A stretch of DNA of 54,415 nucleotides from the IMG/VR virus record IMGVR_UViG_3300038455_000034, positions 1 to 54,415 of that record; one strand, 5' to 3'. This DNA is from a virus. Positions within the stretch are counted from its first letter, which is position 1. Each line of letters opens with the position of its first letter. Positions 1 through 54,415 of this stretch are shown piece by piece. The notes under the pieces were generated by a model. That model saw nothing but the letters and a program-made list of their open reading frames with translations, was not told the origin of the DNA and did no database searches. The position numbers were made by a program, and so were the translations under genes.

Positions 1-127
1 TGGTTGCCAACAATGCCACGACAACCGTCGATGGCAAGACTGTGACGCTGGCTGTTTCGTCGCGCGCTCTCACTGGAGGAACCATCGCAGGAACGCAGAA
101 GATCATGGCTCACGGTGATACTGTAAC
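1..127. repeat. Terminal redundancy identical to 54289..54415 (circular-closure overlap)
   Basis: Read directly. tggttgccaacaatgcc...cacggtgatactgtaac is present at both window ends, 127/127 identical. Confidence 0.95.
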
Positions 128-200
128 GGGCTGTACCGGGTCGGGCACGACGGCGACCCTGACCATTGTTGACCACGTTGTCACCATTGCCCTCAGCTAA
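1..200 (+). CDS. 3' end of the wrap-around structural gene that starts at 53283 (putative capsid-surface / decoration protein)
   Basis: The frame is continuous with 53283.. when the 54288-bp unit (divisible by 3) is circularised. Stop TAA is at 198-200. Confidence 0.75.
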   Translation, partial: VANNATTTVDGKTVTLAVSSRALTGGTIAGTQKIMAHGDTVTGCTGSGTTATLTIVDHVVTIALS

Positions 201-212
201 GGAGAGCTATCC

Positions 213-710
213 ATGGCGTTGACGATCGAAGACGGCAGCGGAGTGGCAGGGGCAAATAGCTACGTCTCGGTCGTCAACGCTCAGGCTTGGGTAACAGCGC
301 GTGGTATCATCGTCACGATGACTGAGGCGCTGTTGCTCAAGGCCATGGACTATCTAGAATCGCTGCGCGCCGAATACCAGGGCACGAAGACAGACTCTGC
401 CCAGGCCCTCCAGTGGCCGCGTGCTGGGGTGTACATTGACGGGACGTTGATTGATGACGATGTAATCCCGACGGAGTTGATCGCGGCGCAATGCCAGCTC
501 GCCTGCGACGCCTACACGATCTCGCTGCTACCGAGCGGGGACGGCCGCGAGGTGGTTAGCGAGTCCTACGCCAAGGGCGTTGTCGCAAAGACCTACTCAC
601 CCGGAAGCGGCGGGACCGCGCGTCCGAAGCTGCGGGCCGCTGACGCGTTTCTGGCGCCACTGCTCAACTCCGCCTTGACCGGCGGCTTCCTGACCACGGT
701 GCGGGTATGA
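213..710 (+). CDS. Head-tail adaptor/connector protein (gp6-like, DnaT-like N-terminus)
   Basis: 165-aa ORF with RBS aaggag 8 nt upstream. The N-terminal EDGSGVAGANSYVS..AQAW motif is typical of phage head-tail adaptors. It lies just after the capsid genes. Confidence 0.6.
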   Translation: MALTIEDGSGVAGANSYVSVVNAQAWVTARGIIVTMTEALLLKAMDYLESLRAEYQGTKTDSAQALQWPRAGVYIDGTLIDDDVIPTELIAAQCQLACDAYTISLLPSGDGREVVSESYAKGVVAKTYSPGSGGTARPKLRAADAFLAPLLNSALTGGFLTTVRV

Positions 711-1102
711 GTATCGGGACCGAATCCGCTGCATCGGTTGCCGGTGGGATCACCGCAGAAAACGGCGCGGTCTCGCTGACGTTCTCGCGCAAAACCCTCA
801 CGTCGGTCTCGGCCGGAGAGCCAACCTTCGGCGCCCCTACGACCGCCACGGGATACGCGTTCGTCCTACCACCGTCGGAGGGCCAGAATATGCCGGCCGC
901 GTGGGGCAAGGGCCTACAGAGCGCTTCTCTCGCCGGTGCCGAGCTGGCGTTTCTTTGGGTGGCCGCGCGAGACATGGCGTTTGCGCCGCGTGCGCTGGAC
1001 ACTGTGAGCATCAGCGGGGCGACCTGGCAGGTGCTCGGCTGCGATCCGTATTCTCTCGGCGGCGTGGATCTCTGCTACGCCGTGGGGGTGCAGAAGCAAT
1101 GA
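707..1102 (+). CDS. Head-closure / head-tail joining protein (putative)
   Basis: 131-aa ORF with an ATGA overlap to the upstream stop. Call rests on size, position and the C-terminal ..ISGATWQVLGCDP.. pattern. Confidence 0.5.
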   Translation: MSIGTESAASVAGGITAENGAVSLTFSRKTLTSVSAGEPTFGAPTTATGYAFVLPPSEGQNMPAAWGKGLQSASLAGAELAFLWVAARDMAFAPRALDTVSISGATWQVLGCDPYSLGGVDLCYAVGVQKQ

Positions 1103-1521
1103 GCTACGCCGAGCAAGTCGCGTCTGGCGGGGCCGCGCTCATCGACACGACGATGCAGATTCTGCGCATCGCAACCGGAAACCTATGCGACAACGTCGTG
1201 GACCGGACGCCCGTGCTTACCGGCAACCTACAAGCGCACTGGCAGGGCGTGATCGAGGCCGGCGATATCGAAGCGTCACCGGTCGAGGGATCGATCGCGA
1301 TCGGCATCTCGCCAGCATCGACCACGAGGGCGAACGTGCGCGCCGTGATCGAGCGCTGGGATGGCTTCCGCCCGTTTTTCCTCTACAATCCCGTAGTGTA
1401 CGGGCCGCGCATCGAATATGATGGGTGGTCAGCCAAGGCTCCCGATGGCATGGTGCGAATCTCGGCCGCCCTGTGGCCTTTCTTCGTGCGGGACGCTGCC
1501 CGCGAAGTGGGAGGCGAGTGA
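1100..1521 (+). CDS. HK97 gp10-like neck / tail-completion protein
   Basis: Internal ATG 1100 of ORF 901..1521 makes an ATGA overlap with the upstream stop. The segment DRTPVLTGNLQAHW resembles the HK97 gp10 family motif. Confidence 0.55.
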
Positions 1522-1946
1522 TGGCCTCGATCAAAGACGTCGAGGACGCGATCGAGGCCAGGGCGAAGTCCGGTATCACTGCGATCGATGGCACCGTTCC
1601 CATCGACTACGACAACATCGATTTTCAGAGCGGCTCAGGCGCGGCAAAGTGGGCGCTTCCGCGATGGCTACAGAGCGCACGACGGTGCGGAACTCTCGGG
1701 CCAAGCGGCAATGACAAAGTCATAGGCGTCTATCAGATCACCATGGCTTACCCGACCAACAGCGGCACCAAGACGGCGAGGACCGACATCGGGACGCTTG
1801 AGAGCTACTTCAAAATCGCGTCGTCGCTATCGTCGAACGGCCAGGCTCTCACGATCACCGGAACCGATGCGTCGCCTGGCCGCACCGTGGACAATTCCTA
1901 CCGTAGAACCCTAACTGTGTATTTCGAGGCCGAAGTAGCTCGTTGA
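1521..1946 (+). CDS. Tail terminator-like protein (putative)
   Basis: ATG 1521 shares one base with the upstream TGA (tgATG). About 141 aa, positioned directly before the tail tube gene. Confidence 0.45.
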   Translation: MASIKDVEDAIEARAKSGITAIDGTVPIDYDNIDFQSGSGAAKWALPRWLQSARRCGTLGPSGNDKVIGVYQITMAYPTNSGTKTARTDIGTLESYFKIASSLSSNGQALTITGTDASPGRTVDNSYRRTLTVYFEAEVAR

Positions 1947-1962
1947 ACGAAAGGATCTCACC

Positions 1963-2880
1963 ATGGCAACTGGCGCAACAGCACGACTCGCATTCGCACC
2001 CGAAGTCTCATATGGGGTCGCCATCGTGGCGCCTGCCTTTGAGACCATCGTCTACAACCAGGGTGGGCCGATGCTCAAGGTCGGCACGCTCGACGACAAC
2101 GCGATTCGAGGCGACCGACATCGCCAGGGCACGCGAACCGGCGCGCACGACGCCTCGGGCGACATCCAGGTTAACACGCGCTATGGCGCCTACGATACGA
2201 TTCTGCAGGCCCTCACTTGCGGGACGTGGACCGACAATGTGCTCGGAGTCGGCATAACCCGGCGGTCGTTTCTCTGCGAACAGCATTTCGCCTCAGGCAT
2301 CTCGGACAAGCCCTACGCATTCACGCCGGGATGGGTGTGGAATAAGGCATCTTTCCAGGCTAACGCGAACGGCATCTTCACTGCCACGTTCGGAGGGTTC
2401 GGACGGACTACCACTGGAGCAGCGTCGGCTATCGCTAGTTCGACCTATGGCGATGCCTCAACAAGCAAGATGTTTACGGCCTTCGACGGCACGGTCACGG
2501 CTGGCTCTAGCGTTCTCGCCAACGTGACGGCCTTCTCGCTCGACATCGACAACGGCCTGACCCCCCGAAGCGTCGTCGGCAGCAAGCTGTCGTTGGAGCC
2601 AGACCTGGCCCGCTGCAAGGTCAGCGGCTCGCTGGAGCTGTGGTTCACAGACAACGCCCTGATCGACAGTTTCCGCGGCGAGGCCGAGGACTCACTGTCC
2701 TTCGCGATGACCGACCCAGACGGGAACGCTCTGACCATCGCGCTGCCGGCCCTGCTTTACACCGCCGGCTCGCCCGAGGTGTCGGGCGACGGTTCGATTC
2801 CGGTGAAGATGACCTTCGAGGCGTACTTCGACGCCGATACCGAGGAATCGATCACGTTCACCCGCGACCCGGCAGCGTAA
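1963..2880 (+). CDS. Major tail tube protein
   Basis: 305-aa ORF with RBS aaagga. It lies between the neck genes and the chaperone/tape-measure pair. N-terminus ..FAPEVSYGV.. is tail-tube like. Confidence 0.65.
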   Translation: MATGATARLAFAPEVSYGVAIVAPAFETIVYNQGGPMLKVGTLDDNAIRGDRHRQGTRTGAHDASGDIQVNTRYGAYDTILQALTCGTWTDNVLGVGITRRSFLCEQHFASGISDKPYAFTPGWVWNKASFQANANGIFTATFGGFGRTTTGAASAIASSTYGDASTSKMFTAFDGTVTAGSSVLANVTAFSLDIDNGLTPRSVVGSKLSLEPDLARCKVSGSLELWFTDNALIDSFRGEAEDSLSFAMTDPDGNALTIALPALLYTAGSPEVSGDGSIPVKMTFEAYFDADTEESITFTRDPAA

Positions 2881-2904
2881 CCATCACGAAGGAGCAACCC
2901 CGCA

Positions 2905-3348
2905 ATGAAGATGGCAGAGCTTTTCACGCGCGAGAAGGCCGAGGACGGGATCAAGATTCCGATCTTCACGCGAACGGGCGAGCCCACCGATCAATGGCTG
3001 ATCGTTCGCGGGGTTCTCTCGTCTCAATACCGGCAGGCCAGCGACGAATGGGAGCGTCGCTGGATGCGGTCCATGGTTGAGGAGACCATCGACCCGAAGG
3101 CGGAGCGCAAGCCCATGCGGGACCCTCGGCCGGCGACGTTGGTCAAGGCGTGGAGTCTCGAAGATGAGTGCACTCCGGAAGCGGTGGCGGCACTGATGTG
3201 GGAGGCTCCCCAAATTGCCGACGTTGTCATGGGAGTGGCAGCAGACCGCAAACGTTTTTACGGGAGCGCTCCGCCGTCTACCTCGACTGGGTCGGAACCG
3301 AATGCCAGCTCGACCGAGAGTCCACCCCAGGATCAGGTCAAACCCTAA
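2905..3348 (+). CDS. Tail assembly chaperone (gpG-like)
   Basis: 147-aa acidic ORF with RBS gaaggag, immediately upstream of the tape measure. Confidence 0.65.
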   Translation: MKMAELFTREKAEDGIKIPIFTRTGEPTDQWLIVRGVLSSQYRQASDEWERRWMRSMVEETIDPKAERKPMRDPRPATLVKAWSLEDECTPEAVAALMWEAPQIADVVMGVAADRKRFYGSAPPSTSTGSEPNASSTESPPQDQVKP

Positions 3349-3746
3349 GACAGTCGCTGCATCTGCTATGGAAACAGCGCGGCCAGAAACCCAAGCAGCT
3401 CGAGGGGCCGGAATGTCCCGGGGAACTGCGCTACGTCTGGGAGTGGTATCTACAGCTCTACTCGAACGAGGTGGCCGCCATCTCGCCCACGGGTGCTGTT
3501 CTGACCAAGCCATTGACCTGGCAGGAAATCGGCGCATGGTCCGAGATGACGGGCACCGTCCTATTGCCATGGGAGGCCGAGCTACTGAGACAAACTGACC
3601 GTGTCCGCCGCGCTGCCCTATCTGGAGTGCAACGAAATGAACACAGCAACCCTAGTCCTGCAGGTCAACAGCGACGGCCTCGTCAAGGCGAAGGAACGCC
3701 AGCTCGCCCTAGTGGAAAGCTCTCAAAAGGTCGAGGCGGCAAGTGA
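3339..3746 (+). CDS. -1 frame extension of the tail chaperone (gpT-like part of a G-T fusion)
   Basis: The -1 frame is open across the gpG stop and encodes protein-like sequence (..LHLLWKQRGQKPKQLEGPECPGELRYVWEWYLQLYS..LTWQEIGAWSEMTGTVLLPWEAELLRQ). There is no ATG/GTG/TTG start of its own. The +1 frame is Arg/Ala junk. The slip site is not determined. Confidence 0.45.
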   Translation, partial: QTLRQSLHLLWKQRGQKPKQLEGPECPGELRYVWEWYLQLYSNEVAAISPTGAVLTKPLTWQEIGAWSEMTGTVLLPWEAELLRQTDRVRRAALSGVQRNEHSNPSPAGQQRRPRQGEGTPARPSGKLSKGRGGK

Positions 3747-6396
3747 GAAGCTGGCGGCTAAGGCTGAGCGTGCAGCAGAGCGCGAATATCAGGCATATCT
3801 GAAGGCAGAGCAGAAGGGAATCGAAGCGCGCCAGCGCGAGACGGCGCAAACTGAGAGAGAGTACCAGAAGCGCCAGGCCGCATACGAGAGAATGTGGCTG
3901 TCAGCTGAGCAGACACGCGCAAGGGCGGAGGCGAAAGAGCTGGCCGCTTCGATGAAGCGCGTCAAGACGGAGGCTAGGGTCGCTGAAGCGGTAACTGCGG
4001 CCAATGCCGCGAAACTGGCATCTGTGCAGCGAGAATTGATGACCGAAGAGCAGCTTATCCGAGCTTCGGAGGCCAAACGCAGAGCCGTTATTCTGGAAAG
4101 CACGGCCGTCACGGAAGCACAGCGCTCTGAGCTGATGCGTCTTAGCGCAGCTAAGACGAACGCCCAGCTCGCCGCGCTGCCGAGCGTCCGTGGTGCCGGA
4201 GGCCTCGCCGGGGCGCTTGGACCAATGGCTGGGATGGTCGGGGGCTTGGCCGGAGCCGCCGGGTTTACCATGGCGGCGCGTGAGGTGCTGAACGTCACGC
4301 GAGAGTTCGACAAGCTCAACGCATCGCTGGTCACGGTCACGGGTAGCCAGCACGCTGCAAACTACGCGTTTGAGGCCCTGCAAGACCTAGCCTTGAAGAC
4401 TCCGTTCACCTTGCGAAGCGCAACCGACATGTTCGTCCAGCTTCGCAACATGGGGCTCGATCCGTCAGTGCGCGCCATGACGGCCTACGGTGACATGGCG
4501 GCTGCTTTCGGAACCAACCTTGACCACATGATGTTGGCGATCGGAGACGCCACGGTCGGCATCATGCGGCCGCTCAAGCAGTACGGCATCATTGCGCATC
4601 AGGAGGGCGACAAGGTCAAGTTCTCGTTCCGTGGCGTGACGACCGAAGTGGCCAGGGATGCGGTCGAGATCGAGAAGTACCTGCTCCGCCTCGCTGAGAA
4701 CAACTTTGCGGGTGCCATGGCCAATCGGATGAAGACGCTCGACGGTGCCATCTCGAACCTTGCGGATGCGTGGGACAAGTTTGCGCTGTCATTCGCTCGT
4801 AGCGGAGCGGAAGACGATATGCGGAAGTTCGTGGAAAGCGTCAGTACCTGGATGGGACATGCGGCTGCGGCCATAGCCCAGCACGGGAAGACAGCATGGG
4901 AGGCGTGGAAGTGGACGGCGAAGATCGCCGGATTCATCCCCAACCCGACGAAGCTCCTGTCCTTCGGTGCAAAGAAATCGGCCGAGGCTATACAGGAAGC
5001 CGACCTGTGGGGAACAGGCGCCGCCCAGAGCTATCAGGAAAAGGCGCAGCAGCAGGAGAAGGAGGCTACTGACGCGCTTGCCAAGTTCCGCCGCGACAAT
5101 GCCGTTCGCTGGGCAGAACAGACCGCCAAGGACATGGCGGAGATCGACAAGTACCTGGGCGGCAAGGAAAAGAAGATCGGAGACGAGGCCAACGAGCTGA
5201 TTGCGAAGGCCGAAAAGCGCATTGAAGATGACCAGGAGAGGCGAGTGGTTGTCAACCGGATCATCGAGAAGGCACAGAATGAGCTGCTTGAGAAGGGCGA
5301 ATGGCCGGATAAGAAAAAGAAAAAACACGGTGAGTATGATCCTGGAATCGCCGAGCCGGAATCAGGATTCGACCGATACCGCGAGATGAAGCGACGGGAG
5401 GTGGACGCTGTCCGCGAAAGCGTCGCCAGGAAAGAAGATTCAGCGCGTGAGTTCTACGAATACAACAAGGCGGTGCTTGAGGCGTCCAACAGGGACGAGA
5501 CCGAGGCACTCAGGCAGAACGAGCTGATATGGGCGGCTCACTTGGCGAAGATCGCCGAGGATAAGCGGAAGGCCAACGAACACGCACTCCGGGAAGAGGC
5601 GTCCTACCGCAAGCGGCTGTGGGAATTCGGCAAGGTCCCATCTGAGCTAGAGATGATTAACCGCAAGTTTGCCGGGCAGCGTGAAGACCTGAACGAGCTG
5701 GTCAGGCGGCGCATGGAGGGTGATCGTTCGAACCCATTCGAGACGCCGGATCAGTTGCAGGTGCAGCGTGACTTGGCAGCAAGATCGGTCGAAATAGAGC
5801 GCGAGCGCATCCGAGAGATCTCGGCTCTGCAGATGCAGTACACGCAGAACGCAATCACTAGCAGTGAGGCTATGTTTGGTAGCCTCGCCACCGCGGCGAA
5901 GAACTGGAAGGGCGAGACGAGCAGAGAATACGCTGCTCTCTTTGCTATCCAGAAGGGCTTCGCTGTCGCAAGCGCCGGCCTCAACATGGCCAAGGCGTTG
6001 TCCGAGGCAAGCGCCGCTTCGCCCTGGTACGCCAAGATCCCGGCCATGGCCTCGGCGATGGCTGACGCGGCCCGCATCGTCGCGATGATCTCGTCGGCAA
6101 ACTACTCGGGCGCCATGGACGCAGGCGGAGACATTCCATACGGCAGCATGGCCCTCGTCGGCGAGCGCCGCCCCGAGCTGGTGACGCGTCCAAGCCTGGT
6201 CGCAGGCCCGGCGCACATAACGAGCGGCGCCGAGACGGCCCGCATGATGTCCGGCGGTGGCGCCGCCCCCGTCGTGAACGTCCGCGTGATGCCGGTGGCA
6301 ACGGATATGAACCGCTACCGCAGCTCTAGTCGCAGCGAGCACGTCATCGGGATGACGATTCAGAAGCACCCCGAGCTTCTGAGGATCGGGGGATGA
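3637..6396 (+). CDS. Tape measure protein
   Basis: 919 aa from ATG 3637 (alternative GTG 3601). It has long coiled-coil segments and a conserved tape-measure core (..LNASLVTVTGSQHAANYAFEALQDLALKTPFTL..). It is the longest gene after the chaperone. Confidence 0.9.
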   Translation: MNTATLVLQVNSDGLVKAKERQLALVESSQKVEAASEKLAAKAERAAEREYQAYLKAEQKGIEARQRETAQTEREYQKRQAAYERMWLSAEQTRARAEAKELAASMKRVKTEARVAEAVTAANAAKLASVQRELMTEEQLIRASEAKRRAVILESTAVTEAQRSELMRLSAAKTNAQLAALPSVRGAGGLAGALGPMAGMVGGLAGAAGFTMAAREVLNVTREFDKLNASLVTVTGSQHAANYAFEALQDLALKTPFTLRSATDMFVQLRNMGLDPSVRAMTAYGDMAAAFGTNLDHMMLAIGDATVGIMRPLKQYGIIAHQEGDKVKFSFRGVTTEVARDAVEIEKYLLRLAENNFAGAMANRMKTLDGAISNLADAWDKFALSFARSGAEDDMRKFVESVSTWMGHAAAAIAQHGKTAWEAWKWTAKIAGFIPNPTKLLSFGAKKSAEAIQEADLWGTGAAQSYQEKAQQQEKEATDALAKFRRDNAVRWAEQTAKDMAEIDKYLGGKEKKIGDEANELIAKAEKRIEDDQERRVVVNRIIEKAQNELLEKGEWPDKKKKKHGEYDPGIAEPESGFDRYREMKRREVDAVRESVARKEDSAREFYEYNKAVLEASNRDETEALRQNELIWAAHLAKIAEDKRKANEHALREEASYRKRLWEFGKVPSELEMINRKFAGQREDLNELVRRRMEGDRSNPFETPDQLQVQRDLAARSVEIERERIREISALQMQYTQNAITSSEAMFGSLATAAKNWKGETSREYAALFAIQKGFAVASAGLNMAKALSEASAASPWYAKIPAMASAMADAARIVAMISSANYSGAMDAGGDIPYGSMALVGERRPELVTRPSLVAGPAHITSGAETARMMSGGGAAPVVNVRVMPVATDMNRYRSSSRSEHVIGMTIQKHPELLRIGG

Positions 6397-6445
6397 CGTG
6401 ACTACACAACGATCGTCCCCCACAAACCGATAAGGAGAAACCCAA

Positions 6446-6844
6446 ATGAAGATCACAGTCGCTCGAAGAAACGCTCAACTGGACAACCTATGCGCCGCAC
6501 TGAACAGCGGATACCTCCGCATCTACAGCGGCACCAAGCCCGCCGACGCCGATACGGGTCTATCTGGCAATACCCTACTGGCTGAGCTGACATTCGGCTC
6601 GACAGCGTTTGGGGCGGCATCGGGGGGCGTTGCGACGGCGAATGCCATCACCCAAGACAGTGCCGCGAACGCGACCGGAACTGCAACATTCGCGCGGCTC
6701 TTCGCATCGAACGGCTCGACGGCGATCACTGACATCACGGTCGGGGCCTCGGGTGCGGAGCTGAATTTGTCGACGGTGTCGATCGTGCAGGACGTGATCG
6801 TGCAGGTCACCTCGCTGACGATCACTCAGCCGGACGGGACATAA
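6446..6844 (+). CDS. Small conserved tail-associated protein, function unknown
   Basis: 132-aa ORF with strong RBS taaggag. It has an internal two-fold pattern (..GYLRIYSGTKP..ATGTATFARLF..). Confidence 0.6.
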   Translation: MKITVARRNAQLDNLCAALNSGYLRIYSGTKPADADTGLSGNTLLAELTFGSTAFGAASGGVATANAITQDSAANATGTATFARLFASNGSTAITDITVGASGAELNLSTVSIVQDVIVQVTSLTITQPDGT

Positions 6845-6856
6845 GCACACTCAGCA

Positions 6857-6883
6857 GCGGCCACGACTCGCAGCCGTGGCCGC
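6857..6883 (+). promoter_or_regulatory. Intergenic GC hairpin (9-bp stem) between tail genes
   Basis: gcggccacg (6857-6865) pairs with cgtggccgc (6875-6883). There is no U-tract, so this may be an attenuator or processing site. Confidence 0.3.
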
Positions 6884-6892
6884 GGTGCCACC

Positions 6893-9802
6893 ATGGCCGC
6901 ACAACTTCTCGTAGGGACGACGACCGAAAACACGACAAGCGCCAGTGCGTCTTACTTCACCCTTAGCCGTTTCCAGGCGTCGCAGAGCAAGACCGGCGCG
7001 ACAGAATTTCGTGTCTGGTCCGCCGCCAGCGGCTACGTGAAGGTCGCGGTTTACGCCGACAGCTCCGGGGAGCCAGGCTCACGCCTCGGCTACAACAACA
7101 CCCAGCAGGCCGTCGTATCGGGCTGGAACACCCTCACGGTGTCAGCTTGCGACATCGTCTCGGGGACGTACTACTGGCTGGCCGTCAATGGCAGCGCAAG
7201 TGGGTGTTTCCGGCGGTCCTCATCCGGGGGCACCTATCGGTACAAGTCCGGGACGTTCTCCAGCTTCACGTTCCCTGATCCTGCGGGAACCGGATTCTCC
7301 TCGGCGTCGTACTACGCATCGCTGGGCGTGTGGGGAGAGGTGTCGAGTGATGTCACGGGCACGGGCTCCCCCTCGGCGACTGCCGCCACGGCCAGCGGAG
7401 CTGGCACCGAGACCGTGCCTGGTACAGGCGCACCCTCGGTTGCAGCTGGTACGGCCAGTGGCTCGGGGACGGAAACGCTGCAGGGCTCTGGGGCTGCAAA
7501 CACTACGGCCGCCACGGTCTCCGCTTCTGGGCAGGAACTCTCACAGGGCACAGGAGCGCCACAGACGACGGCGGCCGAGGCAGCGGCGACAGGCACCGAG
7601 CGGGTAGATGCGAGCGGCGCCCCAGCCGTGGAACCGGCGACCGTAGCGGCGACCGGCACAGAAACGATGAGCGGCACGGGTGCAGCGGCGGCTACGGCAT
7701 CCACGGCTAGTGGGTCATCCGCCGTGGTCTGCCAAGCCGCAGGGGAGCCCACTGCGGTAGCCGCCGAGGCGTCGGGCTCCGGGCAACAGGCCATTGATGC
7801 CGTCGGGACGCCAGCATGCGAAGCCGCCACGGTCAGCGGCACCGGGACCGAGACAATGCAGGGAACGTGCGCCCCAACAAGTGCCGCAGCAACCGCACAG
7901 GGCAGCGGCGTAGTGGGCGAAGAGTCCGTCACGGGTACAGGCGCAATCTCCGCGACGGCCGCGACGGTCGATGGGGCCGCCATCGTAGCGATATCTGGGA
8001 CGTCTGCGATAGACGGTGCCGCAGTCATTGTTGCTGCCAGTGGCTCAGCGATTGTCGCAGGCGCTGGAGGCAGCGTTGCGGCGGCGGCGAGCGCGCAGGG
8101 TGTTGGACAGGAAACGGTCGCGGGTACGGGCGCCTCCTCCGCCACGTCTGCCACCGTTAGTGCGGCCGGCATCGAGGCGGTACAGGGGACAGGCTTCCCC
8201 TCGGCAGCAGCCACTACGGCGAGTAGTGTCGGGATCGAGACCGTGCAAGGGACTGGCCTGGCCGAGAGTTCATCCGCCACTGCGCAAGGTAGCGGAGCGG
8301 TTGGCGACGAGGATGTCACGGGTACAGGCGTGGTCTCTACGATGGCCGTCATCGCAAGTGGAGCGGGGACCGTAACGATCGCGGCAACCGGGGCAGCCTT
8401 GAGCGCGTCCACCATTGCGTCTGGCAACGGCCTGGTAGGGGTTGAAGGAGTCACGGGCGCCGGGTCATTAAGTACTGCTCCTGCGACGGCGACAGGTGCC
8501 GGATTGGTAATAACCGCCGGGACGTTTGCGGCCAGCGCGATGAAGGCGCTAGCGAGCGGAGTCGGCAGAGTATACTTCGTGTGGCCGTTCCGCCCTGACG
8601 GCGACATGATCGAGTGGCTGGAATGGCACACCGAGGTGATCCGATGCGGGTCAACGGAGCAACGGCATTGCCACCGGCCGCTCCCGCGAATGGGGTTTCA
8701 GCACAAGTACATGCTTCACAGCCTCGACTTTGCGAACGCCGTCGGTCTGGCACGGCAACTCAGCGGCGGAACGCAGGTCTGGGTGCCGGACTGGCCGAAT
8801 CTGGAAGACGTCGGAGACGTCATGCTCGGGCAGACGGTGTTTGCCATTGATCCGGCGATGGTTCCAGCCTACGTCGCAGGCGGAATGCTGTTGGTCTGGC
8901 AGCTCAACAACCGCATCTGGGAGGCGTGCACGATCACGGACGTCGTCACCACGCCGAGCCCCTACGTTGAAGTTGAAGCCACCATCGCAGCATATGAGAA
9001 TGCCACCGTGGTCCCGATGCGGCTGGGCCTCATGACCGAACCCTTAGCATCGGACCGCGAAACGGCCATCAGCGACAACTCAGGGCGGTACGTGCACGCG
9101 TCGGCCGGGTTCACGTTCGACGTGACTGAGGACCTGTATCCAACCTGCGGTGCCGGACTGTCGTACCCAAGCTATCCGACCTGGGGCTCCGTGAGATTTC
9201 CCATCGTGACCGATTCGGTCGAGTTGATCGGAGGCGTGCGCGACGCGATTTCACGCGAGACGGAGGAGATGGACGGAGCCGGGGGCCTCGTCATCACTCC
9301 CGTGACCACCGCGGCCGATCGTAGCTTTGCAGTGGCGTGGCACAGGCGGACCCGTGCCGAACTATGGACGCTGCGCTGTTGGCTCCACTCCATCAAGGGA
9401 CGGCAGAAGGGTTTCTGGATCCCGTCGCACAACGAGGACGTGTACGTCACCGACACGATCACCTCGGGCGACACCACGATCGAGATCTTGGACAGCAACT
9501 TCTCGGCGAGCACCACGTTCCCGATAGACATCCGCATCGAGCACAACTTGGCTGGGGCGACGCTGGCTGCGCGAGTGACTGGCGCATCCGCAGGAAACCC
9601 AGGCTTCATCTTGCTGCAACTATCCGAACCGCTGACATTTCCAGGCTCTCCGTGGGCACCGACGGACATCGCGCGGACTTCACTTCTCATCCTGTCGCGC
9701 CTCGCAAGCGACCGTGTCGAGATTCAGCACCGGCCTGGGCGCTCCGCCGACGTGGCAATCAACACGATCGAGAGCCCGAACGTACCGGAGACTCCCTCAT
9801 GA
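6893..9802 (+). CDS. Large tail protein: N-terminal beta-sandwich-like domain, about 19 tandem 21-aa Ala/Thr/Gly repeats, C-terminal distal-tail (Dit/GTA-like) domain
   Basis: 969-aa ORF directly after the tape measure and the small protein. The C-terminal part (..FVWPFRPDGDMIEWLEWHTEVIRCGSTEQR..) resembles the distal tail proteins of GTA-type tails. Confidence 0.6.
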   Translation: MAAQLLVGTTTENTTSASASYFTLSRFQASQSKTGATEFRVWSAASGYVKVAVYADSSGEPGSRLGYNNTQQAVVSGWNTLTVSACDIVSGTYYWLAVNGSASGCFRRSSSGGTYRYKSGTFSSFTFPDPAGTGFSSASYYASLGVWGEVSSDVTGTGSPSATAATASGAGTETVPGTGAPSVAAGTASGSGTETLQGSGAANTTAATVSASGQELSQGTGAPQTTAAEAAATGTERVDASGAPAVEPATVAATGTETMSGTGAAAATASTASGSSAVVCQAAGEPTAVAAEASGSGQQAIDAVGTPACEAATVSGTGTETMQGTCAPTSAAATAQGSGVVGEESVTGTGAISATAATVDGAAIVAISGTSAIDGAAVIVAASGSAIVAGAGGSVAAAASAQGVGQETVAGTGASSATSATVSAAGIEAVQGTGFPSAAATTASSVGIETVQGTGLAESSSATAQGSGAVGDEDVTGTGVVSTMAVIASGAGTVTIAATGAALSASTIASGNGLVGVEGVTGAGSLSTAPATATGAGLVITAGTFAASAMKALASGVGRVYFVWPFRPDGDMIEWLEWHTEVIRCGSTEQRHCHRPLPRMGFQHKYMLHSLDFANAVGLARQLSGGTQVWVPDWPNLEDVGDVMLGQTVFAIDPAMVPAYVAGGMLLVWQLNNRIWEACTITDVVTTPSPYVEVEATIAAYENATVVPMRLGLMTEPLASDRETAISDNSGRYVHASAGFTFDVTEDLYPTCGAGLSYPSYPTWGSVRFPIVTDSVELIGGVRDAISRETEEMDGAGGLVITPVTTAADRSFAVAWHRRTRAELWTLRCWLHSIKGRQKGFWIPSHNEDVYVTDTITSGDTTIEILDSNFSASTTFPIDIRIEHNLAGATLAARVTGASAGNPGFILLQLSEPLTFPGSPWAPTDIARTSLLILSRLASDRVEIQHRPGRSADVAINTIESPNVPETPS
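7343..8573 (+). repeat. About 19 tandem, degenerate 63-nt (21-aa) coding repeats
   Basis: The unit GTGxxSxTAATASGSGTETVx recurs in the translation. It also generates a 439-aa antisense shadow ORF. Confidence 0.85.
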
Positions 9803-10614
9803 CAGACGACTTCGTCACGCAAGAGCTGTCGAACGAGGACGGGGCTCCGATCATGCTATTCGAGTTTGCTCGTGGGGCAACTACCTGGCGCTACGCCGCC
9901 TTCCCGATCGACGTCGTGCGTACTGATACCTTCACGGCATGCCCAGGGCTGACGTGCGACACTATGATTCTGAGCGGGAAATCGACCCAGCAGGACCAGA
10001 CGATCAAGCTGCCATTGACAAATCCACTGGCGCTTACGTTCATGGGCATCCGGCCCGATCTGGTCACCACAATGACCATTTTCCGCACCCACTATGGCTA
10101 CACAGCCCGCCGGGAAGTGTGGGATGGCTATATCACCGACAGTGCAATCGATCTCGACGGGGTCAAGCTCACGGGGAAGAACGTCTCAGGCTACTCACAG
10201 AATCAGGTAAGTTCGCATTTTTTTCAACGCAACTGCCCTCACCAATTCGGCGGCGAGGGCTGCTTCGTAACCATCCCAGCCGGATCGACATTCTTTGCCA
10301 CAGGAGCTGTTGGATCGGTGGTGACAATCACAGACCTGACAGGTTCATGGTTGCGTGGGACCCTCACTTACGCAGGCATTCGGTCCACCATCACCGCGCA
10401 GACTGAAAACAGCGTGACCATGATTCGTCCGATCGTACAGCTGATTACCGACATGGTTGCGAACCCGGAAGGACCGTTCACCGTGGAGCTCAATGTAGGT
10501 TGTGACAAATCGCTCGCGACGTGTGCCACTCACAATAACGTGGGCAACTTTGGCGGGTGCTACGGCATTCGGTACAAGAGCCCATTCGATGCAACCAAGA
10601 CGGTGTTCGTCTAA
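9799..10614 (+). CDS. Tail hub protein, lambda gpL-like (DUF2163 + BR0599-type Cys cluster)
   Basis: ATG 9799 forms an ATGA overlap. Motifs CPHQFGGEGC and CDKSLATCATHNNVGNFGGCYGI match the BR0599/gpL Fe-S-type C-terminus. Confidence 0.7.
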   Translation: MTDDFVTQELSNEDGAPIMLFEFARGATTWRYAAFPIDVVRTDTFTACPGLTCDTMILSGKSTQQDQTIKLPLTNPLALTFMGIRPDLVTTMTIFRTHYGYTARREVWDGYITDSAIDLDGVKLTGKNVSGYSQNQVSSHFFQRNCPHQFGGEGCFVTIPAGSTFFATGAVGSVVTITDLTGSWLRGTLTYAGIRSTITAQTENSVTMIRPIVQLITDMVANPEGPFTVELNVGCDKSLATCATHNNVGNFGGCYGIRYKSPFDATKTVFV

Positions 10615-13600
10615 TGTGGGTCGTTGAGTTATTGATCCTTGCCGCCGCGATAGGCACCGCTGTCTATAGCTACTATCAGACGCGCGAGCTACAGAACAGG
10701 CACGGAGAGGCTGGCAGGGTGCTCGTTCCAACCGTCGGCGAGGGAGTGCCGTGGAAAGTCGTCTTTGGCGACTGCGAAATCTCCGATGCTCACGTGATAT
10801 GGTGGGGGAATGCTCGGACTGTATGGTGGGACTTCATTCACAATCATCTCTATTATATCAGCATTCAACTTGGCATCTGCCACGGCAAACTCGACGAGAT
10901 CCTTGAACTGACCTATGGAGACGTACCAGTCGGTTCATTCCCAGTTGGCTTCACGGCCGATGGCGCCTGCAATATGCTGTTTCTCAACTTTCCCAAAGCG
11001 TGGTTGCAAGGGCTGCCAGACGATGCGATCACATTCGTTCTAGACAGTGTATGGTGGCGTGCGAGCGTGACCATGGGCGCGGTAAACACAGCTGGTACGG
11101 TAGATCCAGGCGACCATAGCTACGTCGGAGATCAGTTCGGCCTTGATCAATACCCCAGACACTACGGCCTAGCCACAATGACTCTCGAAGACGTCCTAAT
11201 TGGGACCAACCCATATCTGAGCACACTATCCATGCGCGTGCGCCGCATTCATTGGCGCAACGGCGGAGCTGATGCGCAGTGGTACGATGAAAAGGCAGAG
11301 GTCCCATCGTACGGCAAGGGGAGAGAGGATTTTTGGAAATATAAGGTCTTTTGGCCTGGCACCGAGACCATGCCAGCCATCACGCTGCCTGACTACGACG
11401 ATTCCGAGTGGTCGGTTGGGCGTGGCGGGTTTGGGAACAACCGCATGGGCAGTCCAACTGACTGGCGTGGTGCCGCGTGGAACGCGCCGACGTATCCCGT
11501 CCCACGCGTCTTGACTCAGCTCCCAGGGACCGACGCTACAACGAACACACCAGCGCAGGGAGACGCCGGAACCTTCTTCGTACACGAGCTGAGCGGCTAC
11601 GGTGCGCAGCTATGGCTGCGCGCAGACCTCGGGGCTCTACCTGCTGTCGACATACCTGTTCAATGCTGGCACGACGACAACCCGATCCTCTTCTTCAATG
11701 GGACTCAGATCCCGCTTACCGCTACCGAGACCGCATCTGACGCCGCCTATAGCCACTTCAACTCGACGGGTGCCATCCCAGCAAACCTTATCGAGACAGA
11801 CGGCCCAAATGTCATCGCCTATGGCGTGATGGACAGTTGGACGTGGCCTGACGAGAACGATGAGAGTTCCCGCAATGGCCTCCCTATACTGATCTATGCG
11901 GGAATCTCCGTCGGCATCGACGGAGAGCAACGCATGTCACGCAAGAATATGAACCCTATTCATGCAATCCGCGAGTGCTACACTGATACCATCTGGGGCA
12001 AGCGGCTACCTGATGCCAAGATGGGAGACACTTGGACGGCGGCGGCCGACACATGCTATTCCGAACGTCTCGGCATCTGCATGGTATGGGACGGAGGGGA
12101 TGTCGACCAGTTAATTTCAGAGCTTCTCCGCCATGTCTCCGGCGTCACATACAAAGACCCAGTCACTGGCAAGATCGAAATCAAGCTCTTGCGCGATGAC
12201 TACACCGTCGGCGACCTACCGGTGTTCGACGATACAAATGTTGTCAGGGTCGCCGATGTCAAGAACAAGACCACGGGCGCCCTGGTCAACAAGCTGACGG
12301 TCGGATTTTCGGCCACCCCAGGCGGCAGTACTGCCTCAATCACGGTCCAAGACGACGGTCTGATCGACTTGCAGGGTGGCATCAAGCCCGGCACCGTGGA
12401 ATACAAGGGCTTTACGGATGCAATCTCTGCTGGCCGTGCAGCCTGGCGCGATCTACAGATTACGGCAGGTCCCTATCGCGTCTGTACGGTGTATACGAAT
12501 CGTGACGGTGCTGAGCTGCGGCCCGGTGATCTGTTCGTGCTCAACAAGATCGAGCTTGGGTTATCCAACGCTGTCATGCGGGTCAACGATATCGAGCTAG
12601 GCGATGGCATCAAAGACGAATGCCGAATCACATGTGTTGACGATGTATTCGCACTTCCAGCGATCTCGCCCATCGGGCCTGGTGGCCCGATCTCGCATCC
12701 TCCTCCAGGTCGAACGCCAGGGCTCGCTCTTGACAACGTGTCATTCTGGACCACCCTCATGTTCGATCCGAGGAACGAAGGCATGGTTGAGTGTTGCTAC
12801 TTGACAACATACTTCGAGGCGTCGAATTGGGTCCAAACGTCACCTGGTTGCTTGGAATGGGACCTAGATGAAAGTATGCCAGTGTGGCAGCTCGGGTTCG
12901 ACGGAGTAGAGCCCGACGTCTACGCAGAGGGCGGCAGCCCGATGATAGGCGCGACGGTCTTTATCGGAGAGGGCGCCCCTAGCTCAGCTACGCGTGTCCT
13001 GGCTGGTCCATGGGTCATTGAGAACCTAGGCGGGCATTGGGAGAACTACGGAACTGAATCGCAGACGTGGGTCTGGGAAAAAGCACGCCTGCATCGGCAT
13101 CCAAGCTACTCTAGCTCCAGCGCGTTTTTCTACGGGATGACCTTTCAGATACGCCAAGGCGCTCATGCCCTGCAGTATTTCCGCCTAATGAGCCAATTCC
13201 CGATTCTTGACTACTCTGAGCAGAGCTGGACTGAAATCGATGTCGGAGACATTGATTGGCTTGACCTTCCGATGCTGCTATCTCAGAGCGAATTGGCCAC
13301 GTGGCAATGCCAGGCGAATCCTGGAATTGCAGTCGTTGCCGATGACGTCTCTGGCAGTGTGGATCTCAAGACGTTCTGGACTCTCTATTCTCCATACGGG
13401 AATAGCCCAGGTGTGGCGGCCATCGGTGCGGGTACCTGGCGGATCGCCATTGCGCCTGGGACGTATGCAGCCAACATCAGCGGAGAAAGTGTCGGTTCGG
13501 TTACTCGTCTGACGTTCACATTCTATCGAAACTCTGTGTCTGGTTCTCCCATCGCCATGTTGACCTCGGATCCAATGTCCGAGGAGGCAGATCCGTCCAT

Positions 13601-14147
13601 ACCATACCGGCTCGCGGTTCCAGATGTGGTGCTTGGCGAAATCCCCATGATGACCTATCCTGGCATCACAGATACTCTGGTAATGGTACTTGGCGTGACG
13701 ACCAACTCCACGTCCCCCATTACCGTGACAGTACGTTATAATGCCGCGAACGCAATCAAGGTATCAATTCCTCGCGGGGTTGTGCCTTCCGTGCTTGGTC
13801 CAGAAGATGAATCTCTGTTCGCCGTTGCGCTGTCGCCAGAGGGTTACTTGGCCGGCTTCGGCAAGCATCGCCGCCTACGCGTGATCGGAACTGGCCCGAT
13901 GACGGCAATAGAAAGCGTAGGAATCACCGGGAACCCGACGCTGCTGTGCGTTTTCGACTCGCCTATCACACTCGTACACGACCAGGGTAGCTTGCCAGAC
14001 TCGATGAGCGCGCTCTACATGAGCGTGCCAGCAGAAGGAGAATCCGGTAGCATCGGGACTTCGCAGGCATACAGTACGGCTCAGTTTACCCTACACCCAA
14101 CGCTCGCAAAGTGGCTCTGCACCGGAAAGTGGGATCCATCGCCATGA
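10614..14147 (+). CDS. Central tail fibre / host-specificity protein (lambda gpJ / GTA g15-like)
   Basis: 1177 aa from ATG 10614 (taATG overlap). It has an N-terminal TM-like helix followed by ..VPTVGEGVPWKVVFGDCEISDAHVIWWG.., typical of gpJ N-termini. It follows the gpL-like gene. Confidence 0.7.
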   Translation: MWVVELLILAAAIGTAVYSYYQTRELQNRHGEAGRVLVPTVGEGVPWKVVFGDCEISDAHVIWWGNARTVWWDFIHNHLYYISIQLGICHGKLDEILELTYGDVPVGSFPVGFTADGACNMLFLNFPKAWLQGLPDDAITFVLDSVWWRASVTMGAVNTAGTVDPGDHSYVGDQFGLDQYPRHYGLATMTLEDVLIGTNPYLSTLSMRVRRIHWRNGGADAQWYDEKAEVPSYGKGREDFWKYKVFWPGTETMPAITLPDYDDSEWSVGRGGFGNNRMGSPTDWRGAAWNAPTYPVPRVLTQLPGTDATTNTPAQGDAGTFFVHELSGYGAQLWLRADLGALPAVDIPVQCWHDDNPILFFNGTQIPLTATETASDAAYSHFNSTGAIPANLIETDGPNVIAYGVMDSWTWPDENDESSRNGLPILIYAGISVGIDGEQRMSRKNMNPIHAIRECYTDTIWGKRLPDAKMGDTWTAAADTCYSERLGICMVWDGGDVDQLISELLRHVSGVTYKDPVTGKIEIKLLRDDYTVGDLPVFDDTNVVRVADVKNKTTGALVNKLTVGFSATPGGSTASITVQDDGLIDLQGGIKPGTVEYKGFTDAISAGRAAWRDLQITAGPYRVCTVYTNRDGAELRPGDLFVLNKIELGLSNAVMRVNDIELGDGIKDECRITCVDDVFALPAISPIGPGGPISHPPPGRTPGLALDNVSFWTTLMFDPRNEGMVECCYLTTYFEASNWVQTSPGCLEWDLDESMPVWQLGFDGVEPDVYAEGGSPMIGATVFIGEGAPSSATRVLAGPWVIENLGGHWENYGTESQTWVWEKARLHRHPSYSSSSAFFYGMTFQIRQGAHALQYFRLMSQFPILDYSEQSWTEIDVGDIDWLDLPMLLSQSELATWQCQANPGIAVVADDVSGSVDLKTFWTLYSPYGNSPGVAAIGAGTWRIAIAPGTYAANISGESVGSVTRLTFTFYRNSVSGSPIAMLTSDPMSEEADPSIPYRLAVPDVVLGEIPMMTYPGITDTLVMVLGVTTNSTSPITVTVRYNAANAIKVSIPRGVVPSVLGPEDESLFAVALSPEGYLAGFGKHRRLRVIGTGPMTAIESVGITGNPTLLCVFDSPITLVHDQGSLPDSMSALYMSVPAEGESGSIGTSQAYSTAQFTLHPTLAKWLCTGKWDPSP

Positions 14148-17100
14148 GAAAACAAGCACTAGTCATCATCGTGTGGATTGCGTCCGTCCTATCTGCGGTT
14201 GACTCGCGCTACGCATGGACCGCAACTGTAACGACAGGGCACGACGGCACCCTGGGTAGCAGCGACATCGTCAAGAAGGATAGTACCACGGGGAAGGTTC
14301 GCTGCAGCCAATCTGCAGCCGGCCCTATTGTATACCTGCCCGGCAACCCCGATGGCGGCGTCCCGTTCGATCCATGCTCGACAGTGCATCTCGCCGCAAC
14401 CGACATTGGCACGAAGTCGCAGATACCAAACACTATCCCGATCAGGTGCGATGCTGGCACGATCTGTCTGGGCGACATGCCGCCCCTGCCAGAGACCGCG
14501 ACAGACGGTCTCATATTCACCGGTGTGGAAACGCTGACCGACACGGACACTATCACCGATACCAACACGGTAACGAATACCTCGACGGCAACCAACACGT
14601 CGACCGTGACCAACACGTCGACCGTGACCAACAGCATCACCGACACCAACACGGTCACGAACACGGTGACAGGAACAGCCCCAGCTACAAATACAATTAC
14701 GGGGACATCGACTTCAACTGAGACATCAACCAATACTACGACTGTCACGTCTACTGTGACGAATACCAATACAAATACGACGACTTCAACCGGCACGGTC
14801 ACGAGCACTGTAGGAAACGTCTATGCCGCTGAATACGGCGGCAGCATCTACATGCAGAGTGGAGGATCTGGCAATTTTAATGACTTGAGCCAGAGCACTA
14901 GAGATTGGGCCCATATGACTGTCTGCAACGGTAACGTCTACGCTGCAGTTTATAGTGGCGACATCTATATGCAGACGGGGGGTACAGGTAACTTCATTGC
15001 TCTCAGTCAGACCACGAGAAGTTGGACTGGTATGGCGTGCTTCGGTACCAACGTCTATGCTGCAACAACGGGCGACATCTATATGCAGACAGGGGGCACG
15101 GGGGACTTCGTGGCTCTCAGCCAACTTCTTACAAGCTGGGGTGCAATGACGGCCTGTAATAACAAAGTTTATGCGGCGACAGGATATAGTATCTATGTAC
15201 AGACTGGCGGGACGGGGAATTTTGTGTGGGCGTATGACATAGATAGTGAAAATGACATCTATGGAATGACGTGCAACGGTACAGACGTTTACGCCTCCAC
15301 ATCTAGCGGCGACATCTATATGCAGACAGGGGGGACGGGAGACTTCGTGGCCCAAAATCAAACGTCTCGTAATTGGGCGGGAATGACGTCGCTGAACAAC
15401 AATGTCTACGCTGTAGTATCCGAAGATGATATCTACCTGCGAACAGGTGGCACGGGGAATTTCGCGGCTCTCGGTCAGACAGCGAGGATTTGGTACGGGA
15501 TGGCCGCGCTAACTCAGACACAGACGGGGACAGCCACTCAGACAGGAACTGCGACCGGCACTCAGACGGCGACCGGTACAGCGACGCAAACCGGAACTGA
15601 GACGGCCACGCAAACTGGGACATATACGTACACGGAAACTGGCTCCAACACATGGACAGAGACGGGAACCCAGACGGTCTCCTACACCGCGACGGGGACG
15701 CAGAGCGGGACGGATACGCAGACGGGGACTCTCACGCAGACGGGGACGGCCACACAGACCGAGTCCAGCACCACCAGCTCGACGTCTACCCAGACTGCTA
15801 CCATGACAGTATGTGACATCCGCAACGAATGCACGATAGGGCAGTCGGCGACGATTGCGGTAGAATCCAATAGCGGGTTGAGCCTGCGTACCGGAACAGC
15901 GACAGCGACCTCCACAAGCGCCGAGCAAGGGAAGAATCCGGTGCTCGATACCCCCGGATTGCTCCAGGGTCCGACTGCGACGTGCACCGCGGGACAGGCC
16001 CTCAGTACTACTACGGACACGCGACACACGTCATGCGTGGACGTCAATACTTCGGTAAATACGCACGTCGCCGTGCTGCCCAATGCAACCAAGACCTTCA
16101 CCGCTACACTGACGGTATCGAAGACCGATATCGGGACTGCGACGCCGACGCCGAGTGCTATCCCAATTGCTGGGGCTGATACGGCAACGAGCACTGGTAC
16201 CGGATACGGTCTAAACGCTTGGGTTACCCATGCGACCGGCGATCTACGCATACCGTCGCTGACTACGAGCTACTTCCCGATCTGGAACGGAGCGACCTTT
16301 GAGAATTCCCGCCTATCGCAGTCTGGCTACATAATTAACGACGTGACCTTGGCAGCGTCTGGTAGTACCAGGCATCTCACTTATGCCAATCAATTAGCGG
16401 GGAATTTTGTTACGTACGGTCATTCAAAAAGCAACACGGAAACACTGTCGCCAACTAGCAACAATACTGAAGTAGTAGCGATGGACTTTGATCTGGTCAA
16501 CTCCAGTAGTGCGTGGGCGACGGCCGCCGTGTTACGGGTATACCAAGCTGGTGCTGGCGGGGCGACCTATGTTCCTGGCGCGTTCGAATTCTTGGTGGCG
16601 TCGTCATCAGGCGCTGCAGTACAGAGACTTGTGCTGGCTTCGTCAGGTAGTACGCTGACTGGGCATGCTACTGAAGATCTTGCCAAGAACTCTGTCAGTT
16701 GCTCGGGCAAAACAAAGGTGAACGCGACAGACGGTCAGATTACGAGTTGTACTGATGCGACGGCGACTGACGTAGGAGCGTCGAAAGTTTCTACTGCGGA
16801 AGGCGCCAATACTAGTAGCACCAAAACGACCGATGGGGCAGGAACCTGGCTAACAGTAGCGTCAGCATCGATTAACCCAGCGTCATCTGCAACTATCGTC
16901 GCAACTGCAAGTGCTTCTGTGACTGCTGGATATGATGATACTGAATGCTATATCAGAACAACTATTGACGGTTCTGGGGCGTTCGGGAATCCGTATGTGC
17001 GCGGGGTTGCTAATTACACCGTCTTCACGCCTTATGCAAAGGTAGCGCGAACAACTGGAGTGTCCGGTTCCCACACAGTGGATTTGCAACTCAAGGATAG

Positions 17101-17173
17101 TGCTGTTACCGGTCACACCTGTAGCATCATGCAATCTGACGGAATCATTGTCGTACAGGTGATCAATGAGTAA
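14144..17173 (+). CDS. Tail fibre / receptor-binding protein: (Thr-X)n tract, six ~41-aa propeller-like repeats, (Thr-X)n tract, C-terminal domain
   Basis: 1009 aa from ATG 14144 (ATGA overlap) with a hydrophobic N-terminus. It is the last gene of the tail block and is visibly lower in GC. Confidence 0.6.
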   Translation: MRKQALVIIVWIASVLSAVDSRYAWTATVTTGHDGTLGSSDIVKKDSTTGKVRCSQSAAGPIVYLPGNPDGGVPFDPCSTVHLAATDIGTKSQIPNTIPIRCDAGTICLGDMPPLPETATDGLIFTGVETLTDTDTITDTNTVTNTSTATNTSTVTNTSTVTNSITDTNTVTNTVTGTAPATNTITGTSTSTETSTNTTTVTSTVTNTNTNTTTSTGTVTSTVGNVYAAEYGGSIYMQSGGSGNFNDLSQSTRDWAHMTVCNGNVYAAVYSGDIYMQTGGTGNFIALSQTTRSWTGMACFGTNVYAATTGDIYMQTGGTGDFVALSQLLTSWGAMTACNNKVYAATGYSIYVQTGGTGNFVWAYDIDSENDIYGMTCNGTDVYASTSSGDIYMQTGGTGDFVAQNQTSRNWAGMTSLNNNVYAVVSEDDIYLRTGGTGNFAALGQTARIWYGMAALTQTQTGTATQTGTATGTQTATGTATQTGTETATQTGTYTYTETGSNTWTETGTQTVSYTATGTQSGTDTQTGTLTQTGTATQTESSTTSSTSTQTATMTVCDIRNECTIGQSATIAVESNSGLSLRTGTATATSTSAEQGKNPVLDTPGLLQGPTATCTAGQALSTTTDTRHTSCVDVNTSVNTHVAVLPNATKTFTATLTVSKTDIGTATPTPSAIPIAGADTATSTGTGYGLNAWVTHATGDLRIPSLTTSYFPIWNGATFENSRLSQSGYIINDVTLAASGSTRHLTYANQLAGNFVTYGHSKSNTETLSPTSNNTEVVAMDFDLVNSSSAWATAAVLRVYQAGAGGATYVPGAFEFLVASSSGAAVQRLVLASSGSTLTGHATEDLAKNSVSCSGKTKVNATDGQITSCTDATATDVGASKVSTAEGANTSSTKTTDGAGTWLTVASASINPASSATIVATASASVTAGYDDTECYIRTTIDGSGAFGNPYVRGVANYTVFTPYAKVARTTGVSGSHTVDLQLKDSAVTGHTCSIMQSDGIIVVQVINE
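14531..14812 (+). repeat. (Thr-X)n hexanucleotide-periodic coding tract 1
   Basis: Translation is TLTDTDTITDTNTVTNTSTATNTSTVTNTSTVTNSITDTNTVTNTVTGT... Confidence 0.9.
15511..15790 (+). repeat. (Thr-X)n hexanucleotide-periodic coding tract 2
   Basis: Translation is TQTQTGTATQTGTATGTQTATGTATQTGTETATQTGTYTYTETGS... Confidence 0.9.
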
Positions 17174-17180
17174 CAGACTA

Positions 17181-17468
17181 TCAATCGCAATGCGGATGTT
17201 CATCGGTCCAAGGCTCGCTCGGCTGATTCGCGCACATCGGCAGCGTGGTAGCGCTTGCGCACGAGTAACCCATGCAACGGACCACGGGACCGCACGACCA
17301 GCAGCCGAGTACGGAGAATGCGCCCGGCCCTGGCTCCCAGTACGCACAGCATGGCCCCTCCGGAACAGCTTCAGCCAGGCCGGCGTCAGGCCCCGGCGCG
17401 GGTGGAGTAATCAGGCCGTCGCAGCAGCCAGCCATGGACACGAGAATGAGTGCTAGGATGGTACGCAT
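17181..17468 (-). CDS. Cys-rich lipoprotein (moron-like, opposite strand)
   Basis: ATG at 17468 is preceded by aaggaga at 7-nt spacing. MRTILALILVSMAGC has signal-peptide and lipobox character. I count 11 Cys in 95 aa. It is convergent with the tail fibre. Confidence 0.65.
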   Translation of the reverse strand: MRTILALILVSMAGCCDGLITPPAPGPDAGLAEAVPEGPCCAYWEPGPGAFSVLGCWSCGPVVRCMGYSCASATTLPMCANQPSEPWTDEHPHCD

Positions 17469-18100
17469 GATGGTGTCTCCTTCGACCGCCCAAAGGGGTC
17501 CCGCGCACGGTCCCATTGCTGGCGGGCATCGGGCAGCACGAGACCCCTCTCGCCGGTCGAATCGTTTGATGCCCGCCAGGACATGCCTCTACGATACCAC
17601 TGGCTTCGGCGGAGGGCAAGCGAACGGCCCCTCGACTTGCGCCCGGGGCCGTCCAGAGCATGCCCAAGTTACCGCCGCTACAGACGGGTCGAGCACGCCG
17701 ATGCAGCATACCACGGAAGCTCCAAAAAAGCGAAACGCCGACTTGCATTTCTGCGGCCGGCGTTCCAAGCTTTCGGTCTGCTACAACCATGGAAACCGTA
17801 CCACGGCAACCACGCCAGCGCAAGCTGGCCAAGCAAGGCGCCTTCGGGGGCGCTGTTGGATCGCATCCCGCCGGGAGGTTGCCGGCGAAGGGCATGGAGC
17901 CCAGAAGCTCGACGGGCCGCTTTCGGCTCGCCCGTCCCACCGTCAGGAGAGGCGCGGACAACCACGGCCGCGATGCAGACGGGGCGCATGGCCTGAGAAA
18001 CCAGATGCCAGGACGATCCAACCAGGCCGCGCGCAAGCGCCAGCCAGGGACAACAGCGAGAGCATACGCCACGATACCCCAAGGCGTACCCGCATAAGCT

Positions 18101-18652
18101 GTGCCTGCCAGAATGGAGGGGATGGGCTCCATCGAGAGGGAGAGGGGGGACGTGGTCTATCCGCAGAAGGTGCCGCCAATGGATGAGACCGGCAAGCCCA
18201 AGGGACCAAGCGATACCGGGGAGCGACGGGTTCGCGCAGCCGCCCGAGAAGGAGCTCGGGAAGCATTGGAGAATGTCAGGTACACGCCACCGCCGGTTTT
18301 CGCGGAGGGGCGCATGTTCGACATCGCGAAGCAGGTTTTCGACCGTGAAATGCCGGCTCACCGTCTCCAGTGCATTACCGATGGTGATAGTGGTCCGGTA
18401 TGCAGACTGGCAAAGGAATTAGGGGAGAGGATCGACACTATGGAAACTACGATCGAAGGAATGAAAATGGAACGTGCCGAACAACGCGGAGCAAACCGCG
18501 AGATCGCCAAGGACGCGGCGAAAGCAACCACGTTGCGGGCCGCTGCGATCTCGGCGATATTGTCACTGCTGGTCGGGATCGGCATGTTCGCTCTCAACCG
18601 AGCTTTCCCGATGCACGGTACGCATACACCAATTGGAGCCAAGGCACCGTGA
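18101..18652 (+). CDS. Membrane protein with coiled coil and C-terminal TM helix; start uncertain (18101/18113/18122/18179)
   Basis: 183-aa ORF. The C-terminus ..LRAAAISAILSLLVGIGMFALNRAF.. is a clear hydrophobic helix. Confidence 0.55.
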   Translation: MPARMEGMGSIERERGDVVYPQKVPPMDETGKPKGPSDTGERRVRAAAREGAREALENVRYTPPPVFAEGRMFDIAKQVFDREMPAHRLQCITDGDSGPVCRLAKELGERIDTMETTIEGMKMERAEQRGANREIAKDAAKATTLRAAAISAILSLLVGIGMFALNRAFPMHGTHTPIGAKAP

Positions 18653-18673
18653 GTAGCAACTCCTGATTTGGTC

Positions 18674-18703
18674 TTGACAATCCGTGCGCGGGCACGGTAA
18701 GCT
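18674..18703 (+). promoter_or_regulatory. Candidate sigma-70-type promoter with a palindrome in the spacer; possibly yields a leaderless mRNA
   Basis: TTGACA 18674-18679, an 18-nt spacer, then TAAGCT 18698-18703. The spacer contains ccgtgc-gcgg-gcacgg (18682-18697). ATG 18710 lies 7 nt after the -10 and has no SD. Confidence 0.35.
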
Positions 18704-18709
18704 TCCAGC

Positions 18710-18922
18710 ATGCCAAACCCCAACGCGAAACACAAGGCCCGCGTGAGCGAGGCCGCGCGCTCGCTCGGGCGCCTAGGGGCGAGCGCAGGCGGCATAGCCC
18801 GCGCCGCGAAGCTGACGCCGCAGCAGCGGTCGGAGAGCGCCAAGAAAGCCAGCCTCGCGAGATGGGCCGCGACGTCGAAGCTCCGGTCATGGCCGAACAA
18901 AACAGAGAAGGATCGGCCATGA
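18710..18922 (+). CDS. Small basic protein with an LTPQQRSESAKKASLARW motif (probable nucleic-acid binding)
   Basis: 70-aa ORF. The motif ..GG.ARA.KLTP.QRSE.AKKA..ARW recurs in small phage/plasmid proteins. Confidence 0.55.
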   Translation: MPNPNAKHKARVSEAARSLGRLGASAGGIARAAKLTPQQRSESAKKASLARWAATSKLRSWPNKTEKDRP

Positions 18923-19191
18923 GCGAGCGCGACCCAGCTTTCGTCATTACCGCCATCTTGCAGCTCGTACCAAACGAGTCGCAATGGCTACGTTTGCGCG
19001 AGCGCTTGATAGATGTGCGCAGGATGGCGTTATGCTACTCGCTCGACGAATCTGGTGCGTGGCGCCAGCTTGCCGTCGTGTTGGCCACGGAGTTTTCCAT
19101 CGAGCCGGAGACCGACTGGATGCGAGCGATTTCTGAGATCGTCAAAGGACGCCGGCCGTTGCCGGCCACAACAAAGGGGGCACGGTTATGA
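18919..19191 (+). CDS. Hypothetical protein (90 aa)
   Basis: ATG 18919 forms an ATGA overlap with the upstream stop. Composition is protein-like. Confidence 0.55.
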   Translation: MSERDPAFVITAILQLVPNESQWLRLRERLIDVRRMALCYSLDESGAWRQLAVVLATEFSIEPETDWMRAISEIVKGRRPLPATTKGARL

Positions 19192-19478
19192 GCACGATGC
19201 GGGAACGGTTCGTCAGGTTCGTGGAGACAAACAAAAGGCCAGGCGTCTCGGTCGAAGAAGTTGAGGGCCTGATTGTTCAGTGGTGCGAGTCCGAAGTGCG
19301 TCTCGCCTTGGCACCGCGCGAGCAGAGCCAGGCCCTTGCCGATGCGGAATCTATAGCGCGGAAATGGAGAGACCACATCACTCCGCGGAGGAACATTACT
19401 CCTTCGGATCTCATCGCCACAATCAATGAGCTGGACCGCCTGCGCGGGTTGGTGCGAAGTCTCGGAGGTGAGCCGTGA
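19188..19478 (+). CDS. Hypothetical protein (96 aa)
   Basis: Track ORF with an ATGA overlap. Confidence 0.6.
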   Translation: MSTMRERFVRFVETNKRPGVSVEEVEGLIVQWCESEVRLALAPREQSQALADAESIARKWRDHITPRRNITPSDLIATINELDRLRGLVRSLGGEP

Positions 19479-19633
19479 ACGACCTGCAGCCTTTGCGCTT
19501 TGCGATCGAACTTGTGGGCTACATGATCGGTCTTGCAGGCTTTTTCTCGCTGATATTTTTGGGCGGAATCGCAAACGATCTCCGCGCTATCCGCAAGGCC
19601 CTGGAGAAGCTCGCCGAGAAGGAGGGCAAGTAG
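19475..19633 (+). CDS. Small single-TM membrane protein (52 aa; holin-sized)
   Basis: GTG 19475 forms a GTGA overlap. Translation is VNDLQPLRFAIELVGYMIGLAGFFSLIFLGGIANDLRAIRKALEKLAEKEGK. It is too short to appear in the ORF track. Confidence 0.4.
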   Translation: MNDLQPLRFAIELVGYMIGLAGFFSLIFLGGIANDLRAIRKALEKLAEKEGK

Positions 19634-19634
19634 C

Positions 19635-19877
19635 ATGACCCGCCTCTTCTTCGCCGTCGCCGACGCGCCGAAGTTCACGACCGGAAAGCCGCTCGCAGAC
19701 GCCTGCATCACGTTCAGCGAGCAAAGCCAAATCCTGAGTACGTCGTCCGACCCAAAGTGCGCCGACCTGATACGCGGCTTCTTCTTCGGCCGCGATTGGG
19801 CCATCGCGCGAATGCAGGCCACGATCGCGGCAATCGGGCCGCAGCAGAAACCGCAACCGAAAGGAACCACTCCATGA
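19635..19877 (+). CDS. Hypothetical protein (80 aa)
   Basis: Track ORF with an RBS-like gaaggaggg upstream. Confidence 0.55.
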   Translation: MTRLFFAVADAPKFTTGKPLADACITFSEQSQILSTSSDPKCADLIRGFFFGRDWAIARMQATIAAIGPQQKPQPKGTTP

Positions 19878-20566
19878 AACGCATCGTGAAAACCGGACGA
19901 GACACCTATCACGCAAGCTGCACCAACTGCGATTGCCAATTCACCTATGAACGCGATGACGTGGCGATCGACTACGGCACCGGCACGCACAGGGTATCGT
20001 GCCCGTACTGTGGCCACGCGATGACCCACTTAGGGTCGTCAGGCATCAAGCGGCCAATGCGGGGCAAGCTGCATCCATCGGCCTGCGTTGCAATCGCCAT
20101 CTGCCTTCTCGCCGTCTCTCCGGCCCGAGCCCAGTCGCTGCCTCTGCCCGTGCTGGAGCTCGGGGCCAGCTGGACATGCCAACCCCCGATCGCCCTCAGC
20201 GCGTACCAGTACAACCTCAAGACCGGCGAGTTTCAGCAAGGCGTGGCGCTCATGACCGGCTACGGCTGCACCTACCGAGGCTGGTCCGTCCCCCTTGGCG
20301 TTGCGGCCTATGGCGGTCTCGCGGTCAACAGCAACGCGCCCAACGCAGCCCAGGGCTCGGTCATGTTCTCGGTCGCCGACACGTTCGCCTTCGGCGTCGG
20401 CGCGCAGGTGTTCCGCTCGCCGGCGGACCAGTCGATGATCTCGCAAGGCTTGCTCATGGCCGCCCTCAACTACAACGTCGGAGGCTCGATCGCGGGCGTG
20501 CGCAACTTCGGGCTGCGGGCACGCTCTGCAGGTATGGTCGAGGGAGCAAGGGCGGTGCGGCCATGA
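19874..20566 (+). CDS. Zn-ribbon / TM / Gly-Ala-rich exported-domain protein
   Basis: ATG 19874 forms an ATGA overlap. It has CTNCDC...CPYCGH, then MRGKLHPSACVAIAICLLAVSPARA-QS (signal-peptide-like), then a 150-aa Gly/Ala/aromatic-rich domain. Confidence 0.6.
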   Translation: MKRIVKTGRDTYHASCTNCDCQFTYERDDVAIDYGTGTHRVSCPYCGHAMTHLGSSGIKRPMRGKLHPSACVAIAICLLAVSPARAQSLPLPVLELGASWTCQPPIALSAYQYNLKTGEFQQGVALMTGYGCTYRGWSVPLGVAAYGGLAVNSNAPNAAQGSVMFSVADTFAFGVGAQVFRSPADQSMISQGLLMAALNYNVGGSIAGVRNFGLRARSAGMVEGARAVRP

Positions 20567-20949
20567 CCGAGCGAGCGAAGGTGCTCCGCGAAGTGGCCGA
20601 CAAGGCGCGAAACGTGGGACCGCTCGACTTCTTCCGCTGGCTGCACGTGGAAGCTGAGGGCGAACCAAATCTGACCCAAGCCCAAATCGCAAGAGCGGAA
20701 TTTCGCAAGATGCTCGACGACCCAGACATGGAGCTCGCGTATCGCTCGAACGTGGCGATGCTCCTCAGCGACCGCTATGGCATGACCGACCACGAGACCA
20801 GTAACCGTGCGGCCAAGGAGATCCTTGCTCTCATCTGTCGCGATGACTATCTCGACGTACTGAAAGAGCATGATCTGAGAAAGGAGCCGCCATGCGCGTC
20901 GACTCTTGACGACGCTGCAGCCGGTGGGCCTGGACACACGATCGAATGA
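20563..20949 (+). CDS. Hypothetical protein (128 aa)
   Basis: ATG 20563 forms an ATGA overlap. Sequence is protein-like and helical. Confidence 0.6.
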   Translation: MTERAKVLREVADKARNVGPLDFFRWLHVEAEGEPNLTQAQIARAEFRKMLDDPDMELAYRSNVAMLLSDRYGMTDHETSNRAAKEILALICRDDYLDVLKEHDLRKEPPCASTLDDAAAGGPGHTIE

Positions 20950-20965
20950 AGCGAAAGGAAGAACG

Positions 20966-21331
20966 ATGAAAGCGCCAACCATGCACGTGACCATCAAGCC
21001 GACCGTCCAGCGGACGATCTACCTCGCCCGCCCGAGAGACCCCGACGAATCGAAGCGCGGCCCCGGCGAGCGAACCTTGGAGTCCTACCGCAAGAGCGGC
21101 CCGTGGGTCGTGGACTGCTACAACGCCCAGGGGAAGTGGATCTATGCGTACTACGGCCCGCGCAACATGAGCCGAGCGACGTCAATCCGCAAGGCGGCGC
21201 AGTGCCAGCGCATCCAAGATGACTTCGACGCCAAAGTGGCGACCAAACACAGGGTTAAGCGTCTGCTCGTGATGCCAGACGGGAAGGTAGCGTGCTTGCG
21301 CCGCCCCGGAGAAGAACCATGCGCGCCCTAG
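20966..21331 (+). CDS. Hypothetical protein (121 aa)
   Basis: ATG 20966 is preceded by aaaggaag. Confidence 0.6.
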   Translation: MKAPTMHVTIKPTVQRTIYLARPRDPDESKRGPGERTLESYRKSGPWVVDCYNAQGKWIYAYYGPRNMSRATSIRKAAQCQRIQDDFDAKVATKHRVKRLLVMPDGKVACLRRPGEEPCAP

Positions 21332-22107
21332 GCTGGAAGCGCCCTACGCTGGCCGAGCCTGGCAGGCGCACCTTCGCGGCGAAATTCGGCACCTCCGATC
21401 CGCTGGCCGGCGTCGTGGCGGGCAACCACTCGGACGCGACCGCGCTTCTCCCAGAGCAGCCGTTCGATCAGAGCGAGTTTCTCGCCTGTGTCGGCAACGC
21501 CGTGGCCTCGTCGATCATCGCCGCCCATGCGCGGGCCAGGCTTCCGCCGATCGCGCCGTCGCGAATGGCGATCTGGCAACGGGCGTTGACCTACTTCGGA
21601 CGGTGGGGCAACAACGAGGGCGTGCAGATCTGCACCGCAATCGATCTGTGCGCCGAGATGGGGATCCCACGCGAGCAGGATTGGCCCTACGACGGACAGC
21701 ACTTTGCCGCGCACCCCGGTCCGGCCGTCGACGTGAACGCGTACCCCTGGCGTGGCAGAGACGGCTACCACCCGATCGCGAGCTGGGGTGACGTCTTGAT
21801 CGCCGACCTGGAGCGCGCTTGCACAGTAGCCTACGTGGTGCCATTCGGCGTTGACGTCACCGAGGAGTTTTGCGCGAACAGGCCGACCGAGACTGTGCAC
21901 GCGCCGAAGCCGGGCGACGCGATAGCAGGCGGCCACGCCATGGTGCTGGCCGGCCACGATCGCGCGAACGAGCGCTTTATGGTGCGCAATTCATGGGGCA
22001 ACATGGGGGACCCGTCGCTGCCGCCAGGGTATTTGTGGCTCGGCTACGACTACCTGCGGACGGCCGCCGACATCTGGCTCGTCGACGCGACTGGAGGTGA
22101 CGCATGA
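21319..22107 (+). CDS. Papain-like cysteine peptidase (family C1)
   Basis: Q-x5-C (QSEFLACVGNA), GGHAMVLAGHD and VRNSWG motifs occur in papain order and spacing. Alternative start at 21292. Confidence 0.75.
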   Translation: MRALGWKRPTLAEPGRRTFAAKFGTSDPLAGVVAGNHSDATALLPEQPFDQSEFLACVGNAVASSIIAAHARARLPPIAPSRMAIWQRALTYFGRWGNNEGVQICTAIDLCAEMGIPREQDWPYDGQHFAAHPGPAVDVNAYPWRGRDGYHPIASWGDVLIADLERACTVAYVVPFGVDVTEEFCANRPTETVHAPKPGDAIAGGHAMVLAGHDRANERFMVRNSWGNMGDPSLPPGYLWLGYDYLRTAADIWLVDATGGDA

Positions 22108-22367
22108 GACGCCTGATCCTGCTTTCGACGCTGGCGCTGGGCTGCATCCCGCAGCCGGTACCGAGTGGCCCGACCTGCGCAGACGCGTGCAACAATGGAC
22201 GCAGGCTCTACGCCTCGGGCCTGGTCGACTGTGAATGGTCCGCCGGGGTGCCGTCGTCGGGCGCGAGTTGCGAGGACGTCTGCGAGAACGCCGGGCAACA
22301 CGGAAATCCGTGGCAGCTTGGCTGCCTCGCTCGCACCAACGAATGCGGCCCGCTGGTATGCCCATGA
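22104..22367 (+). CDS. Cys-rich lipoprotein
   Basis: ATGA overlap with the protease gene. MRRLILLSTLALGC is lipobox-like. I count 10 Cys in 87 aa. Confidence 0.65.
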   Translation: MRRLILLSTLALGCIPQPVPSGPTCADACNNGRRLYASGLVDCEWSAGVPSSGASCEDVCENAGQHGNPWQLGCLARTNECGPLVCP

Positions 22368-22636
22368 CTGAGTCTGTTAAAGTCTCACGTCAGCGCAGAT
22401 GGCAAATCAAGCAGCAGGGGCTTGGCCGGTGCGTCTTGTGCGCCAAAATTGCCGTGACCGCGTTACACTGTGCGCACCATGCTCTCCTCGTAGGCGAGAG
22501 GAAGAAACGCAATAAGGAGAGACGGCTTGGACGCTCTCTCAGACCATGTATATGCCGGAACTGCGGTCGAGTAGGTCACAACCGTCGAACCTGTGCACGG
22601 AGAGGATTTCGACCAAATGAGGGTAGCTACCAGTGA
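22364..22636 (+). CDS. Basic protein with a CCHC zinc knuckle
   Basis: ATGA overlap. CRNCGRVGHNRRTC matches C-X2-C-X4-H-X4-C exactly. Confidence 0.6.
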   Translation: MTESVKVSRQRRWQIKQQGLGRCVLCAKIAVTALHCAHHALLVGERKKRNKERRLGRSLRPCICRNCGRVGHNRRTCARRGFRPNEGSYQ

Positions 22637-22710
22637 TGCCCGTGGCCTGCCAACTCGTTTTGCTCGGCTTCTTCGTCTTGCTCATCATCTACGCGCGGGT
22701 GAGGGAGTGA
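22636..22710 (+). CDS. 24-aa hydrophobic micro-ORF (tentative)
   Basis: tgATG overlap upstream and GTGA overlap downstream. Translation is MPVACQLVLLGFFVLLIIYARVRE. Confidence 0.3.
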   Translation: MPVACQLVLLGFFVLLIIYARVRE

Positions 22711-22889
22711 AACGACGCAAGCCAATCGATCCTCGTGGCCACGCCGAAAAGATCGGCAGTCCGCCCGTCTTGATCGCGTGCAAGAACTGCCGGGCGACGC
22801 GACTACGAAACCAGAAATGGGGCGAGTCGTGTCAATTCTCCGTCGCTGCTAATGGTGGGCCTAACGAGAGACAGGCGGCGACGGGATGA
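22707..22889 (+). CDS. Hypothetical basic protein (60 aa; start uncertain, alternatives 22593/22617)
   Basis: The frame ends in an ATGA overlap with the RuvC gene, so something is translated here. The GTG 22707 start gives a coupled arrangement. Confidence 0.4.
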   Translation: MKRRKPIDPRGHAEKIGSPPVLIACKNCRATRLRNQKWGESCQFSVAANGGPNERQAATG

Positions 22890-23416
22890 TTTTCGTCGGC
22901 ATCGATGCGGGCAAGCACGGCGCCATTGCTTGGATGGACGGAGAGAGAAAGCGTATCGAACTGCACGATCTTCCGCTGCATTCCGACGGCTCCATGGATT
23001 ACGGGCGTATGAACGCTCTCGTAGGCTCCGCCGCGCTTGATTCTCATGGAGATGCTATCCTCGCCACCGTCGAAAACACGATCAGCATTCCGCACGCAGC
23101 CCGCGGCGAGCGCTTCATCCCGGCTTCTGACCGCATCCTTCACATGACTCTGGGAGCTTGGCTCGCGTTGCTGGGGGCGCACCATGTACCGACCACCCTG
23201 GTATACCCGAAAACCTGGAAGCGGACCATGCTGGCAGGAATCGCCAACGACGAACGGATCGAGGCCAAGATTCTCAAGCAGCGATTCCAGGATCACCCGA
23301 TAGCGTCGCAGCTTCATGGTCCGCGCGGCGGACTGCTCGACGGCCGCGTCGATGCGCTCTGGCTGGCCGAATACGGCCGCGTGACATGGAGATTCGGAGG
23401 AAAGAGGGCACCGTGA
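22886..23416 (+). CDS. RuvC-like Holliday junction resolvase
   Basis: MIFVGIDAGKHGAIA.. N-terminus, ..TVENT.., and C-terminal ..DGRVDALWLAEYG match the acidic residues of the RuvC/RusA-type RNase H fold. Confidence 0.75.
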   Translation: MIFVGIDAGKHGAIAWMDGERKRIELHDLPLHSDGSMDYGRMNALVGSAALDSHGDAILATVENTISIPHAARGERFIPASDRILHMTLGAWLALLGAHHVPTTLVYPKTWKRTMLAGIANDERIEAKILKQRFQDHPIASQLHGPRGGLLDGRVDALWLAEYGRVTWRFGGKRAP

Positions 23417-23655
23417 ACCAGCTCACGATCTCGACCAAGGTCAACGAAGATGGAGATTTCGAGGCTAGGGCAGACGGACTCGGTGTGATCGGCGCTGGTC
23501 CAACTACCGAGTCCGCAATCTCCGACTTGCGCGAAACCATCACATCGATGTGGGATGAGTTCTCTCAAACGCCAGCCGCGAGGCTATCCGACGATGCGCT
23601 AGAGTTGTTCATGAACATGCGGCGTTGTGGGGTGGGCCAGAAGGATGCGCCATGA
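23413..23655 (+). CDS. HicB-like small protein (putative)
   Basis: GTG 23413 forms a GTGA overlap. ..DGDFEARADGLGVIGAGPTTESAISDLRETI.. resembles the HicB/UPF0150 fold signature. Confidence 0.45.
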   Translation: MNQLTISTKVNEDGDFEARADGLGVIGAGPTTESAISDLRETITSMWDEFSQTPAARLSDDALELFMNMRRCGVGQKDAP

Positions 23656-24173
23656 ACCTGCTCACACAACAGATCATCGACGAGGCCAGGAAGTGGATCG
23701 GCACCAAGGAAGAGGGACGCAACGACGGGCCGCAAATTCGCATCTGGCTGTCACGGGTCAACCGCCATTCCGGTGCCCCGTGGTGCGCGGCCTTCGCTTG
23801 GTGCATGCTCGACGATGCTTGCCGCGCGCTTGGTTTGCGCAACCCGCTCGAACCCGTGGCTGGCGTGCATCTATTCCGCCAGCTCGCGCGCGAGCAGAAG
23901 GCTTGGACGAATGAGCCCGGACCTGGCTACGTGTTTTTCATCGATCACGGCGTCGACAAGGCAGGTCATCGCCTCGGTCACTGCGGGATTGTCGTGGGCG
24001 TTGGTCCGCAGAGCTTGGCCACGATCGAGGGCAACACCAATGAAGCCGGCGGGCGGGAAGGCGACCGCGTGGCTATCAAGACACGTCGGCTTGGCGAGGT
24101 GTCGCTCGGCTATCTCGATCCAGGCATGCTGTGCGCTGGGCAGACCTGCTCCGAGATGGCGGCCGACCAATGA
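23652..24173 (+). CDS. CHAP-domain peptidoglycan hydrolase (endolysin)
   Basis: ATGA overlap. Motifs ..GAPWCAAFAWC.., ..GHCGIVV.. and TIEGNT occur in CHAP order. Confidence 0.8.
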   Translation: MNLLTQQIIDEARKWIGTKEEGRNDGPQIRIWLSRVNRHSGAPWCAAFAWCMLDDACRALGLRNPLEPVAGVHLFRQLAREQKAWTNEPGPGYVFFIDHGVDKAGHRLGHCGIVVGVGPQSLATIEGNTNEAGGREGDRVAIKTRRLGEVSLGYLDPGMLCAGQTCSEMAADQ

Positions 24174-24345
24174 AGCGCAGTCCGCAGAAGCCCAGCCATC
24201 CCCAAGAGCCGTCTCATGTCGGCCCCGTCGTCGCGATAGGACGCTGGCTTACCTGCCGGGCCTGCTGGCGGTGCTGGCTCGCGTCGGGCAAGACTCCGAT
24301 ACCTAGATGCGCTCAGAGAACAGTGCGTGATGGATTCCAAGACAG

Positions 24346-24389
24346 GTAGAAACCTGGTATTGACAATGTGTAATCACGATGTCAACATG
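24346..24389 (+). promoter_or_regulatory. Candidate promoter overlapping a 26-bp palindromic operator
   Basis: TTGACAatgtgtaatcacgaTGTCAA at 24360-24385. Possible -10 elements are TGTAAT (24369-24374) or CAACAT (24384-24389). It lies in the 230-bp gap before the 24406 operon. Confidence 0.35.
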
Positions 24390-24405
24390 GTGGTAGAGGT
24401 TGCAC

Positions 24406-24579
24406 GTGGAACGGCCTACGAAATCGGACTATATCCCGACCCGAGAGGGCACGGAGGGACTGCGAGTCGTGCGCACCGGTGACGAGATCAGCGTCGAGAT
24501 GATCGACATCAATGGCGTGGTTCTTGACCTGGCACCCGTGCGGTTTCGTCAGACAAGCGAGTGCGAGGCTGCGGCGTGA
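24406..24579 (+). CDS. Hypothetical protein (57 aa)
   Basis: GTG 24406 lies 6 nt after gagg. Sequence MERPTKSDYIPTREGTEGLRVVRTGDEISVEMIDINGVVLDLAPVRFRQTSECEAAA is protein-like with high GC3. It ends in a GTGA overlap. Confidence 0.5.
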   Translation: MERPTKSDYIPTREGTEGLRVVRTGDEISVEMIDINGVVLDLAPVRFRQTSECEAAA

Positions 24580-24749
24580 GTTATCGCACGGGCAGTTGCC
24601 CAGCTTGCCGGGGCCGTGGATTTCACGCATTTCATGGCCGCAGATCAAGGGAGTGGCACTTGCTGTGTCCATGCTGTCAGGGCGGGGGCCGTATAGTCGT
24701 CGATTTCAAACGTCGGCCCGTCGCGGCGGCAAGGAGAAAAGCTGCATGA
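24576..24749 (+). CDS. Mini-protein with two DnaJ-type CxxCxGxG zinc-finger motifs
   Basis: CPACRGRG and CPCCQGGG are both present. GTGA overlap upstream and ATGA overlap downstream. Confidence 0.6.
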   Translation: MSYRTGSCPACRGRGFHAFHGRRSREWHLLCPCCQGGGRIVVDFKRRPVAAARRKAA

Positions 24750-25210
24750 CTGCTCTGGAGGTCATTTGCAATCCACCTCTACGCCGCCGCATTTCGGATG
24801 CTGCACGCACGAGCGATGCAACGGTCAAGGCATGGCTCAGAGGCGTGCCGGCGGTTTCGGTCGCGCTCAATGATGCCATCGCCACCGCATCAGCAAAGGC
24901 GGGCGTTGATCTGACCACGCGGCCAGTACTCGCCCCAGATGCCATTGCGCACGCCAGAGCCAGGCGTCGCGGAGACGCTACCCCGCGCATCTCACGTCTG
25001 GTGGAATCGGTGCAGGCCGAGCGTGCGGAGGTAGCGCGACTGCGCGCCCGCGTGGCCGAACTGGAGGCAGAACTAGCTGCAGCCCAGGCCCGCACCTACC
25101 CGGTCGGTGCCGTGGCGGCCATCCGGGCCGAGGATGCGCGCGCTGGTGGCGATGGACGCCGCGTGCGCATCGTCATGCCTGACGGCTCACGATACGTGCC
25201 AGCCGAGTAG
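24746..25210 (+). CDS. Putative HTH plus coiled-coil regulator (154 aa)
   Basis: RBS aaggaga. It has ..ISDAARTSDATVKAWLRG.. (HTH-like) followed by a coiled coil ..ERAEVARLRARVAELEAELAAAQ.. Confidence 0.6.
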   Translation: MTALEVICNPPLRRRISDAARTSDATVKAWLRGVPAVSVALNDAIATASAKAGVDLTTRPVLAPDAIAHARARRRGDATPRISRLVESVQAERAEVARLRARVAELEAELAAAQARTYPVGAVAAIRAEDARAGGDGRRVRIVMPDGSRYVPAE

Positions 25211-25309
25211 GGGCTTGCCTACCCGTGTGCGCCGAGGTATCATCCCCATGTTCTGGTTGGTCCCTCGACGGACCGGAAGGATCGGCAGGCCGTTAGGTTT
25301 ACCGGTCAA

Positions 25310-25354
25310 CGCCCATCGCGATGTCTACAGCTTCCGATGGGCGTTCGTGTTTTC
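25310..25354 (+). terminator. Intrinsic terminator (+ strand)
   Basis: A 9-bp stem cgcccatcg/cgatgggcg (25310-25318 / 25335-25343) is followed by ttcgtgttttc. Confidence 0.55.
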
Positions 25355-25366
25355 AGAGAACTTGAT

Positions 25367-25558
25367 CTAGGCGGCGCTTCCTGTTGTTGTGGCTCCCTTG
25401 GCGCTTTCCTTGGCAGCTTCCCTGATGGCCTTGGTTGCCCTGAAGCGCCCGCGACTTGGACGCTTGATGGAGCTATTGTCGAAAAGGCGGAACAGCCCAG
25501 CCCGGAGCTTGCGCTCAGAGTCGGTGATGTCCTTCCGTTTCCTCTTGTGCTTTCGCAT
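25367..25558 (-). CDS. Small very basic protein (63 aa)
   Basis: ATG at 25558 is preceded by aggaga at 5-nt spacing. Sequence begins MRKHKRKRKDITDSERKL.., and GC3 is high in this frame. Confidence 0.6.
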   Translation of the reverse strand: MRKHKRKRKDITDSERKLRAGLFRLFDNSSIKRPSRGRFRATKAIREAAKESAKGATTTGSAA

Positions 25559-25679
25559 GACTGTCTCCTAGCCTCTTGCGAAAGCTTCGTGCCCATGGCA
25601 GAATCTTCAGTTGACGGCTGCTGATTATGTTCGAGGTGGTAGTCTTCTCGGAGGCGCTACGTTGAGCAAATCGGTAGAG

Positions 25680-25722
25680 GCCCTGTGCGAGTGCTCAACA
25701 GCTCGTACAGGGCTTTTCTTTT
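25680..25722 (+). terminator. Strong intrinsic terminator with no obvious upstream + strand gene
   Basis: gccctgtgcgag (25680-25691) pairs with ctcgtacagggc (25702-25713) at 11/12, followed by ttttctttt (25714-25722). Confidence 0.65.
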
Positions 25723-25794
25723 GCGGTGGTCATGGTCCCTCTGGTTGTCGTGGATAGGCACGGAGCATGCATGATGCCACAAGCAGAGGTCTAG

Positions 25795-26001
25795 ATGCCA
25801 TCATACCGCAAGCGGACATTGACCGAATTTCTGCCCTCATTCCGCGTCGCGCCAGACGTGAAAGCCCGCGCAATCGCTGCGCTTTTGCCGGACGAGAACC
25901 TAGGCGCGCTGTGCCGCGTCGCCCTGGAAGCCGAGCTTGTAAGGCGGATTACAGTTGGCAAAACCGCCACACTTAGCGCTACAGAATCGCCACATAGCTA
26001 A
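25795..26001 (+). CDS. Ribbon-helix-helix-like DNA-binding protein (putative)
   Basis: ..PSFRVAPDVKARAIAALLPDENLGALCRVALEAELVRR.. fits a strand-helix-helix pattern. RBS is agagg. Confidence 0.45.
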   Translation: MPSYRKRTLTEFLPSFRVAPDVKARAIAALLPDENLGALCRVALEAELVRRITVGKTATLSATESPHS

Positions 26002-26134
26002 GACACGGAAGTCCTTAGCGAATATGGCAAAACATGCGATTGACGCGCAAATTGGTGTGGCAGTTTTGCTGGCCGCTGGCGGAGCTAGAAATGCGGTATC
26101 TAGTGAAATCGCATGGTTAGGCGTCTAATGAATG

Positions 26135-26150
26135 TGGCACAGCTCATGCA
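26135..26150 (+). promoter_or_regulatory. Sigma-54-type (-24/-12) promoter candidate
   Basis: TGGCAC-agctc-aTGCA differs from the consensus TGGCAC-N5-TTGCA at one position, with correct GG/GC spacing. It lies 13-34 nt upstream of the first small ORF. Confidence 0.35.
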
Positions 26151-26183
26151 GTACTACCAGACATGACGACGGAGGCAAGGACG

Positions 26184-26393
26184 ATGACGAAGCAGACCAT
26201 GGAAGAGCAAGTGACGGCAGCATTTCGCGGTGAATACGCGATGTTGGTCGAAGGACTCACCGCAGAAGATGAGCGTGTGAATGCATTGGAAACCGCGCGC
26301 GAACGAGCTGCCGCGCTGATTCCCGAAGGTCGTTTCGGTAGTTTTGATGACGAAATGTTGATCTTCGCCGAAGACCCTACATCGAATACGTAG
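26184..26393 (+). CDS. Small acidic protein (69 aa), cassette 1
   Basis: ATG 26184 follows gacggaggcaaggacg. Track ORF 26163..26393. Confidence 0.55.
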   Translation: MTKQTMEEQVTAAFRGEYAMLVEGLTAEDERVNALETARERAAALIPEGRFGSFDDEMLIFAEDPTSNT

Positions 26394-26408
26394 CCACCCC
26401 CCCCCCAC

Positions 26409-26440
26409 CGCGCGCGTGCGCTCGCAGATCGGCGCGCTCG
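26409..26440. repeat. Junction element copy 1 (GC-palindrome after the stop codon)
   Basis: ..ccaccgcgcgcgtgcgctcgcagatcggcgcgctcggacca.. preceded by a C10 run (26397-26406). Confidence 0.6.
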
Positions 26441-26483
26441 GACCAATCACGGACCCTAGGACAACAAACGGAGGAATAGGACC

Positions 26484-26726
26484 ATGAAAATCAAGCCCGC
26501 TCAACGCCGAAATCTGCGCTGCAAACTGTCCGGTGACACATTTGTTTCGCGCGGTCGCATCTATATTAGCACCTGTCCAGCTGACAACTATGCGACGCTT
26601 GAGGAGCTGCGAGACGGTTCGAACGACGCAGGCCAGAGCGACGAGCATCTCAACGCGTTTGTGCGAGACCCGGAGCATCATCGCTACCAGGGTAAGCTCC
26701 TGTACGTGCCAGTTACGATTCTCTAG
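26484..26726 (+). CDS. Hypothetical protein (80 aa), cassette 2
   Basis: Track ORF with RBS acggagg. Confidence 0.6.
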   Translation: MKIKPAQRRNLRCKLSGDTFVSRGRIYISTCPADNYATLEELRDGSNDAGQSDEHLNAFVRDPEHHRYQGKLLYVPVTIL

Positions 26727-26753
26727 CCACAGACGACGGAGGCAAGGACGACC

Positions 26754-26930
26754 ATGGCGACCAAACAAGAAAATATCGATATGCCAGGCGGTACGCAAAT
26801 CGTCGTGAGAAGCGTATTTGCTGGTGCTCCCTTCCGCGCGCTCGCATGCGAGCAGCAGTTGGCGCGGCGAGAGGCTTTGGACATCGCGCGGATATTGCGC
26901 GCGTTCCGCGAGTGGACCAGAGACGAGTAG
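26754..26930 (+). CDS. Hypothetical protein (58 aa), cassette 3
   Basis: Its leader gacgacggaggcaaggacga is identical to that of cassette 1. Translation is MATKQENIDMPGGTQIVVRSVFAGAPFRALACEQQLARREALDIARILRAFREWTRDE. Confidence 0.45.
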   Translation: MATKQENIDMPGGTQIVVRSVFAGAPFRALACEQQLARREALDIARILRAFREWTRDE

Positions 26931-26936
26931 TTCACC

Positions 26937-26954
26937 CCGCGCGCTCCCGCGCGC
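26937..26954. repeat. Junction element copy 2 (hairpin ccgcgcg-ctcc-cgcgcgg)
   Basis: A perfect 7-bp GC stem 7 nt after the stop codon, followed by ggaccaaccacagactgagga. Confidence 0.7.
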
Positions 26955-26996
26955 GGACCAACCACAGACTGAGGACCAGATAGGAGGCACGGACCA

Positions 26997-27236
26997 ATGA
27001 CCAAACTGATGCAGGAAAATATCCATAGTGCAATCGACGCATCACAAAGCAACCTCGATGTCTGGACGCGTGAGTTAGAATCACGCGGTATGCGAACGGT
27101 GCACGGGGCCAGGCTGGATCGTGATGGCGTCAAGCAGGCTGCTACTGCTCTCTATGCTATCGCACCGCCCGAGGAACGCGCGCAATGTACGCTGCCCGAA
27201 GCGATCGCGGAGGCTCACAGGTATTTTTTCGAGTAG
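26997..27236 (+). CDS. Hypothetical protein (79 aa), cassette 4
   Basis: Track ORF with RBS taggagg. Confidence 0.6.
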   Translation: MTKLMQENIHSAIDASQSNLDVWTRELESRGMRTVHGARLDRDGVKQAATALYAIAPPEERAQCTLPEAIAEAHRYFFE

Positions 27237-27240
27237 CCCA

Positions 27241-27262
27241 CCGCTCGCGCTCCTCGCGCGCG
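27241..27262. repeat. Junction element copy 3
   Basis: ccgctcgcgc-tc-ctcgcgcgcgg is an imperfect palindrome, followed by accacagaccgaga. Confidence 0.6.
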
Positions 27263-27331
27263 GACCACAGACCGAGATGACGATACGGACCAGCACAGAG
27301 GAAGACACCATGGCGACGAAAGGACATCACG

Positions 27332-28294
27332 ATGTGTAAGCCATTGAGCGGTTACGCGAGTAGGCCGGGCGAGATCTACTGCATCCCCGAGAGAACACAC
27401 TCTCATAGCGAGCTCGCCTGGGCGTTCGGCCTGAACGATAGTGACGTCTCGTTCTATCGACAGAACCTAGCCAAGTACGAGTTTACCCCACCGGAAGATC
27501 CGAAACTGTGGGGAGACCTGTCCAAGTGGGAGCTGCGGGTCGATGAGGACGCGACGCCGGACTGGTTTGATCGTGAAAAGGTTCGCGTCCACATGGAGAT
27601 GCTTGTCGAGTCGATGTTCATCCGCGACGAACGCGGGGTACTCTGCGGAGGGTGTTGGATCCTCGACGGAGAGAGGGCGCGGATCAAAGGGATCCTTGGA
27701 GGAACGATCGTAGGCGTCGTGAACGGTGCCAGCCTCGACGGTGCCCGCCTCGACGGTGCCCGCCTCGACGGTGCCAGCCTCGACGGTGCCAGCCTCGTCG
27801 GTGCCAGCCTCTACCGTGCCAGCCTCTACCGTGCCAACCTCGACGGTGCCAGCCTCGACGGTGCCCGCCTTGACGGTGCCCGCCTCGACGGTGCCAGCCT
27901 CGACGGTGCCAGCCTCGACGGTGCCAGCCTCGTCGGTGCCCGCCTCTACCGTGCCAGCCTCTACCGTGCCAGCCTCTACCGTGCCAACCTCGTCGGTGCC
28001 CGCCTCGACGGTGCCCGCCTTGACGGTGCCAGCCTCGACGGTGCCCGCCTCGACGGTGCCCGCCTCGACGGTGCCCGCCTCGACGGTGCCAGCCTCGACG
28101 GTGCCCGCCTCGACGGTGCCCGCCTCGACGGTGCCCGCCTCGACGGTGCCCGCCTCTACCGTGCCAACCTCGACGGTGCCAGCCTCGTCGGTGCCAGCCT
28201 CGTCGGTGCCTATATTCAGGATGGTGGATGGATTCCGGCGGGGTGGAAGCGCGGTCAAAACGGACTATTGGTCAAGGATGACACTACACGATGA
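27332..28294 (+). CDS. Pentapeptide-repeat protein (N-terminal ~130-aa domain plus 32 consecutive pentapeptides)
   Basis: 320-aa ORF. The units are [25 protein letters not shown] x 32, matching the A(D/N)LXX-type quadrilateral beta-helix signature. Confidence 0.85.
27725..28204 (+). repeat. 32 x 15-bp near-identical tandem repeat (ggtgcc[ac]gcctcgac and variants)
   Basis: Read directly. Only a few variant positions occur per unit. Confidence 0.95.
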
Positions 28295-28344
28295 AGGAGA
28301 ACGGACCTATGACGATACCTGCCGCCCGGCCAGATTGAGGCGCC

Positions 28345-28455
28345 ATGACCGGACAGCAGAGAGCGAGTGTGCAGTTCACAAAGCCGGGTTTCGTTTGGTG
28401 CTTTGTGGTGCTCTGCGCGGTCGTGGGGCTGATTGTTTGGTGGATGATTCGATAG
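28345..28455 (+). CDS. 36-aa single-TM micro-protein (tentative)
   Basis: gagg lies 5 nt upstream. Translation is MTGQQRASVQFTKPGFVWCFVVLCAVVGLIVWWMIR. Confidence 0.4.
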   Translation: MTGQQRASVQFTKPGFVWCFVVLCAVVGLIVWWMIR

Positions 28456-28477
28456 CAAAACAATAAGGAGACATAAT

Positions 28478-28777
28478 ATGAACATGCACGAATGGGACCG
28501 TTGCGCCGTCAAGGGCTGTCCATTGCGGCGAGTGCTCAATTCCCAAGGATGTCGGCTGCATAGTAGGAGTCTGATCCATCAGACCTGCGACGATATCATC
28601 GCACTGCCGGATGTGCAGGAGCACCGCGGCCCCAATCGCAACCGCCGCACGGCAGAGGAAATCTCCCGGCGCGCAGCCGTCCATCACGGCACGACGCCGG
28701 AGCAAATTGTCGCGTGGCTGCGCGCCGAGGAGGCACGCGTTCAGTCTGAGGTTAGCGAGGACGAGGTGCGATCGTGA
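28478..28777 (+). CDS. Hypothetical protein (99 aa)
   Basis: Strong RBS taaggag. Confidence 0.6.
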   Translation: MNMHEWDRCAVKGCPLRRVLNSQGCRLHSRSLIHQTCDDIIALPDVQEHRGPNRNRRTAEEISRRAAVHHGTTPEQIVAWLRAEEARVQSEVSEDEVRS

Positions 28778-28998
28778 CCTACTGCTGCGACCACCTGTCA
28801 GACCTCAAGCGCGCACTCGGTCCGGTGTTCAATGCTTGCCGTTCTGCCGCCGTAGCTGCCGAGGACGAGCAGCGTGCTGCTGGGGCAAACTACGTCCACG
28901 TCGACGCCGCAATCCAGAATCAGCGCCGCTGCCGGCGCATCCGTGAGTGCCTCGACGAGATTCTCGCCGAGCTGCCCATTCTGGGAGGTGATTCATGA
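28774..28998 (+). CDS. Hypothetical protein (74 aa)
   Basis: GTG start in a GTGA overlap. Confidence 0.55.
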   Translation: MTYCCDHLSDLKRALGPVFNACRSAAVAAEDEQRAAGANYVHVDAAIQNQRRCRRIRECLDEILAELPILGGDS

Positions 28999-29174
28999 TT
29001 ACCCAGCGAGAACTGTATCTCGCCCAGAAGCATCTCGACCTACAGACGCCAGCCGATGACGAGCCTGCGACGGAATACGAGCGCGACTATGACCCCGACG
29101 ACGAGCCGGGCGACGGCGACAAAGGCGCGATCGTGCTGGTTGACGGCGAAATCGCCGCGAAGGCGGAGGTGTAG
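28995..29174 (+). CDS. Small strongly acidic protein (59 aa)
   Basis: ATGA overlap. Translation is MITQRELYLAQKHLDLQTPADDEPATEYERDYDPDDEPGDGDKGAIVLVDGEIAAKAEV. By my count it has 17 D/E against 5 K/R. Confidence 0.5.
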   Translation: MITQRELYLAQKHLDLQTPADDEPATEYERDYDPDDEPGDGDKGAIVLVDGEIAAKAEV

Positions 29175-29176
29175 CG

Positions 29177-29368
29177 ATGCTGCGATTCATCCTGCGCCGA
29201 GAGACCTATTCAACGGTCGATGAACTGCGGACATCGGATCTCTTCACGGTGGACGCGGAAGTCCAAGCGCTGGAAGATGCGCTGTGCGCCGGTGGGCGAG
29301 GAGAAGCGGGATTCGACAGGACCGAGCTTGTTGGCGTCGAGGTGCTTCCGAAGAAGGCGGAGGTGTAG
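29177..29368 (+). CDS. Hypothetical protein (63 aa)
   Basis: Track ORF. It shares the 17-nt 3' end gaaggcggaggtgtagc with the preceding gene. Confidence 0.55.
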   Translation: MLRFILRRETYSTVDELRTSDLFTVDAEVQALEDALCAGGRGEAGFDRTELVGVEVLPKKAEV

Positions 29369-29370
29369 CC

Positions 29371-30240
29371 GTGGCGACAATCCTCCACCCCGGCCTGCAC
29401 CTCGGCGTCCCGCATTCCGTCTATCACTCCGACCCGAGCGAGCGCCCGTCGCTGTCAAGCCACGTGGCGAGCACGCTCATCTCGAAGTCGCCAGGGCACG
29501 CGAAGATGATCCACCCGCGCTTCGGCGCCCTTCGCGGCGACTCCAGCGACGAAATGGATACCGGCTCGATTTTGCACGGCCTACTTCTCGGTGGCGGTGC
29601 CGAGCTGGTTGCCGTCGATGCCGATTCCTGGCGCACCAACACGGCCAAGGCGGCTCGCGATGAAGCTCGCCAGGCTGGCAAGATCGCCGTGTTGGCCGGC
29701 AAGCTAGAGAGACTTCAGAAAGCAGCCGGCTGGATTCGCATGTCATTGCCTATCGACTTGACCAAGGCGTCGACGGAGGCGACGGCGATCTGGACGTCAC
29801 AGGATTGCCCGTGCCGATGCCGCATCGATATCCTGATGCCGGACCTATGGATCTGGGACCTCAAGACCTGCGAAGATGCCTCGGTCGCGTCGGCAGACCG
29901 CAACATCGCGGCCATGGGCTACCACCTACAGGGCGCCGCCAACATCGACGGCGTCGAGTCGACGGTGGAAGGCGCCGCCGGCCGCGTCCACTTCGGATTG
30001 TGCTTCGTCGAGTGGGAGAACCCCGAGATCGGTATCGTTCGCAAGGAGGTGCGCGGGCAGCTTCTGGACGTCGGGCAGCGACGGTGGAACCGTGCGAAGG
30101 GCATCTGGGCGCGCTGTCTCGCCGACAACAGGTGGCCTGGGTACTCGACGGAGATCACGGAAGCGCAGTGCCCGCCGTGGATCGCCGCAGAAGACATGGA
30201 ACAGCAGATCGCCGGGAACGCTGGTGGGGAGCCATTCTAA
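29371..30240 (+). CDS. PD-(D/E)XK exonuclease (RecE C-terminal / DUF3799-like)
   Basis: GTG 29371 follows ggagg. Motif ..RIDILMPDLWIWDLKT.. (D..D-L-K) and a later ..GYHLQ.. are consistent with this nuclease fold. Confidence 0.65.
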   Translation: MATILHPGLHLGVPHSVYHSDPSERPSLSSHVASTLISKSPGHAKMIHPRFGALRGDSSDEMDTGSILHGLLLGGGAELVAVDADSWRTNTAKAARDEARQAGKIAVLAGKLERLQKAAGWIRMSLPIDLTKASTEATAIWTSQDCPCRCRIDILMPDLWIWDLKTCEDASVASADRNIAAMGYHLQGAANIDGVESTVEGAAGRVHFGLCFVEWENPEIGIVRKEVRGQLLDVGQRRWNRAKGIWARCLADNRWPGYSTEITEAQCPPWIAAEDMEQQIAGNAGGEPF

Positions 30241-30242
30241 CC

Positions 30243-30743
30243 ATGCGAACGATAGTCCTCACGAAGGGGAAGGTTGCCATCGTCGACGCCGAGGACTACG
30301 CCACCTTGCGCGGTTTCAAGTGGTATGCTCTGTTCCGCGATGGTAGCTGGCACGCGGCCCGGACGGTGAAGCGCAACGGAGAGAAGCGAACCGTCTACAT
30401 GCACAGGCAGATCATGGGGGAACCTGAAGGGATGCTTGTAGACCATCGCAACAGAGACGGGCTCGACAACAGGCGAGAGAACCTGCGCGTCTGCACGAAG
30501 AGGCAGAACGCGTGGAATGGACACAGAAGGATTCGGAACAAGACGAGTAGGTTCAAGGGCGTGTGTCGCCAGTGCGGCCGAGTTGGAGCGACGGGGAGGC
30601 CATGGAGGGCCACGATCACCGTAGCGGGACGGCAGAAGTATCTCGGATGGTTCAAGACTCAAGCCGACGCCGCACGCGCCTATGATGATGCTGCCGTGTT
30701 TCACTTTGGCGAATTCGCGCGCACCAACTTCCAGAGGAGATGA
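30243..30743 (+). CDS. HNH endonuclease with AP2 DNA-binding domain (homing-endonuclease type)
   Basis: ..VDHRNRDGLDNRRENLRVCTKRQN.. is HNH_3-like, and ..SRFKGV....WRATI...GRQKYLGWFKTQADAARAYDDAA.. is AP2. Confidence 0.85.
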   Translation: MRTIVLTKGKVAIVDAEDYATLRGFKWYALFRDGSWHAARTVKRNGEKRTVYMHRQIMGEPEGMLVDHRNRDGLDNRRENLRVCTKRQNAWNGHRRIRNKTSRFKGVCRQCGRVGATGRPWRATITVAGRQKYLGWFKTQADAARAYDDAAVFHFGEFARTNFQRR

Positions 30744-30746
30744 CCA

Positions 30747-31787
30747 ATGACGACGAGCAGAACTTTCACAAGCAGTCCGGCGGTAAGGGCAAGAGTGCCA
30801 TTGATCATCGGCCTGTCTGGCCCAAGCGGATCTGGAAAGACCTATTCCGCGCTGGAGCTGGCTACCGGGATCCAGTCCGTCACGGGCGGAGACATTCATG
30901 TCGTAGACACCGAGAGCAAGCGGGCTCTCCACTATGCTGACTATTTCAAGTTCATCCATACTCCGTTCGCGCCACCGTTCGGCCCGCTGGACTACATGGC
31001 AGCGTTTCAGCATTGCATCTCGAAGGGAGCCAAGATCATCATCGCCGACTCGATGACCCTGGAACACGACGGCGAGGGCGGGGTGTTGGATCAGATTGAA
31101 GCTTTTCTGACGGCCAAGGCGGGGGACGACTGGGAGAAGCGCAATCGGTTCCTAATGCTCGCCAACGCGAAGCCGAAGGCGGAGCGCAAGAAGCTCAACC
31201 AGTACATCGTGCAGAACGGTGACGTGGTGTGGATCCTGTGCTACCGCGCGCAGGACAAGACCAAGCCACTCAAGAGGGGCCAGACGTCGCCAGACGGAGA
31301 GAAGATCCTTCACCTTGGGTGGCAACCAATCACGACTTCGCCCTTGGTCTTCGAGATGACGGCAAGGTTCCTTCTCGGCCCGTGTTCCGAGGGGCACCCG
31401 ACCCTGAATCCAGGCGAGGAGGCCGAGAAGATGATGATCAAGAATCCTCGGCAGTTTGCTGGGTGGGTGGAGCCCGACCAGCAACTGAGCCGAGACCTGG
31501 GTGCCAAGATGGCCAAGTGGGCCGCCGGGGACGCATCGGCGCAACCGACGGACGCGAAGCCTGCCAAGAAGCGCGACCCCGTTGCCGGCCTGATGACAAT
31601 CCTCGGGCTCGGCCAGTGGCCAAACGCTGAGGCGCGCATCCTTTCCTCGCTCGGCAAGAATCACCGCAGCGAGCTAGATGAGACCGACATCGACAAGCTC
31701 ACGGCGACCTACAAGTCCGTGAAGAAAGACGCCGCGGAATTCGACCGGCTTTGCCCACCGCTGCCAGCAGGAGGCAGCCACGGCTAG
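30747..31787 (+). CDS. Sak4-like / AAA_24-type recombination ATPase
   Basis: Walker A GLSGPSGSGKT, then ..KIIIADSMT.. (Walker B-like). It is adjacent to the exonuclease. Confidence 0.7.
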   Translation: MTTSRTFTSSPAVRARVPLIIGLSGPSGSGKTYSALELATGIQSVTGGDIHVVDTESKRALHYADYFKFIHTPFAPPFGPLDYMAAFQHCISKGAKIIIADSMTLEHDGEGGVLDQIEAFLTAKAGDDWEKRNRFLMLANAKPKAERKKLNQYIVQNGDVVWILCYRAQDKTKPLKRGQTSPDGEKILHLGWQPITTSPLVFEMTARFLLGPCSEGHPTLNPGEEAEKMMIKNPRQFAGWVEPDQQLSRDLGAKMAKWAAGDASAQPTDAKPAKKRDPVAGLMTILGLGQWPNAEARILSSLGKNHRSELDETDIDKLTATYKSVKKDAAEFDRLCPPLPAGGSHG

Positions 31788-31847
31788 TTTCCAGCGCGGC
31801 CCGGCGGTTGCCGGCACCGTGTACCACTTGAGAAAGGACCCCAACAA

Positions 31848-32147
31848 ATGAACCCGATAGTAGAATACGAAATGAGCGACGATGACCTGCGCGAGCTACA
31901 GGAGAACGCCAACCGAGCGTGGGCGGCACTTGGCCACAAGATGGGCTTCCAGCCAATGACCGTGCGTCTTTGCAATGGAAAGGGGGAGAAGTTCTTCACC
32001 GCAGTTCCGAGCGAGACGGAGGAACAGCGCAAAGAGCGAATGGACCGGGAAGTGGCCGAGAAGAAAGCGGCGGCCATTCGCTCTTTTTTGGAGAAGCGGC
32101 GCGCGTTGGAACAACTGCATCTCGAATTGAAGGAGCTGGAGGGTTAG
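31848..32147 (+). CDS. Hypothetical protein (99 aa)
   Basis: Track ORF with RBS gaaagga. Confidence 0.6.
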   Translation: MNPIVEYEMSDDDLRELQENANRAWAALGHKMGFQPMTVRLCNGKGEKFFTAVPSETEEQRKERMDREVAEKKAAAIRSFLEKRRALEQLHLELKELEG

Positions 32148-32217
32148 CACCACGGCCAGCCGGAACCGTGTACCCCCGGCGCTGCGCTCTTGGCGTAGAC
32201 GCGGCGCCTGGCAACTT

Positions 32218-32257
32218 TTCGAGAGACAACTGAAAGATTCGAGAGACAACTGGAAGA
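32218..32257. repeat. 2 x 20-bp tandem direct repeat ttcgagagacaactg[a/g]aaga just upstream of gene 32269
   Basis: Read directly, 19/20 identical. Confidence 0.9.
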
Positions 32258-32268
32258 AAGGACCGAAG

Positions 32269-32619
32269 ATGATCGACGTAGACAGTCTCACAATTGGACA
32301 ACTCAAGGAGCTTCGTGCGCTCCTTGGCGGCGACTCCGCCACAACCCAGCCACCGCACCCTTACGAGATCGGCAAGGTGCACTTCATCCGCACCGTAACC
32401 CACCACTTTACAGGAAAGCTCGTGGCCGTGTTCCCGCAGGAGCTGGTCTTCGAGGACGTGGCGTGGATTGCCGACGATGGGCGGCTCGCCACCGCGCTCG
32501 TGAAAGGCGAGTTCAACGAGGTCGAGCCGTACCCGGACGGGCGAAGAGTGGTCATCGGTCGCGGTTCGCTCATTGACGCCCACGCCGTCGAATGGGTGGC
32601 GCCAAGGTCGCAGCGATGA
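32269..32619 (+). CDS. Conserved phage protein of unknown function (116 aa)
   Basis: Track ORF with RBS gaaagga. Confidence 0.65.
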   Translation: MIDVDSLTIGQLKELRALLGGDSATTQPPHPYEIGKVHFIRTVTHHFTGKLVAVFPQELVFEDVAWIADDGRLATALVKGEFNEVEPYPDGRRVVIGRGSLIDAHAVEWVAPRSQR

Positions 32620-32822
32620 ACGCGGCGATCCTGTTTTCCGGGTGGTCGGGGTTGGGGTCGGGGTCGCGGTCGCGGTCGCGGTCGGGGTCGCGGTCGGGGT
32701 CGGGGTTGGGGTCGCGGTCGGAGTCGGGGTCGCGGTCGGGGTCGTGGTCGGGGTCGTGGTCGGGGTCGTGGTCGCGGTCGCGGTCGCGGTCGTGGTCGCG
32801 GTCGCGGTCGCGGTCGGGCTAA
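32616..32822 (+). CDS. Candidate 68-aa Ser-Arg/Ser-Gly/Ser-Trp dipeptide-repeat protein (tentative)
   Basis: ATG 32616 forms an ATGA overlap with the upstream stop. All repeat codons are TCG/CGG/GGG/TGG. Stop TAA is at 32820-32822, with a hairpin 13 nt downstream. A second frame (Gly-Val/Ala-Val) is also open. Confidence 0.3.
   Translation: MNAAILFSGWSGLGSGSRSRSRSGSRSGSGLGSRSESGSRSGSWSGSWSGSWSRSRSRSWSRSRSRSG
32644..32817. repeat. 29 x hexanucleotide GGTCGN microsatellite, G-rich on the + strand
   Basis: Counted directly. The units are ggtcgg/ggtcgc/ggtcgt/ggttgg/agtcgg. Confidence 0.95.
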
Positions 32823-32834
32823 AGAGATCACGCA

Positions 32835-32855
32835 AGCGCATCCTGGCGATGCGCT
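32835..32855 (+). terminator. Hairpin agcgcatc-ctggc-gatgcgct (no U-tract)
   Basis: An 8-bp perfect stem directly after the repeat tract. Confidence 0.3.
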
Positions 32856-33071
32856 GTTAACAGACAGATTCCACGGCCAGCCGGAGGCCGTCGACACCGG
32901 CAGAGCGCGCGACTCAACAATCTCTCGCGCGTCTGGGCAGCAGCCACCTAAAATGGTGAAGCTCTTCGGTGTGACGCCGAGCCTGCCCGCAAGCCACCGC
33001 CGCTGCAGCCTCCTTTGGTCAGGAGTCGTCATGGTCCCGGCGGCGGTGGCCCTAATTTGAGAAAGGACAAC

Positions 33072-34370
33072 ATGGACAATTCACAGGACAAGAAACCCGC
33101 AACCACCGACGCCCACACGGGGAGCGGAGGACAGGCTACTGACGAAATCGACTGGGCAGATGACTACCTCCGCGATCTGTGGGAGGTCGCTGCCAAGGCC
33201 GTCACTAATGTAGACCCTGCCTACTGTATGACGCCCGGAGGTGTAAAGGCGGCTGTGCGGGCGGTGCTTGGCGCGATGGGAGCGCCGCGGGGAACGGAGG
33301 CGCCCAGGTCGGAGGCGAGAGACCTTGAGAGCCTGACCAATATCATCGACTGGCTTCGATTGCGCGAGCCATCCGTGGTAACCTCCAGCACTGAGATTGC
33401 CAAAGCCGCTCTCGCCTATGTCGGAGGCGAGCTGGCCCGGGTGCGAAGGGAACTGGCGACCGCTGAGGCCGCTTTGGTGGCATCGGCCAAGGCAACTTCG
33501 GAGCGGCTTGAAAAGGCAGAGACGACGGTAGACAGCCAGGCCGACCAGCTCGCCGCTCTCAAGGCTGACCTCGCCGCCTCCCGCACCGAACGTGACTCTG
33601 CTCGGGACGAGCTTGGCAAGGTGCTCGGATTGCGCGCTGTGGACTTCGCCCACGGTGAGACCGTGCGAATCGCTGAGATGAAAGCCGCGGAGCATGCGAT
33701 GTACTCGACCATCCTGGAAAAAAACACCGAACGCGCGATGAAGGAAGGCTGCCAGAAGCAACTGCGCGACATCGCGGACGCACTCGGCCCCACAGACGGA
33801 AAGCTCGACGACGAAGACGAGGACAACAGCACGTCTGCCAGGATAATTCGCTACTTGGAGGGACTGCGACAGCAGCTCGCCGAAGCCCGCAAGCCGGTGC
33901 AACGTCTCGACGAGGTCGCTGCCCTCCAAGACAACTGGGACAGCTATGGCGGCAAGGCGCCAACGGCAGAGGCGGTCGCGACGGCGCGGCAGATTCTGCA
34001 GTCCACTGCGGCGCCTGTCAGTGGTGGAGGTGTGCAGCTCGACTGGGACAATGGTGACTGTGATATCGAAATCGGGGCTGACGGCAAGATAATCGTCGAG
34101 CCGGCGGAGCCGTTGAGTGACAAGGAAATACTCGCCGTCATTGCCAGTTGGTTCAACCTTGTTAGGCCTCCCGGGATGAGCAATCACGAGCACTTGGTCA
34201 AAGTGGCAGCCGAAGCCCAGCGGCAAAAGGGGGCGAGCCTCGACGTCCCAACAACCGAATTCGTCCGCGCCGTCCGGGCTGCCGTACGCGAGTCGACTGC
34301 GCTAGACGAGCTGGACAAGCGGGTACGCGCTGCCATCGAAATGCTCGATAAAGCGCAGGTGCGGACGTGA
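33072..34370 (+). CDS. Coiled-coil protein of unknown function (432 aa)
   Basis: ATG 33072 follows gagaaagga. It has a long helical middle and a C-terminal ..NWDSYGGKAPTAEAV.. domain. Confidence 0.65.
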   Translation: MDNSQDKKPATTDAHTGSGGQATDEIDWADDYLRDLWEVAAKAVTNVDPAYCMTPGGVKAAVRAVLGAMGAPRGTEAPRSEARDLESLTNIIDWLRLREPSVVTSSTEIAKAALAYVGGELARVRRELATAEAALVASAKATSERLEKAETTVDSQADQLAALKADLAASRTERDSARDELGKVLGLRAVDFAHGETVRIAEMKAAEHAMYSTILEKNTERAMKEGCQKQLRDIADALGPTDGKLDDEDEDNSTSARIIRYLEGLRQQLAEARKPVQRLDEVAALQDNWDSYGGKAPTAEAVATARQILQSTAAPVSGGGVQLDWDNGDCDIEIGADGKIIVEPAEPLSDKEILAVIASWFNLVRPPGMSNHEHLVKVAAEAQRQKGASLDVPTTEFVRAVRAAVRESTALDELDKRVRAAIEMLDKAQVRT

Positions 34371-34377
34371 AGGAGCG
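34357..34377. repeat. 21-bp direct repeat, copy 1 (aggtgcggacgtgaaggagcg)
   Basis: Identical to 35849-35869. It spans a stop/start junction. Confidence 0.95.
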
Positions 34378-35290
34378 GATACCCGACGGAAGCCTGCGGG
34401 GTAGCGTCGAGGTAAATGCAAATGAGTCCTCTGTATGGTCAGACACCGTCGGGATAGCCAAGTTGGCATCAGCAGCACTGAAAGTACCTTTATATCTTCG
34501 CGATGACGCCGAAGCAGAGGCGCTGGCCGCATTGGTGGACGCGTATCAACGATTTGATCCAACGAAAGCATCCTGGACAACCTACGCTTTGCCTCGTGCG
34601 CGCGGGGCAATATTGGATTTTCTCCGTCGCTGGAATCCATTAAGCCGTGGCATGCGCGCCAAAGTCAAGACGGGTCAAATACACGATGTGGTTAGAGTGA
34701 GCGCCGATACCAAGGACCGCTACGGACGCTCCATTCTCGATCAGATCCCTGCCATTGAGGCATCTGAAAAGGACATAATTCATGCCGTGGATAGTGTGAA
34801 ACGAATTTCCTTGCTACCCATGCGTTTACGCAAGGTTATCAAAGCGCGTTTACATGGCAGTAGCATCGCTGAGATTGCCAAGAGCGAGAAGATCCATGTT
34901 ACACGAGTTTCACAACTCATTGGTGAGGCGCTCCATTGGATAAGCGAACTTGACAAATTGAGCCACCATCCCCGCAATATATACGCCGCACGTTGGCGTT
35001 TAAAGATATTGATTGGGCGAGGCCGACGTAAATGCCAGATATGTGGGCAGCCAGTGGGAATAAGCGAGCGCCAAGGCCCCATTTGGTCATGCTCAGATAA
35101 GTGTCGGCGCCGACGCAAACTGGAACGCGACGCCGCCAATAGGCGCGAGCATGCCATCTGCACACAGTGTCGGTACTGTGGGCGTCCATGTGAAACAGGT
35201 AACATCTGCTATGCCCATCGCAAGCGATTGTTAAGAAGTACTGACATGACGGCGGATATTCGCAGTCGCAGTCAAAGGGGCTCGACATGA
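34367..35290 (+). CDS. Sigma-70-family (ECF-sized) sigma factor with a Cys-rich C-terminal extension
   Basis: Region-2-like ..DAYQRFDPTKASWTTYALPRARGAILDFLRR.. and region-4-like ..LRKVIKARLHGSSIAEIAKSEKIHVTRVSQLIGEAL.., followed by several CxxC pairs. Confidence 0.75.
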   Translation: MKERIPDGSLRGSVEVNANESSVWSDTVGIAKLASAALKVPLYLRDDAEAEALAALVDAYQRFDPTKASWTTYALPRARGAILDFLRRWNPLSRGMRAKVKTGQIHDVVRVSADTKDRYGRSILDQIPAIEASEKDIIHAVDSVKRISLLPMRLRKVIKARLHGSSIAEIAKSEKIHVTRVSQLIGEALHWISELDKLSHHPRNIYAARWRLKILIGRGRRKCQICGQPVGISERQGPIWSCSDKCRRRRKLERDAANRREHAICTQCRYCGRPCETGNICYAHRKRLLRSTDMTADIRSRSQRGST

Positions 35291-35862
35291 AACGCGGCGA
35301 TCGCATACAATACACAGCGCGGTTTTTGCGAACTGTCTACGGAGATGGCAGTGGAACCGGTGGTCTGTTGGCACCGCCCGAGAGCACCACGCGAACCGGA
35401 ACCTTCTATGCCTTACTGCCGACTCATGATGGTACTTTTCCAACGCACGCGGTGATCCGTTGGGATGGAAATCCGAGGGCGGGGTTTATCCACTTAAGTG
35501 CGATTGCCCCACTCGGACACAGTAGACTTAATGAGATAGATGACATGCCAGATGCTATAGCGTTGGGGTTGTTATCGACAATAGATGCCATACCTAAACA
35601 GACAACATTGGAACGCAGAGGCCCCAGCTTTCAGCCTTATATATGCAGAATAGACGGCATACAAATGACGGCGTGTCACGGATGTTTCCTGGCCATGAGA
35701 CGGAAAGCGCTAGATGTCCATCCCGAACGATGGTCTGACGACGACATCAAAGATGGTGGGGCAAACCGGAAGACTAGGATTGAGAGGCGTTTTACGGAGA
35801 CGTCTACTATGGCTCAAACATGTCAAAGATGCCAACCACAGAATGGAAAGGTGCGGACGTGA
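35287..35862 (+). CDS. Hypothetical protein (191 aa), partner of the sigma factor
   Basis: ATGA overlap with the sigma gene. Confidence 0.6.
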   Translation: MKRGDRIQYTARFLRTVYGDGSGTGGLLAPPESTTRTGTFYALLPTHDGTFPTHAVIRWDGNPRAGFIHLSAIAPLGHSRLNEIDDMPDAIALGLLSTIDAIPKQTTLERRGPSFQPYICRIDGIQMTACHGCFLAMRRKALDVHPERWSDDDIKDGGANRKTRIERRFTETSTMAQTCQRCQPQNGKVRT

Positions 35863-35869
35863 AGGAGCG
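35849..35869. repeat. 21-bp direct repeat, copy 2
   Basis: Identical to 34357-34377. Confidence 0.95.
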
Positions 35870-36068
35870 TGAGCTTCGCGCCCTACTGGCCGAAGGAGTC
35901 GCCATGATGGAAGCAACGTATGGAGACACCGAGAAGATGTGTGCCGAACTTGAGCGCTCCGGCAACGCGACCACGCTCGACGATGGATCAGTCAGCTACG
36001 GTCAGCCATGGAATTGGCTGCGCAAGGCGAAGATGGAATGCGAACTGAAGCAGGCGAGGAAGCCATGA
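35859..36068 (+). CDS. Hypothetical protein (69 aa from GTG 35859; alternative ATG 35820/35829)
   Basis: The GTGA overlap has the same junction sequence as the sigma gene start. Confidence 0.5.
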   Translation: MKERELRALLAEGVAMMEATYGDTEKMCAELERSGNATTLDDGSVSYGQPWNWLRKAKMECELKQARKP

Positions 36069-36412
36069 AGAAACCCAGCGAGCCAAGCGTCGACGTCGCC
36101 AAGCTGCCGTTTCGGTCTCGGAATGAATGGCTGTGGCGGTGGGTGTGGAAAGTCGACGTCGGCTCCAGCACGCTCCACAGATTGGTCGGACCAGTGGACA
36201 TTAATTGCGACGCAGGCATAGCAACCGGGACCGCAGGCTGCGGCCTTAAAGGCTCGTTCGAGATGCCAGGTGGCGGCCTCGCACAGGGCGCCCGTCGCTG
36301 TCCTCAGTGCTGCGATGCCGTTGGCGTGGCCCGCGGTCGAGGCGCGCCGTTCAACCACGGGGAGAACGAGCCCGGCTGCCAGGGGCCGGCGAAGGAGAAA
36401 GGGAAGCCATGA
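36065..36412 (+). CDS. Hypothetical Cys-containing protein (115 aa)
   Basis: ATGA overlap (ggaagccATGA). Confidence 0.55.
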   Translation: MKKPSEPSVDVAKLPFRSRNEWLWRWVWKVDVGSSTLHRLVGPVDINCDAGIATGTAGCGLKGSFEMPGGGLAQGARRCPQCCDAVGVARGRGAPFNHGENEPGCQGPAKEKGKP

Positions 36413-36687
36413 TTCCCGACACCCTCACGAAAGAGCAGCTCCACACCCTGCAACACTCGCTCGGCGTCGACCAATACGGCCGAGGAAACCACTACCGCAA
36501 CCGCTACGTGTGTGACCCTGGCGACTCGGTGATCGATTCTCTGGTGGCGGCTGGTCTAATGGTAGACGCGAGCGCGCCTTCATTCTGCGGCGGTATGCAC
36601 TGCTACATGGTCACCGACGATGGCAAGCGCGCGATGTTCAAGCATAGCCCGCAACCGCCGAAGCTGACCAGGTCGCAGAAGCGGTGA
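36409..36687 (+). CDS. Hypothetical protein (92 aa)
   Basis: ATGA overlap (ggaagccATGA). Sequence is protein-like. Confidence 0.6.
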   Translation: MIPDTLTKEQLHTLQHSLGVDQYGRGNHYRNRYVCDPGDSVIDSLVAAGLMVDASAPSFCGGMHCYMVTDDGKRAMFKHSPQPPKLTRSQKR

Positions 36688-36717
36688 AATAGATTCGTAG
36701 AGTCGGGAGCCAAGGAG

Positions 36718-37204
36718 GTTGGTTGCATGCTTATCCGGTTCACACACTCTACAAAGTTGATAGGATTTGAAAATGTCTCAATGGACAAAAAAAGACATTA
36801 AAATTATGTGCAATGCTCTCAGTAGCTTCTGGCTAGTTAACCGTCCACTGAGCTATCGGCATGACGAATGGGAGAGGGCCAAGAATATGGTCATCGCTCA
36901 CTTGGACCAACATAGAGCCGAGATCGTCATTTCCGGCGTCGCCCAACTAGCCAGCATAGCAAGCGACCGTGTTCAAAAGAATCAAGAAACAGCCGACCAT
37001 TTTCTGAACCATCCAAACATCTACGGATCTAGCACCCCAGAAATGGTCGAGCGATTTACCTCGTTAGCCCGAGAGTCGCAACGAGACGTTGACAAGGCAG
37101 CGATCCTCGTAGCGAAGATCCAAGCGGAAGGGCTACCTCCAGAAGTGATCAACTTCAATCCCACAATCAATTAGGTGTGTCAACCGGATAAGCATGGTTG
37201 GTTG
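36718..37204. mobile_element. Candidate miniature insertion: 471-bp low-GC cassette with 22-bp terminal inverted repeats and an 8-bp flanking direct duplication
   Basis: TIR-L 36726-36747 catgcttatccggttcacacac is the reverse complement of TIR-R 37175-37196 at 21/22. gttggttg occurs at 36718-36725 and again at 37197-37204. Confidence 0.45.
36773..37174 (+). CDS. Hypothetical protein (133 aa), passenger of the TIR-bounded cassette
   Basis: ATG 36773 (track start TTG 36767). Visibly AT-richer codon usage than the neighbours. Confidence 0.6.
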   Translation: MSQWTKKDIKIMCNALSSFWLVNRPLSYRHDEWERAKNMVIAHLDQHRAEIVISGVAQLASIASDRVQKNQETADHFLNHPNIYGSSTPEMVERFTSLARESQRDVDKAAILVAKIQAEGLPPEVINFNPTIN

Positions 37205-37452
37205 GAGCTTTCTCGAGTGGCTGAAGACAGACGAGGGTAGAAAGTGACCCCCGCCCTCTCCACCTGCGCCGGCGGCATCCCGAGCGATGCGCACCTGTGC
37301 CCGTGCTGCAAACTGCGGTCAAGGTATTCGAGCGCGGTTTGGTTTGCCACCTGTTCACCGTGCGCTCGCGTGACGCTCCTGACATCGATACCGAGGCTGG
37401 TCATGGTGCGCACCATCCGCCACTTCCGCGATCTGGGCAAAGGCGGGTGACT

Positions 37453-37647
37453 ATGAAGCTGTCAAAAGCGGACGCGAAACTGGTAGCCGAGGCGGTCACG
37501 ATGGTGAGAGAGGCGCAGCTTCAGGGCAACAAGCGTATCACCCTCGACACTCCGACGGGATGGAGCATGACAGACGACGACTGGGAAGCCGCCGTGGTGG
37601 CTCATCTCGCTCGAAGCGGAAAGATTAGCCGCAAATACGAACAGTGA
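37453..37647 (+). CDS. Hypothetical protein (64 aa)
   Basis: Internal ATG of ORF 37297..37647. The upstream part of that ORF is Arg/Pro junk. Confidence 0.5.
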   Translation: MKLSKADAKLVAEAVTMVREAQLQGNKRITLDTPTGWSMTDDDWEAAVVAHLARSGKISRKYEQ

Positions 37648-37699
37648 CCGGCGGCTCAAGGGGCGGAACCTAAACGCAGTCCAAGGAGGAAAGAGAATC

Positions 37700-38059
37700 A
37701 TGAGCATCCATGGATATTGGATCGATCACGATAACTACCCATTCGATGAGCATCGCGAGCAGGGTCGCGAGGATGCCCGCTATGATAGGCAACGCGACTA
37801 CGACCTCGCGGACCAATTTTCGGAGCGCGGGCGCGCCTACAATGAGGGATTCGACCGCGAGGTGCGACGCAAGGAAGAGGAACGTGCCGAGCGGTACCGC
37901 GAAGAAGAACGGCAAGCCGAGGCGGCTTCCCGACGGCATCGCGAGCAGTTTGCCGAGGACGACGCCTATCAGGAACAGTTCGCTGGCGAGCAGTATCCCC
38001 AACAGCCTGACTGCGAACCCGAGTCCCAGCCGGGCGGGCCACTGGACGAGGAGCGGTGA
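37700..38059 (+). CDS. Highly charged (Glu/Arg/Asp-rich) protein (119 aa)
   Basis: Strong RBS aaggagg. Confidence 0.6.
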   Translation: MSIHGYWIDHDNYPFDEHREQGREDARYDRQRDYDLADQFSERGRAYNEGFDREVRRKEEERAERYREEERQAEAASRRHREQFAEDDAYQEQFAGEQYPQQPDCEPESQPGGPLDEER

Positions 38060-38718
38060 TGCCACTTCGGGACAACATCGACCAGAAGGCCCGCGCGATG
38101 TCGCTCGGCTACCAGCGGGAGCACGCAGACCCAGAGAAGCGCGCCTGCCGATGGTGCGGCGGACCCGTGCCCAAGGGCCGCCGGTCGTGGTGTAGCGAGG
38201 CATGCGTCCACGAGGCGCTGATGCGCGCCCATCCAGGCTACGCGCGTTCCCAGGTGGAGAAGCGAGATCACGGCATCTGCGCAGTCTGCGGCCTCGACTG
38301 CGGACGATTGGAGAGGCTGGTAGATCGGCTGCTGAGGTTGTCCGAGTTGGTGGTGTGGGTGCGCACGGACACCGGCGCCACGGTGAGCGAATACTGGCGC
38401 GAGATTCCCAGTGTGCAGCTCAAGCAGGTGCCCCACCCGGCGGCCAACAAAGCGCTGCGAAACCTGGAGCTGTTGCTGGTCATCCTCGGGTTGTGGGCGG
38501 GTCACGACCTGCGCAAGTGGACCTGGCACGCCGTCCACGGCATCGGCAGACGAGACAGGCTACCACTCAAGCATTCGCTTTGGCAGGCTGACCACATCCG
38601 TCCAGTGGTCGAGGGTGGCGGCGGGTGCGGTCTCGACAACTATCGCACGCTCTGCCTTCGCTGCCACAAGCGCGCGACGGCCGCGCTTGCGACGAGGCGT
38701 GCTGATGCCATTCGCTGA
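38059..38718 (+). CDS. HNH endonuclease with N-terminal zinc ribbon
   Basis: ..WQADHIRPVVEGGGGCGLDNYRTLCLRCHKR.. is an HNH motif, preceded by CRWCGG...CSEAC. Confidence 0.8.
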   Translation: MPLRDNIDQKARAMSLGYQREHADPEKRACRWCGGPVPKGRRSWCSEACVHEALMRAHPGYARSQVEKRDHGICAVCGLDCGRLERLVDRLLRLSELVVWVRTDTGATVSEYWREIPSVQLKQVPHPAANKALRNLELLLVILGLWAGHDLRKWTWHAVHGIGRRDRLPLKHSLWQADHIRPVVEGGGGCGLDNYRTLCLRCHKRATAALATRRADAIR

Positions 38719-38739
38719 AGTAACCCCGACCGAAACCTC

Positions 38740-38768
38740 TTGACAGCGGCCCGGTGTCGTGCTTTGAT
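38740..38768 (+). promoter_or_regulatory. Candidate sigma-70-type promoter
   Basis: TTGACA 38740-38745, a 17-nt spacer, then TTTGAT 38763-38768. It sits in the 226-bp gap before gene 38945. Confidence 0.3.
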
Positions 38769-38944
38769 GGATGATGTCGAGATGCATACTCACAAACATC
38801 AACGCTTGAAAACGGCGGCTCTCACCCGGTGGGCGTGCGTCTCGACAACCTCGATCGTTGGGTTGACGGGCCGTCGCTTTGAGGTGTTGATCGGTTCTGC
38901 AACTACAACCAGAGAGGCCGGAATACAACCAACAGGAGAGTGAC

Positions 38945-39244
38945 ATGGACGACATCTTTGCACTTCAGGGAGACCAGATTATTCGCAAGCTCGACAAACG
39001 CATCGCCGGGGAACTCGAACCGGCGAGGGACCTGGTGATTGCTGGCAGCCACAGTAGCCCGCACATCATCGTCGGGCGCTGCTACACGCGCATGGAGCGA
39101 GATAGGAGGCTCGTCCGCGTGTCGCGCGCGACGATCATCAAGCATGCGGACCGGCATCGGCCCACGAAACTCATCAAGGGAGACTACGAAATTTATCCCC
39201 AGCGCGAGCGCGGCGGCGACGGTGACCGGGCCGTGGAGGACTGA
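38945..39244 (+). CDS. Hypothetical protein (99 aa)
   Basis: RBS caggagag. Confidence 0.6.
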   Translation: MDDIFALQGDQIIRKLDKRIAGELEPARDLVIAGSHSSPHIIVGRCYTRMERDRRLVRVSRATIIKHADRHRPTKLIKGDYEIYPQRERGGDGDRAVED

Positions 39245-39245
39245 C

Positions 39246-40802
39246 ATGGCTAAGAAGCTCTATCACATGACCCCGGCACACAGAAGGCGCCTCCACGACT
39301 GGTCCGATAAGGTGCTGGCCAACGCGCGCAGAACAGACCCCATGTCGGCCGAGGATCGCGCGAAGGCCGAGGGCGCCATTCGCGGCATCTACAACAGCAT
39401 CGGCCTCGGCGGAGGGAAGGTGCGCGTGGTCTTTTGCGCATCTCCTGACGTCGCCAGAATTGCTGGCCGCCTAGCGTTTTCCGCGCGCTGGCTACGCGAG
39501 CATCCCGAATCCCAGCGCAAGATCTTCGGCCGTCTCCTGCGACCGGCAGAGCTAAGGGATGCGCTCCGCCGAGCCGCGACTATGTTGGTGGTGGGGACCA
39601 GGTCTCGCATGAGCGATTTGGAGCCGAAAGTGCTCCCTCTCGTCCGAGCTGCCGCTGCCGCTGCCGCTGCCGCTGACGCTGCCGCTGCCACTGCCGCTGC
39701 CGCTGCCACTGCCGCTGCCGCTGCCGCTGCCGCTGCCACTGCCGATGCCACTGCCGCTGCCGCTGACGCTGCCGATGCCGCTGCCGATGCCGATGACGCT
39801 GACGCTGCCGCTGACGATGCCGCTGCCGCTGCCGCTGCCACTGCCGCTGCCGCTGCCGATGCCGATGCCGATGCCGCTGCCGATGCCGATGACGCTGACG
39901 CTGCCGATGACGATGCCGCTGCCGCTGCCGATGCCGCTGCCGCTGCCGATGCCGCTGCCGCTGCCGCTGCCGCTGCCGCTGACGCTGCCGATGCCGATGC
40001 CGCTGCCGCTGCCGCTGCCGATGCCGATGCCGCTGCCGCTGCCGATGCCGCTGCCGCTGCCGCTGCCGCTGCCGCTGCCGATGGGATCGTCGTGGCATGC
40101 ACCTACTACTTCGTGCGGGCGTATAGGCGATATTGGTGGAGGCGCTTGCAGGGCGGAAACCTCCGCACGTGGCATCTAGTCAGGTGCGGGTTCTTTCTCC
40201 ACGTCGCCAAGCTCGACATCAACTGGCGTAGCTATCCCCAGTACGAAGCTGCGGCGTTTGCGTCGGGTCCGCGGGTCATGTATCGCGACTTTTGTCTGGT
40301 CTCCGATCGTTGCTCCGTGTTGCACAACGATGAACGAAATCGGCTGCACTGTGAGACTGGCCCGGCCATCGGGTGGAGAAATGGATCCTCCATGTACTAC
40401 TGGCACGGCGTCCGGGTGCCGAGGCGATTGATCGAGAGGCCTGGTTCCTACACCTCCGACGAGTACAAGAGACTCCCGGCGGAACAGCGGCGCGCTCTTG
40501 GTGAGCATCTGGGATGGGACAAGGTGCTTGCGATGCTCGGATCGTCGTCGGTTGACGACGCGATCATCGACGGCTTGGCGTATGAGCTTGTCAGGTGCTC
40601 CGATCACTCACAATACCTACGCATGCAGAGCCCGGTGCTGCAAGACGGGTCACAACCATACTATTTGGAACCCGCGCATGAGGATTCGAAGACGGCGGCT
40701 GGAGCACGCAAGTGGCGATTGGCTCGCGAGCCTAGCGGGAGATGGTGGACGCCAGGTGAGTGTGACGAGAATCCAACTATCAAGATCGGCCAGCACACGT
40801 GA
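39246..40802 (+). CDS. DUF6745-like protein interrupted by a ~144-residue poly-Ala/Asp tract
   Basis: ATG 39246. The N-terminus ..TDPMSAEDRAKAEGAIRGIYNSIGLGGGKVRVVFCASP.. and C-terminus ..LHCETGPAIGWRNGSSMYYWHGVRVP.. are recalled family signatures. Confidence 0.65.
   Translation: MAKKLYHMTPAHRRRLHDWSDKVLANARRTDPMSAEDRAKAEGAIRGIYNSIGLGGGKVRVVFCASPDVARIAGRLAFSARWLREHPESQRKIFGRLLRPAELRDALRRAATMLVVGTRSRMSDLEPKVLPLVRAAAAAAAAADAAAATAAAAATAAAAAAAAATADATAAAADAADAAADADDADAAADDAAAAAAATAAAAADADADAAADADDADAADDDAAAAADAAAAADAAAAAAAAAADAADADAAAAAAADADAAAAADAAAAAAAAAAADGIVVACTYYFVRAYRRYWWRRLQGGNLRTWHLVRCGFFLHVAKLDINWRSYPQYEAAAFASGPRVMYRDFCLVSDRCSVLHNDERNRLHCETGPAIGWRNGSSMYYWHGVRVPRRLIERPGSYTSDEYKRLPAEQRRALGEHLGWDKVLAMLGSSSVDDAIIDGLAYELVRCSDHSQYLRMQSPVLQDGSQPYYLEPAHEDSKTAAGARKWRLAREPSGRWWTPGECDENPTIKIGQHT
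39648..40080 (+). repeat. About 72 hexanucleotide units (gctgcc/gctgac/gatgcc/actgcc) encoding Ala/Asp/Thr low complexity
   Basis: Read directly. It produces open shadow frames in several other frames. Confidence 0.95.
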
Positions 40803-40885
40803 GCCGCGAAGCCAAAGAAGCCAAGAGACAAGAGATAGAAGAACTGACAGCGAGGATCGCTCTTCTCACTGGGATAACAGGATGA
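40799..40885 (+). CDS. 28-aa coupled micro-ORF (tentative)
   Basis: GTGA overlap upstream and ATGA overlap downstream. Translation is VSREAKEAKRQEIEELTARIALLTGITG. Confidence 0.25.
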   Translation: MSREAKEAKRQEIEELTARIALLTGITG

Positions 40886-41640
40886 GATGGGAGGACGAAA
40901 GGTATGTCAGGATCTACACCAGGGACACGTCCGCTCTGGCGGCGCTCGGGTGGGAGGCGAGGGCTTTGCTTTGGGAGGTGTTCCGCAAGATGGATAGGGT
41001 GGGCGTTCTCGCCCTCGGGAAGCATGGGGCACGGGGATTAGCAGCATTGACGGCCATGCCGGTGGATCTTGTGGAACGTGCCTTAGCCCTCCTGATAGCC
41101 GACGGGGTTTTGGTCATGAGGGGAGATGATCTCTTCTGCCCAAACTTCATGCACGCACAAGAATGCGTCAAATCAAACAGCCTACGTCAAAAAGAGAAAA
41201 GGGAAAGGGCATACCTCAAAACAACACTAGAAGTGTCCCACGCGACACATCCCGTGTCAGAAACGACACAAAATGACACCGACCGACACTCCGAGACACT
41301 CCGTGCTGTACCCGTGCTGTTCCAAGAAGAGATAGATCAATCTGACGCCAAGCGGAAACGGAAGAAACATGACTCGGAATACTCGCCCGGGTTCGTCGAG
41401 TTCTGGAGGGCGTACCCACGCAGGACGGCGAAGGAGGCGGCCTGGAAGGCGTGGCCGGGCGACGAGCTAACCAAGGAAATTCTAGAGGCCCTCGAATGGC
41501 AGGTCAAGGGATGGACCGACATTGCTTTCGTGAAGCACCCAGCATCGTGGCTCAATGCAAAGTGCTGGCTTGACGAAAAGTCGGAGTGGACGAAGCGAGA
41601 GGAAACAAGGCCAGAGCCAAGGACACCGATTCAGGATTGA
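40882..41640 (+). CDS. Replication organiser (DnaD/DUF1376-like)
   Basis: ..YVRIYTRDTSALAALGWEARALLWEVF.. and C-terminal ..FVEFWRAYPRRTAKEAAWKAW...WLNAKCWLDE.. are typical of phage replisome organisers. It is directly upstream of the primase-helicase. Confidence 0.6.
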   Translation: MRWEDERYVRIYTRDTSALAALGWEARALLWEVFRKMDRVGVLALGKHGARGLAALTAMPVDLVERALALLIADGVLVMRGDDLFCPNFMHAQECVKSNSLRQKEKRERAYLKTTLEVSHATHPVSETTQNDTDRHSETLRAVPVLFQEEIDQSDAKRKRKKHDSEYSPGFVEFWRAYPRRTAKEAAWKAWPGDELTKEILEALEWQVKGWTDIAFVKHPASWLNAKCWLDEKSEWTKREETRPEPRTPIQD

Positions 41641-41642
41641 CC

Positions 41643-43532
41643 ATGCGCCAGGTAGACCCGATAGCGGCCGAGGAAGCATTCCGCGCGAAGCTGCGCGAGG
41701 CTGGGCTCGTTCCACCTGACAGCCTGCACACCGACGGCAAGTTGGTGCGCATCGGAGTGGACGGCAAGAACCCAGGCAAGCGCGATGGGTTCTACGTCTA
41801 CCACTCCGATGGGATTCCCGCCGGCGCATATGGCGACTGGTCAGACCGCGACGGGTGGAACACGTGGTGTTTCTTCAACACGTCGGAACTTTCGCGCGAG
41901 GAGTTGGAGGATCACAAGCGCCGTCTTGATCGGGCGCGGGCGGCGCGATCCGAAGAAGAGAAATCCATCAGGGCTGAAGCACAAGCACGTGCAAACAGGA
42001 TTTGGAACTCGGCCACGGAGTGCCAGGAACACCCGTACCTGACGCGAAAGCAGGTCAGAGCGTTCGGGATACGCGAGGTGCAGGGTCGGCTGGTTGTTCC
42101 GGTGATGGATCGCGACGGTCAGATCCACTCGCTCGAATTCATCGACGCTGACGGAACGAAGATGTTTCTTTCCGGAGGGCGTAAGGCTGGCTGTTGGTTT
42201 GGTCTCGGAGAACGTGGAAGCGTGCTTTGCGTGGCCGAGGGATACGCCACGGGCGCTAGCATTCATGAGGCTACTGGTCACTACGTCGCGGTGGCGTTTG
42301 ATTGCGGAAACCTGTCGGCGGTGGCCAAGGCCCTTCGCGAGATGCACCCGACGGCGAGGATTCTCATCTGCGAAGATGACGACCAGAAGACCAAGGGGAA
42401 CCCAGGCGCGAGTGCTGCGGCAAAGGCAGCACAAGCGGTCAACGGACTGATCGCGGTGCCCGACCTTCCACAGGGCGGTGACTTCAACGACCAACACGCC
42501 GTCAAGGGCTTGGAGTCCGTCCGAGATACCATCGACGAGACCATCAAGTCAGACCGAGGCCCGATAGACGCGTGCGACCTGTTCCCGATGGTCATGGGTG
42601 AGATCATCGCGCGCAAAGAGGGCAAGAGCCGCAACACCTTGAGCACTGGGATCAAGTCGGTCGACAATCTCACGCGCCGGATGTTTCGCGGGAACGTGAT
42701 CGTGATCGGTGGTCTACCGGGTTCGGGCAAGACGTCGGCCGCCCTCGGTATCGTCGAGCACAACGCTGCACGCGGGGTGCCGTGCTACGTGGTTTCGATT
42801 GAGATGGACCGATTCGAGATAGGCGTGCGGATCTTGTCCCACAACAGCAGCGTGCCAGCGTCGGACATTTTCGACGACCGCGTAAGGTTGAATTGCGAGC
42901 GGCTGCGGTGGGGAGACATCATGGAGGCGAACGGGCGAATGGAAAAAATCCTGCTCACCCTCGACGATCGGCCTCTCACCCTAGCGGAAATCGTCGAGCA
43001 GGCGCACCTCTGGTTTGCCACGAAGGTCAGGGCTGCGGGCCACGACTTCGGATTGATCGCCGTCGACTATCTCGGGCTCATCAAGTCCGAGGACCGAGGG
43101 GAGAACCGTAACCGTGAGGTGGCGGAGATGTGCAAGGGCTTGAAGGTGTTGGCGCGCACGCTCCGATGCCCGCTGATTCTGTGTGCGCAGCTCAACCGTG
43201 CGCCCACGAAGCGAGGGGGAGAGCCCGAGCTTTCCGACCTTCGCGATAGCGGAGAGATCGAGGCGGTGGCCGACCTGGCGATTTTCCCATGGCCGTGGCC
43301 GCGCCAGATCGTCAAGGACGAGCAAACGGGCGAGCTGCGCACCGAGAAGAAGCAGGCCAAGCCCGGCGAAGATGACAGCGACGTGTGGATCGTTCGCAAG
43401 AACCGCAACGGTCCCAAGGGCGCGGCGCGCGTTCTCTGGCGGCCCGAGGTTATGCAGTACACCGACGTTATCAGGGACTACGACGGTCCTGACACGCGGC
43501 CGAGCTGGCAGGACGGGAGGGACAGCGAATGA
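41643..43532 (+). CDS. Primase (TOPRIM) - DnaB-like helicase fusion
   Basis: TOPRIM-like ..LCVAEGYATGASIHEATG..ILICEDDD.. followed by Walker A GGLPGSGKTS with a DnaB C-terminal-like region. Confidence 0.85.
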   Translation: MRQVDPIAAEEAFRAKLREAGLVPPDSLHTDGKLVRIGVDGKNPGKRDGFYVYHSDGIPAGAYGDWSDRDGWNTWCFFNTSELSREELEDHKRRLDRARAARSEEEKSIRAEAQARANRIWNSATECQEHPYLTRKQVRAFGIREVQGRLVVPVMDRDGQIHSLEFIDADGTKMFLSGGRKAGCWFGLGERGSVLCVAEGYATGASIHEATGHYVAVAFDCGNLSAVAKALREMHPTARILICEDDDQKTKGNPGASAAAKAAQAVNGLIAVPDLPQGGDFNDQHAVKGLESVRDTIDETIKSDRGPIDACDLFPMVMGEIIARKEGKSRNTLSTGIKSVDNLTRRMFRGNVIVIGGLPGSGKTSAALGIVEHNAARGVPCYVVSIEMDRFEIGVRILSHNSSVPASDIFDDRVRLNCERLRWGDIMEANGRMEKILLTLDDRPLTLAEIVEQAHLWFATKVRAAGHDFGLIAVDYLGLIKSEDRGENRNREVAEMCKGLKVLARTLRCPLILCAQLNRAPTKRGGEPELSDLRDSGEIEAVADLAIFPWPWPRQIVKDEQTGELRTEKKQAKPGEDDSDVWIVRKNRNGPKGAARVLWRPEVMQYTDVIRDYDGPDTRPSWQDGRDSE

Positions 43533-43729
43533 CCACGCCAATCGAGAACCGCGCCATGTGGAAGATTCACCATGCGACGATGGCCAAGGCCAGAGCGCAA
43601 GGCGCAGATTTCGCCTGCGCCACCGAGCTTGGATTCGCTGCGACCGATGCGGCCGGTGGAAAGGCGCGTGAGGTGAAGCTGTGCGAGCGATGCATTCGGC
43701 GCGGAGTCGCCGCGGAAAGGAAGCCGTGA
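43529..43729 (+). CDS. Hypothetical protein (66 aa)
   Basis: ATGA overlap. It ends ..GVAAERKP. Confidence 0.55.
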   Translation: MTTPIENRAMWKIHHATMAKARAQGADFACATELGFAATDAAGGKAREVKLCERCIRRGVAAERKP

Positions 43730-44085
43730 TCAACTGCGACTGTTCCACCGACGAAGGTGAAAGCGTCCGCTGTTCTCGGGTGACGATTCGGAAGGCAAGG
43801 AAGCCGCACCAGTGTTGCGAATGTGGCGAGCCCATCCTGCCAGGGCAGAGGTATGAAGACGCCACCGGAATCGACTGCGATGGCGAAGCGTACGGGTACA
43901 GTACGTGCATGACCTGCAAGGCGATTCGCGACGACTACTGCCCGCATGGATTCATGTATTCCTGCCTGGCCGAGACGATCCAAGATTGCCTTGGCTTCGA
44001 CTACCGAACGCTTCCCAACGAACTCGAAGCGCGGCGAATCGACGAAGAAGATGCAGAGCGAGTCGCCGCGGAAAGGACGATATGA
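43726..44085 (+). CDS. Cys-rich protein (119 aa)
   Basis: GTGA overlap. It has CCECGE..C..C motifs and ends ..RVAAERTI. Confidence 0.6.
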   Translation: MINCDCSTDEGESVRCSRVTIRKARKPHQCCECGEPILPGQRYEDATGIDCDGEAYGYSTCMTCKAIRDDYCPHGFMYSCLAETIQDCLGFDYRTLPNELEARRIDEEDAERVAAERTI

Positions 44086-44372
44086 TGGCAACTCGAAGGT
44101 ATGCCGGGGCGATTCGTTACCAGCTACCAGGTTCAGACGAGCACATCGTGTTCCCAGACCCACTTTCTCCGCAGGTCGTCGACGCCGCCTACCGTGCGCG
44201 ATACCACATGGCAGGGTTAACCCAGATCGACTGCTTCCACCTCGCCTCGTGCGCGGAATTCTTGGCGGACCTAGCCGCTTGCAATTCGACGATGGAGTGG
44301 TCGACGGGAATACTGCGCGCGATGCGGAAGGTGATTCGCGAGATGGACTGTGAATCGCGAGATGGACTGTGA
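44082..44372 (+). CDS. Hypothetical protein (96 aa) with a 3' end altered by a 19-bp duplication
   Basis: ATGA overlap. The stop lies inside the second repeat copy. Confidence 0.6.
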   Translation: MMATRRYAGAIRYQLPGSDEHIVFPDPLSPQVVDAAYRARYHMAGLTQIDCFHLASCAEFLADLAACNSTMEWSTGILRAMRKVIREMDCESRDGL

Positions 44373-44374
44373 AT
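44337..44374. repeat. Perfect 2 x 19-bp tandem duplication (cgcgagatggactgtgaat)
   Basis: Read directly: 44337-44355 equals 44356-44374. Confidence 0.95.
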
Positions 44375-44402
44375 CGGTCGCCGCGGAAAGGACGGAATAG
44401 AC

Positions 44403-44705
44403 ATGACCACAGGATTTGATACAATTGAATATCTGCACTCTGGACCACCTGACCCAAGGGTCCCGGTCGCGTGCAATACTTGCGTTCCAGCCGATGTGCT
44501 CCGAACGATAGCAGAGCTCGCCCATGATTGTGCGAATGGAGTGGGCGAAACCATACCTTCCCCGGGAGGGATAGCCGGGTGTTTGCTCGCGTCCATGCTC
44601 GTCTGCGCGATGGAGCAAGTTGGAGAACATTCGGAGGTGATAAGGGCTCGAATCCTGGCCTCGATCCTGATGGGCCTCGCTGAGGAAGGCGACTTCATCC
44701 CATGA
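44403..44705 (+). CDS. Hypothetical protein (100 aa)
   Basis: Track ORF with RBS gaaaggacgg. Confidence 0.6.
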   Translation: MTTGFDTIEYLHSGPPDPRVPVACNTCVPADVLRTIAELAHDCANGVGETIPSPGGIAGCLLASMLVCAMEQVGEHSEVIRARILASILMGLAEEGDFIP

Positions 44706-44968
44706 GAAAGCTATTCGCAATTGTCCAGCAAGCCCAAATCGAGGCGTGGTGCTGGGGTTCGTGCGGAAAGGGTATCTGTGCCAGCATCGAGCTGCTCGAC
44801 GGTGTGGCGGCCATGCCCTGCGCGCAGGAGACGTGCCCGCACCTGGGCAAGGACGATGTCAAGCCGTTTGGGACGGGCAGTTTCCCGTTGCTTGGCGATG
44901 ATGGGGAATACGAGGTGTGGCTGCGGAAGTTGAATCCGCTCGACGGGAAAGGTGAGGTGCGACGATGA
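44702..44968 (+). CDS. Cys-rich hypothetical protein (88 aa)
   Basis: ATGA overlap. Confidence 0.6.
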   Translation: MRKLFAIVQQAQIEAWCWGSCGKGICASIELLDGVAAMPCAQETCPHLGKDDVKPFGTGSFPLLGDDGEYEVWLRKLNPLDGKGEVRR

Positions 44969-45096
44969 TCGGCCACCTTCTCTGCTGGCTCGGCCTGGAC
45001 GCGCGCAAGCTGTACAACTGGCCATTCTCAAGACAGCCGTGGTTCGTTGGGTGCAAGCGTCCCGGCTGCTACTGGACCAAGGAGGTTCGACGGTGA
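44965..45096 (+). CDS. 43-aa coupled small ORF (tentative)
   Basis: ATGA overlap upstream and GTGA overlap with the dam start. Translation is MIGHLLCWLGLDARKLYNWPFSRQPWFVGCKRPGCYWTKEVRR. Confidence 0.4.
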   Translation: MIGHLLCWLGLDARKLYNWPFSRQPWFVGCKRPGCYWTKEVRR

Positions 45097-45896
45097 AAGC
45101 TAGACCTTTCCTGAAGTGGGCTGGGGGCAAGACACGACTCTTGCCTGAGCTGATGAAGCGTGCTCCATCGTCGTTCCGCACCTACCGTGAGCCGTTCGTC
45201 GGAGGCGGCGCGATGTTCTTCGCGCTGCAGCCCAGGTGCGCCGTCCTGTCAGATGCTAACCGCGAGCTTATCGCCACCTACACTGCGATCCGTGACGACG
45301 TCGAGGCCGTAATTGAGCGGCTGGAGTCGTTCGATGTGCAACACTCCGACGAAACCTATTACCACATTCGATCCGAGACTCCGCGATGGCAGTTCAAGCA
45401 CGATGTGGCGGCCCGCATGATCTACCTGAACAAGACGGGTTTCAATGGTCTCTATCGCGTGAATTCCAAGGGTCGATTCAACGTTCCTGTCGGTCGCTTT
45501 AAGTCTCTACCGACAATCTGCGACCGTGAAAACCTGCGCGCATGTTCTTCAGCGTTGGCTGGAAAAATCCTGGAATGCTCTGACTGGCGTTCGATGCTGT
45601 GGGATCGCGGCGACTTCTGCTACTTCGATCCGCCCTATGTGCCTGCGAGCGCGACGGCCAATTTCACTGGGTACACGTCGAATGGGTTCGAGTGGTCGGA
45701 CCAAGTGGCCCTGGCCAACCGCGTCGCCGAGATGAAGCGCGGAGGAGTGCAGGTGATGGCGTCTAACGCGGACACGCCGGAAATCGTAGCGCTGTACGAA
45801 GGGCTAGGTCTCAAGGTCGAGCACCTGACTTGCCGTCGCAACATCAACCGAGACGGCGCCAAGCGCGGCCCCGTCGGAGAGGTGATCATCACATGA
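45093..45896 (+). CDS. dam: Dam-type N6-adenine DNA methyltransferase
   Basis: GTG 45093 lies 7 nt after aaggagg. Motifs ..FLKWAGGK.., ..EPFVGGGA.. and DPPY are present. Confidence 0.85.
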   Translation: MKARPFLKWAGGKTRLLPELMKRAPSSFRTYREPFVGGGAMFFALQPRCAVLSDANRELIATYTAIRDDVEAVIERLESFDVQHSDETYYHIRSETPRWQFKHDVAARMIYLNKTGFNGLYRVNSKGRFNVPVGRFKSLPTICDRENLRACSSALAGKILECSDWRSMLWDRGDFCYFDPPYVPASATANFTGYTSNGFEWSDQVALANRVAEMKRGGVQVMASNADTPEIVALYEGLGLKVEHLTCRRNINRDGAKRGPVGEVIIT

Positions 45897-46213
45897 CCCG
45901 CACCGGCAAGCTCAACGGCATGAAGATCGTCATCTTCGAGGCGCGACCGATCCCGCTGGCTCCCGCGCGGCCTTCCCTAGCGCCAGTGTGGGACGACCCG
46001 CGCGACGTGATGAGGCGCAAGGAAGCGAAGCGGGCAGAGCAGCGCAAGCAGAACTACGGCTACGCCAGAGCCGCCACCGCGCGACGGATGGCCATCCAGG
46101 GCAAGCCACCGGCCGAGATTCGCAAGGTGCTGGCCGCGATGGACCGCAAGCGCGACGAGCGAGCCGCGTTGCCGATGCGCGAGCTGGGGCTTGAACGTGG
46201 GACAGGGCTATGA
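45893..46213 (+). CDS. Hypothetical basic protein (106 aa)
   Basis: ATGA overlap. Confidence 0.55.
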   Translation: MTRTGKLNGMKIVIFEARPIPLAPARPSLAPVWDDPRDVMRRKEAKRAEQRKQNYGYARAATARRMAIQGKPPAEIRKVLAAMDRKRDERAALPMRELGLERGTGL

Positions 46214-46710
46214 CGCTCCCAAAGTTGCTTCTCCTCGCCTGGGCCACGCTGTTCCTCTGCATCGGCCCCGCGCGCGCGGCTACGACCACCGAGCTGGCCC
46301 TGGAGAGCCTCTGCGGCCCAGCGGCGGTGAAGCACGCTCAGCAGGTCGACGCTGCGGCCAGGCGCTACCTGCTACACCCGGTGCACCTCGTGGCCCTGAT
46401 GGCGGTCGAAAGCCACTGCCAGGCGCACGCCGTGAGCCGCAGAGGCGCGATCGGCCTGATGCAGGTCATGCCATACGGCCCAGCCGCGAATGGCCTGCCA
46501 CGCGCGAGGCTGCGCGATCCGAGGGCCAACATCGAGACGGGCGTGCGGTGGCTGGCCATGATGACCACCTGGTGCGGCTCGCTGCCGGCTGGGATCGGGG
46601 CCTATAATACGGGCCGCTGCGATCGAGGCAAGCGGTTCTCGCGGTTGGTAGTGTCCACGGTCGCGCGGGTGTGGCGCGAGATTGAACGCCGAAGGGAGCC
46701 GAGAAGCTGA
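46210..46710 (+). CDS. Secreted lytic transglycosylase (SLT domain)
   Basis: Signal peptide MTLPKLLLLAWATLFLCIGPARA, then ..ESHCQAHAVSRRGAIGLMQV.. and ..AYNTG.. Confidence 0.8.
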   Translation: MTLPKLLLLAWATLFLCIGPARAATTTELALESLCGPAAVKHAQQVDAAARRYLLHPVHLVALMAVESHCQAHAVSRRGAIGLMQVMPYGPAANGLPRARLRDPRANIETGVRWLAMMTTWCGSLPAGIGAYNTGRCDRGKRFSRLVVSTVARVWREIERRREPRS

Positions 46711-46816
46711 TGGCCTATACGATACACCTCGTCACATAGACATTGCGCCGGGACGGCTGTTGTGACAGAATAGCCAAGTCCTACCGGGACAAGGATTCTT
46801 CGAGAGTCCGGAAGAA

Positions 46817-46847
46817 GCGACCTGTTAGCGCAGGCCGCTTTTTCTTT
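46817..46847 (+). terminator. Intrinsic terminator ending the long + strand operon
   Basis: gcgacctg-ttagcg-caggccgc (7/8 pairing) followed by tttttcttt. Confidence 0.6.
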
Positions 46848-46880
46848 AGGTGAGCATGATTGATTGGCTCCTTCGCATAC

Positions 46881-47056
46881 TCAGACGTTTCCGCGTTCAG
46901 AGGGATCCACGTAGCGATATTTCTTTCCTCGCTTGGAGAATTCCCATCGGTTGGTGGCCCTCTTGATCCAGGTGAAGACGTCGAATAGGCTAGGTCCGGA
47001 TACTTCACCTTCAGCCGATTCTCGATTTCTTTCACCGTGAGGGACTGGCCGTTCAT
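46881..47056 (-). pseudogene. Excisionase/AlpA-type HTH gene interrupted by a 1-nt frameshift
   Basis: Frame A reads MNGQSLTVKEIENRLKVKY.. Frame B (-1) reads ..SGPSLFDVFTWIKRATNRWEFSKRGKKYRYVDPSERGNV*. Joined, they form a typical HTH_17 protein. Frame B has no start codon, and frame A runs through the terminator hairpin. Confidence 0.4.
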
Positions 47057-47450
47057 CACTTCTGGGGATGGGTGTTCTGGCCAGAGTTGGATAGGTACGG
47101 GGAGTGCGAAGCAAAACGAGACTTGACCAAGCCTCCGGCAGGGCGCATCCTTGCCTAGTCCCAATGAATACGGCACAGGACAGCGAACGGAGCATCAGCG
47201 GCATGGCTGGGACGCTTCGCAAGTGCGAGCCCGAGAGGGCGGTCGGCGCGATCATGGCGCACAGGCGCGAGGCTGTGATCTCCCAAGGCCGGGGGCAACG
47301 TCATACCAGCGGTGCGGGGGCAGAGCCGCGAGCCCTCCCGCGGTCTGGGTCTTGAGTCTCTTTCGACCCTCCGAAGACTTCGGACTTCCCCGCGCCTTAC
47401 CTAGAATCGCTCAATACGTGGGCGATTCTGCGAGCTACACGTGGCAAGGC

Positions 47451-47480
47451 TTGACATTGCGATACATGTGTGGTCAAGAT
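47451..47480 (+). promoter_or_regulatory. Candidate late promoter/operator upstream of the packaging genes
   Basis: TTGACAttgcgatacatgtgtggtCAAGAT has the same TTGACA-N18-CAA(C/G)AT layout as 24360. TTGAC...GTCAA is an inverted repeat. Confidence 0.3.
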
Positions 47481-47577
47481 TGAGGAGTGGCAGAATCGAA
47501 AGCAAGTTCCGAGCCTGAATCGATTTTCATCCCGCTCGCGTCACTCGCGCCTGACGGGACGCGCCACTCCGACGGTG

Positions 47578-48054
47578 ATGGCGCCGATGGCAGATGACTC
47601 ACCATTTCCGTCCAGCAAGCGCGGCACGAATCCCCGCAGCTTGGCCAACCTGCGCCCGCCGTGTAAGCCGGGCGAGGTCCTCAACCCGGAGGGCAAGAAC
47701 GGCCGCACGCGCGCCGAATTCGTGGCCGCGTTCTTGGAGGAGATCGACGCCACCGAAGTCGGCCAGTCGCTGCAGGCCAAGATCGGCTGCCCCGGGGCCA
47801 CGCGCATCAAGGCGCTGCTCCACCGCGATTGGCTGGCCGGCATGGATAAGAGCGACGTGGCACGAAAGAGTCTGATCGAGCAGTACGCGGGGCGTCCGAA
47901 ACAGCAGGTCGACCTCACGAGCAACGGCGAGACGATGAGCGGCGTCTTCGTCCTGCCCGCCGGCCCCGCGACCGCTGAGGAGTGGGAGAAGCAGCACGGG
48001 CCTGCGGCCGAGACGGAGCCCGAGGGCGACGAATCTAGCGGCGAGGAGACGTGA
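47578..48054 (+). CDS. terS: Terminase small subunit
   Basis: ..KRGTNPRSLANLRPPCKPGEVLNPEGKNGR.. is an N-terminal signature common to small terminases. It is directly upstream of terL. Start chosen at ATG 47578 within ORF 47470..48054. Confidence 0.6.
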   Translation: MAPMADDSPFPSSKRGTNPRSLANLRPPCKPGEVLNPEGKNGRTRAEFVAAFLEEIDATEVGQSLQAKIGCPGATRIKALLHRDWLAGMDKSDVARKSLIEQYAGRPKQQVDLTSNGETMSGVFVLPAGPATAEEWEKQHGPAAETEPEGDESSGEET

Positions 48055-48224
48055 TGGCACCCGTCGAGATGAAGCTGCACGTGCACGTTGCCAAGTGGGT
48101 CGAGCCGCTATTGCACGTGGCCCACGTCCCGCTCGCGCTAGCCCTGTGGGCCGTGCGCCGCTACGGGCTCCGCTACACCGCCGAGACCGACGGTAAGGTG
48201 CAGGAGTGCAGGCAGAGCAACTAG
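48054..48224 (+). CDS. 56-aa ORF between the terminase genes (tentative)
   Basis: tgATG overlap with the terS stop. Translation starts MAPVEMKLHVHVAKWVEPLLHVAHVPLALALWAVRRYGLRY.. It overlaps the terL start by 19 nt. Confidence 0.35.
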   Translation: MAPVEMKLHVHVAKWVEPLLHVAHVPLALALWAVRRYGLRYTAETDGKVQECRQSN

Positions 48225-49747
48225 CGCGCGGGAACTCCGCCGTCCTCTGGCTCCCGACTGACTCCGGTCTCTCGCCGTTCTACCGAGACGCCGCTGGCCG
48301 GCTGGTCGAGGCAGTGTGGGCCGCGCAGGAGGGAAGCCAGCTCGCCTTCATCCACGCGACGCCGATCTTCGAGGTGCTGTTCGAGGGCGAACGCGGCGGC
48401 TGTGGCAAGACCGAGGCGCTGCTGTTCGATTTCTGCCAGCACATTGGCAAAGGCTGGGGTGCAGACTGGCGGGGCATCCTATTCCGTCGCACGTACAAGC
48501 AGCTCCGCGACGTCGAGGCGAAGGCCCTCAAGTGGTTCCCGCGCGTCTACCCCGGCGCGCGCTTCAATGCCCAGGACCATGAGTGGAACTTTCCCACCGG
48601 CGAGGTGTTGCTGTTTCGCTACATGGAGCACCCGCGCGACTACCAGAACTACCACGGGCACGGCTACCCATGGATCGGCTGGGAAGAGCTTGGCAATTGG
48701 GGCGACGATCGCTGCTACAAGCTCATGATGAGCTGCTGCCGCTCCGCCCGCGCCGGCATGCCCCGCTGCTATCGAGCGACCTGCAACCCATACGGCCTCG
48801 GGCACAATTGGATCAAGGCAAGATGGAAGCTCCCACACATGGCGGGCCGGGTGCAGATCGATGAGGAGACGGGAAAGACCAGGCTTGCCATTCACGGCGC
48901 GCTCGCCGAGAACAAAGTCCTGCTCTACGCGGATCCGAAGTACCGCGAGACCGTCGCAGGTGCTGCCCGCAACGAAGCCGAACGCATCGCCTGGACCGGT
49001 GAGGGAGGAGACCCGTGGAACGTCACCAGCGGCGGAATGTTCGACGATCTCTGGCATGGGCGCGTGCACGTCGTGCCACCGATCCCAATGGACAAGATCC
49101 CGCTCCGCTGGAAGGTGGATCGAAGCTTCGACTGGGGCTCGAGTAAGCCGTTCGCAGTGCTTTGGTGGGCGGAGTCCAACGGCGAGCCGTTCGAGCACGC
49201 TGGCCACACCTACGGCCGCGTGCGGGGCGACCTATACGCAGTCGCCGAGTGGTATGGATGGGACGGCAAGAACCGCAACGTGGGCTGCCGCCTGCTCGCG
49301 ACCGCAATCGCCGACGGCATTCGCGATCGAGAAGGCGCCGGCAGGGCGCCCAGCAGGGTCAAGCCAGGACCTGCAGACTCTGCCATCTATGGCGAGGAGA
49401 ACGGCAACAGTGTCGCGCGCGACATGGAGTCGCACGGGGTGACGTGGATCCCGGTGGCCAAAGGTCCGGGAAGCCGTGAGCATGGCTGGCAGCAGCTTCG
49501 CAAGCTACTGACCGGAGCACTGCCGCCAGAGCGCGGCCCGCGCGAGCTTCCGGGGCTGTTCGTGTGCTCCAACTGCGAGCAGTTCATCGAGACTTTCCCG
49601 ACACTGCCGCGCGACGAGACCCACAATGACGACGTCGACACGGACGCCGAGGATCACCTGGCCGACGCCGCGAGGTATCGGGTCTACACCAAGCCGGCTG
49701 AGGAGCCAGTGCCACCCAAAAACTTCCGCGTCGGATTCCCAACCTAG
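48206..49747 (+). CDS. terL: Terminase large subunit
   Basis: 513 aa. It has a Walker-A-like ..FEGERGGCGKTEAL.. and C-terminal nuclease-type acidic motifs (..DDVDTDAEDHLADAARY..). Confidence 0.85.
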   Translation: MQAEQLARGNSAVLWLPTDSGLSPFYRDAAGRLVEAVWAAQEGSQLAFIHATPIFEVLFEGERGGCGKTEALLFDFCQHIGKGWGADWRGILFRRTYKQLRDVEAKALKWFPRVYPGARFNAQDHEWNFPTGEVLLFRYMEHPRDYQNYHGHGYPWIGWEELGNWGDDRCYKLMMSCCRSARAGMPRCYRATCNPYGLGHNWIKARWKLPHMAGRVQIDEETGKTRLAIHGALAENKVLLYADPKYRETVAGAARNEAERIAWTGEGGDPWNVTSGGMFDDLWHGRVHVVPPIPMDKIPLRWKVDRSFDWGSSKPFAVLWWAESNGEPFEHAGHTYGRVRGDLYAVAEWYGWDGKNRNVGCRLLATAIADGIRDREGAGRAPSRVKPGPADSAIYGEENGNSVARDMESHGVTWIPVAKGPGSREHGWQQLRKLLTGALPPERGPRELPGLFVCSNCEQFIETFPTLPRDETHNDDVDTDAEDHLADAARYRVYTKPAEEPVPPKNFRVGFPT

Positions 49748-49758
49748 GAGCAACCACC

Positions 49759-51354
49759 ATGGCTACTACACCAAACGTCGGCTATACGCACCCGGACCTC
49801 GAAGCGATGCTCACGAGGTATAAGACCATCGACGATTGCCTGGCCGGTGAAACGGCGATCAAGAAAGCGGGCCGCAACGGCGATGCCTACCTGATTCGTC
49901 CGGGAGTCAGCATAGAAGCAAGTAGTCCGCCGGCCAATGCTGAGGACGATGATACTATCTCGTCACTGCTCTATGACACAGCGGCAAACGAGGAGCGCTT
50001 TAAGCAGTACGTTGCTCGTGCAGTCTTCTACGGGGTGACCCAGCGGACCCATCGGGGCATGGTCGGCGCGTGCTTCCAGAAGCCGCCGACCATCGAGCTT
50101 CCAGGAACCTTGACAACGCTTGCGGAGAACTGCGACGGGGCTGGAGTGTCGCTTGCCCAACAGGCAGAACGGGTTGTGAGTCTATTGCTCGGTCATGGTC
50201 GCTGCGGGATGCTGGCTGACTGGCCAACCGATGAAATGGACGCTACCCAAGAAGATTTAGTCACGGGTCGGCTTCATCCGACCCTCACGGTCTACCACCC
50301 GGCAAGTGTGATCAACTGGCGCACCGTCGTGGTGGGTGCGTCGCGCGTTCTCTGCCTGGTCGTGATCTCCGAGACCAAGGTTGTCAGCGATGACGGCTTT
50401 GAGTCCAAGACAGAGCAGCGCTGGCGCGTGCTTTCCCTCGGGAACGAGCTGGATGACGACCGTATCACGAAGCCGCTCTATCGTCAGATCGTGTGGAAGA
50501 AGGCCGACCAGGGCGGAGGGTACGAGATCGAAAAGGAGGTCGCGCCGCGCGACGGCCGCGGCAAGCGGTGGACAAAGATCCCGTTCTCGTTTGGTGGCGC
50601 CATCAACAACGACCCCGACGTCGACGAGCCGCCGATCGAGCCGCTGGCCCTGCTCAATCTTGCGCATTACCGCGACTCGGCCGACCTGCAAGAGATGCTG
50701 TATATGGTCGGGCAGGGTACGCCAGTTGTCTCTGGTCTCGACGAGAACTGGGCGAAGGAAATCCTAAAGGGCAAGGTGCAACTGGGCTCGCGCGGCCTGG
50801 TCCCGCTACCGAAAGGTGGAAGCGCTGACCTTCTCCAGCTCGCTCCGAATCAGCTCCTGGTCGAGTGCATGGACCGCAAGGAGCGCCAGATGGTCGCGCT
50901 CGGCGCGAAGCTCGTCGAGCAACGCCAGGTGCAGCGCACGGCCACGGAGGCGGAGATCGAGAACGCCGCCGAGCTGTCCGTCGTCGGGACATGCGTCCGC
51001 AACGCAGAAGCGCTCTATCGGCAAGGTCTCGCGTGGTGCGCGGAATTCCTTCGGCTCGACGGCGCAGGCATCGACTTCAAGATCAACGCCGAGCTCGGCC
51101 TCGGAAGGCTTGCTGCTGGCGATGCTGCTCAGATTCTGGCCGCCTATGATAAGGGCTTGATATCGTGGCCAGAGGCTCGCGACCGCTTGCGCCGGGCGGG
51201 CTACTTCGAGGGAGAAGACGACCAGGCAATGCGCGACATGGCCAAAGACAAGCCGAGCCCGACGAAGATGCCCGTCAGTGACGGCGCGGAAGGCGCAGAT
51301 CCAACGAAGGCAGAAGTTCAGGATAGCATGGGGGACCAGTCGGCCTCCCAGTAG
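49759..51354 (+). CDS. Portal protein
   Basis: 531 aa with RBS taggag, immediately after terL. Size and acidic C-terminus are typical of portals. Confidence 0.8.
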   Translation: MATTPNVGYTHPDLEAMLTRYKTIDDCLAGETAIKKAGRNGDAYLIRPGVSIEASSPPANAEDDDTISSLLYDTAANEERFKQYVARAVFYGVTQRTHRGMVGACFQKPPTIELPGTLTTLAENCDGAGVSLAQQAERVVSLLLGHGRCGMLADWPTDEMDATQEDLVTGRLHPTLTVYHPASVINWRTVVVGASRVLCLVVISETKVVSDDGFESKTEQRWRVLSLGNELDDDRITKPLYRQIVWKKADQGGGYEIEKEVAPRDGRGKRWTKIPFSFGGAINNDPDVDEPPIEPLALLNLAHYRDSADLQEMLYMVGQGTPVVSGLDENWAKEILKGKVQLGSRGLVPLPKGGSADLLQLAPNQLLVECMDRKERQMVALGAKLVEQRQVQRTATEAEIENAAELSVVGTCVRNAEALYRQGLAWCAEFLRLDGAGIDFKINAELGLGRLAAGDAAQILAAYDKGLISWPEARDRLRRAGYFEGEDDQAMRDMAKDKPSPTKMPVSDGAEGADPTKAEVQDSMGDQSASQ

Positions 51355-51395
51355 AAAACCGGGCCAGTGGCCCAAACAACCAAGGAGCAGTGCTC

Positions 51396-52145
51396 ATGGC
51401 AAAGGCGATCGTTCAGAGTCTCGACGGAATCCCGGAGCAGTACAAGACGGACTACAAGCCAATCGAGGGTGGCGCCGGCTTCGCGTTCGACCTCGAAGGC
51501 ATCGAGGAACACCCGCGCGTCACAGCGCTCAAGCGCGCCAAGGACCGCGAGGCGGCCGAAGCGACTGCCGCCAAGGCTGCACTGAGGGACACCACCGAGG
51601 CACTCACCAAGATCAAGGGCGAGCACGAAGCGTTGGCTGCCGAGTTCGAGGAGCGCCTACGGGGCGCGGTTGGCAACAAGGCGGATGACCTCAAGACCCT
51701 GGACGAGAAGTGGGGCAAGAAGCTGAGCGACGCGAAGGAGGCGTCTGCAGCGAACCTGGCAAAGCGGGACGCCGTGATTCACAAGTTCCTAGTGCTGGAC
51801 GCGGCACGTGCAATCGTAGCCAAGATGGGTCCGGCCGAGCCGGAGTACACCGAAGTCATTCTCCCACACGTGGTTCGCCGGCTGACGGTCGAGTACGTCG
51901 GAGACGATGCCAGAACTCGCGTGCTTGACGCGGACGGCAAGCCATCGGCCGACACGGTCGAGGAGCTGGCAGAACATTTTCGTGTTGACAAACGGTTTGC
52001 TCCGTTACTTACTGGAACCAGGGCCCGTGGCGGCAGTGCCGCAGGGGCCGGCCAGGCGAGCAGTGCTCAAGGCAAGATCGACCTATCGAAAGCGACACTC
52101 GAAGAAAAGACAGCGTACTACAAGGCCAAGCAAGGGCTTACGTAG
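51396..52145 (+). CDS. Scaffolding protein (putative)
   Basis: ATG 51396 lies 9 nt after aaggag. It is helical, charged and coiled-coil-like, and sits between portal and capsid. Confidence 0.6.
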   Translation: MAKAIVQSLDGIPEQYKTDYKPIEGGAGFAFDLEGIEEHPRVTALKRAKDREAAEATAAKAALRDTTEALTKIKGEHEALAAEFEERLRGAVGNKADDLKTLDEKWGKKLSDAKEASAANLAKRDAVIHKFLVLDAARAIVAKMGPAEPEYTEVILPHVVRRLTVEYVGDDARTRVLDADGKPSADTVEELAEHFRVDKRFAPLLTGTRARGGSAAGAGQASSAQGKIDLSKATLEEKTAYYKAKQGLT

Positions 52146-52258
52146 CGCGGACAACCGAAAGCGAATCGACTCCGCCGCAGGCAGTGCCGAGCGGTGGCTA
52201 GCTGAGAGGGCAGTGCCCCCAGCGTGGGAACCACAAACACGCAACAAGGGGATACGTC

Positions 52259-53212
52259 ATGGCACTCTCAAACCTCCAGATTTTCGATCAGCAGGTCCGC
52301 ACATCGTTCGTCGAGGAACTCGACCAACAGATCGACCTGTTCAACGCTGCGACCAGGGGCGGCATCACGCTCACGAGCGGAAGCAATCCTGGGGACTTCG
52401 CAAAGCAGAGCTTCTTCAACCGCATCTCTGGGCTCGTCGCCCGTCGTGACCCGACGGACTACACGACATCGATTTCGTCGCTGGAAATCGTCGAGGCTCT
52501 GCAGACCGCGGTCAAGGTCGGCGCCTACGCGAAGCCGGTCAACATTTCGCCGGGCCTCTGGCGGTGGATCGGTACCGATCCGGTTGCTGCCGGCATCAGG
52601 ACCGCAGAGCAGGCTGCCCAAGACGCGATGGCCGACATGGTCAACACCGCGATCGGGGCGTTCGTCGCTGCAGCTCTGCAGGAGGGGACGAACGTCTACG
52701 ACGGCACGGCAGGGAATCTCAGCCATGCATCGATGATCGCAGGCTCCGCCAAGATGGGCGATGCGTTCAATCGGCTCGTCTGCACCGTCGCGCACAGCAA
52801 GGCGTATATGGATCTCCTCGGCGCCAACGTGGCGAACTCGGCAAACCTGTTTGAGTATGGCACTGTGCTGGTCAAGACCGATGTCCTCGGCCGCCCGATC
52901 ATCATCACGGACTCCACGTCGCTGCTCTACACGACTCCGACCCCAGATACCTACTACACGATTTCGCTCGTCCCTGGGGCAATCCAGGTGCAGCGAAACA
53001 ACGACTTCGACCAAACGATCGTCGACGTCACTGGGAAGCCAAACATTATGCGCGTGATTCAGTCCCAATGGAGCTGGGAACTTGGCCTGAAGGGCTTCAG
53101 CTACAACAGCACGCGCGGCCCCACCACGGCTGCGCTCACGACCGGAACCAACTGGACCAAGATCGCAACGTCGAACAAGGACCTCGGAGGCGTCGTGGTG
53201 AAGTCGCAGTAG
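52259..53212 (+). CDS. Major capsid protein
   Basis: 317 aa with RBS aagggga. Position and size support the call, and it is followed by a weak hairpin at 53229-53250. Confidence 0.75.
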   Translation: MALSNLQIFDQQVRTSFVEELDQQIDLFNAATRGGITLTSGSNPGDFAKQSFFNRISGLVARRDPTDYTTSISSLEIVEALQTAVKVGAYAKPVNISPGLWRWIGTDPVAAGIRTAEQAAQDAMADMVNTAIGAFVAAALQEGTNVYDGTAGNLSHASMIAGSAKMGDAFNRLVCTVAHSKAYMDLLGANVANSANLFEYGTVLVKTDVLGRPIIITDSTSLLYTTPTPDTYYTISLVPGAIQVQRNNDFDQTIVDVTGKPNIMRVIQSQWSWELGLKGFSYNSTRGPTTAALTTGTNWTKIATSNKDLGGVVVKSQ

Positions 53213-53282
53213 TCGCTAGGCGTGATGGGCGGCTGCAATTACGTAGCCGCTCTACCGCCACCACTCAACACGAGGATCTATT

Positions 53283-54415
53283 ATGAGTTCAACGGTTGGA
53301 TATCTGACGGCGGCTCCGGTCGCTACGTCAGCAGAGCTTGCCGAGATTGCCATCATTAAGGCGCTCGGTGCCGCTCAATATGAAGTCACCGTTCTGTGTG
53401 GCGCCCCCAAGGCGCAGCTCACGGCGATTACCCTGTCTGCTGCTCAGGCTGACAATTCGTACAACGACGCAGGAGGAGCTATCACCGCGTCGACGATCTC
53501 GGCGGCAGAGTCTGACAACTCCCTGAACGACTCCGGGAGCGGCTTCGTCACCGCAGGATTCCAGGTCGGCCAGGTGCTGACGATTTCAGGGTTCACCGGA
53601 GACACCGACAACAACACGGCCGGAGAGGCGGTGGTGTACAGTGTAACCGCAGCCAAGATGGTGCTCACCGGCGTCACTTTGGCGGATGATTCCGCAGGGG
53701 AATCGGTAACTGTGACATCGGCTGGGCTCTTCCTTGAGCGCGGTTTCAAGGTTGGCCAAGAGATCATGGTCCGTGGCTTCACCGGCAACATCGCGAACAA
53801 CATCGACAGCGGTGTCATCACGGCGCTGACGGCGTCAAAGATGATCATCGGCGGGACGGATGGCGACGTGATCGTCAACGATTCCGCCGGAGAGTCGGTG
53901 ACCATCTGCACCGTCGAGAGTGACGCCACCTACGGAGGGACACTCAAGTCGTTCGACTATCTCGCGGGCACCATCCCCGAGCAATACAAGTCTGGTGGAA
54001 CCCCAGTCGCAACTGTGTTCGACCCTGCGAATCCTCCCGAGGGGCCCGGCATGGCCTCCACCCAAGCCATCATCAGCCACGGCGAAACCGTGGCGGTCAA
54101 GACCAACGGCGGCGCATCTTCGGACAACGCAACCGCGACGGTGGCAGCGCATGCATGCACGGTGGCTCTACCGACGACGAAGACCGTTGTGGAGCATGGT
54201 GACACGCTCGCTCTCACCACAGCAGGAACCGTGACTTTCGGGGTATCTGGTGGAACACTGTCCGGTGACATTGCGGCTACGACTGCGGTGGTTGCCAACA
54301 ATGCCACGACAACCGTCGATGGCAAGACTGTGACGCTGGCTGTTTCGTCGCGCGCTCTCACTGGAGGAACCATCGCAGGAACGCAGAAGATCATGGCTCA
54401 CGGTGATACTGTAAC
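53283..54415 (+). CDS. Capsid-surface / decoration-like protein with internal repeats; runs off the window end and finishes at 1..200
   Basis: ATG 53283 lies 7 nt after gagga, and there is no stop before 54415. The repeated module GF-VGQ-(L/I)x(I/V)xGFTGxxxNN....V..(V/L)TA(A/S)KM(V/I)(L/I).G appears twice. The gene is absent from the ORF track because it lacks an in-window stop. Confidence 0.75.
   Translation, partial: MSSTVGYLTAAPVATSAELAEIAIIKALGAAQYEVTVLCGAPKAQLTAITLSAAQADNSYNDAGGAITASTISAAESDNSLNDSGSGFVTAGFQVGQVLTISGFTGDTDNNTAGEAVVYSVTAAKMVLTGVTLADDSAGESVTVTSAGLFLERGFKVGQEIMVRGFTGNIANNIDSGVITALTASKMIIGGTDGDVIVNDSAGESVTICTVESDATYGGTLKSFDYLAGTIPEQYKSGGTPVATVFDPANPPEGPGMASTQAIISHGETVAVKTNGGASSDNATATVAAHACTVALPTTKTVVEHGDTLALTTAGTVTFGVSGGTLSGDIAATTAVVANNATTTVDGKTVTLAVSSRALTGGTIAGTQKIMAHGDTV
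54289..54415. repeat. Terminal redundancy, identical to 1..127
   Basis: Read directly. Confidence 0.95.

Follow-up and report, generated by a model that had tools for sequence, protein, structure and literature searches.

A recurring stop-hairpin-leader-start junction between small, mostly orphan genes in an uncultured phage genome

The DNA analyzed here (the window, 54,415 nucleotides) is the complete circular genome, 54.3 kb, of an uncultured phage. Our main reading, to which we give a probability of about 0.6, is that a two-part junction module without a promoter links the small, mostly orphan genes in a hyperplastic segment of this genome and would have roles at both the RNA and the DNA level. 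The array looks like a portable expression adaptor combined with a gene-swap site. The initial annotation had described four short ORFs and a nine-codon stub joined by recurring junctions, and all of these are present after small corrections of coordinates (Table 1).

Table 1. Array units, junctions and neighboring recombination genes in the window (SD, Shine-Dalgarno sequence)
Feature	Position	Strand	Description
Holliday-junction resolvase gene	22886-23416		
J0 (ORF1 leader)	26156-26183	+	ACCAGACAT and first 20-mer copy GACGACGGAGGCAAGGACGA containing SD GGAGG; no hairpin
ORF1	26184-26393	+	69 aa; pI 4.2 (acidic); stop TAG
J1	26394-26483	+	CCACC and C10 run, long GC hairpin 26408-26441, ACCA, GGACC x3, CA-rich leader, SD GGAGGA, GGACC-ATG
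ORF2	26484-26726	+	80 aa; stop TAG; singleton cluster
J2	26727-26753	+	Short (27 nt), no hairpin; CCACAGAC, second exact 20-mer copy (26732-26751), ACC
ORF3	26754-26930	+	58 aa; stop TAG; singleton cluster; weakest coding score
J3	26931-26996	+	TTCACC, perfect 8-bp hairpin 26937-26956, ACCA, leader GACCAACCACAGAC (26956-26969), SD TAGGAGG, GGACCA-ATG
ORF4	26997-27236	+	79 aa; stop TAG; singleton cluster; predicted helical
J4	27237-27309	+	CCCA, bulged GC hairpin 27241-27263, ACCA, CAGAC, CA/GA-rich leader, SD GAGGAAG, ACACC
Stub	27310-27339	+	MATKGHHDV*, 9 codons
Pentapeptide-repeat protein gene	27332-28294	+	320 aa; last unit with the junction module
DUF3799/exonuclease VIII-like gene	29371-30240	+	2 kb downstream of the array
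HNH endonuclease gene	30243-30743	+	In the block of recombination genes downstream
phrog_1366 protein gene	30747-31787	+	Homologues carry AAA_24

All five units are on the plus strand and start with ATG, with an SD 6-9 nt upstream, and three of the five carry an inverted repeat. The elements of the junction recur in one order: TAG, a run of C, a GC-only hairpin, GGACCA, a CA-rich unstructured leader, a strong SD, and ACC-ATG-(GCG)-ACN-AAR. Within the window, GC-only hairpins were found in the array only. The best palindrome, CCGCGCGC-TCCC-GCGCGCGG, is present as described, but its coordinates had to be corrected from 26937-26954 to 26937-26956. CGCGCGGACCA occurs at 26950 and at 27257, on either side of ORF4. 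All three window hairpins are directly followed by ACCA (26442, 26957, and 27264), and GGACCA is also found away from hairpins (26479, 26973, 26991, and 27287). The last 32 nt of the junctions contain 0-5 T. No sigma-70-like promoter was found in 26130-27340, and a terminator scan found no T-tract terminator at the junctions, where ACCA/GGACC rather than a T/U tract follows each hairpin. Since the junctions lack a promoter, the array genes are probably co-transcribed. Rfam and ARAGORN gave no match at the junctions. Read-through or frameshifting at the TAG and hairpin was considered and rejected, as the frames beyond the stop either close after a short distance or do not match the frame of the following gene.

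The repeats were compared with the rest of the genome. The 20-mer is present exactly twice (26165-26184 and 26732-26751), as had been reported, and no match to it was found in shuffled sequences, even allowing 3 mismatches. GGACC is enriched about 21-fold in the junctions, and 8 of the 26 GGACCA copies in the window are inside 26440-27287. The five start regions (-45 to +27) have a mean pairwise local-alignment score of 24.4, while other start regions of the same genome gave a null of 13.6. None of 5000 random sets of five start regions reached 24.4 (maximum 20.8), and 7 of the 10 array pairs were at or above the 99th percentile. Four of the five N-termini are alike, as claimed, with MKIK of ORF2 the only one unlike the rest. 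TAG terminates all four array ORFs versus 17 of 71 genes genome-wide, and 25 of 71 genes have MT or MA N-termini. A composition scan for T-poor, CA-rich stretches was not specific because the whole plus strand is T-poor. Given this T-poor strand and the low complexity of the leader, the similarity of the junctions and of the MT/MA N-termini could partly result from convergent selection for good starts. Two more sets of repeated junctions are located elsewhere in the window, suggesting that the process is general in this genome. Furthermore, junction copies share long identical stretches inside the window and inside each of two related genomes (L002 and L054), which points to local duplication or gene conversion.

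The bodies of the ORFs are unrelated, in agreement with the initial annotation: BLASTP detected no mutual similarity among ORF1-4. By codon usage in the window, the annotated frames score best. ORF1 is a member of a small conserved family whose other members found are small stand-alone proteins. Its first five codons (MTKQT) are outside the family core and align to the 5' leader of the homologue in a relative, L056. The 5' end of ORF3 is a patchwork, with a leader like J0, ATGGCGACCAAA like the stub, and CAAGAAAATATC like ORF4, and junction-like palindromes are found within its body (26834-26857). No homologue of ORF4 was found among 5.8 billion proteins. Pfam, PHROGs and PADLOC gave no match for ORF1-4 except a weak PHROG match for ORF1. 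Foldseek searches of PDB and BFVD with AlphaFold models of ORF4 (pLDDT 76) and ORF1 (pLDDT 88) gave no match with E<0.7, and thus there was no evidence of any anti-defence fold. With no family matches and two predicted structures lacking significant structural neighbors, the proposal of an anti-defence locus found no support. The stop of the stub overlaps the ATG of the pentapeptide-repeat gene (27332) within ATGTGTAA, which confirms the overlap noted before. Judged by its sequence, the stub may be either what remains of a gene that was replaced or a mini-cistron for translational coupling.

Almost all genes of this phage are on one strand. The array is in a variable stretch, with the CHAP lysin and lysis genes on one side and an exonuclease/annealase-like pair on the other. 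It is a hyperplastic segment of the genome and probably an early one. Gene order suggests that the array genes are expressed early and co-transcribed. The initial annotation stated that no integrase or recombinase is nearby. No integrase family was found among about 30 proteins scanned across the genome (a subset of the ORFs), but exonuclease VIII-like, HNH, AAA_24-type, and Holliday-junction resolvase genes are all within about 4 kb of the array. The phage also encodes a sigma-like protein (34367-35290). The GGACC repeats were considered as an ECF-like -35 element of promoters for this protein and rejected, as the distance between GGACC and SD is variable and too short.

None of the collections searched yielded a close relative of this genome, the best exonuclease identity being 67%. 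One further copy of the phage itself was found, with 100% identity over the 10.8 kb compared. When the region and an 8-kb block of replication genes (39000-46900) were compared by BLAST with 50,697 GenBank phages, only pentapeptide-repeat or short matches were obtained. Scans of IMG/VR with ORF2, ORF3, ORF4, the N-terminal domain of the pentapeptide protein, the exonuclease, and the 20-mer returned nothing. The lineage, which is not T4-like, is known only from metagenome contigs.

Relatives whose exonucleases are 43-67% identical have the same layout of TAG, hairpin, GGACC, CA-rich leader, SD, and ATG-ACN. Among the relatives, the layout was found in L002, L005, L006, L010, L023, L052, L054, L055, and L056, and the stop codon at their hairpin junctions is TAG in 20 of 21 cases. 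In the fetched stretches of these exonuclease relatives, the exonuclease and the next gene were detected but none of the array ORFs was. Comparison with related phages had been suggested as a check of the junctions, and it revealed the same layout around different genes. A covariance model (R1) was built from the hairpins of the relatives only, with no window sequences. It placed J4, J3, and J1 at ranks 1, 2, and 4 of about 109,000 positions in the window, with weak individual E-values (0.34-1.7). At the sequence level, these comparisons support the view that the junction is a conserved module and its cargo is not.

Sequence comparisons among the relatives also support exchange with breakpoints at junctions, which can be seen directly in three cases. 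First, L006 (5577-5655) and L052 (872-954) are 94% identical from stop to SD, yet neither flanking gene is homologous between the two. In L006, the gene orthologous to the one downstream in L052 is located two genes further on, behind a different junction. Second, a direct repeat of 108 nt (99%) in L002 comprises a leader and 29 codons and heads two different genes. Third, for the ORF1 homologue in L056 (70% aa identity), homology begins at about codon 6 and ends at the TAG; the neighborhood is otherwise unrelated and no related gene is beside it. Moreover, the window, L006, and L052 each have a single copy of the 14-mer GACCAACCACAGAC, in every case within a leader, and the three genes that follow are non-homologous. 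An indel between L009 and L010 was rejected as a case of exchange, being merely a change in the copy number of a tandem repeat. The earlier view of a conserved junction with freely exchanged cargo is partly supported: in the relatives the layout occurs without the array ORFs and exchange is visible. Exchange could not be demonstrated at the window's own junctions, since no relative is closer than 67% (exonuclease) and no exchange event can be mapped there. The junction may cause recombination rather than only mark the places where recombinants survive. At 11-24 nt, the repeats are on the short side for homologous recombination to be efficient. Selection acting after random illegitimate recombination would leave breakpoints at gene boundaries too.

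In the proposed module, the first part would begin at the stop, almost always TAG, and comprise the C-run and one or two GC-rich stem-loops. The second part would begin at GGACC and comprise a T-poor, CA-rich, almost structure-free leader and a consensus SD 6-9 nt before ACC-ATG, followed by A-rich codons (ACN AAR). The leader, SD, and first codons together would correspond roughly to the stretch of mRNA touched by an initiating ribosome. The predicted hairpins fold as stated in the initial annotation, and the leaders are nearly structure-free. Across 17 junctions, folding energy averaged -0.44 kcal/mol per nt in the structured 5' part and -0.10 in the unstructured 3' part. The sense RNA folds no better than the antisense, which folds slightly better because it is G/U-rich, and thus folding does not tell whether the hairpins act as RNA or as DNA. 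At the RNA level, the hairpin may close off the upstream cistron as a barrier to 3' exonucleases, an attenuator or a structural insulator, and the leader would provide an always-open, strong translation start for any ORF that follows. The stub would give the pentapeptide gene the same start service through translational coupling. At the DNA level, the pattern in the relatives suggests that each gene is bordered by direct repeats, the identical junction stretches of 11-24 nt. Through homologous or microhomology-mediated recombination or replication slippage at these repeats, genes could be deleted, duplicated or replaced, and a working stop and start would be left behind. Plausible agents are encoded by the phage itself, namely its exonuclease and annealase-like pair.

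The junctions might instead be ordinary operon punctuation, in which terminators, attenuators or stabilizing stem-loops are combined with good ribosome sites, their likeness arising from constraint and composition and their mosaic edges from selection after random recombination. We consider this unlikely, although GC hairpins directly 3' of stops and unstructured leaders with a consensus SD would fit, as would a strand that is T-poor genome-wide and MT and MA starts that are common across the genome. No T/U tract follows any of the hairpins. Furthermore, the exact identities of 11-24 nt, the bias to TAG (20/21), the 14-mer of three phages, and the 94% identical junction between unrelated genes indicate common descent of the junction DNA rather than convergence. 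The longest repeated stretches, moreover, are between junctions of one genome (the window, L002, or L054).

These genes might also be old tandem paralogues, whose junctions and first codons were held by selection for expression while the bodies diverged in an arms race, with no recombination at the junctions. Fast-evolving early genes are common in phages, and the ORFs are tandem, alike in size (58-80 aa), and have common N-termini. Uniform divergence nevertheless fits poorly with a non-coding stretch that is 20/20 identical beside bodies without detectable similarity. The other members of the ORF1 family were found as small proteins standing alone, and the single homologue with a genomic context to inspect, that of L056, has no related neighbor; the 5' end of ORF3 mixes three other junctions; and in the relatives one junction flanks non-homologous genes. 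We regard descent from paralogues as distinctly unlikely.

A more far-reaching proposal, which we rate as a long shot, is gene capture without an integrase. Here a self-homogenizing stop-hairpin-leader-start unit, copied or converted by the phage exonuclease/annealase, would equip any captured or new ORF with termination and translation signals, and the GC stem with ACCA would mimic a tRNA acceptor so that early polycistronic RNA is cut into stable single-gene messages. If this were true, ORF3 would be a gene assembled out of junction fragments.

Mimicry of the tRNA acceptor stem by itself, in which the GC stem and ACCA would draw RNase P or another tRNA-end enzyme to cut just after each stop, is very improbable. 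ACCA follows all three window hairpins and is also found at the L006/L052 junction, and an intergenic 7-bp stem in L056 has a T-loop-like arm, GGTTCGACTCC, that ends in CCA. However, NCCA follows the stem in only about 5 of 14 junctions of the relatives, GGACCA is found away from hairpins as well, and ARAGORN and Rfam were negative at the junctions. An acceptor/T minihelix has 12 bp, while the window stems have 8 bp and no T-arm.

A site-specific cassette system, either integron-like with attC sites or PeSL proper with promoter and terminator cassettes, has hardly any probability left: an imperfect palindrome behind each small same-strand ORF recalls the former, and PeSLs likewise span from the stop codon to the SD/start before orphan genes (PMC2839356), but there is no GTTRRRY in 26391-27312, the single RYYYAAC is inside ORF2, no integrase was found among the proteins scanned, no -35/-10 promoter fits the junctions, J2 has only 27 nt, and the phage is not T4-like. 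Membership of the array in integrons or in PeSL proper is refuted. The term cassette array, used initially, is apt for a conserved junction with differing cargo but not in the integron sense, as neither attC core sites nor an integrase were found.

The preferred reading, a promoter-less junction module between exchangeable genes, bears on the old question of how phages stock their variable regions with orphan genes and express them at once. Apart from the T4-type PeSLs, few clear cases are available for the linker idea of modular phage evolution. The array would add one that is compact, lacks promoters, and has an anatomy that can be read off the sequence, in a lineage known from metagenomes only. 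The same junction, and even the same 14-nt leader, serves unrelated genes in different phages. In GC-rich hosts, the module might be useful as a transferable translation start that does not depend on context and brings its own insulator.

T4-type PeSLs are repeated intergenic modules that extend from the upstream stop through a GC-rich stem-loop to the next SD/start (Arbiol et al. 2010, PMC2839356; Comeau et al. 2014, PMC4122927). These modules cluster in hyperplastic regions before orphan genes, and they form the end points of the indels and replacements that distinguish related phages. Each cassette has a strong sigma-70-like early promoter (-35/-10 and an upstream AT-rich tract), and mini-circles arise from recombination between neighboring cassettes (PMC2839356; PMC4122927). 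The array resembles them in its stem-loops between stop and SD/start (J1, J3, and J4, while J0 and J2 have none), its hyperplastic location, its orphan genes (ORF2-4), and a region that is not conserved in relatives. Indels and replacements ending at modules were seen among the relatives (L006/L052 and L002). Unlike PeSLs, the array junctions have no sigma-70 promoter and no AT-rich tract, and their repeat includes the TAG, the CA-rich leader, and the first codons. The array is in a 54-kb phage of a metagenome-only lineage, whereas PeSLs are found in T4-like myoviruses.

The SAS/ESAS of Cluster K mycobacteriophages are asymmetric, SD-containing sequences found in one orientation a few bases before the ATG of non-structural genes (Pope et al. 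2011, PMC3203893). They are often preceded by an imperfect inverted repeat at a variable spacing, the genes are of different families, and their function is still unknown (PMC3203893). The SAS is a 13-bp consensus, GGGATAGGAGCCC, 3-7 bp before the start, with 11-19 copies over half a genome (PMC3203893). The array likewise has a one-orientation SD repeat before ATG and an upstream inverted repeat, a resemblance in layout only: the consensus has no match in the window at up to 2 mismatches. The array also has inverted repeats made up of G and C alone, directly next to the stop codon upstream; its repeat extends into the first codons, and its 3-5 copies are confined to a single stretch of 1.2 kb.

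In the modular theory of Susskind and Botstein and in later lambdoid comparisons, short conserved boundary or linker sequences were reportedly proposed as sites of homologous exchange between unrelated modules. The linker of the array differs in having a defined anatomy (stop, hairpin, leader, and start) and in being tandem within one genome. Integron arrays are similar in their small, promoter-less, same-strand ORFs, each followed by a foldable imperfect palindrome, but the array lacks R''/R' core sites and attI/Pc, no integrase was found among the proteins scanned, and exchange in the array would use homology rather than site-specific recombination. In bicistronic translation-initiation designs and leader ORFs, a coupling mini-cistron makes expression independent of the downstream sequence. 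The nine-codon stub, with its strong SD and its end inside the start of the pentapeptide gene, resembles such a design, but may be no more than what is left of a gene that the pentapeptide gene displaced. Overall, we read the array as a promoter-less analogue of T4-type PeSL cassettes and mycobacteriophage SAS/ESAS.

The four small ORFs and the 9-codon stub reported in the initial annotation were confirmed by reading the sequence from 25800 to 27700 and by an ORF listing. The overlap between the stub and the pentapeptide-repeat gene was also confirmed, and the stub stop codon overlaps the ATG of that gene within ATGTGTAA. The stop codon is TAG in all four ORFs, compared with 17 of 71 genes in a crude gene call of the window. 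Codon scores favored the annotated frame for ORF1, ORF2, and ORF4, and only marginally for ORF3. ORF3 has the weakest coding score of the array, a patchwork 5' end, and internal junction-like palindromes; junction recombination events may have produced this gene. A perfect palindrome similar to the junction hairpins, GCTCGCATGCGAGC, lies inside ORF3 (26840-26853). A 28-nt inverted repeat (26888-26915/27165-27192, 23/28 complementary, core ATTGCGCGCGTTCC) connects the 3' portions of the ORF3 and ORF4 coding sequences. The bodies of the proteins are unrelated, as had been claimed, since BLASTP showed no similarity among them. Family searches and the predicted structures of ORF1 and ORF4 revealed no similarity of the array ORFs to any known protein. 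ORF2-ORF4 are singleton clusters, and no homolog of ORF4 was found among 5.8 billion proteins.

Coordinates of the array and of the main genes in its genomic setting
Feature	Position	Strand	Description
ORF1	26184-26393	+	69 aa, stop TAG
ORF2	26484-26726	+	80 aa, stop TAG
ORF3	26754-26930	+	58 aa, stop TAG
ORF4	26997-27236	+	79 aa, stop TAG
Stub MATKGHHDV*	27310-27339	+	9 codons, after ORF4
Pentapeptide-repeat gene	27332-28294	+	320 aa, Pfam PF00805
Junction hairpins	26408-26441, 26937-26956, 27241-27263	+	GC-only, three long junctions
Large genes without family assignment	1-22 kb		presumably tail
Holliday-junction resolvase	22886		PHROG/Pfam
CHAP lysin	23652		PHROG/Pfam
Small ORFs	24.4-29.4 kb		no family matches
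DUF3799/exonuclease VIII-like gene	29371		PHROG/Pfam
HNH endonuclease	30243-30743		PHROG/Pfam
phrog_1366 protein	30747		PHROG; homologs carry AAA_24
Sigma-like protein	34367		PHROG/Pfam
Primase-helicase	41643		PHROG/Pfam
Terminase	48206		PHROG/Pfam
Portal	49759		PHROG/Pfam
Major head protein	52259		PHROG/Pfam

Positions 1-127 are identical to 54289-54415, and this 127-nt terminal overlap means that the window holds an entire genome, assembled as a circle, of ~54.3 kb (about 54,288 bp). Almost all genes are on the plus strand. According to the gene map, based on PHROG and Pfam matches, the array sits at the start of the non-structural block, and a pair of recombination genes follows 2 kb downstream. 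No integrase was seen among these matches; given the recombination genes, the earlier statement that neither an integrase nor a recombinase is nearby stands for the integrase only. From this position alone we infer early expression of the array. The HNH gene lies between the exonuclease and the next, annealase-like gene; among the related loci, this same insertion is present in L005 and L053 and absent from L002, L004, L006, L052, L054, and L055. TGGCAC-N5-ATGCA at 26135-26150 (+) is the window's only exact match to the sigma-54 -24/-12 pattern; it is non-coding, on the right strand, and 34 nt 5' of the ORF1 ATG. Just 5' of this match are two inverted repeats, 25958-25972/26055-26069 and 26030-26041/26107-26118. 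The sole minus-strand call nearby (25367-25558) encodes a very basic protein of 63 aa with a good SD (AGGAGA) and is oriented away from the array over a gap of 230 nt, an arrangement suggestive of a divergent regulatory region. Elsewhere in the non-structural block, degenerate hexamer tandem repeats (GGTCGC/GGGGTC) extend over 200 nt (32621-32821).

The three long junctions, J1 (ORF1/ORF2), J3 (ORF3/ORF4), and J4 (ORF4/stub), have their elements in the same order: TAG, CCACC or a C-run, a GC-only hairpin, ACCA, a CA-rich leader with ACAGAC or ACGGAC, an SD (GGAGGA, TAGGAGG, or GAGGAAG), and (GG)ACC(A)-ATG. The stem end and ACCA together read GGACCA. J2 (ORF2/ORF3, 26727-26753) and the ORF1 leader are without a hairpin and have in common an exact 20-mer with the SD (26165-26184 and 26732-26751). 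A run of ten Cs at 26397-26406, directly 3' of the ORF1 stop codon, is likely a site of slippage or sequencing error. RNA folding, which had been proposed as a check, gave the expected hairpins. In 17 junctions, taken from the window and from relatives, folding energy averaged -0.44 kcal/mol per nt in the stop-proximal part and -0.10 in the 38 nt surrounding the start. Perfect GC-only hairpins of this type occur only in the array and nowhere else in the genome. The sense strand did not fold better than the antisense strand, so folding does not discriminate between an RNA and a DNA role. At the window junctions, a terminator scan detected no T tract after any hairpin, a promoter scan found no fitting sigma-70-like promoter, and Rfam and ARAGORN gave no match.

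The repetition is beyond chance. The 20-mer has exactly two copies, as annotated, and shuffles gave 0 matches even at 3 mismatches. Eight of the 26 GGACCA copies in the window are within 850 nt, and GGACC is ~21-fold enriched in junctions. When start regions (-45 to +27) of the 71 called genes were compared in all pairs, the five of the array scored 24.4 on average, whereas the genome null was 13.6, and 0/5000 random 5-sets reached the array value. The alike N-termini pointed out earlier are only partly special because MT and MA starts are common in the genome (25/71 genes); beyond them, the array start regions share ACCATGGCGACSAAA (14/15 nt) and CARGAAAATATC. Two further sets of repeated boundaries were found in the window, AAGGCGGAGGTGTAGC at 29160-29175 and 29354-29369, and GAGTCGCCGCGGAAAGGA at 43704-43721, 44060-44077, and 44377-44392, with GTCGCCGCGGAAAGGA in all three copies. 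Both span the end of a small gene to the SD of the next, and the protein bodies there are unrelated except for the C-terminal residues encoded by the repeat.

Comparison with related phages, also proposed earlier, showed the same layout and cargo exchange in the relatives, while the window itself has no close relative in GenBank phages or IMG/VR. The sole other copy of this phage that was found, a Logan contig, is 100% identical over 10.8 kb. Neighborhoods of relatives were fetched with the exonuclease as anchor (homologs of 43-67% identity), and where flanks were long enough the gene order was lysin, variable small-ORF block, exonuclease, next gene. With tblastn, the fetched loci gave matches to the exonuclease, the gene after it, the lysin, and one upstream gene; none of the window's ORFs lying between lysin and exonuclease had a counterpart in any of these loci. 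The relatives' junctions open with TAG (20/21 hairpin junctions) and a C-run, continue through one or two GC-rich hairpins to GGACC/GGGAC, and end with a CA-rich leader, GGAGG/GAGGAG, and ..ACC-ATG-ACN. A covariance model of seven TAG+CCGCGC hairpins from relatives only, run unfiltered on both strands of the window, placed J4, J3, and J1 at ranks 1, 2, and 4 with weak E-values (0.34-1.7), and the start of every hit coincides with the stop codon of an ORF or lies close to it. Within single genomes, the junction copies are identical over long stretches: the window has the 20-mer and CGCGCGGACCA, L002 has 24 nt, and L054 has TAGCGCATCCCCGTCGA twice. Two other loci, L009 and L010, overlap with 98.7% identity, and the only indel (L009 2667/L010 106) amounts to two units of a 24-nt tandem repeat.

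One indication of exchange comes from L006 and L052, two moderately close relatives (shared blocks 72-94% nt identity). L006 5577-5655 and L052 872-954 are 94% identical from just past the stop codon to the SD. The upstream genes have no BLASTP similarity to each other, and the downstream genes also differ; the ortholog of the L052 downstream gene (84% aa) is two genes on in L006, after a different junction, with homology restarting at the SD. In L002, a 108-nt direct repeat (4353-4460 and 4770-4877, 99%), comprising the leader plus 29 codons, forms the front part of two adjacent genes, which are completely divergent beyond it. A (CTACA)n microsatellite (about 4315-4345) is upstream of the first copy in place of a hairpin. 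The 14-mer GACCAACCACAGAC has exactly one copy each in the window (J3), L006, and L052, always between hairpin and SD and before three non-homologous genes; the only other fetched locus to contain it, L001, is itself a copy of the window. An exhaustive HMMER search found small homologs of ORF1, so this gene is no orphan. The one in L056, an unrelated IMG/VR viral contig, is 70% identical (aa), and a sigma-70-like promoter precedes it with no gene in between. At the nucleotide level, homology begins near codon 6 and goes no further than the TAG, and ORF1 codons 2-5 align with the 5' leader of the L056 homolog. The AlphaFold model of ORF1 (pLDDT 88) has two helices and a hairpin, and no structural neighbor was found. 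The small family (P0054-P0058) is conserved (TAAFRxEY ... ALxxAR ... IPxGxxGxFDD), and one 1998-aa library protein has 16 separate stretches matching ORF1 residues 25-55.

These observations fit a promoter-less junction module working at two levels, RNA and DNA. In the RNA, the stop-linked hairpin would close off the upstream cistron, and a leader unable to base-pair would expose the consensus SD and the A-rich first codons, so that whichever ORF follows would start strongly and independently of context. The stub might do the same for the pentapeptide-repeat gene via coupling; it may be such a coupling device or the remnant of a displaced gene. In the DNA, judging from the mosaics, the repeated stretches would be direct repeats flanking each gene, and recombination between them would produce deletions, duplications, and replacements that retain stop and start. 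Plausible candidates for carrying this out are the exonuclease and annealase-like genes close by. However, the repeats are 11-24 nt long, which is short for efficient homologous recombination, and selection alone could have left the breakpoints at gene boundaries. It is very improbable that the hairpins mimic tRNA acceptors as RNase P-type punctuation of early RNA: ACCA follows 3/3 window hairpins like the discriminator-plus-CCA tail of an acceptor stem, and intergenic L056 4709-4755 resembles an acceptor/T-arm minihelix (7-bp GC stem, GGTTCGACTCC T-loop-like arm, CCA end), but NCCA is missing in most relatives' junctions, tRNA models were negative, and neither ARAGORN nor Rfam called the minihelix.

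Among known systems, intrinsic terminators also place a GC-rich hairpin after a gene, but their defining U tract is missing at the window hairpins. Integron attC sites likewise form small-ORF arrays with a palindrome after each ORF; this identity was excluded, with no core sites at the array and no integrase among the about 30 window proteins scanned. The SAS/ESAS of Cluster K, whose function is unknown, are SD-containing, start-linked repeats with an inverted repeat upstream that serve genes of different families, as in the window, but the SAS consensus is absent from it (PMC3203893). The defining feature of T4-type PeSLs, a strong sigma-70 promoter, is missing from the window junctions. Like these junctions, PeSLs extend from stop to start, contain a GC stem-loop, and precede orphan genes in plastic regions, and their breakpoints at the module have a parallel in the relatives of the window phage (PMC2839356, PMC4122927).

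Follow-up and report, generated by a model that had tools for sequence, protein, structure and literature searches.

A phage pentapeptide-repeat protein with a conserved N-terminal head domain on a rod encoded by a 15-bp tandem array

The window analysed in this study, by which we mean the whole stretch of DNA, is the complete 54,415-bp record of a virus; it has direct terminal repeats and a G+C content of 60.9%. It belongs to an uncultured tailed phage, the genes of which run on the + strand. No close relative of the whole phage was found in the collections searched, and the search for relatives through the portal protein yielded, at best, a 35% match on a 5.5-kb contig. The gene described here (27332-28294) encodes a protein composed of an N-terminal domain (hereafter the head), a pentapeptide-repeat rod and a short C-terminal tail (Table 1). 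It lies inside a block of small ORFs with no assigned function, and not at the end of that block as supposed in the earlier note, since further small ORFs follow it.

Both the start and the reading frame of the gene are fixed by comparison with its homologues. The start at 27332 is set by Met1-Cys2, as these two residues are invariant throughout the family described below, and the frame is set by the N-terminal domain and the C-terminal tail, both of which are conserved among homologues. Two other open frames extend over the array (27467-28258 on the minus strand and 27726-28466 on the plus strand); we rejected both as genes and regard them as by-products of the stop-free unit.

Table 1. Features of the gene at 27332-28294 and its surroundings, in window positions.
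Feature	Position	Strand	Remarks
Tape-measure protein and large unidentified ORFs (presumed tail)	3.6-17 kb	+	
CHAP-domain hydrolase	23625-24173	+	
Small ORFs, function unassigned	about 24.5-29.4 kb	+	Last one extends to about 29368
Stub ORF overlapping the gene start	27310-27339		9 codons
Shine-Dalgarno-like AAGGA	27320..27324	+	7 nt 5' of the ATG; read from the sequence
Whole gene: N-domain, pentapeptide beta-helix and C-terminal cap	27332..28294	+	From the ORF list; 320 codons plus stop
Conserved core of the N-terminal domain, small alpha/beta	27332..27628	+	Residues 1-99
Beta-hairpin adaptor leading into the solenoid	27629..27727	+	Residues 100-132; conserved LLGGCWI motif; model strands E100-105, 108-112, 117-122, 125-130
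32 uniform 15-bp units, 32 pentapeptides A[S/R/N]L[D/V/Y][G/R], about 8 coils	27728..28207	+	Residues 133-292, A-x-L-x-x register
Degenerate 33rd unit AYIQD, closing the helix	28208..28222	+	
C-terminal tail, beta-hairpin cap	28223..28291	+	23 residues; strands E305-307 and E312-315 in the model
PDDEXK-like protein, HNH endonuclease, sigma factor, primase-helicase and portal protein	Downstream of the small-ORF block	+	

Tandem Repeats Finder placed the array at 27723-28210 with a period of 15, 32.5 copies, 91% matches and no indels. The 32 pentapeptides are uninterrupted, as the earlier note had stated, but they are not literally the C-terminal 160 residues of the protein, because the AYIQD unit and the tail come after them. 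Its description of the units as near-identical 15-mers was confirmed. Eight distinct 15-mers occur among the units, the mean pairwise identity is 88.6%, and the two variants that had been quoted are the two commonest, namely GCCCGCCTCGACGGT (ten copies) and GCCAGCCTCGACGGT (seven copies). Variation is confined to six of the 15 positions. Codon 2 (Ser/Arg/Asn) and codon 4 (Asp/Val/Tyr) contribute two each and codon 5 (Gly/Arg) contributes one, and the sixth is a change between synonymous Leu codons. Both Ala and Leu, which face inwards, are the same in all 32 units. Every one of the 32 Ala codons is GCC, against a genome background of 32%, and 30 of the 32 Leu codons are CTC, against a background of 30%. 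The uniform use of GCC excludes independent codon choice and indicates that the array was amplified from one unit.

When the eight variants are lettered, the units follow the order ABBACDDE AFBAACGDDH BFABBBABBBGECC, which shows block duplication followed by insertions and deletions of single units. We considered a coil-sized duplication period (i.e., four units) and rejected it, as the autocorrelation did not peak clearly at 4 units and rose only weakly at 8-9. Selection on the outward-facing residues was likewise considered and dropped, because the independent changes among the units are too few: of the six variable sites, five are non-synonymous and one is synonymous, where chance would make 24% synonymous, and the calculated probability that none of the five non-synonymous changes would fall in an Ala or Leu codon is P about 0.11.

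At the protein level, the repeat region matched the pentapeptide-repeat model of Pfam (PF00805) with E = 1e-39 and 134.1 bits, well above the cut-off of 20.2 bits, and Ala at i-2 and Leu at i recur in each of the 32 units. A single-sequence AlphaFold2 model had pLDDT values of 88-98 over residues about 150-280 with one strand residue per five, and Foldseek aligned this model with solved pentapeptide structures at E = 1e-13 to 1e-6. On the basis of the model, the rod is predicted with high confidence to be a right-handed quadrilateral beta-helix with four units per coil. The best matches in sequence and structure were the designed consensus solenoid beta1 and Nostoc Np275/Np276 (PDB 4yc5, 5dqa and 2j8k). 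In phmmer searches against PDB sequences, beta1 and Np275/276 matched with E = 3e-42 to 8e-28, and MfpA and Qnr came far behind; the target-normalised TM scores from Foldseek were 0.77-0.80 for 5dqa, 4ycq and 5di5. The proposal that the gene encodes a pentapeptide-repeat beta-helix protein is thus borne out by the Pfam match, the PDB sequence matches, the AlphaFold2 model and Foldseek. The repeats of the protein are close to an idealised consensus pentapeptide. As beta1 and the Nostoc proteins are synthetic or cyanobacterial and lack the head domain, they are uninformative on function.

The tail that follows the rod has its own conserved features. The motif P-x-G-W ... G-(I/L)-(V/L)-V is common to most pentapeptide-type relatives, and its G-W element was found in 31 of the 43 such relatives that have a tail of at least 8 residues. 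A second motif, D-x-R, ends 23 of 58 tails in a looser set of members with S-[S/A]-x-[V/I] repeats.

The earlier note had regarded the N-terminal ~130 residues as a separate domain, and this view is upheld by the family that phmmer recovered with it and by a confident structural model. The AlphaFold2 model of the head, generated from an 80-sequence alignment, had a pLDDT of 92.4 and a pTM of 0.84, and its elements run in the order beta1, alpha1, beta2, beta3, alpha2, followed by beta-hairpins into the solenoid. Met1, Cys2 and His25 show little or no variation across the head alignments. Further near-invariant positions are S6, G13, T22, D23, S24, E50, P53, P54, D71, E72, P76 and W78 in the head, and G106, G107, W109 and I110 in the adaptor, which is present in family members of every repeat type. 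The 27332-28294 protein carries His at the near-invariant Asp23 and has all the other family residues listed above.

An HMM search of the N-terminal domain, which the earlier note had proposed, matched no known family: head residues 1-132 gave no match in Pfam, PHROGs, NCBIfam or PADLOC. The best match of the head profile among PDB sequences had E = 1.6, which is noise, and Foldseek found no structural neighbour of the head model in the PDB (best E = 1.0, TM 0.2). Against BFVD, the head model had two matches only, both to uncharacterised phage protein fragments. Judging by the model, the head very probably represents an undescribed fold, a statement that we make jointly for the anatomy of the protein and for the mode of evolution discussed below. 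The Met-Cys start raised the idea of a canonical Ntn-hydrolase, which we rejected on account of the small size of the head and the lack of any structural match with Ntn folds. Conservation in the alignments suggests that Cys2 and His25 may together provide an active or binding site of the Cys/His type.

The head defines a large family. A phmmer search of 1.84 billion representative proteins recovered at least 505 clusters (50% identity) at E <= 1e-3, 160 of them at E <= 1e-10, with a best E of 2e-54. Nearly all members carry the match at the extreme N-terminus of the protein. Two members have a called start upstream of the head, and in both an internal Met-Cys is found exactly at the domain start; the N-terminal extensions of these two are probably mis-called starts. 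Members consisting of the head alone apparently exist as well (e.g., P0142, 133 aa). When atypical members were screened for domain fusions, one weak Fis-type HTH was the sole outcome.

What follows the head differs from member to member. Among the members analysed, the repeats were of period 9 in 96 (units of the GSSQVGxMx type), period 5 in 51 and period 8 in nine (units of the GGTVxxIx type), apart from rarer types. A non-pentapeptide solenoid is therefore found in about two thirds of the members with a clear repeat period, and some members match the Decapeptide or YdcK beta-solenoid models of Pfam. Judging from these sequences, rod and cap seem to be swapped together as one module on a constant head.

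The head family is essentially metagenomic. A tblastn search of 50,697 GenBank phage records with the head of the 27332-28294 protein gave no match, and the same search with two family representatives gave three, all of them uncultured. Scanning viral contigs with the head of the 27332-28294 protein found none, and scanning them with a 7-sequence head alignment found one locus. A profile of the close subfamily matched none of 185,579 species genomes. The sole named member is a partial 'pentapeptide repeat-containing protein' assigned to an Armatimonadia MAG, on a contig that carries a phage-type primase-helicase. All long contigs carrying the head family are phage-like, with the gene among small unassigned ORFs, and in the contexts examined it was never located inside a structural module. 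Anti-defence genes lie within a few kb in two of the six contexts: Apyc1 and AcrVA2-like genes at locus L004, and Tad4 at locus L011. The tie between the head family and anti-defence genes is a loose one.

Wherever the DNA of relatives was examined (loci L002, L004, L005, L007 and L009), their repeats were also DNA-level arrays, as are the short C-terminal repeats of 27332-28294. The arrays comprise 15.6 copies of a 15-bp unit in L002, 5.8 copies of a 27-bp unit in L004, 6.7 copies of a 15-bp unit in L005 (90% matches), 19 units in L007 and 12 units in L009. The Ala/Leu codon sets are GCC/CTC in 27332-28294, GCG/CTG in L002, L007 and L009, GCG/TTG in L008, and GCG/CTC in L006. As the codons are uniform within an array and differ between lineages, each array was amplified and homogenised after the lineages split. 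By a loose count, the longest pentapeptide run has 6-31 units in relatives and 35 in 27332-28294, the longest of all, with a median of 15 units over all 50 pentapeptide-type members. L007 and L009 have flanks identical at 810 of 810 and 577 of 578 bases and differ by 7 units in their arrays; as a real difference in length this is suggestive only, because their contigs share a first base and could represent one read set assembled twice. The lineage-specific codon sets, the range of run lengths in relatives and the 7-unit difference all agree with the earlier view of the array as young and labile in length. With the same joint and strong confidence that we attach to the anatomy, these sequences indicate that the arrays probably turn over quickly and in frame.

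The earlier note had treated the near-perfect 15-bp array as the unusual feature of the gene. Nevertheless, arrays of this kind are a common trait of phage pentapeptide genes: cultured phages have 16-29 copies at 84-89% matches, and published cases exist as well. The 15-bp unit is present in 28.9 copies (84% matches) in Pseudomonas phage Amjad_SA, 16.5 copies (85%) in Edwardsiella phage PEi21, 21.7 copies (87%) in Rheinheimera phage Barba8S and 19.9 copies (89%) in Bordetella phage vB_BaM-IFTN6. The pentapeptide genes of these four phages are likewise found among small hypothetical genes, but the order of their parts is reversed: a short N-terminus and the repeats are followed by a conserved C-terminal domain of 70-100 aa, whereas only the 23-residue tail follows the repeats in the 27332-28294 protein. 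Neither BLASTP nor the head-family HMM detected any similarity to the head or the tail in the proteins of Amjad_SA, PEi21, Barba8S and IFTN6.

Two published systems are also comparable. The genomes of the P22-like Salmonella phages L and ST64T, at more than 99.9% identity, differ in just two respects, and one of these is the in-frame loss of a single 15-bp repeat from orf232, a pentapeptide gene of an early accessory operon (PMC8022706), so that the mode of change is the same as that proposed here. orf232 comes from enterobacterial temperate phages, whereas the head family matches only the three uncultured records noted above among the GenBank phages. The second system is gene 24_60 of Vibrio phage 24, the repeat region of which resisted assembly and needed PCR and Sanger sequencing (bioRxiv 10.1101/2024.07.02.601686). 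Deletion of 24_60 renders the phage far more sensitive to the Sucellos defence, escape mutations map to the gene, within the repeats, and the product has been postulated to counter Sucellos (bioRxiv 10.1101/2024.07.02.601686). 24_60 is also a phage accessory pentapeptide-repeat protein; we liken it to the 27332-28294 protein by description, not by sequence, and nothing indicates that it has a Met-Cys/His head. Besides 24_60, we found no other phage pentapeptide protein with a genetic phenotype.

Repeats are known to break assemblies, and pentapeptide-repeat proteins are 26 times more numerous in long-read viromes than in assemblies (PMC9238414). The recorded length of the array might thus be an artefact of collapse or expansion during assembly, and the variation in length among relatives would then be technical. 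The array of 480 bp is longer than a short read, three of the six related loci (L002, L006 and L008) stop inside their arrays, and the shared first base of L007 and L009 fits with a single read set. We nonetheless consider this explanation quite unlikely, as (i) the longest exact repeat inside the array is 69 bp, so that reads of 100-150 nt can thread it uniquely, (ii) the order of the units is structured and is not one unit repeated, (iii) neither the frame nor the head nor the conserved tail is disrupted, (iv) assemblers cannot produce lineage-specific codon sets, and (v) phages L and ST64T differ by a 15-bp indel at the level of isolates (PMC8022706). The copy number recorded for 27332-28294 appears plausible from these features of the sequence.

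A different question is whether the rod acts as a mimic of DNA, the role that the earlier note had put forward. MfpA, Qnr, AlbG and EfsQnr are right-handed quadrilateral beta-helices of about 8 coils, as predicted here, and they have an anionic, DNA-like surface. A strongly anionic surface, standing in for the phosphate backbone, is characteristic of DNA mimics as a functional class, Ocr and ArdA included. Their repeats are degenerate and they dimerise through the C-terminus; in Qnr, loops A and B interrupt the helix, as seen in the QnrB1 structures. If the 27332-28294 protein were a mimic of the MfpA/Qnr/AlbG type, or an Ocr-like anti-restriction decoy, its B-DNA-like helix would bind gyrase, a restriction enzyme or a DNA sensor. 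The fold and dimensions would suit such a role, the gene lies within an accessory block, and the whole protein is mildly acidic (pI 5.27). The structural prediction and charge inspection that had been recommended for this question gave divided results: the former returned a beta-helix as anticipated, but the charge pattern, assessed at the level of the sequence, is unlike that of a DNA mimic. The repeat region is neutral, with 21 Asp/Glu and 20 Lys/Arg residues (net -1), and its four faces carry -3, 0, +3 and -2, none being consistently acidic. Arg at i-1 or i+2 and Asp at i+1 occur on the rod surface in nearly equal numbers. Among pentapeptide-type relatives the surface charge ranges from acidic to basic (-0.12 to +0.06 per residue), and in many relatives other solenoids, with 9- or 8-residue units, stand in for the pentapeptide helix. 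The scores of the protein fall far below the cut-offs of the Qnr model (NCBIfam NF033086; 30.9 bits against 240), the MfpA model (NCBIfam NF000349; 56 bits against 360) and all Qnr subfamily models (17-39 bits against 425-500). Furthermore, the 32 units run on with no loop insertions, and the C-terminus is modelled as a beta-hairpin and not as a dimerisation helix. Since its charge is neutral, its scores are below the cut-offs, loops are lacking and the C-terminus is a hairpin, we do not file the protein, which in addition has an extra head domain, with the topoisomerase-binding DNA mimics; a DNA-mimic role is very improbable.

We instead propose that the protein is a two-part accessory protein, in which a rigid beta-solenoid shaft, made of the 8-coil pentapeptide helix and the beta-hairpin cap, carries the head. 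Slipped-strand mispairing or unequal recombination would add or remove whole pentapeptides, and also blocks of 4-10 units. As the length of the unit is a multiple of three, such gains and losses keep the reading frame. The length of the rod and its outward-facing residues would consequently shift fast, and the inward-facing Ala and Leu would stay. We hold this anatomy and mode of evolution with a confidence close to certainty, though short of it. Together with His25 and the conserved acidic residues nearby, the N-terminal Cys, which would be exposed if Met1 is removed, could make up a site for catalysis or tight binding. The persistence of the head on shafts that differ in length and even in repeat class (units of 5, 8 or 9 residues) suggests that the head carries the conserved activity, and the shaft would, we infer, serve as a replaceable, fast-evolving scaffold or binding surface.

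Alternatively, the head may be only a folding nucleus, a cap or an oligomerisation module, in which case the protein would be a passive structural or scaffold element. In the model, residues 100-131 pass as beta-hairpins straight into the solenoid; solenoids need caps, and no catalytic family matches the head. Against this, an invariant Met-Cys, His25 and conserved acidic residues over at least 505 clusters exceed what a cap usually needs, members that appear to consist of the head alone occur, and the gene was never found within a structural module in the contexts examined. We therefore judge a purely structural head to be unlikely.

If the head does carry an activity, the protein may bind or modify a host protein during infection and thereby act as a host-takeover or counter-defence factor. 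This role in host interaction or counter-defence is proposed because of the small-gene setting, the anti-defence neighbours in two cases and the precedent of 24_60, and we regard it as the likeliest of the roles considered, with chances a little short of even. The account as a whole, in which a head on a fast-evolving rod plays a part in host interaction, stands in our opinion evenly balanced between being right and wrong. It is attractive to speculate further that the head is a new fold with catalytic or inhibitory activity, which would then mark out a large family of counter-defence or host-takeover proteins confined to phages, and that the shafts, belonging to at least three unrelated repeat classes, are in-frame 'contingency' modules. 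This extended reading is doubtful at present. If it is true, the gain, loss and replacement of repeats would keep re-tuning the reach or the surface of the protein in an arms race with the host.

The new element in the present work is the pairing of an undescribed head family with interchangeable, fast-evolving solenoids. Phage pentapeptide-repeat genes are abundant and systematically lost from short-read assemblies, and almost none has a known function. The analysis removes a tempting but unsupported annotation for one of them, that of a Qnr-like DNA mimic or quinolone-resistance protein. It also links that gene to one conserved and structurally novel head, which is seen on at least three kinds of fast-evolving repeat rod across hundreds of uncultured phages. 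The small, well-folded domain with its invariant N-terminal Cys and invariant His offers an experimental handle, and the family supplies a natural series of rod lengths and types with which to ask what such rods do in the conflict between phage and host.

The pentapeptide array is one of three long in-frame tandem arrays in this genome. The second is carried by an ORF (39039-40802) encoding a product of 587 aa, which matches DUF6745 in its C-terminal part, while the third, when read on the minus strand, would give a Thr/Pro/Ala-rich stretch of ORF 31996-32841.

Features of the repeat gene's surroundings and other coding microsatellites
Feature	Window position	Strand	Detail
Stub ORF, 9 codons	27310-27339	+	MATKGHHDV; overlap with the repeat gene's start codon
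ORF, 36 codons	28346-28456	+	product MTGQQRASVQFTKPGFVWCFVVLCAVVGLIVWWMIR
Terminator-like hairpin	28410-28429		within the 36-codon ORF
Third microsatellite	32644-32818		6 bp (GGTCGG), 29 copies
Second long coding microsatellite	39648-40080	+	6 bp (GCTGCC), 72 copies, 88% matches; inside ORF 39039-40802

Two metagenome contigs carrying genes of the head family, L007 (1-1687; JGI Ga0316630) and L009 (1-4212; ENA ERZ27267272), come from different archives and begin at the same base. They are identical except for 105 bp within the pentapeptide array, and this difference represents either a true length polymorphism or the same reads assembled twice. In the closest relative of the window head, the representative protein P0003 (167 aa, 64% identity), the repeat is read differently (GEPRQGEPQRGVPQR) once three pentapeptides have passed. 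This change suggests an internal frameshift or a sequencing error in the P0003 array.

The repeat gene is followed, after 51 bp, by the 36-codon ORF, the product of which has a single hydrophobic segment resembling a membrane span. No similar ORF was seen adjoining the relatives of the repeat gene. On the 65-kb ENA contig k141_1468363 (L004), a head-family gene whose repeat units are 27 bp (9 residues) long sits in an extended run of small ORFs, which also encodes an Apyc1-like metallo-beta-lactamase, an AcrVA2-like protein, a T4-type RNA ligase and an HSP20. In the window, the Shine-Dalgarno box of the repeat gene falls within the stub ORF, through which translation of the repeat gene may be coupled to the upstream small-ORF array.

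Follow-up and report, generated by a model that had tools for sequence, protein, structure and literature searches.

The morons of tailed phages are accessory modules of deviant composition that lie precisely between two genes of a tightly packed operon, and the classical ones bring their own promoter and terminator. Phage-encoded sigma factors, those of the FliA/WhiG type and Cys-extended ECF sigma factors offer a region 2 plus region 4 architecture and a Cys-rich C-terminal add-on. In the Cluster K mycobacteriophages, start-associated sequences, 13-bp motifs, are reportedly found upstream of many genes in one genome, so that a conserved short motif stands directly at the starts of unrelated genes in a phage clade. 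In T4-type phages, PeSL elements are reported to consist of a promoter and a stem-loop terminator, to occur in many copies per genome and to bracket accessory ORFs as short repeated sequences; recombination between neighbouring copies leads to gain, loss and replacement of the cassettes and can release mini-circles (PMC2839356).

The window analysed here, a stretch of viral DNA of 54,415 nucleotides (IMG/VR record IMGVR_UViG_3300038455_000034), contains a two-gene cassette that is partly like each of these systems. Like a moron, it is an accessory module of deviant composition placed precisely between two genes of a tightly packed operon; unlike the classical morons, for which a promoter and terminator of their own are typical, it showed neither a promoter upstream nor a terminator downstream in a consensus scan, and it relies on a duplicated translational-coupling junction, with the ends of the insert fused in frame to host codons. 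As with the start-associated sequences of Cluster K, a conserved short motif resembling the cassette's boundary stands directly at the starts of unrelated genes in a phage clade, but this motif spans the stop/start overlap itself, is found one or two times at a locus and in the present genome brackets an insert of foreign composition. With PeSL cassettes the locus shares short repeats around accessory ORFs; it differs in that its repeat, termed X, is a translation junction present in two copies, with neither promoter nor terminator and with no significant RNA fold around it (z-scores -1.4 and -0.4). No Rfam family was matched anywhere in the window.

A junction repeat brackets two genes

The cassette is delimited by X (AGGTGCGGACGTGAAGGAGCG), a 21-bp sequence of which two exact copies lie on the plus strand, both in the same phase and each on a GTGA stop/start overlap (Table 1). 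The perfect direct repeat on gene junctions described in an earlier note, made from the sequence alone, is thus exact at both sites. The proteins that end in the two copies finish in ..AQVRT (gene A) and ..GKVRT (p191), and those that begin there start with VKERIP... (the sigma ORF) and VKEREL.. (gene B). The 1,471 bp between the copies hold exactly two genes, the sigma ORF and p191, as the note had it, and these are themselves joined by an ATGA overlap (35287-35290). No third copy of X was found in the genome, even with up to three mismatches allowed, and X did not occur once in 100 dinucleotide-preserving shuffles; it is the longest exact repeat of the dispersed, non-tandem type in the genome. 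Neither the viral nor the metagenome contig collections contain the exact 21-mer.

Table 1. Positions of the cassette, its flanking genes, the junction repeats and the recombination nuclease in the window (SD, Shine-Dalgarno sequence).
Feature	Coordinates	Strand	Remarks
Junction-repeat family (iv), GACGACGGAGGCAAGGACGA (SD plus start region)	26165..26751; copies 26165, 26732	+	brackets two small genes
Junction-repeat family (i), GAAGGCGGAGGTGTAGC	29159..29369; copies 29159, 29353	+	brackets 63-aa gene 29177-29368; both upstream genes end KAEV-stop
RecE-like (exonuclease VIII / PDDEXK) recombination nuclease	29371..30240	+	~4 kb upstream of cassette
Gene A	33072..34370	+	432 aa, coiled-coil-like, native GC ORFan, ends QVRT-stop
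X, left copy	34357..34377	+	last 4 codons of gene A + TGA stop, AGGTG Shine-Dalgarno, GTG start, sigma VKER
Sigma-70-family factor, FliA/WhiG-like	34367..35290	+	regions 2-4 = residues 45-193; GC3 0.52
Low-GC block (GC 0.518)	34402..35848		maximum-likelihood two-change-point fit
p191, 191-aa partner	35287..35862	+	ATGA-coupled to sigma; last codons + stop from X; GC3 0.49
X, right copy	35849..35869	+	last 4 codons of p191 + TGA stop, SD, GTG start, gene B VKER
Gene B	35859..36068	+	69 aa, native GC; start codon + SD inside right X copy
Junction-repeat family (iii), GTCGCCGCGGAAAGGA	43704..44394; copies 43706, 44062, 44377	+	brackets two unrelated genes

Composition and assembly

The segment between the copies had appeared more AT-rich than its surroundings, and the measured values agree: its GC is 0.522 against 0.625 and 0.623 in the two flanks, and the GC3 of the sigma gene and p191 stands against 0.71 in gene A and 0.69 in gene B. 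A two-change-point likelihood fit (lnL gain 19.9) places the low-GC block at 34402/34414-35848, with its right edge at the first base before the right X copy and a 2-lnL interval for its left edge that includes the left X copy. With 67% GC, X itself resembles the recipient genome. These steps in composition support a foreign origin for the cassette segment. A proven transposon insertion accounts for the one other nearby island of comparable AT content, and low GC accordingly marks foreign DNA in this genome. That next island, 850 bp downstream of the cassette, is a non-autonomous element of the IS1595 family, and this element occurs widely in viral contigs.

The genome is complete at 54 kb, its contig closing on a 127-bp terminal overlap, from which it follows that the final k of the assembly was far above 21. 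An independent Logan contig (SRR12953417_776847; k=31, 5,343 bp, which implies an end at about 39684) crosses both X junctions and agrees with the window at 100% identity along the 4,521 bp that were aligned (34342-38862).

The sigma factor and its partner

The assignment of the first gene to the sigma-70 family is borne out by two profiles above cutoff, PF04542 for region 2 (31 bits, gathering cutoff 24; residues 46-88) and TIGR02937, which spans regions 2-4 (46.0 against 42.9; residues 45-193, profile positions 28-162 of 165). In the comparison with regions 2 and 4 that the note proposed, the Pfam models of region 4 taken alone score below cutoff (PF08281, 17.5 against 25.7; PF04545, 14.3 against 24.1), but the TIGR02937 match extends across region 4, and a homologue, P0005, also aligns to region 4 of FliA/WhiG. 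One gene call begins the protein at the repeat-borne GTG (307 aa) and another at TTG 34463 (275 aa); its N-terminus is some 18-20 residues longer than that of P0005. The best matches in both sequence and fold are sigma factors of the FliA/WhiG/SigD type. The predicted model has a pLDDT of 57.5, and its top PDB matches in Foldseek are all sigma factors (E to 7.5e-6, probability 1.0) at TM-scores of only 0.2-0.3. The FliA/WhiG subfamily model, TIGR02479, gives 47.3 bits against a cutoff of 189.6; judged by its sequence, the protein resembles this subfamily and is not a member of it.

Downstream of the sigma regions lies the unusual Cys-rich extension already remarked upon, at about residues 203-290, with conserved CxxC..CxxxC and CxxCGRP..CxAH motifs and a resemblance to a zinc ribbon. 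No Pfam family scores above cutoff on the extension, and the tail has no sequence relatives in the PDB. In this respect, and in scoring far below the FliA/WhiG cutoffs, the protein departs from the known phage and FliA/WhiG sigma factors, and a search of 50,697 phage genomes also returned nothing for it at E<=1e-3. An exhaustive search returned 625 hits. The 1.84 billion representative proteins searched yielded a single full-length homologue; the family is absent from the viral contigs searched, and genome contigs yielded only generic sigma factors that lack the Cys-rich tail. A promoter motif common to the late genes, for which the note had proposed a search, did not emerge: neither k-mer enrichment in the intergenic gaps nor a comparison with the gaps of the contig L001 (see below) gave a promoter motif, and only words resembling ribosome-binding sites were recovered.

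The second gene, p191, encodes conserved cysteines in a C..CxxC..CxxC pattern, which is not the H-x3-C-x2-C of the zinc-binding anti-sigma motif. It has one homologue, P0004, which is 47% identical and ends 7 residues earlier, and a pattern scan of metagenome and viral contigs found no further family member. There were no matches to p191 in Pfam, PHROG, NCBIfam, PADLOC or the PDB, defence-system models gave no significant matches, and the predicted structure (pLDDT 45) was too poor for a structure search. Its conserved adjacency to the sigma gene makes p191 a candidate anti-sigma factor or co-factor.

The sigma-partner pair recurs in L001, a distantly related phage contig that holds the only full-length sigma homologue found. 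There the sigma gene is ATGA-coupled to a Cys-rich partner with weak similarity to p191, and the translational coupling claimed for the 191-aa protein is accordingly seen in both genomes. The L001 pair has the same GC as its flanks and no flanking repeat, from which we take the pair to be a functional unit that exists elsewhere; the module also sits in a broadly similar early/replication region, and could thus be old in the lineage. No sigma or p191 homologue was found within 10 kb on either side of the primase-helicase gene at 76 related loci, and these surroundings in the three closest relatives are likewise free of the module.

Flanking genes and X-like junctions in relatives

Gene A retrieves only itself from 5.8 billion clustered proteins, has no homologue in viral contigs and no record in Logan assemblies, and a close-relative scan of viral contigs found no relatives of gene B. 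Nor was DNA similar to the window present in 50,697 phage genomes, and no empty A-X-B site or relative carrying A or B was found.

A motif like X, AGGTGCGGNNGTGA, does occur in the three closest relatives (L002, L003 and L004), where it forms true GTGA junctions between non-homologous genes; L003 has it twice, 221 bp apart, around a 74-aa gene. The motif is absent from about 1.3 Mb of other loci. In IMG/VR, 44 of 119 hits to the motif fall on junctions, compared with 9.5% of control GTGA sites, and many unrelated phages of high GC are among the carriers. Relatives also have similar local repeats where translation is initiated.

Other junction repeats in the genome

Bracketing by a repeat is not specific to the sigma cassette, as three further families of junction repeats surround unrelated small genes in this genome (Table 1), all three of them specific to the window. 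By our estimate from genome length, only about 0.04 local exact repeats of at least 16 nt would be expected by chance. In family (iii) the genes end in ..VAAER followed by KP or TI and a stop, the third being frameshifted by a 19-bp tandem duplication. The RecE-like nuclease encoded upstream is a candidate driver of short-homology recombination, and the 346-aa protein encoded next to it (30747-31787, phrog_1366) may partner it in annealing. The earlier proposal of recombination at a conserved junction gains some support, from the joining of unrelated genes by AGGTGCGGNNGTGA in the three closest relatives and from the exonuclease. The geometry from which it had been drawn is shared with genes unrelated to sigma factors.

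Origin of the cassette

On balance we judge it probable, though by no means certain, that the cassette is a horizontally acquired two-gene transcription module that was inserted at a coupled A/B junction, and that this junction is now duplicated. The ancestral state would have been a single GTGA-coupled junction, A-X-B, between native early genes, into which a foreign module came and left X on both of its sides. The left copy would have kept the stop of gene A while providing the sigma gene with a Shine-Dalgarno sequence and a GTG start, and the right copy would have supplied a stop to p191 and restored the Shine-Dalgarno sequence and GTG start of gene B. With these roles all four genes would stay in one coupled translation chain, and the insert would thus have needed no promoter or terminator. 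The joints may have been made by illegitimate recombination or by recombination at short homologies, such as a switch of strands or annealing through the phage's own RecE-like system; selection would have retained only insertions that duplicate the junction, and recombination between the two copies would restore A-X-B precisely. The N-terminal extension of the sigma factor and the C-terminal extension of p191 lie at the ends that abut the repeat, which fits a fusion to the junction. Family membership and synteny suggest that the sigma factor would redirect host RNA polymerase to phage promoters, with p191 acting either upon the sigma factor or together with it. The data directly show the repeat and its phase, the low-GC block, the identity of the sigma factor and the conserved sigma-partner pairing; the direction and recency of the insertion are read from composition alone, since neither an empty A-X-B site nor a homologue of A or B was found.

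Every bracketed gene reads in frame through its repeat to the shared stop, and since this is expected in about one third of random illegitimate joinings, either selection or a homology-guided mechanism must be invoked. A rather unlikely alternative takes the second course and sees a homology-guided exchange of cassettes at a clade-wide junction linker, with X-type junctions (..VRx-stop over GTG-AAG) as portable docking sequences. The donor module would already have been flanked by X-like junctions and would have entered by RecE/RecT-type recombination with the single X of the recipient; the two copies would then be recombination joints and not a fresh duplication. Such exchange predicts the in-frame reading, the nuclease it calls for is encoded nearby, and the junction inside the cassette, between the sigma gene and p191 (GACATGAAA), reads as the X core GACGTGAAG shifted towards AT. 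The X-like motif at unrelated junctions of the three relatives, set against its absence from the other loci, likewise favours homology-guided exchange over de novo duplication. However, the 21/21 identity reaches past the 14-16-nt core that is conserved in the clade, X is GC-rich but the cassette AT-rich, the exact 21-mer does not occur in the viral and metagenome collections, and the other three families are confined to this window. Constraint also explains part of the motif, in which a Shine-Dalgarno sequence that is translated as E-V meets an Arg CGG codon, the GTGA overlap and a second codon for Lys, and its enrichment on junctions extends to many unrelated GC-rich phages. We give still less credence to an extended form of this idea, in which X-type coupled junctions serve the clade as integrase-free docking sites, and the genes they bound loop out as mini-circles when the two copies recombine, re-enter similar junctions with the help of RecE/RecT-like proteins and arrive already coupled.

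It is also improbable, if slightly more so, that the sigma-partner module is ancestral, as it may be in L001, and that the repeat came later, through insertion or replacement of A or B next to the module or through short-patch gene conversion of one junction by the other, with low GC reflecting selection on expression. The module is indeed present in the early/replication region of L001, and gene A, an ORFan, could itself be the newcomer; yet the step in GC and GC3 at the repeats is sharp, the L001 module does not differ in GC from its flanks, genes A and B have native GC3, and the module is missing around the primase-helicase gene of the three closest relatives. A cassette that is itself a mobile element, whether transposon, integrative element or homing cassette, with the 21-mers as attL/attR cores or a target-site duplication, would account for direct repeats around a compositionally foreign segment, and the genuine transposon downstream indicates that the region accepts mobile DNA, but we regard this as very improbable. 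The target-site duplications of insertion sequences are typically far shorter than 21 bp; a transposon or insertion sequence was rejected, there being no terminal inverted repeats inside the 21-mers and no transposase domain, and an integrase-dependent element likewise, as neither cassette gene has a recombinase, integrase or endonuclease domain and the other junction families are unrelated in sequence, which argues against a site-specific system. Finally, assemblers commonly use 21 as their smallest k, and two places with a 21-mer in common could in principle be joined into a chimera in a de Bruijn graph; this has next to no probability and is refuted by the terminal overlap, with its far larger final k, together with the k=31 Logan contig that crosses both junctions without a mismatch, and an assembly artefact is therefore excluded.

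Implications for gene gain in coupled operons

If insertion with duplication of the junction is the correct reading, the locus would be a clean, base-resolved example of a phage that takes a regulatory module into an operon of tightly overlapping genes and leaves the operon intact, the duplicated junction keeping both neighbours translated and expressing the newcomers without a promoter of their own. The signature is seen four times in this genome and again in related phages, which suggests that gene gain in translationally coupled operons may leave a simple trace that can be searched for, in the form of local exact repeats of 16-22 nt across stop/start junctions. Such repeats would also be built-in sites for precise loss. 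Should the junctions instead act as docking sites, the four repeat families and the X-like motifs of three relatives would mark a general plug-in system through which cassettes are wired in at the level of translation. The module itself defines a very rare lineage of sigma factors, distinguished by its zinc-ribbon-like tail and its dedicated partner, and of interest for the way in which it may redirect host transcription.

A sigma factor cassette between two copies of a gene junction

The window holds the complete genome, 54,288 bp long, of a tailed phage. Structural genes for the tail tube, tape measure, portal-like DUF4055 protein, Gp13-like major capsid protein and large terminase lie on the same strand as an early/replication region encoding a RecE-like exonuclease VIII/PDDEXK, two HNH endonucleases, a replication initiator, a primase-helicase and a D12 methyltransferase. 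No nucleotide-level relative was found among 50,697 phage records, and the nearest isolates, whose hosts are Proteobacteria, show capsid identities of 44% or less. Both HNH genes are free-standing, and one sits between the RecE-like exonuclease and a phrog_1366 protein that probably works together with this exonuclease.

Coordinates of features in the window and of related junction motifs in other phage contigs (SD, Shine-Dalgarno)
Feature	Position (nt)	Sequence	Remarks
Terminal overlap, exact, 127 bp	1-127 and 54289-54415		circular closure of genome, or terminal redundancy
Junction repeat family (iv)	26165 and 26732 (region 26165-26751)	GACGACGGAGGCAAGGACGA	SD and start region of two genes; brackets two small genes
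Tandem array, long, 15-nt unit	27603-28290		encodes pentapeptide-repeat protein (Pfam Pentapeptide, 134 bits)
Junction repeat family (i)	29159 and 29353 (region 29159-29369)	GAAGGCGGAGGTGTAGC	brackets 63-aa gene; both upstream genes end KAEV*
HNH endonuclease genes	30243-30743 and 38059-38718		
Tandem array, long, GC-rich, 12/18-nt units	32608-32853	(GGTCGN)n	hexanucleotide repeat separating gene 32269-32619 from gene A; several reading frames stay open (GV/PR/TP repeats)
Gene A	33072-34370		ends QVRT*
Repeat X	34357-34377 and 35849-35869	AGGTGCGGACGTGAAGGAGCG	
Sigma ORF	34367-35290		starts VKER
p191	35287-35862		ends KVRT*
Gene B	35859-36068		starts VKER
IS1595-family element, non-autonomous, 471 bp	36726-37196 (36718-37204 with duplications)		next low-GC island after cassette
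Tandem array, long, 12/18-nt unit	39560-40165		within ORF 39039-40802 (DUF6745)
Junction repeat family (iii)	43706, 44062 and 44377 (region 43704-44394)	GTCGCCGCGGAAAGGA	flanks two unrelated genes ending VAAER(KP/TI)*
X core in closest relatives	L002 7431; L003 18757 and 18978; L004 18720	AGGTGCGGNNGTGA	

As the earlier note had claimed, a perfect 21-bp direct repeat (X) sits on gene junctions, with one copy between gene A and a sigma factor gene and the other between the gene for a 191-aa partner (p191) and gene B. No other dispersed exact repeat in the genome is as long, and no third copy of X turns up at up to three mismatches (0 in 100 shuffles). Stop and start codons overlap as GTGA in both copies, at identical phase, so that X holds an AGGTG SD, a 5-nt spacer, a start codon (GTG) and, overlapping it, a TGA stop. 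Two genes lie between the copies, and p191 is indeed coupled to sigma, by an ATGA overlap. The enclosed DNA, described earlier as more AT-rich than its flanks, forms a discrete low-GC block: GC is 0.522 vs 0.62, GC3 is 0.52/0.49 (sigma/p191) vs 0.71/0.69 (A/B), and the best two-change-point fit places the block at 34402/34414-35848 (lnL gain 19.9). X itself, at 67% GC, resembles the remaining genome.

An assembly chimera was considered and excluded, as assembly had ended with a k-mer of about 127 and an independent k=31 Logan contig (SRR12953417) spans both junctions. This contig (SRR12953417_776847) matches the window at 100% identity over a compared stretch of 4,521 bp beginning at 34342. 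It bears the cassette (loci L093/L095) and starts at 34342, 15 nt upstream of the left X. A k=31 graph cannot be broken by a 21-nt repeat, and a precise X-mediated deletion allele would predict a break at 34348 instead; the observed break is a hint of heterogeneity, or of a gap in coverage, close to the left junction and proves nothing. The remaining contig ends of this assembly are in tandem-repeat arrays, and it also breaks at the (GGTCGN)n array.

The sigma factor and its partner

The sigma-70 identity proposed earlier holds for Pfam region 2 (score 31 vs a cutoff of 24) and for the TIGR02937 superfamily, which covers regions 2-4 (46.0 vs 42.9), but region 4 on its own remains under the Pfam cutoffs. 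The best matches by sequence, PDB and fold are FliA/WhiG/SigD-type sigma factors, and the protein scores far under the cutoffs of these subfamilies. Searched exhaustively with HMMER, 1.84 billion representative proteins yielded 625 sigma-like matches and a single full-length relative (P0005), which is ~40% identical (39% by BLASTP) and shares the Cys-rich C-terminal extension, with the conserved motifs CxxC..CxxxC and CxxCGRP..C(W/Y)AH; zinc-ribbon or treble-clef matches to this tail were sub-threshold only.

The start of the sigma gene differs by gene caller (307 aa in the Logan contig vs 275 aa in the long contig), and no in-frame ATG, GTG or TTG occurs between the X-borne GTG and the TTG at 34463. 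Inside the 5′ end of the ORF we note an out-of-frame 13-codon mini-ORF (34416-34457) with a strong SD (GAGGTAAATG), which stops 5 nt before TTG 34463, the alternative start of one caller. Relative to P0005, the N-terminal ~18-20 residues are extra and open with the X-encoded VKER, which is evidence, from sequence comparison, that this end may have been fused to the junction. Similarly, p191 has seven extra C-terminal residues relative to its one homologue (P0004, 47% identical, on a 1-kb metagenome contig), and these close with the X-encoded VRT*, evidence for a like, putative fusion. Family and structure searches with p191 gave no matches, and its predicted structure was unusable as a model.

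P0005 is encoded on a 73-kb phage contig (L001) whose primase-helicase and replication protein are 55% and 41% identical to those of the window. There the sigma gene has the GC of its flanks and is ATGA-coupled to the gene for a 220-aa protein whose alignment to p191 is weak (BLASTP E=1e-5; hhalign E=2e-4, probability 46%), the C..CxxC cysteines of the two proteins lying in register; no repeat flanks the pair. Since a coupled sigma factor and a weakly similar partner thus recur in L001, the pair represents a co-inherited functional unit.

Junction repeats elsewhere in the genome and its relatives

The geometry of X is not unique to the sigma cassette. Three other families of local repeats, exact, direct and 16-20 nt long, occupy stop/start or SD/start junctions in the same arrangement, each bracketing one or two unrelated small genes of near-native GC3, where chance would yield ~0.04 local exact repeats of at least 16 nt (estimated from genome size). 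Adjoining the third family (iii) copy is a 19-bp tandem duplication (GAGATGGACTGTGAATCG x2; copies 44336/44355, span 44336-44373) that frameshifts the C-terminus of gene 44082-44372, which without it would end ..SVAAERTE*, as its neighbours do. SD/start-bearing repeats bracketing one or two genes also occur in related loci (L002, L004, L016, L018, L028, L036), and in 10 of 12 cases in related phage loci the DNA between the repeats has a slightly lower GC than that on either side.

The core of X, AGGTGCGGNNGTGA, is present on the coding strand in all three closest relatives (ranked by primase-helicase identity, 58-63%), and was absent from ~1.3 Mb of other loci. The two copies in L003 belong to a 17-nt exact pair bracketing a 74-aa gene. 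All sites are true GTGA junctions, with upstream ends (E/K)VR[RSP]* and downstream starts VK or VT, and the flanking proteins have no homology to one another, nor to A, B, sigma or p191. A scan of IMG/VR for AGGTGCGGNNGTGAAG gave more than 119 matches; 37% of those listed fall on junctions that have an ORF of 50 codons or more both upstream and downstream, vs 9.5% of control GTGA sites. The motif is therefore a favoured coupled-junction design in GC-rich phages, explained in part by constraint: GGAGGTG is translated in frame to E-V, Arg is encoded by CGG, stop and start overlap as GTGA, and the second codon is AAG (Lys). The clade is nonetheless truly enriched in it. The finding that the earlier note took as evidence against its reading, a widespread junction motif unrelated to cassette boundaries, is borne out in part, in that the motif is widespread; a lack of relation to cassette boundaries does not follow.

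A neighbouring IS1595-family element

Downstream of the cassette lies a non-autonomous derivative of an IS1595-family element. It has 22-bp terminal inverted repeats (21/22; 36726-36747 and 37175-37196) and is flanked by an 8-bp target-site duplication (GTTGGTTG); its passenger ORF, of 133 aa, is low in GC. Inverted repeats of this sequence are also present in 32 stretches of IMG/VR contigs (L096-L127), in elements of 256-2,265 bp, most with perfect 8-bp duplications: a transposase of the IS1595 family (DDE_Tnp_IS1595, 114.9 bits; Zn_ribbon_IS1595, 46.5 bits) is encoded by the long copies, and short copies carry varied passenger ORFs. Our literature search found no description of this element family in phages.

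Origin of the cassette

The best-supported account is that the sigma-partner module would have entered horizontally at the junction that couples A to B, duplicating these 21 bp. Selection would favour exactly such junction-duplicating insertions: only with them are the stop on the upstream side, the SD and start on the downstream side and the expression of the inserted genes all retained. A serious rival, not mutually exclusive with this, is homology-guided exchange at X-like linkers via the RecE-like system of the phage. The clade-wide occurrence of the motif and the consistent in-frame reading argue for such guidance, whereas the perfect 21/21 identity of the copies, and a GC-rich X beside an AT-rich insert, favour local duplication.

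The earlier note had proposed gain, or ready loss, of the whole cassette by recombination at a conserved junction: its observation is real and this main interpretation right in part. Precise loss through recombination between the X copies is mechanistically plausible. What is new here is a variant within phage mosaicism as already known, and no novel kind of system.

Follow-up and report, generated by a model that had tools for sequence, protein, structure and literature searches.

A 471-bp phage insertion with ISAcr1-like ends, very probably a mobile insertion cassette

Analysis of the window (the whole 54,415-nucleotide stretch of phage DNA considered here) identified positions 36726-37196 as, very probably, a non-autonomous mobile insertion cassette (MIC) whose parent is an ISAcr1-like insertion sequence of the IS1595 family. 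The precise duplications at its borders and the empty site in related phages prove that it arrived by transposition. It interrupts a conserved phage gene of 118 aa within the 3' end, and elements with the same ends, many of them carrying other genes, were found in a large number of viral and metagenome contigs.

The element, the interrupted gene and the empty site

The element is 471 bp long, and 402 of the 471 bp are occupied by an intact, conserved ORF (36773-37174), the only sizeable one within it. The features of the locus are as follows; TIR denotes a terminal inverted repeat.

36409..36687, plus strand: 5' portion of the host gene that the element interrupts, currently a 92-aa reading frame (homologues P0016 and P0017)
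36688..36725, plus strand: former coding sequence ...NRFVESGAKEVG, now past the premature stop, up to the insertion point
36718..36725, no strand: left copy of the target-site duplication, GTTGGTTG (read from the sequence)
36726..36747, plus strand: left TIR, CATGCTTATCCGGTTCACACAC, the cargo-proximal end (sequence, inverted-repeat search)
36748..36772, plus strand: conserved leader between the left TIR and the cargo start (alignment with sibling leaders)
36773..37174, plus strand: passenger gene, 133 aa, predicted to be all-helical (ORF list)
37175..37196, minus strand: right TIR, GTGTGTCAACCGGATAAGCATG, reverse complement CATGCTTATCCGGTTGACACAC (sequence, inverted-repeat search)
37197..37204, no strand: right copy of the target-site duplication, GTTGGTTG (read from the sequence)
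37197..37247, plus strand: final 17 codons, cut off from the rest of the host gene by the insertion, VGWSFLEWLKTDEGRK and the stop (tblastx, alignment)

An inverted-repeat search agreed with the first-pass annotation, made by reading the letters alone, on the 22-nt TIRs, whose arms are 95% complementary (21/22), are spaced 427 nt apart and form by far the strongest inverted repeat in positions 36000-38000. Within the 54.4-kb window the 22-mer, with up to three mismatches allowed, occurred at two sites only, both of them ends of the element, and it was matched in 0 of 100 dinucleotide-preserving shuffles. The sole mismatch between the arms is a C/G at arm position 16. This coincides with the one naturally variable position in a consensus built from 70 arms of 35 elements of the family described below, so that both window arms are consensus-perfect. 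The left TIR agrees with the 70-arm consensus and is a close match to the arms of the transposase-bearing elements L011, L024, L017 and L027; one L017 arm deviates from the window-type arm at position 14. The right TIR starts immediately 3' of the cargo stop TAG (37172-37174). The greater AT-richness noted in the first pass was confirmed, with a GC content of 0.47 in the element interior against 0.61 in the flanks (0.609 for the whole window), and this low GC points to a foreign origin.

The first-pass annotation had placed the element in an intergenic gap, a location that did not hold when the flanking sequence was compared with that of related phages. The two homologues of the interrupted gene, P0016 (85% identity) and P0017 (72%), are 118 aa each. 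In the window phage the gene has a premature stop, TGA, at 36685-36687, where the relatives have TGG (Trp), and this nonsense codon stands 13 codons upstream of the insertion. The sequence beyond it, 36688-36725, continues in the same frame and is conserved when compared with ...KRFVDSGAKEVG of the relatives, and the severed 3' end aligns with their ...VGWSFPEWLKTEDGRR. The AAGGAGG immediately before the element is coding sequence (K-E-V) and not a Shine-Dalgarno site. The next ORF begins with a GTG at 37244 that overlaps the stop of the host gene, and the severed 17 codons share their reading frame with the ATG (37194-37196) that ends the right TIR. The nonsense codon upstream of the insertion indicates either that the insertion dates back some time or that decay of the gene had begun before it. 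The insertion explains both the truncated gene and the low-GC island in the window.

The empty site was located through protein homologues of the flanking gene, and its discovery in related phages answered the search that the first-pass annotation had suggested. The blastn alignments of L056-L059 stop exactly at 36725, the tblastx match picks up again at 37197, and the two parts are contiguous in L056, L057, L058 and L059. In 3-4 related phage contigs an uninterrupted ORF has a single octamer, GTTGGGTG or GTCGGGTG, at the junction, and the relatives show the empty site with base precision. The octamer GTTGGTTG, present in the window at both 36718-36725 and 37197-37204, could have been a coincidence of GGTT-type simple sequence, a concern raised with the first reading; its occurrence as a single copy in the relatives removed that concern. 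As had been predicted, removal of the insert restores the earlier sequence: deletion of 36726-37204 gives sequence colinear with that of the relatives, and the reconstructed empty-site junction of the window phage reads GCCAAGGAGGTTGGTTGGAGCTTTC. At this locus, direct observation thus extends to the ends of the element, its duplication, the empty site and the disrupted gene. Together, the TIRs, the duplication, the compositional break and the empty site bear out the initial interpretation of a transposon-type insertion of MITE size filled by a passenger gene. Of the outcomes named in the first pass as refuting that interpretation, neither a lack of further TIR copies nor a lack of an empty site in relatives was observed.

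The exact empty-site 22-mer had no match in IMG/VR, and the sole match in an exact-protein look-up of the flanking gene was L048, which is the same phage and 100% identical to the window. In a phage collection of 50,697 records, neither the element nor its ORF was matched (blastn in distant mode, tblastn), and a megablast search with the 30-44 kb region of the window likewise gave no match. This lack of matches in public phage records indicates that the phage is novel.

Elements with the same ends and their transposases

Searches for further copies of the 22-mer TIR, another step proposed in the first pass, identified it at 38 viral loci, at least 120 metagenome loci and 5 bacterial-genome loci (5 among 185,579 bacterial species genomes), with differing flanks. 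The ends of the family read CATGCTTATCCGGTT-N-ACACAC, and the arms are arranged as convergent pairs. From viral and metagenome contigs we compiled 126 unique elements of 184-2276 bp with both flanks; perfect 8-bp duplications border 88 of the 126, corresponding to 83 distinct insertions, where chance would give a perfect duplication with a probability of 1.5e-5 per element. The members without a perfect duplication, about 30%, probably represent rearranged elements or mis-paired arms. The target preference of the family is GWWNNWWC, weakly palindromic and A/T-rich, with which GTTGGTTG agrees at 7 of 8 positions.

More than 100 different small cassettes, mostly single-gene and with a median length of ~490 bp, were found in environmental phage contigs, at densities of up to four elements in one 13-kb stretch. 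Some form head-to-tail arrays in which the spacer is the duplicated octamer alone. The sibling cassettes carry dozens of unrelated ORFs, among them Lar, DNA methyltransferases and phage genes of no assigned function, behind a common leader with a ribosome-binding site. The literature on IS1595 or MIC elements in phages, on ISAcr1 and on transposon cargo in phage genomes contained no description of this family, which is apparently both large and undescribed.

The parentage of the family was indicated by its longer members. Those between 1.3 and 2.3 kb in length encode proteins of 337-357 aa that match PF12762 DDE_Tnp_IS1595 (E 1e-33 to 1e-35) together with the PF12760 zinc ribbon, and NCBIfam NF033547, "IS1595 family transposase" (E 1e-55). 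These proteins have the motifs VE[VL]DE, V[IV]TD, IHLVFSNLK and NEFTFRFNRR and are 57-60% identical to ISAcr1-type enzymes of alphaproteobacterial plasmids (59.6% to that of ISAcr1). ISAcr1 itself, on the Acidiphilium plasmid pACMV6, is 1080 bp long, with the duplication GAATCAGC on both sides, and its ends, CTTGCCTATCCGGTTGAC, agree with the family consensus CATGCTTATCCGGTTGAC at 16 of 18 positions. The CTAGAT-type leader that follows the left end is also similar in ISAcr1. The first-pass annotation had assigned the ends to no described family, a view that we revise in light of the IS1595 transposases encoded by the siblings and the near-identical ends of ISAcr1.

The ISSod11 subgroup of IS1595 is characterised by ends of the form nnnGcnTATC, by the signature D-D-H-x6-K then E-x3-R-x2-R and by a length of 1.0-1.1 kb. 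The end and transposase signatures seen here may correspond to this subgroup, and the element ends, CATGCTTATC, agree with its end pattern. To our knowledge, no IS1595-family enzyme has been characterised biochemically. Members of the IS1595 family encode a DDE_Tnp_IS1595 transposase, usually with an N-terminal zinc ribbon, and produce an 8-bp target-site duplication [PMC8101967]. A duplication of this length was found in the window, in 88 of the 126 family members and in ISAcr1, and the TIRs are homologous to those of named members. Searches of the whole window with six sibling transposases (tblastn) gave a best E of 0.054 and no transposase, and a sibling transposase had no match among cultured phages (tblastn). 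Since the window element, unlike an autonomous IS and the longer siblings, has no transposase of its own, we classify it as a non-autonomous derivative and not as an IS.

That the same ends accompany IS1595 transposases, and that one cassette type occupies different sites, could be read directly from the contigs. A transposase-less 675-bp cassette is present both in the viral contig L003, with the duplication ATATGGAT, and in the chromosome of Ferrovibrio xuzhouensis (L053), with the duplication TAACAGAT; the two copies are 78% identical. The Ferrovibrio copy is chromosomal and not in a prophage, based on the housekeeping neighbours identified with Pfam, and a PHROGs search around it gave no match. 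The occurrence of this cassette at two independent sites offers indirect support for mobilisation in trans. In addition, the passenger of the transposase-bearing L011 (phrog_12600) was found again in the transposase-less cassette L019, which supports the derivation of transposase-less cassettes from transposase-bearing elements with the same ends.

The passenger gene and its leader

Profile searches of the 133-aa passenger, which the first reading had reported as a single ORF lacking a transposase motif, gave no match in Pfam, PHROG or NCBIfam and no transposase signature. Its 11 homologues (33-58% identity) are all unnamed, and their alignment showed that the invariant residues of the family are kept in the window protein. 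The AlphaFold2 model of the passenger has three helices (pLDDT 94.5), and Foldseek searches of PDB and BFVD with this model returned generic helical bundles alone, none better than E = 0.3. The passenger is confidently modelled as a three-helix protein. The homologues occur in phage contigs, in at least six contexts, where they are tightly packed among other genes with no surrounding TIRs. Their neighbourhoods are inconsistent: those of L039 and L050 adjoin endolysins, and those of L043 and L046 lie among small early genes or genes of nucleotide metabolism. From these contexts, the relatives of the passenger are ordinary phage genes residing outside such elements, and the passenger is not a transposase.

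A second copy of the window's own cassette was not found in the databases searched, metagenome loci included, the closest protein being 58% identical; its own mobility is thus deduced from that of its siblings. Around the closest cargo homologue, in L049, there are unpaired "+" arms, which we considered as a possible case of cargo capture in progress; matching duplications were not found there.

The leader carries a putative AGGA ribosome-binding site at 36762-36765. A sigma-70-like match, TTCACA (36739-36744), 16 nt and TAGGAT (36761-36766), scores 9/12, and a TG precedes its -10 element. Two transposase-bearing and eight other cassettes, carrying unrelated cargo, have leaders that align with that of the window, the ATG lying at a similar distance, and the window TIR and leader together can be aligned to those of the transposase-bearing L011 and L024. 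The window's TAGGAT overlaps the position of the TAGGAG ribosome-binding site of the siblings. We interpret the leader as providing a putative ribosome-binding site and possibly a promoter; given the modest promoter match and this overlap, it may supply translation signals alone.

Based on these comparisons, we propose that the 22-nt TIRs serve as recognition sites for a zinc-ribbon and DDE transposase absent from the cassette, which an autonomous sibling would supply in trans, from the host, from a prophage or from a phage infecting the same cell. Integration, whether cut-and-paste or replicative, would start from an 8-bp staggered cut at a target of the GWWNNWWC type, A/T-rich and weakly palindromic, and gap repair would then produce the GTTGGTTG duplication. 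Insertion 17 codons before the end of the conserved 118-aa gene truncated it. The cassette brought in one foreign, lower-GC gene directly behind the conserved leader, with its ribosome-binding site and possible promoter, and the passenger may be expressed by means of this leader within the rightward operon at the landing site. The passenger may also bring a benefit to the phage.

Alternative explanations and known systems

The element could instead be an inert fossil, a real IS1595-derived insertion that is immobile now and inherited with the phage, its passenger neutral. The single copy of the cassette in all databases searched, the lack of a transposase in the window and the nonsense codon already present in the disrupted host gene would all fit such a history. 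We nevertheless consider it unlikely, as both arms agree with the consensus at each conserved position, the duplication is perfect, the ORF is intact with a very confident fold and kept invariant residues, the GC content has not ameliorated towards that of the host phage, and transposase-less siblings occupy independent sites. The idea of an autonomous ultra-small element, with the 133-aa protein as its own new kind of transposase or mobility factor, as proposed for the mycobacteriophage MPMEs, draws on the similar size and layout of MPME1 (~450 bp, inverted repeats and one ~130-aa ORF in a phage) [PMC3029335]. The data contradict it, however, and it is very improbable: TIRs are missing around the homologues of the protein in at least six phage contexts, the ends shared by the siblings enclose dozens of unrelated ORFs, and the modelled fold, a simple bundle of three helices, resembles neither a nuclease nor a DDE enzyme. 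In addition, the phage collection, MPME-bearing phages included, contained nothing similar at the DNA or protein level, and MPMEs lack an 8-bp duplication [PMC3029335].

Two further explanations do without transposition. The promoter-stem-loop cassettes of T4-type phages are a model for the exchange of modules by recombination, and the arms could in this way be shared promoters or operators, that is, repeated regulatory sequences at which homologous or illegitimate recombination took place. Consistent with this, the arms hold a -35-like TTGACA/TTCACA, the conserved leader is on the cargo-proximal side and several cassettes can adjoin one another. Yet the repeats are inverted, not direct, identical ends flank IS1595 transposase genes and a named IS, the empty site is base-precise in the relatives, and recombination at repeats cannot make the perfect, differing 8-bp duplications of 83 distinct insertions, so that we give this explanation very little credence. 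The least probable account, which the data refute, is that the inverted repeat arose by chance beside an octamer of simple sequence, or that it acts as a stem in RNA and confers no mobility on the DNA. In its favour, the octamer resembles GGTT sequence, and base pairing between the arms of a transcript is conceivable in principle. Against it, the arms stand 427 nt apart around a protein gene, none of the 100 shuffles matched, the hundreds of copies elsewhere have different cargo and duplications, and the octamer is single in the relatives.

We therefore return to the mobile insertion cassette. MIC231 of the Bacillus cereus group is an example of such an element, and Tn3-derived MICs of Xanthomonas are reportedly another. 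As in MICs, both ends of the window element are TIRs of a known IS or transposon, they enclose a passenger unrelated to transposition and no transposase, and the duplication of the parent IS borders them at a site that is empty in relatives; one set of ends around differing cargos and a presumed mobilisation in trans are also shared. The window-type cassettes differ in that their parent is IS1595, they are found mainly in phage genomes, their cargo is a single gene right behind a conserved leader, and they form head-to-tail arrays. With ISAcr1 and IS1595 the element shares nearly the same TIRs (CATGCTTATCCGGTTGAC here, CTTGCCTATCCGGTTGAC in ISAcr1) and an 8-bp target duplication, but it has an unrelated passenger in place of the transposase, and it is in a phage, whereas ISAcr1 is annotated on plasmids. 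Like a MITE, it is short (471 bp), has TIRs and a target duplication, and would depend on a transposase supplied in trans; MITEs, however, are non-coding by definition, and this element is nearly filled by an intact gene.

Integron cassettes are likewise small, single-gene, promoter-poor units with very diverse cargo that can form arrays. They have one attC site, move by tyrosine-recombinase site-specific recombination and leave no target duplication, in contrast to the two near-identical inverted IS ends and the 8-bp, DDE-type duplication seen here. The MPME inverted repeats are 11 bp. MPME1 and MPME2 are phage-borne elements of ~440-470 bp with inverted repeats and a single ORF of ~125-135 aa, polymorphic in presence among related phages as is the window element [PMC3029335]. 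The MPME is described as a 439-440-bp element with an unexplained extra 6 bp at IR-L and no target duplication [PMC3029335]. One MPME type carries one ORF, unlike the interchangeable cargo and identified transposase family of the window-type elements, and the two have no sequence similarity. An MPME identity was dropped, as neither element nor ORF was matched in the 50,697 phage records and an 8-bp duplication is present.

The acquisition and swapping of small accessory genes by phages is mostly attributed to recombination. Our data indicate that cassettes of the window's type move accessory genes among environmental phages. The window cassette itself belongs to a known kind, and the interesting part is the phage-wide cassette family. 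We tentatively suggest that the window cassette may be one instance of a phage-adapted IS1595 lineage working as a gene-cassette shuttle. Such a lineage would combine one pair of ends and a built-in translation (perhaps transcription) leader with interchangeable single genes, including anti-restriction genes (Lar, orphan DNA methyltransferases); it would insert at GWWNNWWC in phages of very different GC, regenerate its own target and so give rise to head-to-tail arrays, and exchange with host chromosomes. If true, phages would have a functional counterpart of integron cassettes that is based on a transposon. The lineage would also be an exception to the rule that phage genomes seldom contain insertion sequences and tolerate them poorly [PMC3429520]. 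The counts, 38 viral loci versus 5 in the 185,579 bacterial species genomes, suggest a phage-centred family. If it is one, it would provide a concrete, testable mechanism by which accessory and counter-defence genes move between unrelated phages and hosts, the nameable cargo including restriction-alleviation and DNA-methyltransferase genes, and the ends would tag candidate accessory genes of phages, yielding a ready catalogue of them.

The element and its insertion site

The arms, the octamer duplication, the 133-aa open reading frame (ORF) and the drop in GC content described in the first-pass annotation were all present, and the termini of the element are as follows.

Termini of the element, read from the window sequence
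36718-36725, no strand: left octamer, GTTGGTTG
36726-36747: left arm, CATGCTTATCCGGTTCACACAC
37175-37196: right arm, GTGTGTCAACCGGATAAGCATG
37197-37204, no strand: right octamer, GTTGGTTG, same as the left

A repeat search of the window returned the arms as a 22-nt inverted repeat, 95% complementary, with a spacing of 427 nt. At up to three mismatches the 22-mer occurred at only two places in the window, the two arms, and in none of 100 dinucleotide-preserving shuffles. The sole substantial ORF between the arms was the 133-aa passenger (36773-37174), and the interior of the element had a GC content of 47%, versus 61% for the flanks and for the whole window.

The gene 5' of the element (36409-36687) had homologues that were 118-121 aa long and 72-85% identical. 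In contigs carrying these homologues (L056-L059), the blastn alignment to the window stopped exactly at 36725 and tblastx resumed at 37197, the two pieces being contiguous in those contigs. With 36726-37204 deleted, the window was colinear through the junction with L056, L058 and L059, each having a single octamer there (GTTGGGTG or GTCGGGTG); these are the related phages with an empty site that had been proposed as a check. The ORF of the relatives reads through the site (…TRSQKRWKRFVDSGAKEVGWSFPEWLKTEDGRR…) and stops a few residues later, whereas the window reads …TRSQKR, a stop, NRFVESGAKEVG, the cassette, then WSFLEWLKTDEGRK and a stop. This comparison indicates that the element separated a conserved gene from its last 17 codons. 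The insertion is therefore not intergenic, as had been supposed, and the “AAGGAGG” ahead of the element is coding sequence by alignment with the relatives. A TGG (Trp) codon found in all relatives is TGA at window 36685-36687, 13 codons upstream of the insertion; conservation remains good between this stop and the cassette, suggesting that the change is secondary and recent.

An outward-facing ATG that ends the right arm was in frame with the severed 17 codons (MVGWSFLEWLKTDEGRK and a stop, 37194-37247), and this remnant ends in a stop codon overlapping the GTG start (37244) of the following ORF. As CATG ends all family arms, an outward ATG is offered at both ends of every insertion. Speculatively, the gene downstream might thereby regain translational coupling.

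An independent assembly (L048, from Logan, SRR12953417) matched 5.3 kb of the window, cassette included, at 100% identity, which argues against an assembly artefact. It showed no polymorphism, and neither a polymorphic empty site within the same phage population nor another copy of the window's exact cassette was found.

Elements with the same ends and their transposase

To define the family, viral, metagenome, and bacterial and archaeal sets were scanned for exact matches to CATGCTTATCCGGTTNACACAC. The further copies that the first-pass annotation had suggested seeking were many: viral contigs of IMG/VR gave 38 matching stretches and metagenome contigs of JGI at least 120, against only 5 in bacterial and archaeal genomes (one genome per species, 596 Gb), the viral versus bacterial contrast being one of raw, un-normalised match counts for one exact 22-mer. 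With mismatches allowed, the arms were nearly always paired convergently. Among the matches listed, 126 elements with both flanks remained after de-duplication (184-2276 bp, median 488 bp), and a perfect 8-bp direct repeat surrounded 88 of them, representing 83 distinct insertions. The chance of such a duplication is 4^-8 per element; it was absent from approximately 30% of paired arms. The consensus of 70 arms was CATGCTTATCCGGTT-N-ACACAC, with positions 1-15 at least 93% conserved, and the single mismatch between the window arms falls at its variable position, 16. Duplicated octamers were A/T-enriched (42% GC versus 52% in their context) and weakly palindromic (GWWNNWWC), a target that the window octamer fits at 7 of 8 positions. 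Flank GC of the family-bearing contigs ranged from 40% to 67%, indicating that the ends travel widely.

Some cassettes lay head to tail with only the duplicated octamer between them (contigs L167 3437-4025, L160 2185-2550 and L138 450-459). The order in L167 was GAATGAAC, an element at 3446-3719, GAATGAAC, an element at 3728-4017, and GAATGAAC. Regeneration of the preferred target beside each insertion could produce arrays resembling integron cassette arrays.

The larger elements with these ends (1.3-2.3 kb) encode proteins of 337-357 aa, either alone (L015) or with one passenger (L011, L017, L024, L027 and L004). These proteins matched Pfam DDE_Tnp_IS1595 (E 1e-33 to 1e-35), Zn_ribbon_IS1595 and, above cut-off, NCBIfam NF033547 “IS1595 family transposase” (E 1e-55), and they belong to the IS1595 family. 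Such a gene was present in 19 metagenome loci among the matches listed. The sibling transposases share the motifs VE[VL]DE, V[IV]TD, IHLVFSNLK and NEFTFRFNRR; in ISfinder, D-D-H-x6-K with E-x3-R-x2-R and ends nnnGcnTATC would mark the ISSod11 subgroup. The nearest annotated relatives, at 57-60% identity, were named “IS1595-like element ISAcr1 family transposase” and lie on plasmids of Acidiphilium, Rhizorhabdus and Tardibacter. ISAcr1 on pACMV6 is 1080 bp long, with ends CTTGCCTATCCGGTTGAC… and …GTAACAACCGGATAGGCAAG and GAATCAGC on both sides, the same end architecture and duplication length as the family. The ends, at first assigned to no described family, can thus be placed through these siblings and ISAcr1.

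No sibling-type transposase gene was found in the window (tblastn, best E 0.054), making the window element non-autonomous. Cassettes without a transposase appear to move, and their origin lies in transposase-bearing ones. One of them, 675 bp long and with an ORF of 194 aa, was found in L003 and related viral contigs (duplication ATATGGAT) and also in the Ferrovibrio xuzhouensis KCTC 42182 chromosome (L053 566-1240; duplication TAACAGAT), with 78% identity over the whole interior. The chromosomal copy adjoins genes for electron-transfer flavoprotein beta/alpha, 3-hydroxyacyl-CoA dehydrogenase and argininosuccinate lyase, so cassettes also occur in bacterial chromosomes outside any obvious prophage. 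In addition, phrog_12600, the passenger of the transposase-bearing L011, recurs in a transposase-less cassette (L019). Mobilisation would occur in trans, presumably with a staggered 8-bp cut at the target.

Leader, passenger and phage context

The passenger starts 33-59 nt in from one arm in most cassettes (approximately 25 of 32 ends inspected). Its usual place in transposase-bearing elements is between the cargo-proximal arm and the transposase gene, L017, where it follows that gene, being an exception. Past the arm, the cargo-proximal end continues into a conserved leader, which is of two types. The window type, …ACACAC-TCCA..AAATCGATAGGAG/T-N6-9-ATG, is common to the transposase-bearing L011 and L024 and eight cassettes with unrelated cargo, and in it an AGGA(G) ribosome-binding site precedes the start codon by 6-9 nt. 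A consensus scan of the window returned TTCACA-16-TAGGAT with an upstream TG (36739-36766, 9/12), a candidate promoter by sequence from which the leader may drive expression.

The passenger had 11 relatives (33-58% identity), none named. Those examined lie in phage-like contigs (L039-L047, L050, L060 and L061), and no pair of terminal inverted repeats enclosed a relative there. The passenger is thus a captured ordinary phage gene; we rejected a mobility protein on these grounds. The two closest contexts had arms right beside the homologue. At L049 491-1800, “+” arms at 491 and 1287 bracket a 111-aa gene and the homologue, the latter being fused at its 3' end to the second “+” arm; at L060 1229-1520, arms lie just downstream of the homologue. 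No matching duplications were found around either set of arms, nor a proper pair with duplication in L049. These arrangements might be intermediates of gene capture. AlphaFold2, with a 12-sequence alignment, modelled a short helix and a long helical hairpin (pLDDT 94.5), and Foldseek against PDB and BFVD found no neighbour better than E = 0.3. The passenger can at most be described as a small soluble helical protein, of a kind often acting via protein binding, and may be of benefit. The phage-like contigs of its homologue P0004 (L039-L042 1734-2972) also encode a 412-aa DDE_Tnp_1 (IS4-type) protein with a weak SWIM match, a further transposase in a phage setting and unrelated to the sibling type.

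Sibling cargo included Lar restriction alleviation (PF14354, E 1e-9), two DNA methyltransferases (phrog_56 and phrog_799), a PAPS-reductase-like protein (phrog_424), DUF551, DUF7352 and a weak ASCH match; the remainder were unknown PHROGs or orphans.

The window is a tailed phage encoding tape measure, tail proteins, portal, large terminase and primase-helicase, together with a sigma-like factor and an HNH endonuclease. It has no close cultured relative: megablast of window 30-44 kb against 50,697 phage records gave no match, and the portal was at most 45% identical to those of siphophages of Variovorax, Pseudomonas and Stenotrophomonas. Where named, homologues of the interrupted gene came from Novosphingobium, Sphingomonas and Sphingobium, bacterial genomes with the arms were mostly Alphaproteobacteria, and ISAcr1-type plasmid copies were mainly alphaproteobacterial among the matches listed; from these taxa we infer that an alphaproteobacterial host is likely. 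Small rightward genes surround the cassette, which is placed between a sigma-factor-like phrog_351 gene and the HNH endonuclease gene (34367-35290 and 38056-38718). Genes of a regulatory, early type occupy this region, and accessory genes commonly gather in such places. Elsewhere, 72 tandem copies of the hexamer GCTGCC (88% matches, 39648-40080, GC 70-74%) form a long Ala/Asp/Thr-rich low-complexity stretch inside a 587-aa plus-strand ORF (39039-40802), and the opposite strand has an Ala/Ser-rich ORF.

Classification and wider pattern

The window element is a mobile insertion cassette, with insertion sequence (IS) ends, a passenger gene, no transposase and the target duplication of its parent, which is an ISAcr1-like IS1595 element. 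The lack of a transposase sets it apart from an IS and its coding content from a MITE, while two inverted ends with a duplication are not those of an integron cassette. A mycobacteriophage mobile element (MPME) was rejected on the 8-bp duplication, the absence of sequence similarity in a search of 50,697 phage records and the identified transposase family. We found no published account of IS1595-derived cassettes in phages, or of a family with these ends.

IS elements have been reported as poorly tolerated by phages (PMC3429520). It is the wider pattern that merits further work: more than 100 interchangeable single-gene cassettes behind a common leader, concentrated in phage contigs, with arrays in which only the regenerated target octamer separates the members (L167 and L160). 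Tentatively, this pattern may represent a phage-adapted cassette-shuttling system.
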